A program made the position numbers and the translations under genes. The notes below the pieces were generated by a model. That model saw nothing but the letters and a program-made list of their open reading frames with translations, was not told the origin of the DNA and ran no database searches. A DNA stretch of 64,000 nt from Zygnema circumcarinatum SAG 698-1b (lineage: Eukaryota; Plantae; Zygnematophyceae): contig CM074817.1 in the NCBI GenBank assembly GCA_037447605.1, positions 2,418,001 to 2,482,000 of the forward strand, read 5' to 3'. Below, one piece after another: positions 1 through 64,000 of this stretch; position 1 is the first letter of the stretch; each line of letters starts with the position of its first letter.

Positions 1-89
1 GAGAGAGAGAGGGAAAGGGACAGAGACAGGCAGAGACAGACAGAGAGAGGGAGAGAGAGAGAGGAGAGAGAGAGAGAGGGAGAGAGCAC

Positions 90-233
90 CTCTATGCAGA
101 AGAAGGCGGAGGGGAGGGAGAGGCCGGCGTCTGCAGCAATGACGTCCTGAAGGCAGTACACGGCGTCGCGGAGGGCGGTGAGGGGCTGGCCAGCTCGAAC
201 GATTAACTCTTGCGCCTGCCGCAGAGAGAGGGA

Positions 234-283
<50 letters not shown>

Positions 284-2315
284 AGACAGGGAGGGAGAGA
301 GGGGGAGAAGGAAGGAGGGAGTGAGGGAGAGGGAGAAAGGGGAGAGAGAGAGATGGAGACGAGTAGGGGCGAGAAGTTGAAGGAAAAAGTGGAACGAGAA
401 GGGAGGGGGCAGAGAGAAGGGGAGAATGAGAGGAAGAAAAAAAGGGAAAGTGGAGCAGACAGAGAGTAGGGAGATAAGAAACGGAGGGGATACACTTTGA
501 CGATAACAAACATTGCTGCATTTCTGAGATGTAGGTTTGCTACTGCTTGTGAATACATTGTTCTTGCATACATGGTCAATCAAGCCGAGTCAACGGCTAG
601 TAAGCCCACTGAAAGTATCAAACAGAGCAACAAAAAGTTGCAGAACTTCCCTAATCCTCAACCCTAAAATTTTGAAAGTTTCTACAATTTTGGACCCTGC
701 ACAACGCAAGCAAGCGCTATAATGAGCATTTTTTCCCATTAGCTATTCAAAAATAAATTAAGAAAAGTTATCGAACCTTTGTATCCCTCTTGTCAGGATT
801 GAGAAACTGGACCACAAGGAGCACTTCAGTTGGTTCCATGCTTTCCCATGCTGTTTCCGTTGAACGGCCCTGTTTCTGCAGCCATGCAAACATGCACATA
901 GAAAACCCAAACCCTCAAACCCTGAAAAGGCTACTCGAAACTCTAAAAACCATACAAACCTAAAACCCCAAAACGTGCTGAAAATCGAACAACCACAGAA
1001 TCGACCCAACAAACCACGACAACTACCCACACAAAAAGTAAATACCAACTCGAAAAATAGCGTTGTAGAAGACTTGAAAAGACTTTAAAGGCCCCAACAA
1101 CGTGAAACATCATTTTTTATTTTATTTTTATGATAAAAAAATTGTCCACCTTGTGGCGTAGCGAGAGGTAGTTCGCATTTGAGCGCGTGCACGCGTCAAG
1201 GAGGCGAGTGCCCGCGTCCATGTCACGTCGACGCTGGCCACGGCCGCCAAGGAGGAGGGCTTCCTGCACCTCCCTGCAAAAGTGCAAGACCGAATGAGAG
1301 TGAGGGAGAGGGAGAGGGAGAGGGAGAGGGAGAGGGAGAGGGAGAGGGAGAGGGAGAGGGAGAGGGAGAGGGAGAGGGAGAGGGAGAGGGAGAGCGAGAG
1401 GAGAGAGAGAGGGAGAGGGAGAGGGAGAGGGAGAGGGAGAGGGAGAGGGAGAGAGAGAGGGAGAGGGAGAGGGAGAGGGAGAGGGAGAGGGAGAGGGAGA
1501 GGGAGAGGGAGAGGGAGAGGGAGAGGGAGAGGGAGAGGGAGAGGGAGAGGGAGAGGGAGAGGGAGGGAGAGAGAGGGAGAGGGAGAGAGGGAGAGGAGAG
1601 GGAGAGGGAGAGAGGGAGAGGGAGAGGGAGAGGGAGAGGGAGAGGGAGAGGGAGAGGGAGAGGGAGAGGGAGAGGGAGAGGGAGAGGGAGAGGGAGAGGG
1701 AGAGGGAGAGGGAGAGGGAGAGGGAGAGGGAGAGGGAGAGGGAGAGGGAGAGGGAGAGGGAGAGGGAGAGGGAGAGAGGGAGAGGGAGAGAGAGGGAGAG
1801 GGAGAGGGAGAGAGAGGGAGAGGGAGAGGGAGAGGGAGAGGGAGAGAGGGAGAGGGAGAGGGAGAGGGAGAGGGAGAGGAGAGGGAGAGGGAGAGGGAGA
1901 GGAGAGGGAGAGGGAGAGGGAGAGGGAGAGGGAGAGGGAGAGGGAGAGGGAGAGGGAGAGGGAGAGGGAGAGGGAGAGGGAGAGGGAGAGGGAGAGGGAG
2001 AGGGAGAGCGAGAGGGAGAGGAGAGGGAGAGGGAGAGGGAGAGGGAGAGGGAGAGGGAGAGGAGAGGGAGAGGGAGAGGGAGAGGGAGAGGGAGGAGAGG
2101 GAGAGGGAGAGGGAAGGGAGAGGGAGAGGGAAGGAGAGGGAGAGGGAGAGGGAGAGGGAGAGGGAGAGGAAGAGGGAGAGGGAGAGAGAGAGAGAGAGAG
2201 AGAGGGAGGGAGAGGGAGAGAGGGGGAGAGGGAGAGAGGGAGAGAGAAAAAGAGTGGAGGGAGAGGGAGAGGAGGGAGAGGGAGGGAGAGGGAGAGGGAG
2301 AGGGAGAGGGAGAGG

Positions 2316-2346
<31 letters not shown>

Positions 2347-5300
2347 AAGAGGGAGAGAGGGGGAGAGGGAGAGAGGGAGAGAGAAAAAGAGTGGAGGGAG
2401 AGGGAGGTAGAGAGCGAGAGAGAGGGGGGAGAGTAGGAGGGAGAGAGAGGGAGGGAGAGAGGGAGAGAGGGAGAGAGGGAGAGAGCGAGAGAGAGGGGGG
2501 GAGAGAGAGAGGGCAGAGAGTGGGAGGGAGAGAGGGAGGGAGAGAGGGAGAGAGCGAGAAAGAGGGGGGAGAGAGAGAGAGAGGGGAGAGAGCCAGTCGA
2601 CAGCCGACAGCCTTGCATTTCGAAGGAGACTCTATTGTTGAAGTTTGAGCTTTAGTTTTCAACTCTCACATAGTCCATTAAAGAATTGTGTTGTGGTTTA
2701 CCTGATAGTCCATTCCATTAGAAAATTTGTGTTGTGTGTTTACCTTACGGAATGAAGCGTGGAGCTCTTCCACGCCCTCTGCCTTTCCTCCACTTTTGCG
2801 AGAACAGTGCTGATCCGACTCATGCGCTCTCTCTCGTCCTGGTCACCAACATTAGAGTTAGATCTGTCTCTCTCTCTCCCTCTCTCTCTCTCCCCCTATA
2901 TTAGTTTGAAGCAGAAAAACTCAAATTCCTTTGCAATGATCCAATCATGCATGTATCTGACATTTGCTAAAGGAACGACGAGAAGGAAAGTGTATGAAGT
3001 TGAAATGGAGGGAAAAAGGACAAATCGTGAAACTCAAGCCCCCAAAAAATCACAAGCAGCCAAAAGCATCTTCACTTTGAAAACAACGAAGAAAACCCAA
3101 GCACTTCACCAACTCTAAAGGGCCTTGAGAAATACTTGAGAAATCAAACGGCCCAAACCACCTCCCAAATTCCTGCAAGCACTTACCAAAAATCCCGATG
3201 CTCCCCGAGCCTTTTTCTCCTCCTCTTTCTCGATATCCGGGGGTCTCCCTCTCTTCCTTTTCGCTGCTTTCCGTGCATTACCACTACCTACGTCTGCACT
3301 TCCTCCCACCCCCTCTCCCTCCGTTCCTGCCTCCCTCCCTCTCTCCCTTCCTCCCTCCCTCTCTTCCTCCCTGCTCCCCTCCCGCTCTCCCTCCCTTCCT
3401 AATTCCCTCTCTCCCTCCCTTCCTGACTCCTTCTCTCCCTCCCTTCCTCCCTCCCTTCCTAATTCCCTCTCTCCCTCCCTTCCTGACTCCTTCTCTCCCT
3501 CCCTTCCTCCCTCCCTCTCTCCCTTCTCTCCAAGCCCTTCCAATTCCACGGTTCCCTGCTGGGTCTCGGCAACTAGAAGTGAATTTCCGAGCTCCGAACT
3601 CAACTGTACGGAAGCGGTTTCTATGTCAAAATTCTCGAAATTTTCGTCCATTAGTTCTTCAATAAGCTCCCCGATTTCGTTTTCTGTTTGGAGGGTGAAA
3701 TGGCTCGGACTGAGTTCAGCAGAGTCGCTTAACATCTGGGAAGGGTCGAGAACCGAGGGTTCAGATATAGGGGGCTCTATTGAGGCTTCAGGAATCGAGG
3801 GTTCAGGGAGAGCCAAAAATGAAAGAATAGATGAATTTGCATTGTCTTCTGTCAGTGGATTTGCGTTTCTTTCTGTAAGTGACTTGGAGGAGGCTTGATT
3901 TACCCTAATTTGAGGTACTAGCGAAGAAGGAATTTTAGGGTTTGAGGGCGGAGGAGTAAGGGTAGGTTCATTTGGCTGTGTAGGGGGTCTACTATAGGTC
4001 CCCGGGCAGGGTTGCAAAATTTCAGGCTGCCCGGACGCCTGTCCGTGCCCAACATTTTTGGGAGGCCATAGTTCGGAGATTGTGTCAGCCAAAAGCTTTT
4101 CCATAGACGGAAATTGGAGATCGTCCACACTGCGAAATAATAATAAGGAAAAAAAAAAAACAGAGATATGAAAAACTTGATTCGACATGCATAAACTGAT
4201 CATCATAAAAGCAGGATTCAAATAAATATATTTTTTATGACAATTGCCTCCGTGTCGAGATTTGTAACACGGAAAAAACCCAAAAAAGACAGTTGAGAGG
4301 GCCGACGACTATTAGATCTCTGTAAAGATCATAAAACCAATAAATGGAGTTGTTTCTCGATAATTTAATCCACTTCCAGTTTGTAAAATGATAATTTCAT
4401 TACTGACCTCGTCGATAAAAAAACCCATCATGCGGCATGGCATGTATGACGTGACGTGACGTGACGTAACGTGACGTGATGGAGGCGGATTCAAGAGAAC
4501 CTGAGACATGAGGACGGAATTTTAGGGTTCTAAGAAATTTTTGAATTTGTCGTTTTCTCCGGATTTAAGGTTCTCGGGTTAAAGACATTTCGGTTTTTCA
4601 CTTTTTTCGGGTTATTTGGGTATGTTTTTTTCTTTCTATTTTCCAGAGTTTATTAGGAGTTTCGGCTTCCTCGCCAATATATGGTTTTCACCTGAGCCTC
4701 ATGGTGACAGCTGTCTCCTTTCGAGAGCATGTGGATGCATAGAAACAGTAAAGTGTAGTGTGTTAATATAGATGTGATCATTATTAATAGAAAAGGAAAT
4801 GCTTTTACCCGATGTCGCATGGTTGAGAGAGCAGAAAGGGGTCCTCGAGCGCCTCCTCCCACTCCTGCAATATTCGAGATTCAGAAAGCTTCAGATACAA
4901 AAAGGAAAAGGAAAAGGAAAATTTCCAGCCACGACCAGTTATGAAATTTAGGGTATACCTGACTCCCCCCTCGGCCCCCCTCTCTCTCACACTCTCCTCT
5001 TCCTCTCTCCACCAGTCTCTCCCTCCAACTCCCTCACTGGTCTCCCCTCACAATCTCTGCCTCCACCTATCTATATCTATCCCACTCCTATCTCTCACTC
5101 CCTTCCGTCCCTCTCTCCCTCTCCCTTTCCCCCTTTTACCTCCGACCACTCTCTTTTTATCCACCCATCTCCCTCTCTTTCCCCAACTCTCTATCCCTCA
5201 CTCGCTTCCCCCCCTTCCCCCTCTCTCCCCCCGATTTTTTTCCCCCCTTCTCCTACACCTCTCCCCCAACCTATCTCTCAATCCCTCCCTCCCCCCCTCC

Positions 5301-5557
5301 CTNNNNNNNNNNCCCCCCCCCCCTCCCTCCCTCCCTCCCTCTCTCTGCCTCACCCGCAGCAGCTTCTCCATTCGGCGTAGGAAGGCCCCGGCCGACAGCG
5401 CGCCGCTCCTAAAGCCGTGCAGAAGGATGGGCCCGCCCGCCGCCCCCACGACTGCCCACTGCTCCTCCTCCTCCTCCCCTCCTCCTCCTCCTCCGCTCTC
5501 CTCCTCCTCCCCTAACTCCTCCCTCCCCTCTTCCTCCTCCTCCTCGGCAGCAGCCAT
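90..5557 (-). CDS. SNAPC3: snRNA-activating protein complex subunit 3 (SNAP50/SRD2), copy 1; 7 exons in window, last 3 exons expected beyond left edge
   Basis: Hand-spliced GT-AG exons: 5557-5354, 4864-4809, 4129-3187, 2838-2744, 1273-1150, 875-777, 215-90. Phases are compatible and no stops were seen. Peptides AAGGPILL, VDDLQFPS, KRKRGRPP, VEERQRAWKSSTLHS, EVLLVVQF and AQELIVRAGQPLTALRDAVYCLQDVI..SAFFCIE resemble plant SRD2 (QEFLVLG.Q.LTEL.D.IYC..D..SGYFLIE). Confidence 0.85.
1290..2590. repeat. (GAGAGG)n/(GA)n purine microsatellite mega-array inside a SNAPC3 intron
   Basis: About 1.3 kb of near-pure GAGAGG/GA repeats; source of the 380-500 aa low-complexity ORFs. Confidence 0.97.
4447..4478. 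repeat. (GTGAC)n pentamer tract in SNAPC3 intron 2; longer paralogous tract at ~14868-14924
   Basis: gacgtgacgtgacgtgac... seen directly at equivalent positions in both copies. Confidence 0.85.
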
Positions 5558-5847
5558 GGCGTCTCGGAGCTCTGGTCCCGGACGCCTCTGCCTCGCAGCC
5601 GGCGTGCCGAGGGAGCCCCCCCCACTGCTTCCCCTTGGCTCTCCGAACGCCATGTGGCCCGCCATGGAGAGCTCGCAGAAATAGGGTTAGGGGTTCGGCC
5701 CGTTACGGCTTAAGGGGATCGATACGCGCCGCGATACGATACGAGCGAGCGCAGCGAGCGATCCGTGGGTTTTCGATATCACAGTATGTATCGCGCACTG
5801 AGCCGTATCGTTTGGTGTGCGACTCTAAGTTGCCGTTGTTTAACACA

Positions 5848-6287
5848 TCTTTGGAGAAAAACCCGCGGGGAGGCCTACACCACCTCTGCCTCACAGTACG
5901 TATCTTTTCAGCCTTACTGAAGGAAAAGTTTACTGTTTACTGTTTTTTGTTTACTGTACCGATAAGGCCCCCCATTCCGCTTACCATAGAAAGTAGTAGG
6001 AAGCGGGTAGGAAGGGAGAGCCTGGAGAGAATTCTAAATGCCCTAAATGCTCTCTTACCTGCTTTTTTATCTTTCTTAGCTTGAGATAGTTGGATGATAT
6101 CGAAGAAGCTATGATTCATGTGAAGGAGAAAGGCTTGCAGACGCTCTCACCCCATCCAAAGCTGGTTGCGCATCAGCACCCAGTCATCTTTTTGAACCCT
6201 AAATCCAACCACGGGGTGCTCTGCGAGCTGGAGGAAGTAAGGACCCACTATGAAGCGGAAAAGGACGAGAAGGAAGTCACGGCTTGA
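5848..6287 (+). pseudogene. MCEE: Methylmalonyl-CoA epimerase (VOC/glyoxalase fold), 3' two exons only
   Basis: Exon ~5848-5895 LEKNPRGGLHHLCLT|gtacgt, then ag|6090-6287 LDDIEEAMIHVKEKGLQTLSPHPKLVAHQHPVIFLNPKSNHGVLCELEEV...stop. Matches the MCEE pattern GG.HHIC.EV.DI...GAHG.PV.FLHPK...GVL.ELE. No 5' exons are visible. Confidence 0.75.
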
Positions 6288-7326
6288 TAGTGAATAAGCA
6301 AAGAAAAAGAGGTCTTTTAGAGTCACTTTTGGTTGAGAATGAAATAAAGACTAGTTGGGAAGCTTTGCATTGGAAGAGTTTGGCTTTGCAGCTATGTTTG
6401 TTGGGGAATCGGTCTCACGTTGGGTAGGATGCAGGGCGTTGAAGATTAATAATTGCAATAATCTATCCCCATCACAATGCGTGTACGAAAGCAAGGGATT
6501 ATTGTATAGAGCATGAAGCATGTCCATGACTGACTTGACATCGCAGCCATGAGACCACCAGTGACCTGCCGCGAGCCTGTGATGCATGTGACATAGGGAG
6601 GGGCACCTTCATGTGCTGTTCGATTGGAGCCGTGTCATTGGCTGGATTGAAGTTCCATGGGAATTAAGACGACTCATGGTCTCATGGTTCATACCACATC
6701 AATCGAATGGTTGGCAATTCATTGGTTGGCTGGTTGTTTGGTTGGTTCCAATGTCGTAGCCTTTGGTCGCGACAATGGCCATATGACCCCTGTGAGCCGA
6801 TCCGGGGACCGTTCAGTTAAACGGTTACTAGGCGAACATGGAACTTGGCAACATCGATGTCCCTTTTTCCCACGGCTTGAAACGACCCTAAGGGCTTGGC
6901 GCTAACGACAACTCAATTGTACAAAAATTCGAGCCTTCTGTTAAATAGGACATTTTTGCCGCCCGCCGGACATCCAGTTAGGCAATGTCAGCACGATAGT
7001 ACAGTCTACTCACGTTATAGTGACATTGTTTATAAAAACAGCATGGATATACTGACGTTTTTTCCGGGAACGGAATTGCACCACTGCAAATCCTGCGCTA
7101 GTAGTAACGCCATTTTGGAAATTGTTTTGGTCAGGGTGCGGGTTTGTCCCAGCATATGCGCGCGTGTCCTCTTCGTCCTCCTCCCATTGTCGACCCTTCT
7201 TCTACTCCCTCTTCTTCTCTACCCGTCACTGCCACCCCTGGGTCTACTTTGCATGTTGGGCCTAGTCCGGTTGCTTGGGCGTATGCTCGGTCTTTAGATG
7301 TCCTTGGGTCGTTTTTNNNNNNNNNN

Positions 7327-9760
7327 GATCACGGACTAACGGCACCACGGGACCAATCCGGTCTCGCGATTGGATCTCGGGCCGCGGCCCGGATCCCCCT
7401 TTTGGACTTCTCCGTTCGTCCATTACAATGCGGTTACCCGTTGAGTACGGACAAGGCGGCTTGATCCGAACCCAGCGTAGCTATTAGGCTCGACCCGTGC
7501 ACCGGCGTCTGTGGCGCCCTTTGTCAGCCTGTCATGGCAGCGCTCTTGTGAAATGCGGCGAGCACTTTCATCGTTAGCACACCTCGACCCGGTAGTCGAG
7601 AGAGAGGAACCGTGTGATACGCCATTGGTGACCACCGCTTCCAATCCTCCATCGCGGTAGGAGGTTGACGGGGAAGCGTAAAGGCGTGGTGGCTGTCGTC
7701 ACCCAACCAACGTACCGGCATTCGGTTGCACCCCTGCCGAGGGCTGCGCCACTCTCTGAAGCTCTCTCTCTCTTGCTCTCTCTCTCGCTGAACTCTGAGT
7801 GCTGGTGTGTGATTCCGCGTAGGCTGAAGAGGCGGTTTTCAGTCGTTACATTCTCACCGGACTACCGTTCGGCCTGGAGCTGCCAATCCTGAAAGGCCTC
7901 AAAGGCGTCAGATTTATGTGCCAGCAGTACAACCCAAATCTTCCTAGAAAAGTCATCAAGGAAGGTTGCCAGAGTACCGTGCACCGGCTGGCGTCATTAG
8001 GTGATTGGCCGCACAAATTCGGCGTGAACTAGTTCCGGCTTAAGGATCTTGTAGGAAAGAGTCCACGCCATGATTTCCGGAAGGGGTGGCTGGTGGCTCT
8101 TGCCGCGACGCAGTCGGACCGGAACAATTTCGACCTTGGAGAGTTTAGGTAAAGGGGAGCCCCTCACAAGGCTCACGGGTAGCAAGAGGTCGCCAGACAC
8201 GATAGATGGCCAAGGCGCCTGTGCCAAAGCTGCGCCGAATCAGAGACTTGATGCACAGACTCTATGCCCCCATTGCAGCTGGAGCCTGTGCGCCGCTGAG
8301 GGGGATCGCCCGTGCCCTCTGGTGCCATGGGAGCATGGCGCTGCGTCACGTCACTACCATCCGGGTCGGCGCGCCTTGCAACGCTGCAAGGGCCGTCCGA
8401 TGGTCCGAGAGCGCGGACGGGATCGCGGCCGTCGCTCGCGCCCTGGGCACGTGCGACGCCACCGCGACCATCGGCGCCGTCCGAGGCGCGTGCAGGATCG
8501 CGGCCGTCGCGCGCGCCCTGGGCACGTGCGACTCCACCGCGACCATCTGCACCGTCCGAGGCGCGTGCAGGATCGCGGCTGTCGCGCGCGCCCTGGGCAC
8601 GTGCGACTCCACCGCGACCATCTGCGCCGTCCGAGGCGCGTGCAGGATCGCGGCCGTCGCGCGCGCCCTGGGCACGTGCGACTCCACCGCGACCATCTGC
8701 ACCGTCCGAGGCGCGTGCAGGATCGCGGTCGTCGCGCGCGCCCTGGGCACGTGCGACTCCACCGCGACCATCTGCGCCGTTCGAGGCGCGGGCAGGATCG
8801 CGGCCGTCACGCGCGCCCTGGGCACGTGCGACTCCACCGCGACCATCTGCGCCGTCCGAGGCGCGTGCAGCGGCGACCTTCTCCTGAATCGACGGTTGCC
8901 AATCTAAGTAGTACAGGCCGTCCCTTTGTGTCCCTCTACATAGAATTTTTCGAGTTTTTCTATGTAAAATTTTACATGAATTTTCTCTGAAAATTCCTTC
9001 ATAGCCTTTGCCACACACCTGACTAACAGAAAAGAAATTGTTTTGTAACGTGGGTGTATGCAAGACATTGCCAAGCCTGAGTTGGAAAGGTGTGCCTTCT
9101 CCAACAGGCGCAAAATGGACAGTTCCGCCATGAGTGACATCAACTTGATCTCCTGTTGCTGAAAACACACATCTCAGCCTCAGCCAAAGGCTGCATTTCT
9201 GCAAAGAGAGTGGTGTCACTACACATGTGTTTGGAAGCCCCTGAGTCAATGAGCCACGGTAAATGATTCTTGTCATTAAGATAAACTTGATTTACATAAT
9301 CGATTCTCTTGGCAGCCCTAGCCATCAAACTACTCTCTACCTGTGCAGGCTCTGCTACTTCTGTTCCAGCTATGCCTGTGCAGTTCCTGGCAATGTGACC
9401 TGGCTGATCACACTTATAGCAGATGACAGTTTTGCCCTTCCCCTTGCCTTCTACGCTGTCAGGCTGCCCGCTGCCTTGGGCTGCCTTCTTGGTCCGACAC
9501 TCCGCTTCAATGTGCCCCTTCCTCTTGTAGTAAGTGCAGAAATTGTCAGGTCCTCCTCGGTCACGCTGCTCTCGGAGGCTCTGCTGCCGCATTGCCATGA
9601 CACCATCTGCCCCTGGCCTGGATGCATTCTGAAATGTGTCCTCCTCTCTAATACGGGCCATGGCATGGGCTAACGTGAGTGTAGAGAAGGAGTGGTGAGT
9701 CCGCAGGCCATTGACAGTGACGTCAAAACGTTTGGGTAGGCCTCTGAAAAATGCATTGAT
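7327..9760 (-). mobile_element. Ty1/copia LTR retrotransposon internal fragment (gag-protease-integrase), degenerate, bounded by two 10-N gaps
   Basis: UBN2-like FFRGLPKRFD, zinc knuckle CYKCDQPGHIARNC, protease WLIDSGASKHMC, GAG-pre-integrase RDGLYYL...LWHRRLGHLS, frameshifted integrase remnants. Domain order PR-INT is copia-type. No RT or LTR seen. Confidence 0.9.
8420..8869 (-). repeat. 6 x 75-bp GC-rich tandem repeat, in frame within copia pol (ARASDGADGRGGVARAQGARDGRDP)
   Basis: Six near-identical 75-nt units; ORF 8173-9276 reads through them. Confidence 0.95.
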
Positions 9761-10159
9761 NNNNNNNNNNACTACTTGTCCCTCCTTGCACTAACCCACA
9801 CATATCCCATATGCACCTGCCCTGGCTACAGCCAAACGTCTCAGCAAGCTCTCTGAAAGCGGCTAGATCGATTAAGGGTTCAAGCCGTCAGAAGGCTGAC
9901 TCCTATGCGTGGCGATGCGGCGCCACACTTCCTGTATATCTATACTGTCCGTACACTTCATACACCAGGTAAAAGTGGTACGGTACAGTACAGTACGGTA
10001 CAGTACGGTATACTCGGACGTCCGTACACATGCGCCTCTAACACCTGCAAGGCGCATCTAACCTCCCTAGAGAGTCTATGTCCCAAAACGTTGTACAGTC
10101 TCTAGTGCTGTACAACAGCTTCCTTGTTTGCCTGTTGACAATTTGTCACAGCAACAGCC

Positions 10160-10380
10160 TAAACAACTGACCTGACCTGAACCTGACGCTCAACTGAAAT
10201 GAACCGACCCTTTCTGAACTGAACTGTATCTGACCTGATCCTTTCTGAACTGAACTGACCGTTTCTGAACTGAACTGTAACTGAACTGATCTGACCTGAA
10301 CTGACCATTGATCTAAACTTATCTGACCTGAACTGACCAAAGCTGGTCTGAACTGAACTGTAACTGAACTATAACTGCCC
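10160..10380. repeat. Degenerate (ACTGA/CCTGA)n pentamer array just 3' of the SNAPC3 copy 2 stop
   Basis: aactgacctgacctgaac...ctgaactgaactgtaactgaac seen directly. Confidence 0.85.
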
Positions 10381-10417
10381 TGCCCGACATAGAGCGGCCC
10401 CCGCCCGCCCGCCCGCC

Positions 10418-12798
10418 CTACTCGTGGTAGTAGTCGAAGACCTCGTAGTCGCCTTGGAGCAGGTCCCCCCCCTCGCCGTAGTGCGCGCAGTAGTAGCAGT
10501 CCGCGCACAACACAGCCGGCGACTCTGCCATCGCCGCGTCCCCGCGCACCACCTTCTTGGCCGCCAAAAGGCCGCACGCGCAGCACTTCCGGTGACGGAA
10601 CTTTTGCTGTCACGTCGCGGTTTAGGGTACAGGGTTTAGGGTTAAGGTTCGGGTTTAGGGTTCAGGGTTTAGGGTTTAGGGTTTAGGGTTCACGGTTTAG
10701 GGTTTACGGTTAGGGTTTAGGGTTCACGGTTTAGGGTTAGGGTTAGGGTTAGGGTTTAGGGTTCAGACGAGCCGACGGGAACAAGGACGAGATCGAGACG
10801 GTTTTCGTAAAAGAGGAATCATCTCAAACATTGGTGTTGAGGCTGGAGGTTGCGATGGGAAACAAGGGACCTCTCTCGCTCTCTCACAGAGACACACATG
10901 CATACCGGGGTCTCACCTGAAACTTAACAACAGGATATGCCGCTCCGTTTTGCACATCCGTCGGATGCAACAGTCGCATGTCCATTATCTGAAAGACGTG
11001 CTTGCACCCTCCCTACTCCCACCCACAACAAAAAAACTAAACACACTTGAAAAATTCGCACAGGGTTCTTGAAAAAAAAAAAAAAAATTTCTACTTCTCC
11101 TCAATCCAAGATTGACACCCCAAACTTATATACCGACGTTACATGCCGAGTAAATTGAACCATACGCCATAGTATAGCGGTCCCATAAACTGACCTGATG
11201 CATGTAGACGTAGTTAACCGCAATCTGAAAACTGAAGTCCAAAAAACAAGTTTGTTCCATTTTGGCCCTTTGATATTCCGGCACATATCCGTCCTCAAAA
11301 AGGCCACTTTCCAGTCCGTGATGTTTCTCATTCCACTTTTGACGCTGCTTGCGGTTCCAGTGAAGGATCGCGGAACTGAGGTCCTTTGCGTCGCTCCGTC
11401 GCATGTCACTGTAGAACACGTCCTGCACATGGAACGGGGGGAGAAGGGAGGAGGAGGGGCAGCTAAAGACAGAGGACTTTGCCGGCACGAGCGGAAAGGG
11501 AGGGACGACGGAGAGGAGAGGGAGTGGGGCGTTGCGTTCAGTGCGATGCGAGAGGGAGAACGAGAAGAGAGAGGGAGAGAGAGGGAGACAGAGAGAGAAG
11601 GAAAGAGACAGACACAGACAGAGACAGACAGAGAGAGGGAGGGAGGGAGAGGGAGAGGGAGAGAGGGATAGGGAGAGAGAGAGAGACCTCTACCTCTATG
11701 CAGAAGAAGGCGGAGGGGAGGGAGAGGCCGGCGTCTGCAGCGATGACGTCCTGAAGGCAGTAATTGGCGTCGCGAAGGGCGGTGAGGGGCTGGCAGGCCC
11801 GCACGATTAACTCTTGCGCCTGTTGCAAGGGAGGGAGGGAGAGAGGGAGGAGAGAGGGAGGAGGGAGAGGGAAGGAGGGAGAGAGGGCGAGGCAGAGAGG
11901 GCAGCGAGAGAGACAGAGATGGAGTCGAGTAGGGGGGAGAAGTTGAGGAAAATTGGGAAAGAGGAGTATACAGAGAGTAGGGAATAAGAAAACGGAGCAA
12001 ACGGTTTGCTATTGCTTGTGAATACATTTTACTTGCGTACAAAGTTAAAAGTCAAGCAAAGTCAAGTCGAGTCAACGGCTTGTGAGTCCATTGAAAGTAC
12101 CAAACAGAGTAACATAAAGTTGCAGAACTTCCCTAAACCTGAACCCTAAATTTCTGAAATTTTCTAAGACTTTGCACGATGCTATAAAGCGCTATATTGA
12201 GCAAATTTTCCATTAGCTTTTTAAAAAGAAATTAAGTAAAGAAATCGAACCTTTGTGTCCCGCTTGTCGGGATTGAGGAACTGGACCACAAGGAGCACTT
12301 CAGTCGGTTCCATGCTTTCCCATGCCGTTTCCGTTGAACGGCCCTGTTTCTGCAGGCATGCAAACAGCACAACATTCGTCACATGCACATAGAAAACTCA
12401 CTCAAACCCTGAAAAGGCTACTCGAAACTCTCAAACCCTGCAAACCTAGAAATTCATAACGTGCTGAAAATCCAACAACCACAGAACCGACCCAACAAAC
12501 CACAACAAACTACCCACACAAGAAGTAATACAAACTCGAAAACTAGCGTTGTAGAAGACTTGAAAAGCCTTTGAAAGCCCCCACAATGTGAAATATCATT
12601 TTTTTTTTTATATTTGATTATATATATTACAAAAAATTGACCTTGTGGCGCAGCGAGAGATAGTTCGCGTTCGAGAGCGTGCACGCGTCGAGGAGGCGAG
12701 TGCCCGCGTCCATGTCACGTCGCCTCCGCCCGCGCCCGCCGAGGAGGAGGGCGGCCTGTGCCTCCCTGAAAAGTGCCCCCCCCGAATGGCACTGCTTT

Positions 12799-12852
<54 letters not shown>

Positions 12853-15801
12853 AGAGAGAGAGAGAGGAGAGGGAGAGAGGGAGGAGGGAGAGGGAAGGAG
12901 GGAGAGAGGGAGAGAAAAAGAGAGTGGGGAAGAGGGAGGGAGAGGGGGAGAGAGAGAGAGAGAGAGTGGGGGAGGGAGAGAGGGAGAGAGAGAGAGAGGA
13001 GAGGGAGGGAGAGAGGGAGAGAAAAAGAGAGTGGGGAAGAGGGAGGGAGAGGGGGGAGAGAGAGAGTGGGAGAGAGTGAGAAAGGGAGAGAGGGGACAGA
13101 GAGAGAGAGGAGAGGGAGGGGAGAGAGCCAGTCGACAGCCGACAGCCTTGCATTTGGAAGGAGGCTCTGTTGTAGAAGTTTGAGCTTTAGTTTTCAACTC
13201 TCACATAGTCCATTCAAGAATTGTGTTGTGGTTTACCTGATAGTCCATTCCATTAGAGAATTTTTGTTTTGTGTTTACCTGACGGAATGAAGCGTCGAGC
13301 TCTCCCACGCTCTCTGCCTTTCCTCCACTTTTGCGAGAACAGCGCTGATCCGCCTTCTCCGCTCACTCTCGTCCTGCGTCACCAACATTAGGGTTAGATC
13401 TGTCCCTCTCTCTCTCTCTCTCTCTCTTGCTCTCTCTCTCTCTCTCTCTCCCCCCCCTACATTAGTTTTGAAGTAAAAAGGAAAATGGACGAATCGTGAA
13501 ACTCAAGAGGCCCCAAAAAATCGCAAGCAGCCAAAACCATCTTCACTTTGAAAACAACGAAGAAAACCTAATAGCTTCACCAACTCTAAAGAGCCTAATA
13601 CTTGAGAAATCAAACGGCCCAAAACCACCCCACAAATCTCTGCAAGCACTTACCAAAAATCCCGATACTCCCTGGGCCTTCTCCTCCTCCTCTTTCTCGA
13701 TATCTGGGGGTCTCCCTCTCCTCCTTTCCGCTCCCTTCCGTGCATTACCACTACCTACGTCAACACTTCTTCCCTCGCCCTCTCCCTCCGTTCCTGCCTC
13801 CCTCCCTCTCTCCCTTCCTCCCTCCCTCTCTCCCTTCCTCCCTCCCTCTCTTCCTCCCTACTTCCCTCCCGCTCTCCCTCCCTTCATGACTCCCTATCTC
13901 CCTCCCTTCCTCCCTCCCTCTCTCCCTTCTCTCCAAGCCCTTCCAATTCCACGGTTCCCTGCTGGGTCTCGGCAACTAGAAGTGAATTTCCGAGCTCCGA
14001 ACTCAACTGTACGGAAGCGGTTTCTATGTCAAAATTCTCGAAATTTTCGTCCATCAGTTCTTCAATAAGCTCCCCGATTTCGTTCTGTTTGGAGGGTGAA
14101 ATGGCTCGGACTGAATTCAGCAGAGTCGCTTAACATCTGGGAGGGGTCGAGAACCGGGGGTTCAGATATACGGGGCTCTATTGAGGCTTCAGGAATCGAG
14201 GGTTCAGTGAGAACCAAAAAAGAAAAATTAGAAGAATTTGCATTGTCTTCTGTCGGTGGATTTGCGTTTCTTTCTGTAGGTGACTGGGAGGAGGCTTCAT
14301 TGCCCCTAATTTCAGGTACAGGCGAAGAAGGAATTTTAGGGTTTGAGGAGGGAGGAGTAAGGGTAGGTTCATTTGGCTCTATAGGGGGTCTATTATAGGT
14401 CCCCGGGCAGGGTTGCAAAATTTCAGGCTGCCCGGACGCCTGTCCATGCCCAACATTTTCGGGCGGCCATAGTTTGGAGATTGTGTCAGCCAAAAGCTTC
14501 TCCATAGACGGAAATTGGAGATCGTCCACACTGCGAAATAATCAGCAAAAAAAAAAAAAAAAAAGAGATGAAAAATTTGATTCGACATGCATACACTGAT
14601 CATCATAAAACTAGGATTCAATTAAATACACTTCTGATGACAATCGCCTCCGTGTCGAGTTTCAAATAACATGGAAAAAACCCAAAAAGACAGTTGAGAG
14701 GGCTTAAGAATTTTTAGCAGGCCGACGACTATTAGATCTCTGTTAAGACCAAAAAACCAATAAATGGAGTTGTTTCTCGATAATTTAACCCCCTTCCAGC
14801 TTGTAAAACAATAATTTCTTTACTGACCTCGTCGATAAAAGGACCCATCATGCGGCATGGCATGTATGACGTGACGTGACGTGAAGTGACGTGACGTGAC
14901 GTGACGTGACGTGAAGTGACGTGACGGAGGCGGATACAAGAAACCTGAGTCATGAGGACGGAATTTTAGGGTTCTAAGAAATTTTTGGATTTGTCGATTT
15001 CTGCGGATTTTAAGTTTCCCGGGTCAAAGACATTTCGGTTTTTCACTTTTTTCGGGTTATTTGGATATGTGTTTTTCTTTTTATTTTCCAGAGTTTATCA
15101 GGAGTTTCGGCTTCCTCGTCATTATATGGTTTTCACCTGAGCCTCATGGTGACAGCTGCCTCCTTTTGAAATCATGTGGATGCATAGAAACAGTAAAGCG
15201 TGGTGTGTTAATATGGATGTGAACACTATTCGTGTAAAGGAAATGCTTTTACCCGATGTCGCACGGTTGAGAGAGCAGAAAGGGGTCCTCAAGCGCCTCC
15301 TCCCACTCCTGCAATATTCGAGATTCAGAAAGCTTCAGATATAAAGGGAAAAAGGAAAAGGAAATTTTTTGGCCACGACCGCTTATGAAATTTAGCGTAT
15401 ACCCCCTCGCCCCCTCTCTTTCTCACACTCTCCTCGTCCCCCTCACTCCACCTGGCTCTCCCTCCAACTCTCTCAGCCCTTATCTGCATCTCCTCCACTC
15501 TCTCTGCCCTTATCTATCTATATCCATCCCACTCCCTATCCCTCACTCCCTTCCGTTCCCCCCTCCCTCTCCCTTTCCCCGCCTTCTCTGCACCCTCTCT
15601 CTTTCTCCACCCATCTCCCGCTCTCTCCCCCACTCTCTATTCCTCAATCCCTTTCCCCCTTCCTCCCTCCTTCCCTCCCTCCCTCCCTCCCTCNNNNNNN
15701 NNNCTCCCTCCCTCCCTTCCCCTCTCTCCCACCTTCACTCTCCCTCCCTCACCTGCAGCAGCTTCCCGGCGCTCCTCCTCCTCCTCCTCAGCAGCAGCCA
15801 T
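10418..15801 (-). pseudogene. SNAPC3: SNAPC3/SRD2 copy 2, full length (10 exons) but disabled
   Basis: Exons 15801-15753, 15308-15253, 14530-13654, 13373-13279, 12765-12642, 12349-12251, 11819-11694, 11422-11195 (DVFYSDMR...NYVYMHQ), 11012-10917 (GGCKHVFQIMDMRLLHPTDVQNGAAYP), 10606-10418 (KCCACG...LCADCYYCAH...FDYYHE*). Exon 1 is shortened to 49 nt (frameshift). A 2-nt deletion near 14085 gives a stop at 14062, and there is a TGA in the original frame at ~13884-13886. Confidence 0.85.
10620..10763 (+). repeat. Interstitial telomere-like array (TTTAGGG/TTAGGG and variants) in the last SNAPC3 intron
   Basis: About 20 units such as gggtttagggttcagggtttagggtttaggg...ttagggttaggg, ending ~12 nt from the splice acceptor at 10607-10608. 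Confidence 0.92.
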
Positions 15802-16959
15802 GGCGTCGCGGAGCTCTCGTCCCGGACGCCTCTGCCTCGCAGCCGGCGTGCCGAGGGAGGCCTCCCCACGGCTTCCCTCTGCCTCTGCGAACGCCACGTG
15901 GCCCGCCGTGGAGGGCACGCAACATTCGGGCTGGGAGGGATGAAGGGGTCGGTACACCGCGCGGTACTGTATCCTCAATACGATACGATACGATACGATA
16001 CATACGAAAGTACGGTATTATGGATTGCACGATATGCATCGCGTACTGAGCCGTATCGTTCGGCGTGGACCTTTTTAGTCGGTGGTTACCGGAGTTGGTT
16101 ATAGGACCACATGCCGCCTCGTATTTGGTTTGGAATCCGCAATTCCGCCATGGCTTTGTACCTTTTGATGGCTTTGCCATTGCACGGTGTTCAATAAAGG
16201 TACAATCAAAGTTCTTGAAATTGTGGTCAGTTTTATGGTTCATAATTGGATCAAAATCCGAAAAAGATTCAATATGATTGTGATCATCATCATTAAGGAT
16301 GAAAGATTGCAATGAGTTTGTTGTAGTTGAGCCAAATTCAAAAAAACAAGCCTCACTCAACAAACGGAGCCGGACAACAAGTCTCAGCTGTCCAACTCTC
16401 AATCTCAATTCCGAATATAGAACAATATGTCTTCCTATTGGCACGCTTAACTTCGAAACCCCACAAACTCCCCCTCAATCATATCTTAATCGTTCTTTTT
16501 CCTCAAGGGAAAATCACCCACTTATGAAATATCTGCTTCCAACATAAGATGATATTTGCAACATCCTCCGTCTTTGGTTGAAATCATGTCTTGCTCATCA
16601 ATGCATGTTCATCCTCCCTCCCTCACTCCTGAATCAAGGAAGTATTCCTTCATCAACCAATCACTTCAAACTCCACACAAGATAACCCCAACATCTTCCA
16701 CTACGAGACATCTGTCCCCTCGCTTCTGCCACTCCCACCTGGCCCTCTCTCTCCCTCCCTCCCTCCCTCTCCGTTCTTCTCCCCCCCAAGCCTGCTTTGC
16801 CCTCCCCTCTCTCTCTCCACTCATTGTCTCATGCTCAGCATCAAAGCCTTTGAATGACCGACATGACCTAAACTCCACTCAGTTTAAGGCCAAACGACTA
16901 TGTTTAAGTAGGGCTTGAAAGCTCACAATCAAATTGTTCCCAGTAAGAATTCATGATAC

Positions 16960-17311
16960 AACTTAAAAACGCATGTGGTCAAATTGTTCGCATTGAAGAA
17001 GCCGGCATTGCAGGTGCATGCAGAGACATTTTGGAGCAGATTCTGTTGCCATTGCAGACTCCGCTCGGCTGATTTGCGCCGCAGAAGTTGGCACACTCTT
17101 GGGCGGGCCACTGGGCTAAGCTGTAGCACGCCGCGGAGGCTGCCGAATTGTGAAGCAGTTGCCGGCTACAGCCACTCTGCAGAAGTCATCGTTGTTGAAA
17201 CCGACCTTCAGAGTCTCCAAAAGGTAATTTCCGGTTACGTCGATGTAGACATCTTCAAAGGCTTTGAAGCAAATCTGCAGTTGGCCTGTCAATAAGTTGT
17301 TGCAGAGGAGT
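16960..17311 (-). pseudogene. Decayed LRR-cap/EGF exon of the LRR cluster
   Basis: LCNNLLTGQLQICFKAFEDVYIDVTGNYL...FCRVAVAGNCFT, then frameshifts relative to the intact exons at 21609-21958 and 32501-32850. Confidence 0.85.
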
Positions 17312-17430
17312 CTGCATAACACATGTTCGGCAACTGATTGAGCATCAACTTGACGCAGATTTGGAGATGTTTTCCCAAAAGTTCTGCCAGTGCTCCCAAT
17401 GGTCGTGCTCTCACAATACCATGTCCAGCT

Positions 17431-18722
17431 TGTGAGTGGGGCAAAAGGTTGAGAAGCAAATTCATCTCCAATCCTTTCCCCCTCATCTCTCTCCATGGAA
17501 GCTTCACTCCATGTGCCCACAACACTCTCATTCATTTTTCACTCAAGTGCATACACAATACACAAGAGGCGGAATAGAAAAACGAAAGAGAAAGCTCCAC
17601 GTGAGACAGATCTCCACACATGGAGACTCCTCACAAAGGTTCACCTCCTGTTGCCAAAGCCATGCCTCTTAACTGCCGTAGCTTTGCAACTCTCTTCAAG
17701 AAGGTTACTACCTTACACACCCACTCCTCACTATATAGTAAGGGGCTGTCACGTCACTCACGCCGGGACCATGCATGCAACAACCTTAATTCAAACAACC
17801 TTTTAAACTACTTCGTGTCTTGCTTTGCAAAGTACGTCTAGCCTGGCAACGTGCCAACACCACCGCACTAACCCAGGTGGGCATGCACTCTACCGCCGGC
17901 TATACATCCCGCCGTCCTCACAAGGACTAACTTCCTTAAAGTGGGCTCCGCCGCCTCCTTGCCGCCACAACATTCCAAGACTCCACGCTCTAGAAACGAT
18001 TCCTCAGAGCAATGTCGAATGTCGGACCTCCCGACCGCACGATCAGCATCTGCCGCTCGGTCGGTCTCATCTCCGTGACCGTCCGATCCGCATCGGCCGC
18101 TCAGTCGGTCTCGTCTCCGCGCGACGCTCCTGAGTCGTACAAGCTTGAAGCATGTCTGCTCCCATACAGCTCACACCTGATACGTGGCGCCTTCCCATTC
18201 GCGACTGTCCTCCAGATGAGACGCTGCTGACTCCGCGCCTCCTCATGCTGATTCGTCGCGCCGACATCTCAGCACCGACCAACGTCCGTACCTCTAAAGT
18301 ACATACTGTACCGAATCATGCGTTATGTCAAGCACGGAGATCACGCCTTGATTCGCGCGCTGTCGCGACCAATCATGTCGCTTCACGCAAATCCGCCTCT
18401 CGCGTCCAAATCACCGAGTCCGTACATTTCAGCTTCGTCCGTACAGTCACGCGCCGTCCGTACGGCCGAGCTCCATCTAATCAGGCGCATCCCACGCGCC
18501 CCCTGTGGTACAGTCTAGGCCTAAGCCGTAAACCTACGACCCTAGACTTGCCCTAGACCGTGCCGTACCATGCCCTAACAAAATGGGCATCCCCCAATGT
18601 TCGCTCCTATACCAAACATGACCATTCATGCATGACATTGTCCCAACACAACATTGTTCTCCTAGACAAAACTCATGCGAGGAACAAAGTACCAACAACC
18701 TTGATGTACCTATACATCAACA
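17431..18722 (-). mobile_element. Solo LTR (1292 bp) inserted in an LRR-gene intron
   Basis: TG...CA termini (minus strand TGTTGA...CTCACA). 5-bp TSD CAGCT at 17426-17430 and 18723-18727. Uninterrupted site ccatgtc-cagtt-cacacattag at ~32959-32980. TATA-like actatatagt at ~17727. Confidence 0.85.
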
Positions 18723-21700
18723 CAGCTCACACATTAGATCATCTTTTCATGGAAGGCAAGATGTTGAGTAGTGAGGATGAAGCCGAAAGCCCTCACATGC
18801 GTGCGGAATTTGTGAGGGAACCGATTGAAGTAGGAATGGCTCCGCTGAGACGATTAGAGGAGAGGTCCTTGCCATGCCATAACGTGGATTTGCTCAGAGC
18901 AGAGGAGGCATACTATGCATAGTCCAATGTCAGGCTTTACTCAGCTCTTTTGTAATTTTGAGGACAAACAAAATCTATGTCAGGAGTTAGAGTCCGTAAA
19001 ACCCTCGAACCCTAAACCCCTAGAAGCCTTTAAAAACCTGCAACCCTAAAAGCAAGGTTGCGCGGCGTCCACATGGGCCTCAGCAGTGCTAAAGGCGACA
19101 ACAGCTGCTGCCTGGGCGTGTTCTCATTGTACAGCTCTGTTTGTCGCCGGACACGCAGACGGCGCCAACTCCTGTTGAAGTGCTGAGTGTGGTTTGGGTT
19201 TGCAACTTTAGAAAGGGAACACGAAAAACAAATGAGCACAAATATGGACCGGACCAACCAAAAATTATCAAGCACATTGCATAATTTCAAGATAAACTAA
19301 AAACTTGCCCTCAACTCGCGCATTCTCCACTTTCATATATCCACAAAAAACATCACTTTCCAAGCGCACGAACAACAGAAACTGCAGAACCCAAATTTTC
19401 TCAAAAGGAGCTGAGTTCGGCTGACCAGTCAACACACCAAACCTAGTATCCAAACCAAAAAAAAACGACTTTTTGAGGGTCCTTCGACCGCAGGGCGGAC
19501 GGCGAGTCTGTCTATCTCGGATGCCTTTTGGCCCTCTCATCGAAAGCACACAAAAACTGTAACTGAATGCATGTAGAGCCTTTTAGGGTTTAAGTAGAGT
19601 GCTGCGCCATGTGCGTTCTGCCGCACGCGTGCCTCGAGTCTCCAACTCATAACTTAGACGATAGCTCAAATTCTTCGCAATCAGTACTGAAGAAAGGTCC
19701 CACTCTCTTCTTGAAGATGTGCATTGTGATTGGCCCGCAATCCAACCTCTGCATTCACAGGTCATGCCACCAATATGAGCCCCCGACATATCTCCACGCA
19801 ATTATCTGACACAGCTTGTGACTAAAAAAACAAAACTCATCCCTCACATGACATGTTTTCTCCCTCAACCCGTCTCCTTCCTCTACCTCTTCCCTACGCC
19901 TCTTCCCACCTCTGTCACTTCTTTTACCTTCTTGTAACATCCAGGTAACATCTTCCCCCCCCCACCCCCTGCCCCTCTCTTTTCTCCTCCTTTATTCTTC
20001 ATTTTCATCTTCATCGCCCGAGGAGAAGCAGCAAATACTCACAAACACATAAGGTCGAGTTTCCCGCATTGCTGAAGCCGGCGTTGCAGGTGCATGCAGG
20101 AACATTTTGGAACGAGCAGAATCCGTTGCCGTTGCAGACTCCGCTCGGCTGATTTGCGCCGCAGAAGTTGGCGCACTCCTGGGCGGGCCGCTGCGCTCCG
20201 CTGTAGCACGCGGCGGAGGCTGCCGGAAGTGTGANNNNNNNNNNGAGGAACAAAGTACCAACAACCTTGATGTACCTATACATCAACACAGCTCACACAT
20301 TAGATCATCTTTTCATGGAAGGCAAGATGTTGAGTAGTGAGGATGAAGCCGAAAGCCCTCACATGCGTGCGGAATTTGTGAGGGAACCGATTGAAGTAGG
20401 AATGGCTCCGCTGAGACGATTAGAGGAGAGGTCCTTGCCATGCCATAACGTGGATTTGCTCAGAGCAGAGGAGGCATACTATGCATAGTCCAATGTCAGG
20501 CTTTACTCAGCTCTTTTGTAATTTTGAGGACAAACAAAATCTATGTCAGGAGTTAGAGTCCGTAAAACCCTCGAACCCTAAACCCCTAGAAGCCTTTAAA
20601 AACCTGCAACCCTAAAAGCAAGGTTGCGCGGCGTCCACATGGGCCTCAGCAGTGCTAAAGGCGACAACAGCTGCTGCCTGGGCGTGTTCTCATTGTACAG
20701 CTCTGTTTGTCGCCGGACACGCAGACGGCGCCAACTCCTGTTGAAGTGCTGAGTGTGGTTTGGGTTTGCAACTTTAGAAAGGGAACACGAAAAACAAATG
20801 AGCACAAATATGGACCGGACCAACCAAAAATTATCAAGCACATTGCATAATTTCAAGATAAACTAAAAACTTGCCCTCAACTCGCGCATTCTCCACTTTC
20901 ATATATCCACAAAAAACATCACTTTCCAAGCGCACGAACAACAGAAACTGCAGAACCCAAATTTTCTCAAAAGGAGCTGAGTTCGGCTGACCAGTCAACA
21001 CACCAAACCTAGTATCCAAACCAAAAAAAAACGACTTTTTGAGGGTCCTTCGACCGCAGGGCGGACGGCGAGTCTGTCTATCTCGGATGCCTTTTGGCCC
21101 TCTCATCGAAAGCACACAAAAACTGTAACTGAATGCATGTAGAGCCTTTTAGGGTTTAAGTAGAGTGCTGCGCCATGTGCGTTCTGCCGCACGCGTGCCT
21201 CGAGTCTCCAACTCATAACTTAGACGATAGCTCAAATTCTTCGCAATCAGTACTGAAGAAAGGTCCCACTCTCTTCTTGAAGATGTGCATTGTGATTGGC
21301 CCGCAATCCAACCTCTGCATTCACAGGTCATGCCACCAATATGAGCCCCCGACATATCTCCACGCAATTATCTGACACAGCTTGTGACTAAAAAAACAAA
21401 ACTCATCCCTCACATGACATGTTTTCTCCCTCAACCCGTCTCCTTCCTCTACCTCTTCCCTACGCCTCTTCCCACCTCTGTCACTTCTTTTACCTTCTTG
21501 TAACATCCAGGTAACATCTTCCCCCCCCCACCCCCTGCCCCTCTCTTTTCTCCTCCTTTATTCTTCATTTTCATCTTCATCGCCCGAGGAGAAGCAGCAA
21601 ATACTCACAAACACATAAGGTCGAGTTTCCCGCATTGCTGAAGCCGGCGTTGCAGGTGCATGCAGGAACATTTTGGAACGAGCAGAATCCGTTGCCGTTG

Positions 21701-21800
21701 CAGACTCCGCTCGGCTGATTTGCGCCGCAGAAGTTGGCGCACTCCTGGGCGGGCCGCTGCGCTCCGCTGTAGCACGCGGCGGAGGCTGCCGGAAGTGTGA
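18679..21800. other. Apparently identical direct duplication 18679-20234 / 20245-21800 around a 10-N gap (probable unmerged contig overlap)
   Basis: Offset 1566; all ORFs in the track are identical between the copies. Confidence 0.85.
18797..18868 (-). pseudogene. LRR pseudo-exon DLSSNRLSGAIPTSIGSLTNSARM with acceptor AG changed to AA; repeated at 20363-20434 and 31244-31315
   Basis: Near identical to exon 33039-33110 but acceptor reads caa|GGACC instead of cag|GGACC. Confidence 0.8.
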
Positions 21801-23914
21801 AGCAGTTGCCGGCTACAGCCACTCTGCAGAAGTCAGCGTTGTTGAAACCGATCTTAGGAGTCTCCGAAAGGTAATTTCCGGTAACGTCGATGTAGACGTC
21901 TGCAAAGGCTTTGAAGCGGATCTGCAGTCGGCCGGTCAATAAGTTGTTGCGGAGGAGTCTGCACAGCAAAATTTTGTGGGCTCAGCCCTCAATAAGGCTT
22001 CACTTTTGAACAGTTTTGTGCTTTGCCAATGCTGGCAATGCTATAAACAAGCGCTATCCAATCACACGCTCGAGCATTCAATCGGGTACAGCAATTTTTC
22101 AGACCTGCAAACACAAATAAGGGACTCACATGAGCAGGGAATTCGTGAGAGAACCAATTGACGTAGGAATGGCTCCTCTGAGACGATTATAGGAGAGGTC
22201 CCTGCCCATAGTCCCATGCCATACGGCGCATTTTCTCAGAGCAGAATTGCATGCGATGCACAACCTTCACGATCCTTGCACAAAAAAACCCTTCAACCCT
22301 AGAATCCCAAAAGAGTGAAGTGATTATGTGCCGACATGTACTCCAAGCTGGAAAGGCTTCCAATCGTTGCAGGAATGTTGCCGCTCAACTGGTTGCGGCA
22401 GAGGCGGCTGTGGGGCCCACATGCACCAAAAAGGTCAGTTGGTTACTCTTTCGGCGACTATAAGGTTAATCTGCAGAACGTTATACTTGACAGGAAGCAA
22501 GCAAAAGGCAAAAGCGGCTGCATGTTCCTAGCTGATGTTTGATACTTACAGATTGGTCAAGTTGGTAAGGTTTCCGATTGAAATTGGGATCTCCCCAACG
22601 AGATCATTACCGGACAGGTCCCTGGAGAAGCAGCGAGGCTCTGATTTGTAAGATCACAATCGTTCTAATTCTGAAAAGGATACGAAGCAATTTGATTTCT
22701 GTTTCACACCAAAGCAAGTGTACAGAGTATCGAAAAACTACTACAAAACAAGAGAAAGCATTTGGAAAGCCTTACAAGCTTCTCAGGTTCACGAGTCGAT
22801 CTATGTTTGGGGGGATAACAGAGCTTAGGAAGTTGTCAGATAAATCCCTGCAAATAAAACGGCAAAAAACCGGATTCAAATCACCAGAGAGACAGTGGCT
22901 AAAAATGGTTCTCGACTATTTGTAGGTGATTATTGAATCCACATATTTCATCATATTGCATTTATGGACAGTCTTCGGACGACTCTTGTCTTGTCTTGAT
23001 GCGGCTTCATCACACCTCCCCCGACTGTTTTATCATATATACTGATGGTCTAGAATGCATGAAAAGACAACTAAACAAAAGAGACATATAATGTCGAACA
23101 CTCACAATCGCTGAAGAGTTGTGATGCTGGTGATCGACGAAGAGATGACGCCTAGAAGCGCAGTTTGCTTCAAGTTTCTGCCAACACACGTAGTGCAACA
23201 AAATCATTAGTTAAAGGAGAATTGGAGTAGTGAAATGTTGCAAGATGTCATGGTTTGTGACATGACCCGTTAGGGGATGAAGGGCACAGCGAGGCCGTAC
23301 ATGGCCACAACAGTGCGCCGTCCGCCGCAGTCGACGCCGCGCCATTGGCAGAAGTTGGGCGTTGTGGCCACCCACGAGTCGAGCGCGCCGGAGGGGTCCG
23401 AAGTGATGCCGCTCTTGAACTGCAGGAGGGCGCTCGCTGCGGCACTCGCTGCAGGGGGAACGGCGACGAGCATGAGGGAGGGAGGGAGGGAGGGAGGGAG
23501 GAAGGGAACGTTCTCGCAATCATATTCAGTTGAATGACTGATCGGTCTAATCGCTGAATTCTATTCGACCCTTTCGTCACTCACAATCCAATCGATTCCA
23601 ACTAGAACTTAAGGAGTACTAGGAGTACTAAGTTCTGTTTCCCTTTTATTCCCTTCTGTTTCGCATGCATGTATACATCTTGGGCTTGCACTCCTAGGCT
23701 ACTTCAAAAAAATATCAGGGCTTCTTGTACCTGGAGGAGGTGGACGAATGGGAGGAAGGGGTGGTGATGGAGGAGACAGAGGAACTGGGGGAGGAGGAGA
23801 AAAGGGAGAAGTTGGAGGTAGACGAAAGGGAGGGCGAGGACTGGGAGAACGAGCACTGGGAGGACGAGCACTGGGAGGAGGCCCACAGGGAGGAGGCCGA
23901 CTGGGAGGAGGTAA
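21609..23914 (-). pseudogene. 5'-truncated LRR gene paralog: partial Pro-rich exon, LRRNT, 5 LRR exons, cap/EGF exon (second module only)
   Basis: Exons 23914-23731 (acceptor replaced by unrelated AT-rich DNA), 23448-23301, 23177-23106, 22847-22776, 22621-22550, 22407-22336, 22201-22130, 21958-21609. All are open, but there is no upstream first module or signal-peptide exon. Confidence 0.75.
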
Positions 23915-24741
23915 TTAAAAGGAATAAAATTGAATATGTAACTCCTAAATTTGGATTTGAAATTGCTGTTTTTTCTTTATTTTTCCATTTTTTATTTGGG
24001 GTTTTGAGGATGTTCTGGGTTTAAGGGGTCTTAAGGGGATCCTGGCGTTGAATGCGGATTTAGGAGTTTCTCTGCTATAATTTTTAGGGTTTAGGATTTT
24101 GCATTTTTAGGCTATCAGGGCTTAAAGTTACGTTTACTTATATTTTTAGTCTTTTTTAAAACTTATCGTCACCAGTTTTGTAAGTACCCTAGGCCCCTCT
24201 CGGAGAAATCTCTGTACATCTTAGGGGCTTTAGGCTCTGTGGTTTTCGGCTCTTCAACGGGCTCTTGGCCCTTTCGGTTTTGGGTATGGTAATTTTGCGG
24301 TTCCCGGTGCTAATGAAGCTTTTGTGAGATGGTGAGATGCAGGCAGGTGCCAGATGGGAGTGGCGGCGGCGGCGCGTGCAGGCGGCAGNNNNNNNNNNNN
24401 NNNNNNNNNNNNNNNNNNNNNNNNNNNNNNNNNNNNNNNNNNNNNNNNNNNNNNNNNNNNNNNNNNNNNNNNNNNNNNNNNNNNNNNNAGATGCAGTGGG
24501 AGGCGGGAGGCAGGCAGGCAAGAAGGCAGACAGACGCAGGCAAGAAAGCAAGCAAGGAGAGAGGCAGGGAAGCAGGAAAGCAAGAAGGGAGAGTGGCAAG
24601 CAAACAGGGAGAGAGGCAGAGAGGCAGGAAAGCAGGTAAGCAGGAAGATAGGCAGGCAGGCTTAAATCGGCAGTCAACTAAGTTTGTTTCTGAGCAAGTT
24701 GTCGAGACGTTGGGTTGGGAGATGCAAATGTAAAAAGCTAC

Positions 24742-26329
24742 CGCACAACAAGCTTGTTTATAGGAGTCAGCACATTTTTTACACGAATACCATCGTTGCC
24801 AACTGATGCAACGCTCGCACTTTGCCACTCCATGTTCTACTTCCTTCTGGTAAAAGCTGCAATTCCCATCCTTCCCACCCGATCTCTCTCATGAGTTTGC
24901 ATTGCTATAAAAAATAGGGACGAGTACCATGATCGCAATACGAGCATTGCAACATTGTTACAATCTGCATTCATTTACAAATGCGAGTACTGCTGCTGAA
25001 TATCGGGAGGCTCAAGTGAAGCAAATATGCTATGACACCCGTACGCTTGTGAAGGCAAGTCAAACTGTCAAAAGAAAACGCATTTCACACCTTGTTAACA
25101 TCGAGTATGGACGTTGTTTCGGCACCCACATTTGTCTTTGCAGCTGTGCGATCAAAAAGAGGCAATCGCCTGTTTGTGGGTCGATGCAATATAACAGACG
25201 TATAAATTCCAAGAACAGGAAGGGTAGACGAGTATGGAATTCGAGGAGGTGCAGTAGTGCGACTTTGAAGTCCAAAATATAACAGAAGAGCTGGGAATAG
25301 GAGCAGGTGGCTGGAGAAGGAAAAAAAGGGAATGAAAACACCAGCAAATTAGAAAAAATTGGAATGAAGTAACTATGAGTTTAAACAAACTTAAGAAATC
25401 AGCAATGTTTTTCTTAAAAGTTGTTTTGTTTTTTAAAAACATAGAATTCTGTGGGATATGCAAATGTAAAACAATACCGCACAGCACGCAGCTCAAAGGA
25501 AAATGTGGCAGTGTATACATTTTTAGCATTATTCGTATCGTTGCCTCTGGATGCAACGCTCGCACAAAGCCGCTCCATGCGCCTGCAAGTAAATGCAATT
25601 CCTGCCCGAGGGAGGGAAGCAAGCAGGCGGGCAGGGAGGAAGGAAAGCAAGCAGGCGGGCAAGGAGGGAGGGAACCAAGCAAGCGGGCAGGGAGGGAGGG
25701 CCTTCTTGAGCTGCACCGTGTCCTTTTCTAACGCTTGAGCCCTGGGGGAGAGGGAGAGGGAGGGGGAGGGAGGGAGAGAGAGTGAAAGTGAGTGAGTGAC
25801 CAAAGCTCTCCGCCCATCTCTAAAGAATTCGCGATTTTGCGGTTAAAATTAGCATCCAGGATAAAATGACTCCCAAAAGAACACAAGCTCTTTCCTAACC
25901 TGACCACTAACCCGATCTCGAACCCTAACCCTAACAAGAATCCAAACCTCAGCATACAGGGCGGCGGCAGACAGGGCAAGTCACTTTCGCAGTGTTTTCA
26001 AGTTCACTCTTGTCCCAGTTCTCCCATCTCTTGCGAATCTCAATCGCATACTCCTCTCGCAACTTCTTTGTCTTCCTTAAAATCTCCTCCTTTCTGTCTT
26101 CATCGTCGAAGTCACTTTCATCATATTCATCTTCGGGGTCATTTTCTCCTTCACGTGCATCTCCAGCATACTCTCTACTCCTTCCGTCACTTGAACGTTC
26201 TGCTCACCCTACATCTCCCCATCCTCTGCTTCTGCCGCAGGCCGCGCATTGAATCCCGGAGAGAGTGCAGAGTGACTGCTGGAAGGCCGTTGATAGTGGT
26301 GGGAGGGATTCAATGCGCTTGAGCTTGTC
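24742..26329 (-). pseudogene. Unknown Cys-rich (putative zinc-binding) protein gene fragment
   Basis: Phase-0 exons: 26329-25958 (QCAAC...acidic tract...VTCPVCRRP, in-frame TGA at 26204-26206), 25582-25478 (AHGAALCERC..., 3 stops), 24846-24742 (KEVEHGVAKCERCISWQRWYSCKKCADSYKQACCA, open). All have GT-AG borders. Confidence 0.6.
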
Positions 26330-26639
26330 CTGAAGAGCAAGATACGGAGAGAAGAGGGAGAGGGAGAGGGAGAGGGAGAGAGGTCAGGCAAAGGAGCGAG
26401 AGAGTTTTTTCATCCGTCTTTCAGAAGCACCTGAGCGAACTGTGAGGGAGAGAGGGAGAGGGAGAGGGAGAGGGAGAGGGAGAGGGAAAACGATAAGAGT
26501 GTAGTGTACAATAGGGGTATGGTACAACGTAGTACACTTTTCGGTCCTTAGCTAGTGTCGGCGGTCCTTGGTAGATACGGTCACAGTCTGAACAGTGCGC
26601 TAGAGCGCTGTTCTGAGTCGGAAGACGTTCAGGTTTAAA

Positions 26640-27220
26640 TAGGACACGTGGCGGGCGGCGATAGGCCACGCCACCCAGTGGAGTTCGCCAGTCTCCATCA
26701 GCCCGTTTCGTAACGACCTCATTACGGTCCACGTAGGACGCCGTTTTGCAGGTAAAATGACGAGTTCCATCAAAACGCCGTTTTCCAATCAGCGATCGCC
26801 ACGTGAACGATTTGAAGCGTCCGCCGTGGCCCACCGCGGTTACCGTACGGCAGGGTTGAAGGATCATCAGCAACGGCTGCCCCCACTTTGTTGCGACCTG
26901 CGACCACGACCGGCGGTCACCGAGCGTTGACGGCTTCCAGCCAACGTGGCAGTCGCACGCTGGCGTATCTTTTGTAGCCACGTGGCGGCACGCGAATGGT
27001 CGTAATGGCGTTACACCCCCTTCTTCGGACCGAACTTCCTAGGGAACGGGGCCTCGTGGTAACGTGGCAGGGGCCTCGTGGTAACGTGGCAGCCACGTCG
27101 GCGCCACGTTGGTGGAAACGGCCTCATGGAACCCATGGGTCGTCGTCCATTACGACGCCACATCGGAATAACGGGCTGATGGAAACTGGCCCAGTCATGT
27201 GTAGACACGTGGCGCGCGAT
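26640..27220. promoter_or_regulatory. GC-rich G-box/ABRE (CCACGTGG, ACGTGG)-dense dispersed repeat; homologs at 51920-52330 and 60890-61200
   Basis: ccgtggcccaccgcggtta is shared with 51920-52330; gccacgtggcg..cgc.a.tgg occurs in all three; many ACGT cores. Confidence 0.5.
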
Positions 27221-28427
27221 GATAGGTCAGGCGGCTATGGGTTAGCTTAGTACGGATTATTGGAGACGCGAAGAAGCGCGGAAGTTTCGGAGCGATGGAG
27301 GAGCTTTTCGGAGGGGAGTTTCGGTACGGACGCTCCCCTCCCCATGGCGGCCTCCCGAGCTGAGCTCCCGCGCGGTGCGGAGCAAACTCCAGAAGGCGCG
27401 GAGCGACCTCGACGACATGGAGGTGGATCNNNNNNNNNNTGAGTGTAGAGGCCTGCTGTATGGGCAGCAGTAGATAGGTGTGTAGGGCAGAGCAGTAGGA
27501 ATCGCCTGAGGGCTGAGTTTCTGTGTGTAACCCTTTCCTATTTATTTTCAGGAGTTTTGAGCCGGTGGGGCTTTCTCCTCTTACTTCATTTCTCAGTGTC
27601 TTTTCCTTTTCAGTTTTCATTCTCTCTTTCCGGTGTGTGCATTGGGGAGGGTGTGTTCACTGAAGTGCAAGGATGTCTGAGAGTGCAGCAAGTGAGAGAG
27701 ACCAGGCATTAGTTTCCAACAAAGAGCCCTTCCAGCTGACATGCATTCAAAATCTCAGCTGTGAAGCAAGAAAGAAGGGTGCGATTCCCGACATTCATAA
27801 GCAAAAAGAAATGCATACACAGATAGACGAGACATCAATTTGCATATCATTTGAAAGCTCACAAACGAGGGAACCTGTACCTGATATGCTGAATGTGAGC
27901 GGTCCATGTTCGATCCCAAAAAAATGGCTCTGTCGAACTGCAATGAAAGGAGTGGGGGATAGATGATTCCTCCTCAATTCAATTCCTCAATCCTGAATTA
28001 CTAAGTAAAGTTCTGACTGAAATTCCACAAAATCAGGTCTGTGTTCTGTGGGTCCTATATAGCACTCACACTTAAACCCAGCCGCCAACATGTTCATGTT
28101 CAACAACAACATGTGGGTCCTACGATTACAGAGGGTCCTCCCCCACTCTCTATTCCTCAATCCCTTTCCCCCTTCCTCCCTCCTTCCCTCCCTCCCTCCC
28201 TCCCTCCCTCCCTCCCTCCCTCTCCCTTTCCCCGCCTTCCCTGCTCCCTCTCTCATTCTCTCCCTCTCTCTCCCCCACTCTCTATCCCTCAATCCCATCC
28301 CCCCCTTCCTCCGTCCTTCCCTCCCTCCCTCCCTCCCTCTCCCTCCTCTCCCTCCCTCCCTCCCTCTCCCTCCTCTCCCTCCCTCCCTCCCTCCCCCTCT
28401 CTCCCTCCTTCACTCTCCCTCCCTCAC

Positions 28428-28476
28428 CTGCAGCAGCTTCCCGGCGCTTCTCCTCCTTCTCCTCAGCAGCAGCCAT
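28428..28476 (-). pseudogene. SNAPC3: SNAPC3 copy 4: isolated exon 1 carrying the same internal deletion as copy 2
   Basis: 49-nt MAAAEEKEEKRREAAA(G) exon; flanks match ~15620-15960. Confidence 0.75.
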
Positions 28477-28955
28477 GGCGTCGCGGAGCTCTCGTCCCGG
28501 ACGCCTCTGCCTCGCAGCCGGCGTGCCGAGGGAGGCCCCCCCACGGCTTCCCCCTGCCTCTGCGAACGCCACGTGGCCCGCCGTGGAGGGCACGCAACAT
28601 TCGGGCTGGGGGTCGGTACATCGTGCGGTACTGTGGCCTCAATACGATACGATACAATACGATACGATACATAGGGTTAGGTTCCAAATTGGGGTTAGGG
28701 TCCGGACTTGGGCTCCGGCCCGTTGAAGGGATGAAGGGGGTCGGTTTTCACTTTTTTCGGGTTATTTGGATGTGTTTTTCTTTTTATTTTCCAGAGATTA
28801 ACAGGAGTTTCGGCTTCCTCGTCATTATATGGTTTTCACCTGAGTCTCATGGTGACAGCTGTCTCCTTTTGAGAGCATGTGGATGCATAGAAACAGTAAA
28901 GCGTGGTGTGTTAATATAGATGTGAACACTATTCATGTAAAGGAAATGCTTTTAC

Positions 28956-29631
28956 CCGATGTCGCACGGTTGAGAGAGCAGAAAGGGGTCCTCAAGCGCC
29001 TCCTCCCACTCCTGCAATATTCGAGATTCAAAAAGCTTCAGATATAAAGGGAAAAAGGAAAAGGAAAATTTTCGGTCACGACCGCATATGAAATTTAGCG
29101 TATACCCCCCTCGCCCCCTCTCTCTCTCACACTCTCCTCGTCCCTCTCACTCCACCTGGCTCTCCCTCCATCCCTCTCAGCCCTTATCTGCATCCCCCCC
29201 ACTCTCTCTGCCCTTATCTATCTATATCCATCCCACTCCCTATCCCTCACTCCCTTCCGTTCCCCCCTCCCTCTCCCTTTCCCCACCTTCTCTGCCCCCA
29301 CTCTCTTTCTCTCTCCTCTCTCCCCCACTCTCTATCCCTCAATCCCTTCCCCCCCTTCCTCCCTCCTTCCCTCCCTCCCTCCTTCTCTCTCCCTCCTTCA
29401 CTCTCCCTCCCTCACCTGAAGCAGCTTCCCCATTCGGCGCAGGAAGGCCCCGGCCGACAGCGTGCCGCTCCTAAAGCCGTGCAGAAGGATGGGCCCGCCC
29501 GCCGCTCCCACGACTGCGCACTGCTCCTCCTCCTCCCCGCCTCCTACTCCTCCGCTCCCCTCCTCCTGCTCCCCTCCCTCCTCCTCCTCCCTCTCCTCTT
29601 CCTCCTCCTCCTCCTCCTCCTCCTCCTCCAT
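28956..29631 (-). pseudogene. SNAPC3: SNAPC3 copy 3: intact exons 1-2 only, truncated in intron 2 at ~28742
   Basis: Exon 29631-29416 (MEEEE...AAGGPILLHGFRSGTLSAGAFLRRMGKLLQ) and exon 29011-28956 (EWEEALEDPF); exon 3 is absent. Confidence 0.8.
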
Positions 29632-30154
29632 GGCGTCGCAGCCGGCGTGCCGACGGGGGCCCCCGCACGGCTTCCCCCTGCCTCTGCGAACGCTACATGG
29701 CCCGCAGTGGAGGGCACGCAACATTCGGGCTGGGAGGGATGAAGGGGTCGGTACATCGCGCGGTACTGTATCCTCAATACGAGACGATACGCTACGATAC
29801 GATGCATATGAAAGTACGGTATTATGGATTGCACGATATGCATCGCGTACTGAGCCGTATCGTTCGGCATGCGACCTTTTTAGTCGGTGGTTACCGGAGT
29901 TGGTTATAGGACCACATGCCGCCTAGTATTTGGTTTGGAATCCGCAATTCCGCCATGGCTTTGTACCTTTTGATGGCTTTGCCATTGCACGGTGTTCAAT
30001 AAAGGTACAATTAAAGTTCTTGAAATTGTGGTCAGTTTTATGGTTCATAATTGGATCAAAATCCGAAAAAGATTCAATATGATTTTGATCATCATCATTA
30101 AGGATGAAAGATTGCAATGAGTTTGTTGTAGTTGAGCCAAATTCAAAAAAACGT

Positions 30155-31169
30155 GTTACTACCTTACACACCCAGTCCTCAGTATATAGTAAGGGGCTGT
30201 CACGTCACTCACGCTGGGACCATGCATGCAACAACCTTAATTCAAACAACCTTTTAAACTACTTCGTGTCTTGCTATGCAAAGTACGTCTAGCCTGGTAA
30301 CGTACCAACACCACCGCACTAACCCAGGTGGGCATGCACTCTACCGCCGGCTATACATCCCGCCTTCCTCACAGGGACTTCCGTACTCAAAGTAGGCTCC
30401 GCCGCCTCCTTGCCGCCACAACATTCCAAGACTCCACGCTCTAGAAAAGATTCCTCAGAGCAATGTCGAATGTCGGACCTCCCGACCGCACGATCAGCAT
30501 CGGCCGCTCGGTCGGTCTCATCTCCTTGACCGTCGATCCGCATCAGCCGCTCAGTCAGTCTCGCCTCCGCGCGCACGCTCCTGAGTCGTACAAGCTTGAA
30601 GCATGTCTACTCCCATACAGCTCACACCTGATACGTGGCGCCTTCCCATTCGCCACTGTCCTCCAGATGAGACGCTGCTGACTCCGCGCCTCATGCTGAT
30701 TCGTCGCGCCGACATCTCAGCACCGACCAACGTCCGTACCTCTAAAGTACATACTGTACCGAATCATGCGTTATGTCACGCACGGAGATCACGCCTTGAT
30801 TCGCGCGCTGTCGCGACCAATCATGTCGCTTCAACAAATCCGCCTCTCGCGTCCAAATCACTGAGTCCGTACATTTCTGATTCATCTGTACAGTCATGCG
30901 CCGTCCGTACGGCCACGCTCCATCTAATCAGGCGCATCCCACGCGCCCCCTGTGGTACAGTCTAGGCCTAAGCCGTAAACCTACGACCCTAGACTTGCCC
31001 TAGACCTTGCCGTACCATGCCTAACAAAATGGGCATTTCCCCCATGTTCACTCCTATACCAAACATGACCATTCATGCATGACATTGTCCCAACACAACA
31101 TTGTTCTCCTAGACAACACTCATGCGAGGAACTAAGTACCAACAACCTTGATGTACCTATACATCGACA
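30155..31169 (-). mobile_element. Second copy of the solo LTR, truncated by a deletion that fuses it to the SNAPC3 upstream region
   Basis: Closely matches 17703-18722; right junction ...tcgaCA-cagct-cacacattag is retained. Confidence 0.85.
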
Positions 31170-32500
31170 CAGCTCACACATTAGATCATCCTTTCATGGA
31201 AGGCAAGATGTTGAGTAGTGAGGATGAAGCCGAAAGCCCTCACATGCGTGCGGAATTTGTGAGGGAACCGATTGAAGTAGGAATGGCTCCGCTGAGACGA
31301 TTAGAGGAGAGGTCCTTGCCATGCCATAACGTGGATTTGCTTAGAGCAGAGGAGGCATACTATGCATAGTCCAATGTCAGGCTTTACTCCTTAGCTCTTT
31401 CGTAATTTTGAGGACAAACAAAATCTCTGTCAGGATTTAGGGTCCGTAAAACCCTCGAACCCTAAACCCCTAGAAGCCTTTAAAAACCTGCAACCCTAAA
31501 AGCAAGGTTGCGCGGCGTCCACATGGGCCTCAGCAGTGCTAAAGGCGACAACAGCTGCCGCCTGGCGTGTTCTCATTGTACAGCTCTGTTTGTCGCCGGA
31601 CACGCAGACGGCGCCAACTCCTGTTGAAGTGCTGAGTGTGGTTTGGGTTTGCAACTTCAGAAAGGGAACACGAAAAACAAATGAGCACAAATATGGACCA
31701 AATTTATACCAACCAAAAATTATCAAGCACATTGCACAATTTCAAGATAAACTAAAAACTTGCCCTCAACTCGCGCATTCTCCACTTTCATACATCCACA
31801 AAAAACATCACTTTCCAAGCGCACAAACAACAGAAACTGCAGAGCCCAAATTTTCTCAAAAGGAGCTGAGTTCGGCTGACCAGTCAACACACCAAACCTA
31901 ATATCCAAACCAAAAAATAACGACGTTTTGAGGGTCCTTCGACCGCAGGGCGGACGGCGAGTCTGTCTTTCTCGGATGCCTTTTGGCCCTCTCATCAAAA
32001 GCACACAAAAACTGTAACTGAATGCATGTAGAGCCTTTTAGGGTTTAAGCAGAGTGCTGCGCCATGTGCGTTCTGCCGCACGCGTGCCTCGAGTCTCCAA
32101 CTCATAACTTAGACGATAGCTCAAATTCTTCGCAATCAGTACTGAAGAAAGGTCCCATTCTCTTCTTGAAGATGTGCATTGTGATTGGCCCGCCATCCAA
32201 CCTCTGCATTCACAGGTCATGCCACCAATATGAGCCCCCGACATATCTCCACGCAATTATCTGACACAGCTTGTGACTAAAACAACAAAACTCATCCCTC
32301 ACATGACATGTTTTCTCCCTCCTTAACCCGTCTCCTTCGTCTACCTCTTCCCTACGCCTCTTCCCACCTCTGTCACTTCTTTTACCTTCCTGTAACATCC
32401 AGGTAACATCTTCCCCCCCCCACCCCCTGCCCCTCTCTTTTCTCCTCGTTTATTCTTCATTTTCATCTTCATCACCCGAGGAAAGGCAGCAAATACTCAC

Positions 32501-35500
32501 AAACACATAAGGTCGAGTTTCCCGCATTGCTGAAGCCGGCGTTGCAGGTGCATGCAGGGACATTTTGGAAAGAGCAGAATCCGTTGCCGTTGCAGACTCC
32601 GCTCGGCTGATTTGCGCCGCAGAAGTTGGCGCACTCCTTGGCGGGTCGCTGAGCTCCGCTGTAGCACGCGGCGGAGGCTGCCGGAATTGTGAAGCAGTTG
32701 CCGGCTACAGCCACTCTGCAGAAGTCAGCGTTGTTGAAACCGACCTTCGGAGTCTCCGAAAGGTAATTTCCTGTAACGTCGATGTACACATCTGCAAATG
32801 CTTTGAAGCGGATCTGCAGTCGGCCTGTCAATAAGTTGTTGCGGAGGAGTCTGCACAGCACAAGTCGTGTTTCCGGCAGCTGATTAAGCATCAACTTGAA
32901 GGATAGATGTTTTACCCAAAGGTCCGTTAGTGCTACCAATGGTCATGAACTCAAAAGTCCATGTCCAGTTCACACATTAGATCATCCTTTCATGGAAGGC
33001 ACGATGTTGCGTAGTGAGGACGAAACCGAATGTCTCACATGCGTGCGGAATTTGTGAGGGAACCAATTGAAGTAGGAATGGCTCCGCTGAGACGATTAGA
33101 GGAGAGGTCCCTGCCATGCCATAACGCGGATTTGCTTAGAGCAGAAGCGGCATCCCGTGCATAGGCCAATGTCTGGCTTTACTCTTTAGTGTCCTCACGA
33201 GTTATCCCATGGACCCAAAACAAGGCAGGAGGGCTAACTTTACAAACCCTTAAGCAGCGAATCCCTCACAATCCTAAAAAATTATGTAGGGGGATGATAA
33301 AGGTTATTTGCTGACATGTACTCCAGGCTGGAGAGGCTTCCAATCGTTGCTGGAATGCTGCCGCCCAGCTGGTTGCGGCAGAGGCGGCTGTGGGGCCCAC
33401 AAGCATTATAAAGCAAGATATCAGCAGCTCTAATTCTACCTTATAATTGAGAACGTTTAATTATAAACGTCTTGCAATCTGTTGAAATACGATGACCAGA
33501 TATTCTAGAAACAGGCGTCAAGGAGAAGACCCTATGAACATAAAACTAGAGGCTGCAGACGGCTAAGCTTACAGATTTGTCAAGTTTGTGAGGTTTCCAA
33601 TTGAACTTGGAATCTCCCCTGTAAGGTCGTTACCGGACAGATCCCTGCAGACGAGGCAGAACACTGACTTGTAAGCGTGCATGATTCTCGGCAATAGGCA
33701 TGCACCGCTACGATGGATAATTTGAATAACACTTAATAGCTATTGCTCATGGCACATCGCTATTACGGAACATGCCAAAAATGTTTGGAAAGACTTACAA
33801 GCTTTTCAGGTTCACAAGCCGAAAGATGTCCGGCGGAATTACAGAGGTGAAGTAGTTTTCCGATAAGTCCCTGCCAGTCAAATGGCGGTTCACGGATTAA
33901 AATCGCAACGGAGAGGTGGCTGAATACAAAAAGTTCCACACCTGTACACGTGGCTCTTGTGAACTAAAGGTCAGATATGCATCAAGGAGGATTGTAAAAA
34001 CGAAGAACACGAAACGGAGAACACTCACAGTCGCTGAAGAGTGGTGATGCTTGTGATGGACGAAGAGATGACGCCAATAAGTGAAGACTCCTCCAAATTT
34101 CTGGCCACTCACGCAGGACAACGTAAGAATGGATTGAAAAAAAACGGTAGTGGAGAAGCTCTGCTATCCAAAATATGGCTCATTACAGGCTGGCGAGGGA
34201 GAAGCAGAGGCCGTACATGGAGACCACATTGCGGCGCGCGTCGCAGTCGACGCCGCGCCATTGGCAGAAGTTGGGCGTTGTGGCCACCCACGTGTCCAGC
34301 GCACCGGACGGGTCCGAAGTGATGCCGCTCTTGAACTGCAGGAGGGCGCTCACTACGGCAGTCGCTGCATGGGAAATGGAGACGAGTTTGAGGGAGGGGA
34401 CAAGCGAGAGAGATACGGCGATGGAGGACGATAAAGAGAACCTTCTCTCAATCATATTCAGTCGAATGACTGATCGGTCTTAATTGCTGATTTGCATTCG
34501 ATCCTCTGGTTAACTCACAACCCAATCGATTACAACTAGAACTTAAGGAGTACTAGGAGTACTAGGCTCTGTTTTTAGAAGTACTAAGTTNNNNNNNNNN
34601 TAGGAATGGCTCCGCTGAGACGATTAGAGGAGAGGTCCCTGCCATGCCATAACGCGGATTTGCTTAGAGCAGAAGCGGCATCCCGTGCATAGGCCAATGT
34701 CTGGCTTTACTCTTTAGTGTCCTCACGAGTTATCCCATGGACCCAAAACAAGGCAGGAGGGCTAACTTTACAAACCCTTAAGCAGCGAATCCCTCACAAT
34801 CCTAAAAAATTATGTAGGGGGATGATAAAGGTTATTTGCTGACATGTACTCCAGGCTGGAGAGGCTTCCAATCGTTGCTGGAATGCTGCCGCCCAGCTGG
34901 TTGCGGCAGAGGCGGCTGTGGGGCCCACAAGCATTATAAAGCAAGATATCAGCAGCTCTAATTCTACCTTATAATTGAGAACGTTTAATTATAAACGTCT
35001 TGCAATCTGTTGAAATACGATGACCAGATATTCTAGAAACAGGCGTCAAGGAGAAGACCCTATGAACATAAAACTAGAGGCTGCAGACGGCTAAGCTTAC
35101 AGATTTGTCAAGTTTGTGAGGTTTCCAATTGAACTTGGAATCTCCCCTGTAAGGTCGTTACCGGACAGATCCCTGCAGACGAGGCAGAACACTGACTTGT
35201 AAGCGTGCATGATTCTCGGCAATAGGCATGCACCGCTACGATGGATAATTTGAATAACACTTAATAGCTATTGCTCATGGCACATCGCTATTACGGAACA
35301 TGCCAAAAATGTTTGGAAAGACTTACAAGCTTTTCAGGTTCACAAGCCGAAAGATGTCCGGCGGAATTACAGAGGTGAAGTAGTTTTCCGATAAGTCCCT
35401 GCCAGTCAAATGGCGGTTCACGGATTAAAATCGCAACGGAGAGGTGGCTGAATACAAAAAGTTCCACACCTGTACACGTGGCTCTTGTGAACTAAAGGTC

Positions 35501-38500
35501 AGATATGCATCAAGGAGGATTGTAAAAACGAAGAACACGAAACGGAGAACACTCACAGTCGCTGAAGAGTGGTGATGCTTGTGATGGACGAAGAGATGAC
35601 GCCAATAAGTGAAGACTCCTCCAAATTTCTGGCCACTCACGCAGGACAACGTAAGAATGGATTGAAAAAAAACGGTAGTGGAGAAGCTCTGCTATCCAAA
35701 ATATGGCTCATTACAGGCTGGCGAGGGAGAAGCAGAGGCCGTACATGGAGACCACATTGCGGCGCGCGTCGCAGTCGACGCCGCGCCATTGGCAGAAGTT
35801 GGGCGTTGTGGCCACCCACGTGTCCAGCGCACCGGACGGGTCCGAAGTGATGCCGCTCTTGAACTGCAGGAGGGCGCTCACTACGGCAGTCGCTGCATGG
35901 GAAATGGAGACGAGTTTGAGGGAGGGGACAAGCGAGAGAGATACGGCGATGGAGGACGATAAAGAGAACCTTCTCTCAATCATATTCAGTCGAATGACTG
36001 ATCGGTCTTAATTGCTGATTTGCATTCGATCCTCTGGTTAACTCACAACCCAATCGATTACAACTAGAACTTAAGGAGTACTAGGAGTACTAGGCTCTGT
36101 TTTTAGAAGTACTAAGTTCTGTTTCCTTTTTTCCCTTTGAGTGTTGCACGCATATGGACATGTTGGGCTTTCACTCCTAGGCTAGCTCAAAACAAAGCTT
36201 CTTGTACCTGGAGGAGGTGGACGAACGGGAGAGAGGGCTGGTGATGAAGGAGACAGAGGAAGTGGGGGAGGAGGAGAAAAGGGAGAAGTTGGAGGGAGAT
36301 GAATGGGAGGGCGAGGACTGGGAGGACGAGCACTGAGAGGAGGCTGACTGGGAGGAGTACTGGGAGGAGGCGTACTGGGAGGAGGCCCACAGGGAGGAGG
36401 AGTACTGGGAGGAGGCCGACTGGGAGGAGGTCTAGGGGGAGGTGCATTTGATCCTGCACATACACCAAGCGCAAGATCAGACATTCCGCGAGACGCCCAT
36501 GTGTGTATGGCAATTCAACGAGCGTCCAATATGTTCGGAATTCTAAATCGTACACGCGTGAGCGAATCCCATCTGCAGCATGTGCCGGATAGCCTTCAAC
36601 GGCCGGCGGATGAGGTTACCTCTGATAAAAGAACGGTCTACATCTGATCCATATTTTCCACTTCAAAGAACAAGATCTCATGTCCTCGAATGCATTCTGT
36701 GGAGCGGGACTAACATAGAAGTTTGATTCTGGAACATGTTTACCTTTGGCACAAGTAAATTTACTGGATGTTGTGGCATAGCCTGAATCGCAGACGCATG
36801 TTGGGCGACCCGTAGTGTTTGAGCAGAGTCCGAAGCCGCCGCATGCACCGCCGGACTGAAGGGCGTTGCAAAATGCTGTGCACTCAGATACGTCCTTTTG
36901 TCCANNNNNNNNNNTGGCGGTTCACGGATTAAAATCGCAACGGAGAGGTGGCTGAATACAAAAAGTTCCACACCTGTACACGTGGCTCTTGTGAACTAAA
37001 GGTCAGATATGCATCAAGGAGGATTGTAAAAACGAAGAACACGAAACGGAGAACACTCACAGTCGCTGAAGAGTGGTGATGCTTGTGATGGACGAAGAGA
37101 TGACGCCAATAAGTGAAGACTCCTCCAAATTTCTGGCCACTCACGCAGGACAACGTAAGAATGGATTGAAAAAAAACGGTAGTGGAGAAGCTCTGCTATC
37201 CAAAATATGGCTCATTACAGGCTGGCGAGGGAGAAGCAGAGGCCGTACATGGAGACCACATTGCGGCGCGCGTCGCAGTCGACGCCGCGCCATTGGCAGA
37301 AGTTGGGCGTTGTGGCCACCCACGTGTCCAGCGCACCGGACGGGTCCGAAGTGATGCCGCTCTTGAACTGCAGGAGGGCGCTCACTACGGCAGTCGCTGC
37401 ATGGGAAATGGAGACGAGTTTGAGGGAGGGGACAAGCGAGAGAGATACGGCGATGGAGGACGATAAAGAGAACCTTCTCTCAATCATATTCAGTCGAATG
37501 ACTGATCGGTCTTAATTGCTGATTTGCATTCGATCCTCTGGTTAACTCACAACCCAATCGATTACAACTAGAACTTAAGGAGTACTAGGAGTACTAGGCT
37601 CTGTTTTTAGAAGTACTAAGTTCTGTTTCCTTTTTTCCCTTTGAGTGTTGCACGCATATGGACATGTTGGGCTTTCACTCCTAGGCTAGCTCAAAACAAA
37701 GCTTCTTGTACCTGGAGGAGGTGGACGAACGGGAGAGAGGGCTGGTGATGAAGGAGACAGAGGAAGTGGGGGAGGAGGAGAAAAGGGAGAAGTTGGAGGG
37801 AGATGAATGGGAGGGCGAGGACTGGGAGGACGAGCACTGAGAGGAGGCTGACTGGGAGGAGTACTGGGAGGAGGCGTACTGGGAGGAGGCCCACAGGGAG
37901 GAGGAGTACTGGGAGGAGGCCGACTGGGAGGAGGTCTAGGGGGAGGTGCATTTGATCCTGCACATACACCAAGCGCAAGATCAGACATTCCGCGAGACGC
38001 CCATGTGTGTATGGCAATTCAACGAGCGTCCAATATGTTCGGAATTCTAAATCGTACACGCGTGAGCGAATCCCATCTGCAGCATGTGCCGGATAGCCTT
38101 CAACGGCCGGCGGATGAGGTTACCTCTGATAAAAGAACGGTCTACATCTGATCCATATTTTCCACTTCAAAGAACAAGATCTCATGTCCTCGAATGCATT
38201 CTGTGGAGCGGGACTAACATAGAAGTTTGATTCTGAAACATGTTTACCTTTGGCACAAGTAAATTTACTGGATGTTGTGGCATAGCCTGAATCGCAGACG
38301 CATGTTGGGCGACCCGTAGTGTTTGAGCAGAGTCCGAAGCCGCCGCATGCACCGCCGGACTGAAGGGCGTTGCAAAATGCTGTGCACTCAGATACGTCCT
38401 TTTGTCCACTCCAGGGACAGGTGTCACTTGAAGACTCACCCAAACAGTTGGAAATCACAACCGGACACAATTCATATCCTAGTGAATAGAGAGTCAGTGG

Positions 38501-41500
38501 CTTTGCCATGAAGTTGTAACTGAAGTCAACAGACGGTACGACGCCTCCAAGGAAATTTATGGTTTCTGACCCCGTCAGAAGATTGTTGTTGACGTTCCTG
38601 TATTCCAGACACACTTTTCTTAGTCGCTTCCATACATCTCATGTCAAACGAAGGAAACGCGTATGTGTTGTTTAACCTGCAGTTGACGTCTCAGAAATGT
38701 GACACTTGCGAAGTTCCAGAGGTGGAGAATCACGCACTTGTCCATGAAGGATACGAAATAGCTGTAATGGTTTCAGCTTGTACTGTACGAGGCATTTTAC
38801 ATCATAACACAAGTCTCACCTTCACTTCTGGACTTTCACAGGCAAGTGCAGAAGCATCCTTTGGAAAATGATAAAATGTTGTCATCTATTTACTCACAAT
38901 TGGGCAAGGCTTCGGATGCTCCCAATAGTAGAAGGTATGATGCGTCCGAATTGGTTATACGATAAGTCCCTGCACCATAAACAGAGAAGTGAAAATGAGA
39001 ATTCACACCACACACGTCTGTCTTCAATGTCTTGCATGTCGAAGTAAGAACATCTGCGGCCCTTATACTATGAGGCTATTCAAGTTTTGAAGGATGTTCC
39101 TGGATTAGAAGAACATACAGATTCGCAAGCTTTGTGAAGTTTGCGATGCTTGCAGGTATCTGGTCGATGAAACTGTTATGGGAAACATTACTGCGCACAA
39201 AAAAGAATCAGACATTGCTCAAGCTTAGTCACTCTCAGTCACATAGGCATGCTTTTGGCGAGCGCATAGTGAACAAGTCTTTCAAAATAGACTGTCTGAT
39301 CCAGGAAAAGGACACATGTAGACTCCATGATGGTATGGTCAAAACAGGACAGGTCACGTGACGCCATTAGAAAAAATTGTATTTAAGAACATCTCGAAGG
39401 AATGGGATGCCTGGGACAGAGAAAGGGCCGGAAACAAAGGAATCGTCACTTTCTCAGAATTTTCAACATTGTGCGGTTAGATTCCATTTGAATTCAAGGC
39501 AAATTTTTTCCCAGTAAAGAAAAATATCAGAGACATACAACCAAGCTGGACGTAAATTTATTTGAGCCCTTGAGATTTATCAAGCAAGATTTGAGGACTC
39601 ACAGAGTGACGAGACTTGTCAAGTTTCCAACTGCGCCAGAGAAAAGGCTACCCGAAAATTTGTTGTAGGCCGTATTTCTGTACACAAGTTCTTAGGGCTT
39701 TAAGGGATGCTTTTAACGTTGCATGTTCCACTATGTGCCATGTCAACACTAAATAAATCATTCGTAAGCATACCTTTAAAACTTAACCAGCCCTTCAACA
39801 AGACTAGGGCCCTTCCCCGGATAGCGTCTATTTGCAACGACAATGCCCACATTACTTTTGGCCTTGATGACATCCAAAGAGGTCAGACTTCCCCTTTCGC
39901 TTACAGATATGTGAGCCTCTTCAGATCGCCAAATGCAGAAGGCAAATTGCCAGAAAACTGATTGCCATTGATTTTCCTACACGGAGCGAGTGAAGAAATC
40001 AACAACGTTTCGAGGTTGCGATGCTTGAAGACCAACAAAGTAAAACGGAGATTTCTGCCATCGGAAGCAATTACGAAGGACGAGAGCAGAAATAGCAAGA
40101 CGATGACAGAGCTGCTTGCCACCGCAGACACTACCAGGAGCCTGTCTTAAATGAGTACAATCTGCACATGAAGAAACCTTTGTTAAATTTGAGAACCTTT
40201 GATATGACACCTAATCATTTAGCGAGTGAAAAATTGGGAGTTTGACTGTAAAGGATGAGCGAAGGAAGTGTTCAATTCAGTAGTCTCTTTGACGTGGTGA
40301 AGTGCTGGTTCTGCACAAGCCTTACATGGTAGTGAGGTTGCGTAATGCTCCGATTTGTGGTGGCAAGACGCCACTCAGAAAGTTGTTCGACAAGTCCCTG
40401 CTCCCATTGACATGAGCAGGGCACCAATCAGCAAAGCAATAGAGCAAGCTCAAAACGACCTGAATGAAGAAATCCATTGCATAGTATAATGGTGATGTGC
40501 ACAGACTCACCTCAGGCCCTGTGGGGAGACTTTCTCAGATGAGACACAATCGACACAAATGAAGAAATCTTTGGAAATGTTGAGAACATTTTTATGCGAC
40601 ACCGAATGATTCAGCGAATGACAAGTTGAGTGTTGGACTGTCAAGCATAGCGCAGAGAGTGTGCTGTTGAGCTGTCTGTTTGACGTGCTAAAGTGTTGGT
40701 TCTGCACTGTCCTTACAAGTAAGTGAGGTTTTGTAATGTTGCGACTTGTGCTGGCCAGGGGCCAGTCAGATAGTTGGAAGACAAGTCCCTGCTCCCATTT
40801 CACATAAGCGGTGCACCAATAAGCACAGCAATAGGAAGAGTAACCGATCACCTGAATGAAGAAATTCAGTCCACATTTCAAATAGTGATGTGCGATTAGG
40901 AAGGTGAGGACATGAAAGTGCTTACTGAGAAACGAGAACTTTAAGGAATATAATGAAATTTGTCTAAAAGGAGAAGTAATCCTGAAGTATGAAAATAAAT
41001 GCATCAGTAAAAAGGAAATCGCTAAGTTTACATAAGAGATCACTAACTGAGGTAACGGACTTAACAAGGCGCCTCGTGCTCTCAAGAATGTTTTCGTTCC
41101 TTAGAGTTCATGAAGGGACTTTCGAGGGCATATAAGGGTTTGTTACGGGATAACTTTAAGTAACATATACGGTGCAACCGAATGCATCAAAATTTACAGG
41201 AATCAGTTATCTCAGTTGCTAGAAAGGCCTGAAAGTCGACTTGAGGAGCTTCATCTCTCTCTCTCTCTCCCCTCTCTCACTCTCTCTCTCTCACACTCTC
41301 AGGAGTGGCGGAGTGGGTGGCTGGCCGATCAAGACCTGCTTCATCGGCTTCACGCTCGTGTGGGCGGACATCAGACATGGTTAGTCCTCAAACAAGAACC
41401 ACTCCCAGTTAAGGGCTTCCATGTACAAAGAAATGGACATAATGCAAGGTCAGACCTTGAGGATCAGATATTATATATATCGTCAAAAGAACAGTGTTGG

Positions 41501-42700
41501 AAAACAGTTTGGTGAGGGATGGCGGGGAGAGTTCTGAAGAACCCATCGAGCAATAGGGGCAAGGAAAGGATCAGGATGCAGGCTTTGAGAATAGTCGACG
41601 TCATACAGATATTGAAGGCTTCGAAGGTTCCCTATTTGCGGAGAAATTGTTCCACCAGGACTACGTGCTGCAAGTGTCCTGCACATGGAGCCTGCCACTG
41701 CACGTAAGCACGATCATGGTTGAATGCATCACGTCGTTACGTTGACGTCAAGAATCAAGAAACACAATTTTTTACTTTGAAGGAATGCAGTCCTTTAAGC
41801 ACCTGGCGATGCAAGCAAGCATGCTCTCGAGAGATCATTCATTCCAAGTTTTCATTTACATGTGAGGACATGGGGCAAGGTAGAACAGCTCCCAATTCCT
41901 AATGTCTTCTTTGCATTCATTACACACGTATTGTCTACAGAAATGAACTTTTCCTCCTCATCCTTTTGGTCAGCACATGTGAACTACAAAGGCATATGTC
42001 TTCTGCTCATATGGACAAGTCGCGTTCAATGGTAGGTAGAGGATTTGTTTTTGAGGGGGTGCATAGCCTTCCCTCTGCATAAAATACATAAACTATATAC
42101 ATGAAATAAAATGAAAATAAGAAAAGGGTTGAATTTTCAAAATCTGACAAAGGGAATAAGCCCCCGCAAGTTTTCTATGTAGGTCCACCCCTGGCTGCAT
42201 GGCGCCGTGGCTGCCCGGTCCTTACATTGCAGTGATGCGTCCGTCTCCATTACATGCTACAAGGAGGTAGTTGTCGTCACACTGCGTATTTATGTCAAAG
42301 GAGTACCCATTTAAACCCAGGGTAGACACTATCGCATTCCAAGCGTTCCCTGCGCAGAAAAATTTAAACAAAAAACTTGCAGTGTGTTACCCGCTTCCCT
42401 CCTTCATGCGATCGTCGAAATGAGAGCAAACATCGCCAGGCGCTTGCAACGACCTTGTCTGCATCGACTATCGCTGCACTGGCTACCCCTAATACGGTAC
42501 CAGTGCAAGACCTGCACATGGAGTTCTATGTGGGTCTAGTTCAGTCCAACGGTGAGCGTGACAGCGAACAGCGCCATGGAGCCGCAAGCAGCGGATGCCT
42601 TACGGTCGTCGTCGTTCATCAACTGCCCCGCAACCCGCGGCGGTCCGGACAGTGTGCAGCAGAGCGCCACGAGGAAGAGCAGCATGGCGCCACGTGGCAT
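32501..42700 (-). CDS. Predicted secreted tandem double LRR-EGF protein with Pro-rich hinge (SP-LRRNT-7xLRR-cap/EGF-ProRich-LRRNT-5xLRR-cap/EGF), ~727 aa plus unresolved C-terminus
   Basis: Exons 42700-42604 (MPRGAMLLFLVALCCTLSGPPRVAG), 42349-42226, 41678-41607, 40788-40717, 40397-40326, 39976-39905, 39677-39603, 39190-39119, 38969-38898, 38597-38248, 37957-37712, 37396-37249, 37132-37061. After collapsing gap-flanking duplicates: 33870-33799, 33644-33573, 33387-33316, 33110-33039, 32850-32501. All GT-AG, phase-compatible, no stops. Confidence 0.75.
33073..36118. other. Apparently identical direct duplication 33073-34590 / 34601-36118 around a 10-N gap (probable contig overlap)
   Basis: Offset 1528; identical ORFs in the track. 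Confidence 0.85.
35411..38408. other. Apparently identical direct duplication 35411-36904 / 36915-38408 around a 10-N gap (probable contig overlap)
   Basis: Offset 1504; identical ORFs in the track. Confidence 0.85.
37712..37957 (-). CDS. Proline-rich hinge exon (PPPS-type, HRGP-like) linking the two LRR-EGF modules
   Basis: gtgcag|GA TCA AAT GCA CCT CCC CCT ... CCT CCT CCA G|gtacaa; 246 nt, phase 1-1. Confidence 0.75.
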
Positions 42701-45700
42701 GGTCCGCCTGGACGCGTGTCAGCAGGACAGGCTTGGAGGGTTTTGTCGTCTGGCCGCACGCCGAGAAGAGAGAGGAGGCAAAACCCTAAAGGGCCACCGC
42801 CGCCTCCTCGACACCGGAACTGCGGCAATGTACTGCGCAGGGCGGACCGTGGGATACCAACCGTCGGACGGTAATGGTTGGCAGACCAATGATGGATCCC
42901 AATCGCTGGGAACAGTTGCGAACGAATGGCTTTCAATGGTTGCGAACAGTGGCAATGGCCGATTCGGTCTTACGCCAATATTTCGCAACCTGTGGATGTG
43001 TCCTATTGTTGGCAACCACTGGCTGGAACAATCACCTAGAAAGCACGACGTCTTGTATGCCTTAAAGCAGAAACAGACTCACGTTTCGTATCCGATGGGA
43101 GCAACGAAGAAGTGCTTAAACCATGACCGCNNNNNNNNNNNNNNNNNNNNNNNNNNNNNNNNNNNNNNNNNNNNNNNNNNNNNNNNNNNNNNNNNNNNNN
43201 NNNNNNNNNNNNNNNNNNNNNNNNNNNNNNAAGGGATAGCCATAAGATTACTACGAAGATTTCCGTGGTCACGCCAGAAGGCATTTACATTACTCCTCGT
43301 GGAGGTCGCGGAACGCCGCTTCATCGGGAAAGTAATCTTATGCTCGGGCAGCGTAGTAAGAGGTATTCGCCTCTTCGTCATGCAAGCACGGGAGGCTCAC
43401 TGCTAATCCCGGCCATTGTCCTTCAGTAGCGGTGGACGTTCGAACCCCTACCGCCTCGCCACCGCCGCCTCGCTGCTTCTCCCGCAAGCATAATCTCGTG
43501 GAGCTCCTGTAATTTGCTCTATTGCTCATCGCTCCCAACAAGTACATGCTGCTCAACCCCATACTCAACCACATTTCACGAGATATTCGTGGCGGGAAGT
43601 CTGACCTCTACTCACAGTCCTGTGGGTTTGGATGGTCTCTACCTCATACTCGAGGTCACCCTCAACTTCCACTGGAGGGGGAGGTGGTTGGACTCTCCCA
43701 TCGCTGCGGTATGCCTTAAGAAGACCCACGTGAAAGACCGGATGCACTTTCATATGAGCCGCAGCCAACCTAAGTAGTTACTCACCGATTCGGGCTTCAC
43801 GCATCAAAAGGTCCCATGCGAAGTTTAGGCCACAACTTGCCGGTTCCGGCCAGAAGTCTTCAGCGCAGTTTCCTCGACGCTAAGCCACTAGCACTGGACG
43901 GGGCTACGCCGGGCGTTTTTCGCGGCAAAGCATCGACGACGACGCGATAAAGCTTCGCCGCTGACCGGCCGCTACTGTGGTCCGGGCTTTGCCCTTCAGA
44001 ATGCCTCTCGGACATTTTCCGAGTGAACGCACTAACTGCGGGAGGTTGACTCCCGCCAGATCCTCTCATGCCCCAAGGATCTGGGAGCCTGTGAACATCC
44101 ATGTTCCACACATCTGGCTGTTGATCTCTTGGCTGCAGGGGATTTAGAGGATGCTGACCAAAGTTCAAGAAGAAAGGAGTGGTACCGATTGATTCCTGGA
44201 ATGCATTATTAATGGCATACTCAGCCACCGGGAGCAGTTCATCCCATCCATCCGGGATGGGTCCCACATAATGCCTCAAATAGTCTTCTAGAATCCGGTT
44301 AACCCTCTCAGTTTGGCCATCTGTCTGAGGGTGGAAGGCTGTACTCATAGCCTGCTTAGTCCCGATAATCCGGAGGATTTCTTTCCAGAGTTGCCCTGTG
44401 AATCGGGTATCACGATCCGAGATGATCTCGTGATTGAAGTCCATGCCGACCTGCACCTTGTCAACATATAGCCGCAGCATCAGTTGGCCTCACGTTTTAG
44501 CAAAGGGTCGCAAAATGCACCATCTTGCCCGCCCCACACGCAGGATGGAGTCAAACTCCCAGCCGGCCACACAAAATCTGTGATTAAGTCCATACCCACA
44601 CTCTCCCACTTCCTGTAAGGAGGGGCGAGGGGCTGTAGCAAGCCAGGCACAGGTCCCGTGCGAGGCTTATCCCGCTGACAAGTTGGGCATGCGAGTACAT
44701 ACGCCTCCACATCCGCTGTAATTCCGGGCCACCAGAATTCTCGGAGCAGTGCTTCACGGGTTTTGGCAACGCCCATATGGCCTCTGTACGGAGGATCGTG
44801 CATCTCACTCAATATGAGCTGCCGTACAGATCCAGCCTTGGGTACGACTAACTGCTTGTCGTGGTACCAAAAACCGTCCTTGAGCACGAGCTTGTTCTTA
44901 TAGCCATTGCCTTGGCCGCCCAGAACAAAGTGCGATCACCAGTGTACCCTCCCCGAATCACCCGCCCCAAATCAGAGAGAGCAGAGGGCTGATCATACAC
45001 CGGGGAGGGTTTACACAAAAACATACCGAGATGTAAACGCCGGGTTGGCCGCCCCCTTCCCCACCCCACATCTGGCACCACCAACACTGAAGTCGACACG
45101 CATCATCCAGCAGATGAATGGGTTGTCAGCTTCAGTGGGTCCGCCACATTCAGCCTCCCGCTCAGATACCCACTTTGGGTAGCCGAAACCGCTGGAGGAA
45201 CTCGCCACCAATAAGTGTCACGCCGAAAAGAGTCCGGCTGAGTGGAGAGGAACGCTGAAGGACGGTGGTTCCCGTGATCAGCTGCGGATCGCCACCGCCT
45301 CCAAATAAAGAACGCCATGTCCTCGGCGTGAACAACGCCAAGAGCCCTCGCCTGCGGGTCGGTATAGTTTCGCCACCGGGTTCATCTTGGCGCATTGCAG
45401 GGTTAAGAGGTTGGTCGCCTTGGAACAAGACCGCACCCAAAGCGAACCCCGAAGCGTCACATACCACTTCATATGGTAACCGCGGATCAGCCAACCTCAA
45501 CGTAGGTGCTGTCACAAGCGCATGTCTAACACCATCAAATGCCGTCTGGCACTCTGGTGTCCATGCATACGCGACACCGGAACGTGTCAAATTGGTAAGA
45601 GGTGTTACCAACTTACTAAAGCCTTGGATAAACTTACGAAAATAATTCGCAAATCCAAGAAAAGACCGCGAATCGATGAAGATCACCGGCCACCTTATGT

Positions 45701-48700
45701 CTTGCCAGCCAGAATACCTTACCGGATCAGTTTCAGTCCTCGATCGCTCAAGATATGCTCAAGATATAAATAACTTCGTATGAAGTTACACTTTTTCGCG
45801 GTATAAACGCGTGTTTCGGAATACCTTCGGAATACTTCGCGACGTGCGTAATAAGATGCTCACCGGGTCCGCTCTTGCCGTAATACCGTGATATCATCCG
45901 TGCATAAGGACAAACTTCATTCATGCCGACAACATTTCGCTCATCATGTTTTAATGTAGCCGAGTGTTGGTCAGCCCAAAAGGTGCATCTTTGTACCGAA
46001 GTGACCAATCAAGGCCCCAAATGCCGCGTTTCTGGCGGAACACGCGATCCTCGCGGATACGGATCTGATGGCGGCCTCAAGCAAGGTCGAAGCGAGGTGA
46101 ATACCTTCGCCCCTTGCAGACGGTCCAGAAGATCATCTATGCGCGGTAAAGCAAACCTGTTCTTTACCGTGATCTTATTGAGTGCTCGATAATCGATGCA
46201 CATTCTCAAAGACCCATCCTTCTTACCAACGAAGAGGATGGGAGCCCCAAAGGGACTCTGGCTGGGCTCAATCCAGCCCTTCTCACGCAGGTTAGCGAGT
46301 TGCTTTCGCGATCTCCTCGCCTCCTTCGACTAAGCCTCTATGATAGCCTCCAAGGAGTGTTTCGCTCGCTCAAGGGTGCGGGTATGCCCCACCCCTCCGG
46401 GCCGAGGCGCACTTTGGCAGATCGCCCTGAATACATCTCAACGCTTAACAACAAGGGTTGAAATACGCTGGGATTGCGGTATTGTTTCACCCGCCGTGGG
46501 TTGCCACTCCTGGTCCCCGTCATGAGCGTCCTCGGTTGCCGTCATGACTTGCACCATAAACAAGATGCTACTCGTTTTTAATGCTTTGCCCAATTGCATG
46601 GCAGAGCACAAAAACGACAAAGATGACCGCGACGAGGCTGGTCCCGAGGAGTGCCTGGTTGCAGAGTCATGCGTCTTCCTTCACTGCGGAGGACGCAATT
46701 AGGGACAACAAAATCCAACTGCTCATACGCCACCATTTGCTCCCAAGATCAAGTCCGCTCCTTGGGCTAATAACGCCACCGCGCTTGACCACCCCGAAAA
46801 GATCGGGAATTTCACCACGCCACGCTGGGTCAGAATCTGCCTGCGGCGCCCATCCCGAAAGTTACACTATCGGACCGAGGCCGATCGGCAAAACCCCGTA
46901 GCCCCCGACAAGGTCAAGGCTTAACAGTTAGCGCCTCAAGGTTCAAGAAATTCATCAAGCTGAAGTGTCCATTTCCACAACCTCGAAGGTCATGTTACTA
47001 CGAGACAAGTGAAAATGGACTGTGAAGATATCGCAGGCGTAGCGGCTAACCGCCACAATAAGGTGAGGAGACTTCCCGACAAAGGGTAGAAGCTCCAATC
47101 ACTCACCTAAGAAGGGAGAAGCCCTTCTTCCAAAGCTTTACCACTTCTCTTACCTGGGCTTTTGTGATATGCCTTCTCACCTGCCACGCCAGGGATGTGA
47201 CTTCAGAAATCGGAAAGTACATGGTTCGACCGCAGCGTTTAAAGGCATCAAATGCACATCGCACTAAGGCATCACTGCCCATGGCATTCAAGATAATGAC
47301 ATGCCATTCTTTCATCAAGACAGCATTCGGAAATGCTGTTGGAGTCACAAGCATAGCAGGTGGCAATGAATAATCAGCAGGGAATGCATCGCACACAAAC
47401 AACAGATTCCCGCTGAAAACTCCCCCAATCACTTTAAGAATGTCATCCGCCCTTGGAATACAACATTCTACACTAGTGATGGCAGCTAATGCGCTGCCCC
47501 CCCTACTGTCAAGCCCACCAGCAGAGACCCCTAAGCTGCCGGTGGGGAGCCGTTTTCCGCCGGCCCTTTCCCCTTCCTATCCTTCTTGAAAGATGGGCAG
47601 TCATAAGACCTATGCCCCACTTTCCTGCAACGGAAACACTTGTTTTCCGCTACAAGAAAGCCTCCATCTCCTCGTGGGAGCAAGTTTCGCGGCCGCGGGC
47701 CGCGAAAGCTGTGAGAGGGAAGGAAATTTCTTTGCCATTTCCCTCTCTTAGGTCGGCCGCCGCCTCGGGCGCACCGCTGCGCTGCCGTTTGACCGTGAAA
47801 CCGCACGGGCGGACGGAAGGCCCTCGCGACCATCCGTGAAAGCGCAACGTCAGCTTAATCGCAAATGCAAACATCACCATCATCCATAGTCCCTAAGGTT
47901 CCAAGGTAATGAGGATCCAGCCGGTTTTCCGAACGTGACGTGTTTAATTCATGGCCGAACTGGAAGAAGAACTTTCGGCCCGTGCGGGAACTTGGTAATT
48001 AGCCTGCCGCACGCAATTCCTCGTGTAGGGAATTAGCGCTACGCTTCAGCCTGCATGAGCGTATCGGAACCTCGCCCCGCAAAGATCACGGGTCCAGATG
48101 CTGTGCGTTTGAGAAGTTCTCACTGAATCTCAAAGTTCGCTGGCTAACGCTTTGCGCTGCATGCATGCTCTATGCCACGCCTCAAAGCGCGTGTAGCTGT
48201 GTTCACCTACTGGACGGGAGTGGGCATTGGGTAAAGACAAAGGGGTGGCCTAATGCCACCGCCTACCCAATGATCACTTTCCGGCAAGCCGCGATGCGTC
48301 ATCTCTATAAGGAGATCGGAGGGACTTCGCCGACGGGAGGGTCTCTCGCAGCCGGGCGATCTCTTACTGCCGCCCCGCCCGCCAGCAGCGACCGCCTCTC
48401 GGCGGGGATTGCTGCCTCGGGCGTCCGCCACTCTTCAGTGAACGGCCGCGCCGCCTGCCGGCGGGGAAGTAGCCGGGCGCTGGGCGGGATTCCCACCGCG
48501 GCCGAGCGCCTCATGGGATTCCACGCCGCCAGAGGCAGCTCAAGCGAGCCGAGGGTCCTTGCACACCCACGCGCCGCAGCCCTATTTCCCCCACTTCCCA
48601 TCAGACGCGAAATGCCGGTGAGGAGGGGGTTGGGGCTTACTAAAGGGCTGGAGGGGAGGGGTCTCACGTTTCCGCCGCCGCCAGCATTTTCGCCGGTGAG

Positions 48701-49199
48701 GCGCTTCTAATGCTTCGCTGGTCGGCCTCGCTGCTCGCTATCCGAAAGGCCTTCCACAAGGAAAAAAGCGCTATCTCGGCTACGGGCTCTCCGGGCCGGG
48801 CGTGAGGACTTCATCCCCATCCACGGGATGGCACCCCCCATACTCACCGGGGTGATCGTACCGCCTCACGAGGGAAGTAGGCCCCGGCCTTTCGCCGGGC
48901 GCTGGGAGGCGCGCCGCCGCTCTGCGGCCGCAAGGGACCGGCGCTGCCTTTCCGGTACGCTGGTCGCCATCTCCGTCCCCGCTAAGAAGAAGGGTCCGGG
49001 CTGAGGTGGGGCCGGGCTCCTGGGGCCCGCGGCCCATGGGGCCGCCGGTGCCGCTCGCTCGCGCCTATGTCCACGCCCTCCTCCAACTGGAGAAGGGGAG
49101 GTGAGTGGCGCGACGCCATCTGTTTCGGCCGCGCTTTCGGCATGACTGCGCGGCGCGTGCTGGCCCCCTCCCAAAAGAAGTTCCCGAGGCTCTAAACTC

Positions 49200-49212
49200 G
49201 GCTCTGATACCA
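49200..49212 (-). other. Primer-binding site complementary to the tRNA-iMet 3' end
   Basis: Minus strand ...GTGTTACA t TGGTATCAGAGCC immediately after the LTR end. Confidence 0.92.
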
Positions 49213-49213
49213 A

Positions 49214-49838
49214 TGTAACACCCTGCCCCCTGGCAGGCTGCTCTGAGATTCTAAGTGTCAGGAGAGGAAGAGAGAGAGAGAAGAGCGTGAGCTCAATGCT
49301 GGTACAGAGCTCGATGGCCTCCCATCCGGCGCGTTCTCTTGCCCCTCAACCCCCTGCACAAAGATGGAGGACCGAGCGGATCGCCCAATCGGGAGTCTGG
49401 CGGTGATCCTACCGAAGTTATCTGGCCGAGACAAGCCCGCGGTCCCGCCGTTCACGGGCTGCCGCGTCAAGGCGCCGTCAGGTAGCAAGACGGGCACCGG
49501 GACAGAGTCGATTTCGCCACCGTCCGCATAAGCATTTCCGGGACGGCATTGTCAAAGATGCCGCGATTCGCGGTCGCTGCCGCCTGGCGCGTCGACGCAG
49601 GCGCGCTACAAGGCCAGATCTTCGGGCCGCTGGACTGTGAAATGGGTGCGCGTCCGCACATTCATCGACTCCACCAAGACGATCCAAAAGAGATCCTTCA
49701 AGACGCCATTAAGGATCGAGCCCAAGACCTCTCCGCTGTCTCTGGGTACTGCCCTAACCTATCCGGCTAGCGCCGAGATGAAGGGATACATATGATTACC
49801 ATGAGTACGCCTCCGTGGTCACGCCAGAAGCATTTACA
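49214..49838 (-). mobile_element. 5' LTR of the gypsy element (~625 bp, TGTAAATG...TGTTACA)
   Basis: TG..CA ends; 49781-49838 resembles 43231-43289 (start of the 3' LTR). Confidence 0.75.
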
Positions 49839-50021
49839 CTCTCCCTCTTGCCTCCTCCACTCTTCCTCTCGCCTCCCTCACTCTCCTCAGCTCTCCCTCT
49901 CCTCCCTATCCTCTCCTCTCCCTCTCCTCTCCCTCTCCCTCTCCCTCTCCTCCCCTCTCCCTCTCCCTCTCCTCGCTCCTCTCCCTCTCTGAAATACATC
50001 AAGATCGACTTCGGGACTCAC

Positions 50022-51046
50022 AGAGTGACGAGACTTGTCATGTTCCGAACTGTGTCAAGGATGGTCCCCGATAGGTAGTTGTTGGCAACATTTCTATACA
50101 CACAAAGAAATGGATGCTTTTAGCGTTGCATGTACAACCAGGAGCCATGCCAATAGTAAATTAATCTTTCACAAGTGACCCGCAAGCCCTATTAAAATAG
50201 AAAGGAATGAGCAGGGCACCGATCAGCACAACGATAGAGCGAGGTACGAATCACCTTAATGAAGAAAGCCAGTCCACATTTCAATTGGTGATGTGCAATT
50301 AGAGAGGTGAGGACAGGAAATTGCTTCGTAAGAAACGAGAACTTTAAAAGATATAACGAAAATAGTCTTAAAGGAGAAGTAATCCTGAAGTATGAAAGTA
50401 ATCACTAACTTGACAACTTTTTAAGACCCGCCCTACAATAAGATCAGGGTCATTCCCCGGAGTGTCCTTTTTGAAACACGACAATGCCAACATTACTGTC
50501 TGTCTTGATAACATCCATAACACCAAAGCCGCCACACTTTCCCTTTCGCTTACAGGTATGTGAGGCTCGTTAGACCGCCAATTGCAGTAGGCAACTTGCC
50601 CGAGAATTGGTTGTTATTGAGTTTCCTACACAGAGCAAGTGAAACCATCATCAACAGTTCGAGCTAAAGATGCTTGAAGGCCAACAAAGGAAAAGGTTGT
50701 ACTGGCCTCATCCAGATATTTCTGCCATCGGAAGAATGGGAAATATAATGAAAAAGCTTCTTCCGACCTCAAGCTCCGTGACAAGACTGTCTCAGATCAG
50801 ACGCAATCGGCATATGAAGGAACCTTTGCAAAATTTGAGAACCTTTCATGTTACACCTAATGACTTAGCAAATGACAAATTGAGAGTTTGACTGTGAAGG
50901 ATGAGCGCACGAAGTGTTCAATTCAGTTGTCTGTTTGATGCGATGTAGTGCTGGTTCTGCACTAGCCTTACAAGGAAGTGAGGTTCCTTAATAATCCGAG
51001 TTGTGCTGGCAAGGTGCCAGTCATCAGAGAGTAGTCAGAGAAGTCC
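50022..51046 (-). pseudogene. LRR gene paralog fragment (3 LRR exons); 5' exons probably in the 314-N gap, 3' part cut off at the gypsy LTR
   Basis: Exons 51046-50972 (DFSDYSLMTGTLPAQLGLLRNLTSL), 50625-50554 (KLNNNQFSGKLPTAIGGLTSLTYL), 50093-50022 (NVANNYLSGTILDTVRNMTSLVTL). Introns match 40790-41345. Confidence 0.75.
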
Positions 51047-51514
51047 CTGCTCCCATTGACATGAGCAAGGCACCAACAAGCACAGCAATTAGAGCGAGTT
51101 ACGAATCACCTGAATGAAGAAAGCCAGTCCACATTTCAAATGGTGATGTGCAATTAGAAAGGTGAGGATAGGAAATTGCTAAGAAATAAATAAGAACTTT
51201 GACGTATATAATGAAATATGTATCGTCAAGAAGAAGTAATCCTGAAGTATGAAAATAAATATATCAGTGAAAAGGAAATCGTATAGTTTACATAAGAGAT
51301 CACTAACTGATGTAACGGACTTAACAAGGCGCCTTGTGCTCTCAAGAATGATTTCGTTCCTTTGAGTCCATGAAGGGAATTTTGAGGGCATGTAAAGGTT
51401 TGCTACGGGATTAATTTTAGTAAAAACCATGTACGGTACAACCGGATGCATCAGAATTTACAGGAATAAGTTATCTCAAGTGCTGCAAAGGCCCACAAGT
51501 CGACCTGAGGAGCC

Positions 51515-51559
<45 letters not shown>

Positions 51560-53595
51560 AGGAGTGGCGGAGTGGGTGGCTGGCCGGTCAAGACTTGCTC
51601 CATCGNNNNNNNNNNNNNNNNNNNNNNNNNNNNNNNNNNNNNNNNNNNNNNNNNNNNNNNNNNNNNNNNNNNNNNNNNNNNNNNNNNNNNNNNNNNNNNN
51701 NNNNNNNNNNNNNNNNNNNNNNNNNNNNNNNNNNNNNNNNNNNNNNNNNNNNNNNNNNNNNNNNNNNNNNNNNNNNNNNNNNNNNNNNNNNNNNNNNNNN
51801 NNNNNNNNNNNNNNNNNNNNNNNNNNNNNNNNNNNNNNNNNNNNNNNNNNNNNNNNNNNNNNNNNNNNNNNNNNNNNNNNNNNNNNNNNNNNNNNNNNNN
51901 NNNNNNNNNNNNNNNNNNNGTGGTCGCGCGAGCCAATCAGCGGACGCCACGTGGACACACTTACTCGTCCACCGTGGCCCACCGCGGTTATCGTACGTGC
52001 GTCGCCAAAGGGAAGGGTTGAGCGGAGGCGCTACCGTACGGTCGCCACCGCCGCCGCCGCTGCCGCTGCCGCCTACGGTCACCGCGCGTTGGCGGTTGTG
52101 CGCCAGCGTGGCCGCCGTACCCTCGTGGCATCTCGAACGGATCTTCAACGCCACGTGGCGGCGCACGATTGGAAAACTCAGGCGTACTTCCCCAAAACTC
52201 ACTTCAAGGGGTATGTTCTGGGGAACTATGCCTGTACCTCCACGTCGGTCCTAGTCGGCGCCACGACGGCGCCACATCATCCTCCAAAACTACGCCTGTA
52301 CCTCCACGTCGGCGAAAAAACGCTGATGGACACCCACCCTTAGTGAAGCGCCCTCCCTCCCTCCTTCCCCTCTTGACTGGCGCCGCACACCGACACACGG
52401 CAAAGGGAGGTTGGAACCAATCACGTGCTACTTTCCTCTTAAATTTGACTCGTGTGCTTTTTTCCCTACAAACGATCAAACCTTGCTTTCGGGTAACTTC
52501 CCTTCCTTCGTGCTTGTAAATTTTTTGAGGCTGTTCCCCTTATTTCATGGATGCATTGAGGGCTTCCCTCCTTATGAGGTCCACGTGTTCGTTCGGGCAG
52601 TCAGACTGGGCAGTCTATGTGGTTGCAGGAATGGCGTACACGTGGAACAAGGGCTACGGAAGAACATGCAAACTGACACTTATATTGTAGGATGTGTATA
52701 TGAAGTGCTTGCATAGCAAGTGCGTTTTGTGATTTAGAGGCTGGAAATCAAAATGAATTTACATGCTCTTGTTTTTTTTGTTTCTGCTTCTACGAACGTC
52801 CGATGAGAGCAAGAACTTCAATCGGAAACAGACCTAGAAACTACAGAAAATGAGGAAGGCGGGGACAAAGGGAAGGCAGTGGGGATAGAGCTGGCCGGAG
52901 CAGTCTGAGGCGGCCGAGATGTGAAGTTTGTATGTGAGGAAGAGGTAGCGCAACATGAGATGGTAATGTGATGATGTGTGGAGCGCAGTTTCGTTGCTTT
53001 TGGCTTTGAGTTCTGGCAGCAGTGCAGGTACGGATGGATGGGGCCCAGATTTCAATGGACTGCCTTTGACCACTTTGTGGTACAACGCAACTTGGAGGAG
53101 AATGGGTGGAGGGTGTAGTTCCATGGCGCAGTTGAGCGTACTGTGCGACGCTTTTCCCGGTTCTATCAGGGCGCAGTTTGCCGACGTGGCGCCGACCACG
53201 TGGTTGCAACGATAGCGTTCACCAATCGCTTGTCGCCACGAGGTTAGGTCAAGCTCAATCATTCAACACTTCAGATCAGCACTCAATAGACAGCACACTT
53301 ATCCCAAAAAAACTGTATTCTAAAATATACCTGGAACAAAAGGATCCTATGCTTTACTGTTAAGCCTCCGGTTTTCCAAAATTTAGAATGCTGTAACCTC
53401 ATACTGTTCCTTCCTAAAACCCAGCAGCCAAAAGCAACATGATCGAACAACATGACCCATACGATCAATGGTCCTGGGATTCATAACTCTTTGCTAACAC
53501 TTGACAAGTGTGACTAGGTCCATACAGTTCCCCACACGGTTTCCATACAATTTTTTTTTTGCATAGTGCTAAATTCACAACTTTTTTGTCTAGAC

Positions 53596-54245
53596 ACAGA
53601 CCTTTTTTCGCCGAGCAAATTTTAAACATACAAAAAAGGATTAAAAACAAAAATGCAAAAATGCTCTTTTCCCGCCTTTTTGGAATCGATACACACCTTG
53701 TTCCATTGGGCAGATTTTATTTTACAATCCGCTCGCATCAAACGATCCGTCCGCCACGAGATCGTTCGCTGGTGGCCGTCCTTCAAATGTGTGGTGAGTC
53801 GCAGCTGTCGATTCTCTCGCAGATCGCACCACGGCAGATCACCGTTCGATCTGCAGCCGCTCTCGGTCTCAGCGAATGGCACGCGCCCACGTGTCCTGCC
53901 AAAGACGGCTCTAAGTGGGTCCGTACAAACGCCGCATCGTCGCAGCTTCGAGGAAAGGCGAAATACCGTACGTTGAAACCTGGATCAATCACAATCTGCC
54001 ACGTCATACTCACTCGTCGTGCGAGTGCGCGCGTCCTCGGCCCGAGATTTCCGCAGAATTTTGAGCTGGACCGGCCAGCCAGCGCCGACTCGTCATTCTC
54101 AAAAGGCAGCCAATCACCAACTGCCACGTGTATGACGTCCGACGGCAAAAGATGTGTATCGATTCCAAAAAGATGTGAGAAGAGCATATTCTATTTTTAA
54201 TCCTTTTTGTCCATTTTAAAATCTGCCCAGCGAAAAAAGGTCTGT
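53596..54245. mobile_element. Non-autonomous DNA transposon (MITE), hAT-like, ~650 bp with ~105-bp imperfect TIRs
   Basis: Left arm acagaccttttttcgccgagcaaattttaaa...ggaatcgatacac matches the reverse complement of the right arm. Flanked by direct TCTAGAC at 53589-53595 and 54246-54252. Confidence 0.8.
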
Positions 54246-54254
54246 TCTAGACTC

Positions 54255-54950
54255 TAGTGCCAACGGGCCTTAACCGCCCGACGGAGCTGTGATCGCAATA
54301 CGATAAGATACATGAAAATATAACAATGTTTTGCGATACGATACGTTGCGTAAATCGGACAATACGATATACATCCGTACTGACCCGTATCGCTTTGCGC
54401 GCGATCTTGGTCAGTAATTACCGGAGTCGGTTAACTACTCCGCATGTTCCGCATTCTCGTGGTTTGGACTCCGCGGTTCCGCTGATGATAGTTTTGGCCA
54501 TTCGTTCCGGACATGTTGATCGCTTTGCCATTGCGCGGTGTTCGATTGCAGGGCGCGTGGTCGTGGTCCAACTTCACTCAACCAGTTGAGTGGAAACCGT
54601 CCGCTCGTGCGGAATTACATCAGAAAGGTGAACTACGTCACCAAAGTTGAATGCAGTTGAATTTAGTTGGACCATGGAATCGCAGCCTAATGTACACTCC
54701 AGCCGATTGAAATTATGAACTGTTTAATCCTCAAGGATTTCATTGTAGCTGAGACATTTAAACAAACAAGCTTCACTCAACGAGCGGGGTCTGACAACAA
54801 GTCTCAGCCCTCCAACACTCTCAATCTCAGTCCTGACTATAGAACTATATGTCTTTCTATTGGCACGATCTAATTTAAGAAACCCCACGAACTGCCCCAT
54901 GTCTCATGCCTTAGTCTGGGGAATCACCCACTTCTGAAATATCTATCTTT
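54255..54950. repeat. CGATA-rich dispersed block homologous to ~15960-16540 and ~29760-30150 (CGATA part also at ~5715-5815)
   Basis: gtactga.ccgtatcg occurs in all copies; ttaccggagt and gctttgccattgc.cggtgttc are shared with the 16 kb and 30 kb copies; aaacaagc.tcactcaac is shared with the 16 kb copy. Confidence 0.6.
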
Positions 54951-55063
54951 TTATGAAAAAGAGGTAATATGGATCGAAGAAAAACGGTATTGGTGACTCC
55001 TGCAAAGTAGATCATTCACAATATGTCTCATTCGAGGCTGACGGAGAGAAGCGGAGGTCGTAT

Positions 55064-58000
55064 ATGGAGACCGCATTGCGGCGTCCATCGCAGTCGACGC
55101 CGCGCCATTGGCAGAAGTTGGGCGTTGTGGCCACCCACGAGTCGAGCGCGCCGGAGGGGTCCGAAGTGATGCCGCTCTTGAACTGCAGGAGGGCGCTCGC
55201 TGTGGCACTCGCTGCAGGGGGAAACGGAGACGAGCTTGAGGGAGGGGAACAGTGAGAGAGATACGGCGATGGAGGAAGAGAGAGTGAACCTTCTTGCAAT
55301 CATATTCAGTTGAATGACTGATCGGTCGTAATTGCTGGTTTGCATTCGATAGTTTGGTTAACTCACAATCCAATCGATTTCAACTTCAAATTTGAGTCTG
55401 ACGCATGCTTTTAGGGGTACTATGTTCTGTTTCCCTTTTCGCCCCTTGGAGTGTTGCACGCATATGGAAATGTTGGGCCTTCACAGGCTTGCAGATGACA
55501 TGATTGCTACTGACATTCCTTACGACATTCCTCACGATATTCTCTCTGATACAGTAAACTGTGGTCCATTATCCATAAGTTTCACTTTCAGGAACAAGGT
55601 CCCACGTCCCATTAATAAATCTCAGGGAAAGACTGTAGTATAATATCCTTTAATATACTTTTTACCAATTCCAAGGTCTTAATTTTGTGAAATAGCCTAA
55701 ACTGCAGACACATATTGGGCCAGCCGAGGGAGATAGAGAGAGGCTGGAGGGCAGGAGAGAGAGGGAGGGGGAAAGAGAGGCTCGGAAAAGTAAGATGGTA
55801 AAGGGAGAGGGATAGGAGCCGTGGTTGAGGGGGAAACGGAGGCGAGGGAGATACGACGAACGAAAAGGGAGAAGGTGGAGAAAGAAGGGGGAGAACGAGA
55901 GAGGGCGAGGGAATGAAGCTGAAGTGAGTGGGACAGAGAGAGAGGAAGGGAGAGATGGAGAGGAGGGGGAAAGGGAAAGGGGGAGCAGGAGGGAGAGGGA
56001 GGAGAGAGAGAGGGAAGAGGGAAATGAGGGCAGATTAAGAAGAGATGAACGGGGAGAAAGGAAAGGAGAACGAAGGAAAGGGAGGAAGGAGGGAAAAGTA
56101 GATGCGGTGGTTAAAGGAAAGTGCATGAGGAGGCAGAGTGAGAGGACGTGGCGGCAAGGGGGAAAGGCTTTTATAATACTAAATTTGCTTCAGTGAAATG
56201 CTTGCTTGATATTGAGAGCCGACCTGCATTCACAGTCATTTCTTGCAGGCACAATCGAATTGATTTCCATTCAGAGTGTGATTCGACAGTCTCGTGTCAT
56301 CAAAATTTGGTCGTGGTTATGTTTGTCCTTATCTTCTCGTGGCACTCCTTTTGACCATTTATTGTGGGTTTTGTTGGTTATTTCAAACAAGTGAGGGCTT
56401 CTTGTACCTGGAGGAGGTGGACGAATGGGAGGAAGGGGTGGTGATGGAGGAGACTGAGCAATTGGTGGAGGAGAAAGGAGAGAAGCTGGAGGGAGAGGGA
56501 TGGGAGGTCGAGCACTTGGAAGAGGCTGACTGGGAGGAGGTCGAGGGGGAGGAGGTTGAAACAGAGGTGTACTTGATACTGCACAAGCATGAAGCGCAAG
56601 ATCAAACATTTCGCAAGAGGTCCATATACATATGGCAAGGACATGTCAACGAGTTTCCAATATGTTCGGAATTCTAATTTGTTCAGACTTAAGTGAGTCT
56701 CTTCTTCATCATGTGCCGCATAGCCTTCACTGGCCGGCGGAAGAGGTATATCTGATAGAATGAACTGTCTAGTTTTGGTCCATGGTTTCCACTTCAAGGA
56801 ACAAGATCTCATGTCCTCAAATGCATTATGTGGAGCGGGACTAACATAGAAGTTTGATTCTGAAAGGAGTTTACCTTTGGCACAGGTAAAATTACTGGAT
56901 GTTGTGGTATAGCCTGAATCGCAGATGCATGTTGGGCCAGCCGTCGAATTTGAACAAAATCCGAAGCCGCCGCATGCACCGCCGGACTGAAGGGCGTTGC
57001 AAAACGATGTGCACAAAGATACGTCCTTTTGTCCATTCCAGAGACAGGTGTCACTTGAGGACTCATCCAAACAGTTGGAAATCACATTCGGGCAGAAATC
57101 AAATCCTTGTGCGTAGAAAGTCAGTGGTTTTGTCATGAAGTTGTAACTGAAGTCAACAGAGTATATTATTTCCAAGGAAATTTATGGTTTCTGACCCCGT
57201 AAAAAGATTGTTGTTGGCGTTCCTGTAATCCCACACACGCCATTGTTAGTCACTTGTACACATGTGAAGCCAAAAGCAGAAACTAGTACGTGCTGTTTGA
57301 ACGCGAAGTTGAAGTGCCGAAATAGTAACATTTACGAAGTCCTCAAAGGTGGCGAGAAAAGCATCTTTCCATAGAGGATTCTGAAAAGCTGTAATGGTTT
57401 AGGCCTGTTTTGTATGAGGCGGTTTGTAACATAGCACAAGACTCGCCTTCACTCGTGGACTCTCTCATGCAAAAGCTGAAGCATACTGTTGAAATTATTG
57501 AATGCAGTTTCCTATTTACTCACAATCGAGCAAGGCTTCTGCTGTTCCCGATGGTAGAAGGTATGAGGCCGCCGAATTGGTTATAGGATAAGTCCCTGCA
57601 CAATAAACAGACAAGAATATTTGAGATTGTAGACCACACATGTCTGCCTTCAATGTCTTGCATGTTGAAATAAAAACATTTGTACCGCTTATATTATGTG
57701 GTTACTCAAGTTCTGAAGGATTTCTCGGATTAGAAGAACATACAAAATCACAAGCTTTGTGACGTTTGCGATGCTTGCAGGTATCTTGCCGGTGAAACTA
57801 TTATAGGAAACATCACTGCGCATAAACAGAATAAGACATTGCTCAAGCTTAGAAGCACTCAGTAACAAAGGCATGCTTTTGGCGAGCGCATAATGAACAA
57901 GGCTTTCAGAATGAACTGTATGATCCAGGAAAAGAACACATGTAGACTCCATGATGGGATGGTTCAAGCAGGACAGGTCACGGGACGCCATTAGCAAACA

Positions 58001-60716
58001 CTGTATTTAAGTACATCTCCCAGACTTGGATGCCCGGGACTGAGAGGTGCTGTGGCGGAAGCTTCTGATCAATACGTTGTTATGAATATCAAATCTTCAA
58101 GTCCGGTGAGTATTCAAAAGGAAGACGAGGTCTAGGTTGCGCGCGCTTACAGAGTGGTGAGTTCAAGCAAGTTACCTACTGTAGAAGGGATGATATCCAC
58201 CAAATAATTGTGAGAAATGTCTCTGTACAGACAAAGAAATGAACATTGTCCACGTCTTATGAGCATGTAGAAGCCGCATGAATACTAAAAAGACACTTGG
58301 AGCTGTCCTTTGGAAAATTCAAGAACTCAATTTCATGCATGAACGTGCTGCAATCCTTGAATATTTCCCCCAAGGCTAAGCAGGCCAAAAGTTGACGATT
58401 TTCGAAATTCCATTGGAACGATTATTAAAAAACTCTCTGGGAAATGAAAAGTGCCCGCGACGGGTGAAATGTTTTCCAGAGTCATGTGCGTCCAATTTAT
58501 AGACAAGGAAAAGCTGCAAGTGTACAAATCAAATAAGAGAAATAGAGGAAAAATCGATTCATGTGGTGTGATGAAGATTGTAATAGAGCTCGCAGGGTGA
58601 CTAGCCTCACAGATTGGCAAGGCTCTTCATGTTCCCAATTAACGTGGTCAGGTTGCCCGAGAAGCTGTTGTGAGACATATCTCTGTGTCAACAATCAAGA
58701 TTTTTCAAGGTTTTGCGATTAGATGCTTATCGAATAGAAGGCAAATCTCTCTCGTGTTCAGTAAAATATCAAAAAGTAAAAAACCAAACGGCGCGTGATT
58801 TTATTCCAGCCATTGAAAGGGACTTACAGAGTGACGAGACTTGTCAAGTTCCCAACTGCGTCAGGGATGGTCCCCGACAGATTGTTGTAGGCAATATTTC
58901 TGAGCACACAAAGATATGGATACTTTTAACGTTGCATGTACCGTTAGGTGCCATGTCAATACTAAGCAAATATTTCATACGTGTACCTTAAAGGATTTCA
59001 AGTGGAGGACGAAATGCTTGTACCCACGGAACATTATGTAACAACAGTAAATATCTTCAAACTTGTGCTCACTAATTCAACAAATTTTTAAAACCAACAA
59101 GGTCAGGGTCATTCCCCGGAGAATGTCTTTTTTTGTAAGACGACAATGCCCACTCTACTTTCCGTCTTGATAACATCCGCAACACCAAAGCCGCCACACT
59201 TTCCCTTGTGCTTACAGATTTGTGAGGCTCGTTAGACCGCCAATTGAAGTAGGCAACTTGCCAAAGAATTGATTGTTGTTGAGTTTCCTACACGGAGCAA
59301 GTGAAGCCATCATCAACATTTCGAGCAACGGATGCTTGAAGAAATTTGGGAACCTTTGATGTGACACTTAATTATTTAGCGAATGACAAGTTGAGAGTTG
59401 GACTGTCAAGCATGAGCGCATAGAGAGTGCTGTTGACTTGACTGTATGAGGGTGGCGAAGTACTGGTCTATTGAAGCCTTACAAGGTAGTGAGGTTCCGC
59501 AATCCTCCGATTTGTGGTGGCAAGGCGCCGGAAAGGTATTGGTTAGACAAGTCCCTGCTCCCATTGACATGAGCGGTGCACCAATTAACACAGCAATGAC
59601 CTGAATGAAGAAACCCGTTGCACAGTCAAACCATGAGGCAAACCATGAGTTCAGTACAACCGGATGCGTCAAGAATTACAGAATTAAGTTATCTCAAGTG
59701 CTGCGAAGGCCCGCAAGTCGACCTGGGGAATTCTCCCCTGGCTTCATTAGCTGCACAGCCATGCTTCCAGCACGCGAGGGGAGGCGCTCGAATGAGCGGA
59801 CATCAGATATGGATAGTCATCAAACAAGGAGGCACTCCCAGTTCAGCACTTCTATGTACAAAGTAATGGACATAATGCAAGGTCAGACCTTGAGGATCAG
59901 AGACTATATATTATCGAAAAGACTGTTGGAATTTTTTTTGGTGATGAAGGGTGCGGGGCCAGAGATCTCAAGAAACCCTTCGAGCAATATTAACAAGGAA
60001 ATGAATAGGATGAAGGCTTCGAGAAGAGCTGACGTCTTACAAATATTGAAGGCTGTGAAGGTTCCCTATCTGCGGAGGAATTGTTCCACGAATAGCACCA
60101 CTACGTGATGACATATCTCTGCACATGGAGCCAGCCATTGCGCGTAAGACATGATAACGGTGGAATGTAACACGTTATGTTGACGTCAAAGGAATCAAAA
60201 AACCAGGAAGCTAGCGGGTGCTCACATTTTAGTGATGCTTCCGTCTCCATTACAGGCGAAAATGGGAGAGTAAGCTTCACACCACGAAGATCCGGCAAAC
60301 GAATTCGCAGCCCCGCCCATGATGGGCCATATCGTATTGAGAGTGTTCCCTGCGTAGAAAGAATCAAACAAAAAACTTGCAGTGTGTTACCCTCCCTCCC
60401 TCCCTCATGCGATCGTCGAAATGAGAGCAAACATCGACGGGCGCTTGCAACGACCGCCTCTGCATGTAAAACGGAGCCGTTCCATGTGCATGCGGACTGT
60501 TGCAGCTCTGGCTACCCCTAATACGGTACTAGTGCAGGACCTGCACATGGAGTACTATGTGGATCGAGTCCAGTCCAACGGTCACCGTGACAGCGAACAG
60601 CGCCATGGAGATGCCTTACAGTCGTCGTCGCTAAAATACACCCCCTCAACTCGCGGCGGTCCGTACAGTGCGCAGCAGAGCGCCACGAGAACGAGCAGCA
60701 TGGTGCCACGTGGCAT
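55064..60716 (-). pseudogene. Paralog of the double LRR-EGF gene: SP, LRRNT, 8 LRR exons, frameshifted cap/EGF exon, Pro-rich exon, second LRRNT with dead donor
   Basis: Exons 60716-60620, 60349-60226, 60118-60041, 59554-59483, 59287-59216, 58899-58828, 58682-58611, 58222-58151, 57815-57744, 57595-57524, 57222-56875 (348 nt vs 350; stop at ~57133-57135), 56578-56408, 55211-55064 (donor GT changed to AT). Confidence 0.8.
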
Positions 60717-60794
60717 GGTCCGCCTGGACACGTGTCAGCAGGAAAGCGCCGCAGCTTCGAAGGGGTTTGACGAGGGGCGGAAGGAGCTGCGCCA

Positions 60795-60813
60795 AAACCC
60801 TAAAACCCTAAAA
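60795..60813. promoter_or_regulatory. Telo-box-like AAACCCTA tandem ~80 nt upstream of the LRR paralog ATG (single copy at ~42780 upstream of 42700)
   Basis: aaaaccctaaaaccctaaa seen directly. Confidence 0.4.
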
Positions 60814-61929
60814 AGCGGCGCACTTCGCACGTGTGAAAGCATGCGTGGCCGTTCTGTGGGACTGCTCCGGTCGACATGTACGGAAGAGGTCCATGGAGCG
60901 GCCGTACAACGAGCCACGTCAGAGACCAATCACGCGTTGGTTGTCCTCGCCCGCCACGTGGCCGCTGTAAATTCGCTGCGACCTCTGCGCCCTTGACCGG
61001 TGGTCACGTCACGGCGGAAGCGGCTGCGAGCCAGCCAGCGCGGCATCGATGGAAATGTTCGACAGCCACGTGGCGCCGCGCGATTGGAACCCCAAAGCGA
61101 AAAACTTTCACAAAACGCATTGTGGCAGCCACGTCGGCACCACGTTTGCGCCACGTTGACACCACGTTGGAAGCCGAGAATGGCTTGGCTTGTCCGTGAA
61201 ATCACTTACCGCAGTGGCCTGCAGAAATCCTTCTGACGGCGAGGGCACAGATCGTCAGAACGAAGCGCCTTTTCCCTCCTGATTGGAACCACACATCGAC
61301 AGCAAGGTGGAGGTGTGAACACATCACATACTACTTGCCTCTCAAATTTGACTCGTGTGTTTTTTCCCTACAAGGAATGAAAACTAGCTTTCGGATCACT
61401 TTACTTCCTTTCTGTTTGTAAATTTTTCTAGGCTGTTGCCCTCATTTCACGGATGCATTAAGGGCTTCCCTCCTTATGAAGCTCATGCATTTGTTCGGGC
61501 AGTCCGACTGGGCTGTCTATGTGATTGCAGGCAAAGGCGGACACGTGGAACGCGGGATACGGAAGAACATACAAACTGACACTTGTATTGTAGAATGTGC
61601 ATAGGAAGTGCTTACAAAGCATGTGGCTTCTGAGACTCGAAATAATAATAATGAATTTTCGTGCTCTTTTTCTTTTTTGTTTCTGCTTGTACAAAATGTC
61701 TGATGATGGAAAGAAATTCAAACGGAAACAGACCTAGAAACTACGGAAACTGAAGGCGGGACAATGGAAAGGAAGTGGGGATGGAGCTGACCGGAGCCAA
61801 TTTTTTGCAACCATTGGCATCCAATGGTTGGTTCGGACCATTGGCAATGGTTGGTTAGGACGCGAAACAATGGTTCGTAACCATTCCAATGGTTGATCCA
61901 ATGGTTGATCCAATGGTTGATCAAATGGC

Positions 61930-62880
61930 CTGACCTGTGGAATGCTGCAAACCTAAAAGCAAGGCTGTGAGGTGTCCACGTAGCATCAGCAGTGCAAAAG
62001 GCGGCACAAAGCAACCAAGCGAAGTGTCCTCATTGGACAGCTCCGCAAGTCGCTGGCCACGCAGACGGCTCCAACCTTTGTGGAAGAGCTGAGAGGGGTT
62101 TGGGTTTGCAACTTCAGAGAGAAACATCAAAACCAAATGAGCACAAATATGGACCGGACCAACCGAAAATTGTCAAGCGCATGGCGCATTTCAAGACACA
62201 CAAAAGCTGCCCTGAACCCCTGCATTCTCCACGGTCCTGACTCCACTCCCAAACAAACCCACTTTTCCAAGCGCACAGACAAACACAAACGTCAGAACGC
62301 AAATTTTTCTTAAGTTAGTGTGTTCCGCTGGCCAGTCAACGAAAAAAAAAAAAAAAAGGACGAAGTTTCGTGGTTCCCTCCGACCGCAGGGCGGCCGGCG
62401 AGTCTTTGCACCCAGATGCGTTTTTGTCCCTCTCATCAAACACACACAAAAACTGTAACTGCAAGCATGGAAATAATTTTTAGGGTTTAAGAAGTGGGCA
62501 GCGTCACGTGCGTTCTGCCGCACGCGTGCCTTGCGGCTTCAACTCATAACTTAGACGATCGCTCAAATCCTTCGCGATCAGAACTGAAGAAAGGTCCCAC
62601 TTTCCTCTTGAATATGTGCATTGTGATTGGCCCGCCATGGCCAAATCCATCCTCTGCATTCACAGGTCATGCCTCCAATATGAGCCCTCATCATATGTCC
62701 ACGCACTTATCTGACACATCTTGTGACTCGACAAAAGAAAAATCATACCTCACATGACATGTTTGCTCCCTCCTTAACTCGTCTCCTTCCTCTACCTCTT
62801 CCCTACGCCTCTTTCCCCTCTGTCTCTTATTTTACCCTCCTTCCTGTAAGTTTCCGGTACATCTCTTCCCCACCCCCCCC
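61930..62880 (-). other. 3' tail region of a further LRR-EGF paralog presumably lying beyond the right edge
   Basis: Homologous to 31490-32430 and 20590-21540, which follow the final EGF exon. Confidence 0.6.
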
Positions 62881-64000
62881 TTCCCCNNNNNNNNNNGTCA
62901 GCAGGAAAGCGCCGCAGCTTCGAAGGGGTTTGACGAGGGGCGGAAGGAGCTGCGCCAAAACCCTAAAACCCTAAAAAGCGGCGCACTTCGCACGTGTGAA
63001 AGCATGCGTGGCCGTTCTGTGGGACTGCTCCGGTCGACATGTACGGAAGAGGTCCATGGAGCGGCCGTACAACGAGCCACGTCAGAGACCAATCACGCGT
63101 TGGTTGTCCTCGCCCGCCACGTGGCCGCTGTAAATTCGCTGCGACCTCTGCGCCCTTGACCGGTGGTCACGTCACGGCGGAAGCGGCTGCGAGCCAGCCA
63201 GCGCGGCATCGATGGAAATGTTCGACAGCCACGTGGCGCCGCGCGATTGGAACCCCAAAGCGAAAAACTTTCACAAAACGCATTGTGGCAGCCACGTCGG
63301 CACCACGTTTGCGCCACGTTGACACCACGTTGGAAGCCGAGAATGGCTTGGCTTGTCCGTGAAATCACTTACCGCAGTGGCCTGCAGAAATCCTTCTGAC
63401 GGCGAGGGCACAGATCGTCAGAACGAAGCGCCTTTTCCCTCCTGATTGGAACCACACATCGACAGCAAGGTGGAGGTGTGAACACATCACATACTACTTG
63501 CCTCTCAAATTTGACTCGTGTGTTTTTTCCCTACAAGGAATGAAAACTAGCTTTCGGATCACTTTACTTCCTTTCTGTTTGTAAATTTTTCTAGGCTGTT
63601 GCCCTCATTTCACGGATGCATTAAGGGCTTCCCTCCTTATGAAGCTCATGCATTTGTTCGGGCAGTCCGACTGGGCTGTCTATGTGATTGCAGGCAAAGG
63701 CGGACACGTGGAACGCGGGATACGGAAGAACATACAAACTGACACTTGTATTGTAGAATGTGCATAGGAAGTGCTTACAAAGCATGTGGCTTCTGAGACT
63801 CGAAATAATAATAATGAATTTTCGTGCTCTTTTTCTTTTTTGTTTCTGCTTGTACAAAATGTCTGATGATGGAAAGAAATTCAAACGGAAACAGACCTAG
63901 AAACTACGGAAACTGAAGGCGGGACAATGGAAAGGAAGTGGGGATGGAGCTGACCGGAGCCAATTTTTTGCAACCATTGGCATCCAATGGTTGGTTCGGA

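What the first reader, a model, noticed from the sequence alone, without database searches (positions are those of the whole stretch)
32501..42700. Tandem double LRR-EGF protein joined by an HRGP-like hinge: an unusual secreted receptor-like architecture
Seen: the second LRRNT exon (ALLQFKSGITSDPSGALDTW..C.W.GV.C) has a strong phase-1 acceptor and no signal peptide. In every copy with upstream sequence available it follows a phase-1 Pro-rich exon, which in the intact arrangement follows a phase-1 EGF exon. So what looks like two gene families splices into one ORF, and the same order recurs at 55-60.7 kb and partly at 21.6-23.9 kb. Known: LRR-RLK/RLP have one LRR ectodomain, LRX proteins have LRR plus a terminal extensin, and EGF repeats occur in WAK and S-domain kinases. 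I do not know this two-headed arrangement as a described plant family. Inference: a bivalent cell-wall ligand-binding, adhesion, or mating/immune recognition protein.
Basis: partly seen in the sequence, partly recalled or inferred. Interest (0 to 1): 0.85.

Follow-up and report, generated by a model that had tools for sequence, protein, structure and literature searches.

The report
Two-headed secreted LRR-EGF wall protein
One expressed algal gene really does splice two different leucine-rich-repeat/EGF binding heads onto the two ends of a proline-rich rod, giving a secreted dumbbell-shaped protein of a kind I found in no paper, although the three-fold repeat of its middle exons in the assembly is an artefact.

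Summary
The two 10-N gaps are unmerged contig overlaps. The flanks are 100% and 99.93% identical, and the identity stops exactly at the Ns. So 34591-37622 is redundant, and each exon exists once.

RNA contigs from four public runs carry GT..AG junctions at exactly the predicted places: EGF1 to Pro exon (38248/37957) and Pro exon to LRRNT2 exon (37712/37396). Their depths match those of all other junctions in the gene. The intron before LRRNT2 has zero depth over 37506-37702.

The spliced frame is open for 736 aa: signal peptide, N-cap, 9 LRR, Cys cap and EGF1. Then comes an 82-aa hinge with 42 Pro, then LRRNT_2, 6 LRR, Cys cap, EGF2 and a stop. There is no transmembrane segment.

The two heads are only 29% identical and resemble different single-head relatives. 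This points to a fusion through phase-1 exons, not an internal duplication.

Named relatives of the LRR-cap-EGF module come only from Zygnematophyceae (Mesotaenium, Closterium); the other hits are unnamed transcript ORFs. There the module is joined to kinases, papain-LysM or nothing. A few Closterium gene models repeat it several times.

A role as a bivalent wall or matrix linker or sensor is inference. The 3' end and full-length continuity on one molecule still need long reads. I rate it a new variant of a known kind, of moderate interest.

The parts
42604..42700 (-). Exon 1: ATG at 42700 and signal peptide (hydrophobic core LLFLVALCCTL); donor in phase 1
   Evidence: Joint 42603/42348 in 4 RNA runs. 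It is the only stretch with mean Kyte-Doolittle hydropathy above 1.6. A minor alternative donor lies at 42511.
42226..42349 (-). Exon 2: degenerate two-Cys N-terminal cap of head 1
   Evidence: Joints 42348/42603 and 41677/42225; translation. No Pfam hit.
38898..41678 (-). Exons 3-9: seven single-LRR exons of head 1, all phase 2-2 (41678-41607, 40788-40717, 40397-40326, 39976-39905, 39677-39603, 39190-39119, 38969-38898)
   Evidence: GT..AG joints in all 4 runs; plant-type 24-residue LRR consensus in the translation.
38248..38597 (-). Exon 10: last LRRs, 4-Cys C-terminal cap and 6-Cys EGF-like domain 1; donor in phase 1
   Evidence: Joints 38897/38596 and 38247/37956. Pfam EGF_2 E=4.6e-4, just under the cut-off. 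AlphaFold model pLDDT 89. Residues 70-116 superpose on EGF domains and residues 1-102 on the LRX8 C-terminal part.
37712..37957 (-). Exon 11: proline-rich hinge, 82 aa, 42 Pro, eight PPP/PPPP runs separated by S/T/R, one SPPPP, no Tyr; phase 1-1
   Evidence: One RNA contig (311 nt, depth 474 in X1) runs from 23 nt of exon 10 through the whole exon into 43 nt of exon 12. Composition.
37249..37396 (-). Exon 12: LRRNT_2 cap of head 2; acceptor in phase 1 (identical copies at 35745-35892 and 34217-34364 are assembly redundancy)
   Evidence: Pfam LRRNT_2 E=5.5e-12. Joints 37712/37396 and 37249/37132. Bin 37506-37702 of the intron has depth 0.
37061..37132 (-). Exon 13: first LRR of head 2
   Evidence: Joint 37249/37132. 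The loose end at 37060 continues for about 250 nt into the next exon's sequence, found at 33869.
33039..33870 (-). Exons 14-17: four single-LRR exons of head 2 (33870-33799, 33644-33573, 33387-33316, 33110-33039)
   Evidence: The start of the first is RNA-supported by the loose end. The others are predicted from AG/GT sites, 72-nt length, phase 2 and an open frame. dN/dS against paralog P3 is 0.05-0.46.
32472..32850 (-). Exon 18: last LRRs, Cys cap, EGF-like domain 2, stop at 32474-32472; AATAAA about 22 nt after the stop
   Evidence: Predicted acceptor. Conserved Cys pattern with exon 10. RNA runs hold 0.53-0.63 of the words of 32100-32850, which equals the exon plus about 30-105 nt.
34591..37622 (.). 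Assembly redundancy: two 10-N gaps plus sequence that repeats the flanks; not real DNA order
   Evidence: 1518-bp 100% and 1494-bp 99.93% dovetail overlaps end exactly at the gaps; 33883-34590 equals 36915-37622.
55015..60716 (-). Paralog P2: signal peptide, head 1, EGF1, shorter Pro exon, LRRNT2 in the same order, but frameshifted and lacking the rest of head 2
   Evidence: tblastn and ORFs; frameshift near 57185; conserved splice sites; dN/dS 0.61 for cap+EGF1.
21580..23914 (-). Paralog P3: Pro exon (5'-truncated), LRRNT2, LRRs, EGF2
   Evidence: Module 2 dN/dS against P1 is 0.16 over 253 codons.

Best explanation
**What it is.** It is a single, expressed, 18-exon gene on the minus strand, 42700 to 32472 once the redundant 34591-37622 is removed. 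It encodes a 736-aa secreted chimeric proline-rich glycoprotein.

**Shown:**
- Domain order: signal peptide; head 1 (two-Cys N-cap, 9 plant-type LRRs, 4-Cys cap, EGF-like domain); an 82-aa Pro-rich hinge; head 2 (LRRNT_2, 6 LRRs, 4-Cys cap, EGF-like domain); stop.
- The exon chain through the hinge is spliced in RNA, and the reading frame is open.
- There is no membrane anchor in the model.
- The two heads are old and different (29% identity).

**Inferred origin.** A head-1 gene of the 'LRR-EGF-Pro tail' type fused to a downstream 'signal peptide-LRRNT-LRR-EGF' gene. The phase-1 donor after EGF1 and the 1-1 Pro exon replaced the phase-1 signal-peptide exon of the second gene.

**Inferred function.**
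- The hinge is hydroxylated and O-glycosylated. It forms a polyproline-II rod of up to about 25 nm (82 residues at 3.1 A each).
- The rod holds two different LRR binding surfaces apart.
- The protein then acts in the wall or mucilage as a bivalent linker or adaptor. It could tie two ligands (a peptide or protein and a wall component, or two cells) together. Alternatively it could work like an LRX-type wall-bound ligand sensor with a second head in place of the long extensin anchor.
For: - **Junctions:** 13 GT..AG joints in RNA contigs of 4 runs. They include EGF1 to Pro (depth 474/320/602/202) and Pro to LRRNT2 (474/358/387/260). The other main joints run at 96-830.
- **Hinge contig:** one unbranched contig spans both hinge junctions (record 1).
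- **Introns:** intronic depth is 0 in 37506-37702. Bin 37900-38096 shows no depth beyond its exonic part.
- **Frame:** open across all junctions; 736 aa.
- **Domains:** Pfam LRRNT_2 at 5.5e-12; EGF families just under threshold. The fold model has pLDDT 89 and matches EGF domains and the LRX8 C-terminal region.
- **Anchoring:** the only hydrophobic segment is N-terminal.
- **Heads:** 29% identical, with different best relatives: P0087/P0001 for head 1, P0006/P0044 for head 2.
- **Exon phases:** the signal-peptide exon donor and the LRRNT2 acceptor are both phase 1.
- **Selection:** purifying on head 2, dN/dS 0.16.
- **Gene end:** single-head relatives end 1-4 residues after the EGF. The RNA word share fits an end 30-105 nt past the stop.
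- **Family context:** the same module is joined to other partners through Pro-rich linkers in Mesotaenium and Closterium.
Against: - No single RNA molecule covering all 18 exons was seen. Continuity is a chain of short-contig junctions.
- Exons 15-18 and the stop are predicted, not RNA-verified.
- A strong GTGAGT donor sits one codon after the last EGF2 Cys (about 32500). If used, it could lead to unseen downstream exons such as an anchor.
- Secretion, hydroxylation, glycosylation and any ligand are inferred only.
- The hinge has one SPPPP and no Tyr motifs, so covalent extensin-type cross-linking is not indicated.
- Paralog P2 is degraded, which shows the arrangement can be lost.
Confidence: 0.65

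Rival explanations
1. Two adjacent genes: an LRX-like 'LRR-EGF-Pro tail' gene and a separate 'LRRNT-LRR-EGF' gene. The junction reads would come from minor read-through (conjoined) transcripts.
For: Single-head proteins of both types exist elsewhere as complete ORFs: P0087 is SP-LRR-EGF-Pro tail with its own stop, and P0088 is SP-LRRNT-LRR-EGF. An in-frame ATG with a weakly hydrophobic stretch lies upstream of LRRNT2 at 37487.
Against: The hinge junction depths equal those of constitutive junctions in all 4 runs. The contig through the Pro exon is unbranched at both ends. The ATG at 37487 lies in the intron, and 37506-37702 has depth 0. The Pro exon has no in-frame stop before its donor.
Confidence: 0.07
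2. A membrane-anchored receptor-like protein. The gene continues past EGF2 through the GTGAGT donor at about 32500 to further exons (Pro-rich stalk, transmembrane segment, perhaps kinase), as in the Mesotaenium LRR-EGF-Pro-TM-kinase relatives.
For: The strong donor sits in phase 1, close to the position homologous to the EGF1 donor. Read-through adds an unpaired seventh Cys. Relatives P0013, P0025 and P0012 are LRR-EGF-(Pro)-TM-kinase.
Against: No Pro-rich, TM-like or kinase ORF lies on the minus strand in the 5 kb downstream. tblastn finds only a solitary LRR relic there. The RNA word share of 32100-32850 fits the exon plus a 30-105-nt tail, and AATAAA lies 22 nt after the stop. Many relatives end right after the EGF.
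Confidence: 0.12
3. Assembly chimera or real tandem triplication: the adjacency of the modules, or the three LRRNT2 copies, reflects mis-scaffolding or a true 1.5-kb tandem array rather than one gene.
For: Two gaps interrupt the locus, and the repeats are 1.5 kb long.
Against: The EGF1-Pro-LRRNT2 adjacency lies within one gap-free contig (36915-43130). RNA confirms it independently of the assembly. It recurs in paralog P2. The repeat identities (100% and 99.93%) end exactly at both gap edges, and the same signature is seen at gap 20235. That is the mark of unmerged overlaps, not of evolved repeats.
Confidence: 0.04
4. A decaying or non-functional member of a fast-evolving tandem cluster: transcribed, but not making a working two-headed protein.
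For: The cluster holds a frameshifted copy (P2), truncated copies, solitary exon relics and retroelement fragments.
Against: P1 has an intact 736-codon frame across 17 introns. All Cys of both caps and EGFs are conserved. RNA depth is high. dN/dS is 0.16 for head 2.
Confidence: 0.08

Closest known systems
LRX (leucine-rich repeat extensin) proteins of land plants
   Same: Both are secreted and have an N-terminal LRR domain, then a Cys-rich region, then a Pro-rich HRGP-type segment (definition in PMC4477543). The best structural match of the cap region is the C-terminal part of LRX8 (6tme, Z 5.4).
   Different: Here the Pro-rich part is short (82 aa) and internal. It has one SPPPP and no Tyr cross-link motifs, and a second LRR-EGF head follows it. 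The Cys-rich part contains a full EGF-like domain. RALF binding is unknown, and no sequence-level orthology was shown.
Pherophorins of volvocine green algae
   Same: [quoted passage not shown] Both are extracellular-matrix proteins in large, fast-evolving families (PMC9818292).
   Different: The heads here are LRR-EGF modules, not pherophorin domains. The lineage is different (streptophyte relatives). The resemblance is of design, not descent.
Unnamed zygnematophyte LRR-cap-EGF family (e.g. Mesotaenium endlicherianum ME000153S01472, ME000166S01720; Closterium sp. Naga37s-1 CAI5512993.1, CAI5509354.1)
   Same: They share the same last-LRR/4-Cys cap/6-Cys EGF module (profile E down to 3e-14). 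A Pro-rich linker often follows the module, and the module is used as a portable N-terminal head. Closterium models P0043, P0084 and P0015 repeat it with an LRRNT after each linker.
   Different: Most members are single-headed, joined to a TM-kinase or papain-EGF-LysM, or free. The Closterium repeats have a shortened EGF-like part and short, only partly Pro-rich linkers. They are unverified gene models, and P0015 has hydrophobic stretches between units that suggest fused tandem genes. The best hit is only 69 bits, so this gene has no close relative in the library.
Animal Slit and multi-cluster Toll ectodomains (from my own knowledge, not tested here)
   Same: In Slit the LRR domains are combined with EGF repeats.
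   Different: No homology beyond the generic LRR and EGF folds was shown. They have no Pro-rich rod, and their LRRs are not of the plant-specific type.
Plant LRR receptor-like proteins and kinases
   Same: They share plant-type 24-residue LRRs, the LRRNT_2 cap and a signal peptide. The one-LRR-per-exon structure is as in some LRR-RLK subfamilies.
   Different: There is no transmembrane segment or kinase in the model. There are two separately capped solenoids instead of one, and EGF-like domains follow the caps.

Membership tests
Plant-specific extracellular LRR proteins (LRRNT_2 type) | LRRNT_2 N-terminal cap | tested here: met
   Head 2: Pfam PF08263 E=5.5e-12, 46 bits against a cut-off of 20.7. 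The head 1 cap is degenerate (two Cys, no Pfam hit).
Plant-specific extracellular LRR proteins (LRRNT_2 type) | 24-residue LxxLxLxxNxLxGxIP repeats and an N-terminal signal peptide | tested here: met
   Nine plus six repeats are read from the spliced translation. The N-terminal hydrophobic core was found by hydropathy scan. No dedicated signal-peptide predictor was available.
EGF-like domain | Six Cys with C-x-C and Gly/aromatic spacing; EGF fold | tested here: inconclusive
   The pattern is present and conserved in both heads and 29 relatives. Pfam EGF_2 scores 20.9 bits against a cut-off of 22.1. Model residues 70-116 superpose on fibrillin, selectin and factor X EGF domains at rmsd 2-3 A over 36-40 residues, but Z is only 2-4 and Foldseek E is above 1.
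LRX (LRR-extensin) | C-terminal extensin domain with many Ser-Pro(3-5) repeats and Tyr cross-link motifs | tested here: not met
   The hinge has one SPPPP, no Tyr and 82 aa. It is internal, not terminal.
LRX (LRR-extensin) | LRR domain followed by a Cys-rich region packing on its C-terminus | tested here: inconclusive
   The best structural match of the exon-10 model is LRX8 residues 316-393, Z 5.4, 24% identity. That is below the level that separates relatives from common arrangements.
LRX (LRR-extensin) | Binding of RALF peptides | not testable with these tools
LRR receptor-like protein / receptor kinase | Single-pass transmembrane segment (and a kinase for RLKs) | tested here: not met
   No 19-residue window above 1.6 mean hydropathy except the signal peptide. 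No kinase or TM ORF within 5 kb downstream. This depends on the predicted stop at 32472.
Pherophorin | Pherophorin globular domains flanking the Pro-rich rod | tested here: not met
   The Pfam scan of the head and hinge exons returned only LRRNT_2 and EGF-type hits. Only the dumbbell design is shared.
Zygnematophyte LRR-cap-EGF module family (defined here by profile A1) | Last LRR, 4-Cys cap with invariant N-C, Q-(R/K), then F-C-N-A...G-x-C-G-G-x-G-x-C...C-x-C EGF | tested here: met
   Both heads score 8e-61 and 5e-58 against the profile. There are 86 library hits. The named ones come from Mesotaenium and Closterium; two named only by Trinity transcript ids carry no organism. Invariant columns.

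The most novel reading that the evidence does not exclude
Multi-headed LRR-EGF proteins strung on Pro-rich rods may be a distinct class of extracellular 'beads-on-a-rod' recognition or adhesion proteins specific to zygnematophytes (the closest algal relatives of land plants). They would be assembled by phase-1 exon shuffling of a portable LRR-cap-EGF head. The same head is also found on kinases and on papain-LysM enzymes. This would parallel animal matrix-protein evolution (Slit-like LRR+EGF) and volvocine pherophorins. The two-headed form would physically couple two different ligands, for example in wall-integrity sensing, mucilage organisation or conjugation.
Probability: 0.3. Interest if true: 0.7.

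Novelty: new variant of a known kind. Interest (0 to 1): 0.55.

Why it matters
**Streptophyte surface proteins.** LRR ectodomains are the main ligand-binding device of plant cell surfaces. How they were combined with wall-anchoring HRGP segments (as in LRX) before land plants arose is poorly known. This locus gives an RNA-verified example, from an alga whose nearest database relatives are Zygnematophyceae. In it an LRR-Cys-rich-Pro-rich arrangement carries a second, different LRR head.

**Domain shuffling.** The same LRR-cap-EGF head is shuffled onto kinases and proteases in related algae. That makes domain-shuffling through phase-compatible exons in streptophyte surface proteins directly testable. 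It also offers a candidate bivalent wall or matrix protein for biochemical work.

**Annotation.** The 10-N gaps in this assembly can be unmerged overlaps that duplicate exons and break gene models.

Tried and rejected
1. **Real tandem triplication of the LRRNT2/Pro exons.** Rejected: the identity blocks end exactly at the gap edges, and the middle contig is wholly contained in its neighbours.
2. **Separate start for module 2 at ATG 37487 (MIERRF...).** Rejected: it lies in the spliced-out intron, whose 37506-37702 bin has zero RNA depth.
3. **Read-through into intron 10 ending after EGF1.** Bin 38097-38293 looked too deep. In run X7 it is accounted for exactly by the exon contig (47 nt at 273.6) plus the junction contig (23 nt at 202). 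Bin 37900-38096 shows no intronic excess. Rejected.
4. **Finding the annotated protein of this locus.** The profile search of 1.84 billion representatives gave no hit above 69 bits. No full-length protein id was available, so the whole protein could not be folded or searched as one piece. Spliced sequences have no reference and were not typed in.
5. **Literature.** Five full-text searches found no description of LRR-EGF or two-headed LRR proteins in streptophyte algae. Two apparent hits were 'eGFP' matches.
6. **3' end.** The second run search gives only word shares (0.53-0.63). These fit a short 3' UTR but cannot exclude use of the GTGAGT donor.
7. **Fold search.** Foldseek E-values were all above 1, as expected for a 116-aa two-part model. 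Only the consistency of the EGF and LRX matches is used.
8. **Downstream scan.** The minus strand of 27.4-32.5 kb was scanned for Pro-rich, TM or kinase exons. None was found.


Full report
**1. The gaps first**

A self-comparison of the region and a test of every N run in the window give the same picture.
- The 1518 bases left of gap 34591-34600 are 100% identical to the 1518 bases right of it.
- The 1494 bases left of gap 36905-36914 are 99.93% identical to the 1494 bases right of it. The single mismatch is 36732 G against 38236 A, which is intronic.
- In both cases the identity begins and ends exactly at the contig ends.
- In addition, 33883-34590 equals 36915-37622.

This is the signature of dovetail overlaps that the scaffolder did not merge. 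The middle contig (34601-36904) is wholly contained in its two neighbours. Gap 20235-20244 shows the same thing (1556 bp, 100%). The sequence on the two sides of each gap is therefore redundant, not continuous. The real path on the minus strand is ...38408 to 37623, then 34590 to 32472. The three LRRNT2 exons and two Pro exons in the finding's range are one of each.

**2. The observation**

- **Head 2 cap:** the LRRNT2 exon matches Pfam LRRNT_2 at E=5.5e-12.
- **Cys-rich exons:** the two align with 26 invariant columns. These include a 4-Cys cap and a 6-Cys EGF-like pattern.
- **EGF status:** Pfam EGF families hit just under their thresholds (EGF_2, 20.9 bits against 22.1).
- **Fold check:** I folded the exon-10 product with an alignment of 31 relatives. 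Mean pLDDT was 89.
  - Residues 70-116 superpose on fibrillin, selectin, C1r and factor X EGF domains.
  - Residues 1-102 superpose on the C-terminal LRR and Cys-rich part of LRX8.
  - All scores are modest: Z up to 5.4, Foldseek E above 1.
  - 'EGF-like' is well founded as a pattern and plausible as a fold, but not a significant database match.

**3. Is it one transcript?**

I laid the contigs of four public runs of the same organism on 36915-42800.
- **The runs behave as RNA.** There are 13 joints whose skipped parts all begin GT and end AG on the minus strand. Exonic depths are in the hundreds, and intronic depths are 0-26.
  - 38247/37956 (+1), EGF1 exon to Pro exon: depth 474, 320, 602, 202.
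  - 37712/37396, Pro exon to LRRNT2 exon: depth 474, 358, 387, 260.
  - The other main joints have depths of 96-830.
- **One contig spans the hinge.** A 311-nt contig runs from the end of exon 10 through the whole Pro exon into exon 12 without a branch.
- **The intron before LRRNT2 is silent.** Its 37506-37702 bin has depth 0 in all four runs. The only in-frame ATG upstream of LRRNT2 (37487) lies in this intron.
- **The chain continues into head 2.** Beyond exon 13 the contigs run for about 250 nt into sequence that matches the next LRR exon at 33869. This is what the collapsed path predicts.
- **One apparent depth excess is explained.** The excess next to the EGF1 donor comes from overlapping contigs. 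In X7 the arithmetic is exact, and the rest of that intron shows none.

One limit remains: these are short contigs. Continuity of all exons on one molecule is a chain of junctions, not a single read.

**4. The gene model**

Joining the RNA-supported exons gives an open frame through the hinge. Four 72-nt phase-2 LRR exons and a final exon, predicted from splice sites and frame, complete a 736-aa protein. Its parts in order:
- signal peptide;
- two-Cys N-cap;
- 9 LRRs;
- cap and EGF1;
- an 82-aa hinge with 42 Pro, eight PPP/PPPP runs, one SPPPP and no Tyr;
- LRRNT_2;
- 6 LRRs;
- cap and EGF2;
- a 10-residue tail and the stop.

The only strongly hydrophobic stretch is the signal peptide.

Exon phases are telling. 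The signal-peptide exon ends in phase 1. So do the EGF1 exon and the Pro exon (1-1), and the LRRNT2 exon begins in phase 1.

**5. The 3' end**

This is the weakest point. A strong GTGAGT lies one codon after the last EGF2 Cys and could be a donor.

Evidence against its use:
- No Pro-rich, transmembrane or kinase ORF follows within 5 kb.
- AATAAA lies about 22 nt after the stop.
- Complete single-head relatives end 1-4 residues after their EGF.
- RNA runs hold 0.53-0.63 of the sampled words of 32100-32850. That equals the exon plus some 30-105 nt.

I put about 0.8 on the stop at 32472.

**6. Paralogs in the window**
- **P2 (60716 to 55015)** has the same order: signal peptide, head 1, EGF1, a shorter Pro exon, LRRNT2. 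All three hinge splice sites are conserved. It carries a frameshift in the cap exon, a 1-kb low-complexity insert, and no further head-2 exons. Its dN/dS is 0.61. It is probably a pseudogene.
- **P3 (23914 to 21580)** has Pro, LRRNT2, LRRs and EGF2. Similarity breaks off inside the Pro exon. Its head 2 shows dN/dS 0.16 against P1 over 253 codons.

The arrangement therefore predates these duplications, and head 2 is under purifying selection.

**7. Relatives elsewhere**

I searched a profile of the cap+EGF module of both heads against 1.84 billion cluster representatives. It gave only 86 hits at E below 1e-3, the best at 69 bits. The gene has no close relative there.

Named hits come from Mesotaenium endlicherianum and three Closterium strains; two carry only Trinity transcript ids with no organism. 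The rest are unnamed transcript ORFs. The module occurs in these forms:
- free secreted SP-LRRNT-LRR-cap-EGF (P0088, P0019, P0030, P0047);
- SP-LRR-cap-EGF with a short Pro tail and its own stop (P0087);
- LRR-EGF-Pro-TM-kinase (P0013, P0025, P0012);
- LRR-EGF-(lectin)-papain-EGF-LysM (P0016, P0028, P0044, P0091).

The last group matches earlier unverified notes on this genome (s1-321692, s1-321710).

Head 1 and head 2 are 29% identical and have different best relatives: P0087 for head 1, P0006 and P0044 for head 2. The two-headed gene therefore looks like a fusion of two family members, not an internal duplication.

Three Closterium sp. Naga37s-1 gene models repeat 'LRR, cap, short EGF-like, 30-60-aa linker, LRRNT' three or more times. 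One of them has hydrophobic stretches between units and may be fused tandem genes. Multi-headed forms are thus rare but not unique to this locus. None was found described in the searchable literature.

**8. How it most likely works**

Shown:
- one spliced, open, highly represented mRNA;
- a signal peptide and no anchor in the model;
- two different capped LRR solenoids, each with an EGF-like domain;
- a Pro-rich spacer.

Inferred from established knowledge of HRGPs:
- The hinge is hydroxylated and O-glycosylated. It adopts a polyproline-II rod of up to about 25 nm.
- That gives a dumbbell like the pherophorins (PMC9818292).
- The first half resembles an LRX protein, with an LRR binding domain, a Cys-rich part and an HRGP segment (PMC4477543). 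It lacks the long Tyr-containing extensin anchor, which a second binding head replaces.

The most economical function is a bivalent extracellular linker or adaptor in the wall or mucilage. Which ligands it binds is unknown. The cluster is a fast-evolving tandem array with pseudogenes, relics and retroelements. This is compatible with recognition roles (microbes, mating), but it is no evidence for them.

**9. Verdict**

The architectural interpretation is supported by RNA. The function is inference. It is a new variant of known kinds (LRR-HRGP chimeras, dumbbell HRGPs) within a zygnematophyte module family not described in the papers I could search. Interest is moderate: 0.55.

Noticed in passing
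window 20235-20244 and 62887-62896: Gap 20235-20244 is another unmerged dovetail overlap (1556 bp, 100%). The flanks of gap 62887-62896 repeat with an offset of 2163 bp (the ORFs at 61.0-61.7 kb recur at 63.2-63.9 kb) but with an indel. The 10-N gaps of this assembly may often duplicate sequence.
   Followed up: partly
window 55015-60716 (minus): Paralog P2 has a 1-nt frameshift in the cap+EGF1 exon near 57185. It has a roughly 1-kb CT-rich low-complexity insert (56189-55615) in the Pro-to-LRRNT2 intron and no head-2 LRR or EGF2 exons downstream. It is a likely pseudogene.
   Followed up: partly
window 21112-21968 and 19546-20234 vs 32001-32860; 23288-23911 vs 35731-36385: P3 and P1 are 97% identical over the EGF2 exon and 470 bp downstream, but only about 82% identical over the LRRNT2/Pro region. 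This mosaic suggests gene conversion or a recent partial duplication.
   Followed up: no
window 31243-31314, 20362-20433, 18796-18867 (minus): Exon-17-like LRR copies (96% aa identity to 33110-33039) lie downstream of the EGF2 exons, solitary at 31.3 and 18.8 kb. They look like relics of partial duplications.
   Followed up: no
window 43860-45686 and 8173-9661 (minus): Retroelement ORFs are present: integrase and RT-like at 43.9-45.7 kb, and gag zinc-knuckle and protease-like at 8.2-9.7 kb. Long (CT/GA)n and GR/GE-coding simple repeats lie at 1.1-2.7, 12.6-13.3 and 28-29.9 kb.
   Followed up: no
window 50207-51605 (minus): A further fragment of head-1-type LRR exons and introns lies here (76-82% identical to 39786-41346). 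It abuts the 314-N gap at 51606.
   Followed up: no
window 42511 / 42603 (minus): Exon 1 has a minor alternative donor at 42511 (depth 11-26 in two runs) beside the main one at 42603 (depth 96-441).
   Followed up: no
window 38312, 38336, 38367: RNA contigs of three runs carry a linked variant (A>G, G>A, G>A) in the EGF1 exon at about 9-23% of depth. This could be an allele or a near-identical copy elsewhere in the genome.
   Followed up: no
L001:130-1038 (Logan contig of SRR8128904): The closest database relative of head 1 (P0087) is a complete 302-aa ORF: signal peptide, LRRs, cap, EGF, then a 48-aa Pro-rich tail and a stop. It is an LRX-like single-head form in another organism.
   Followed up: partly
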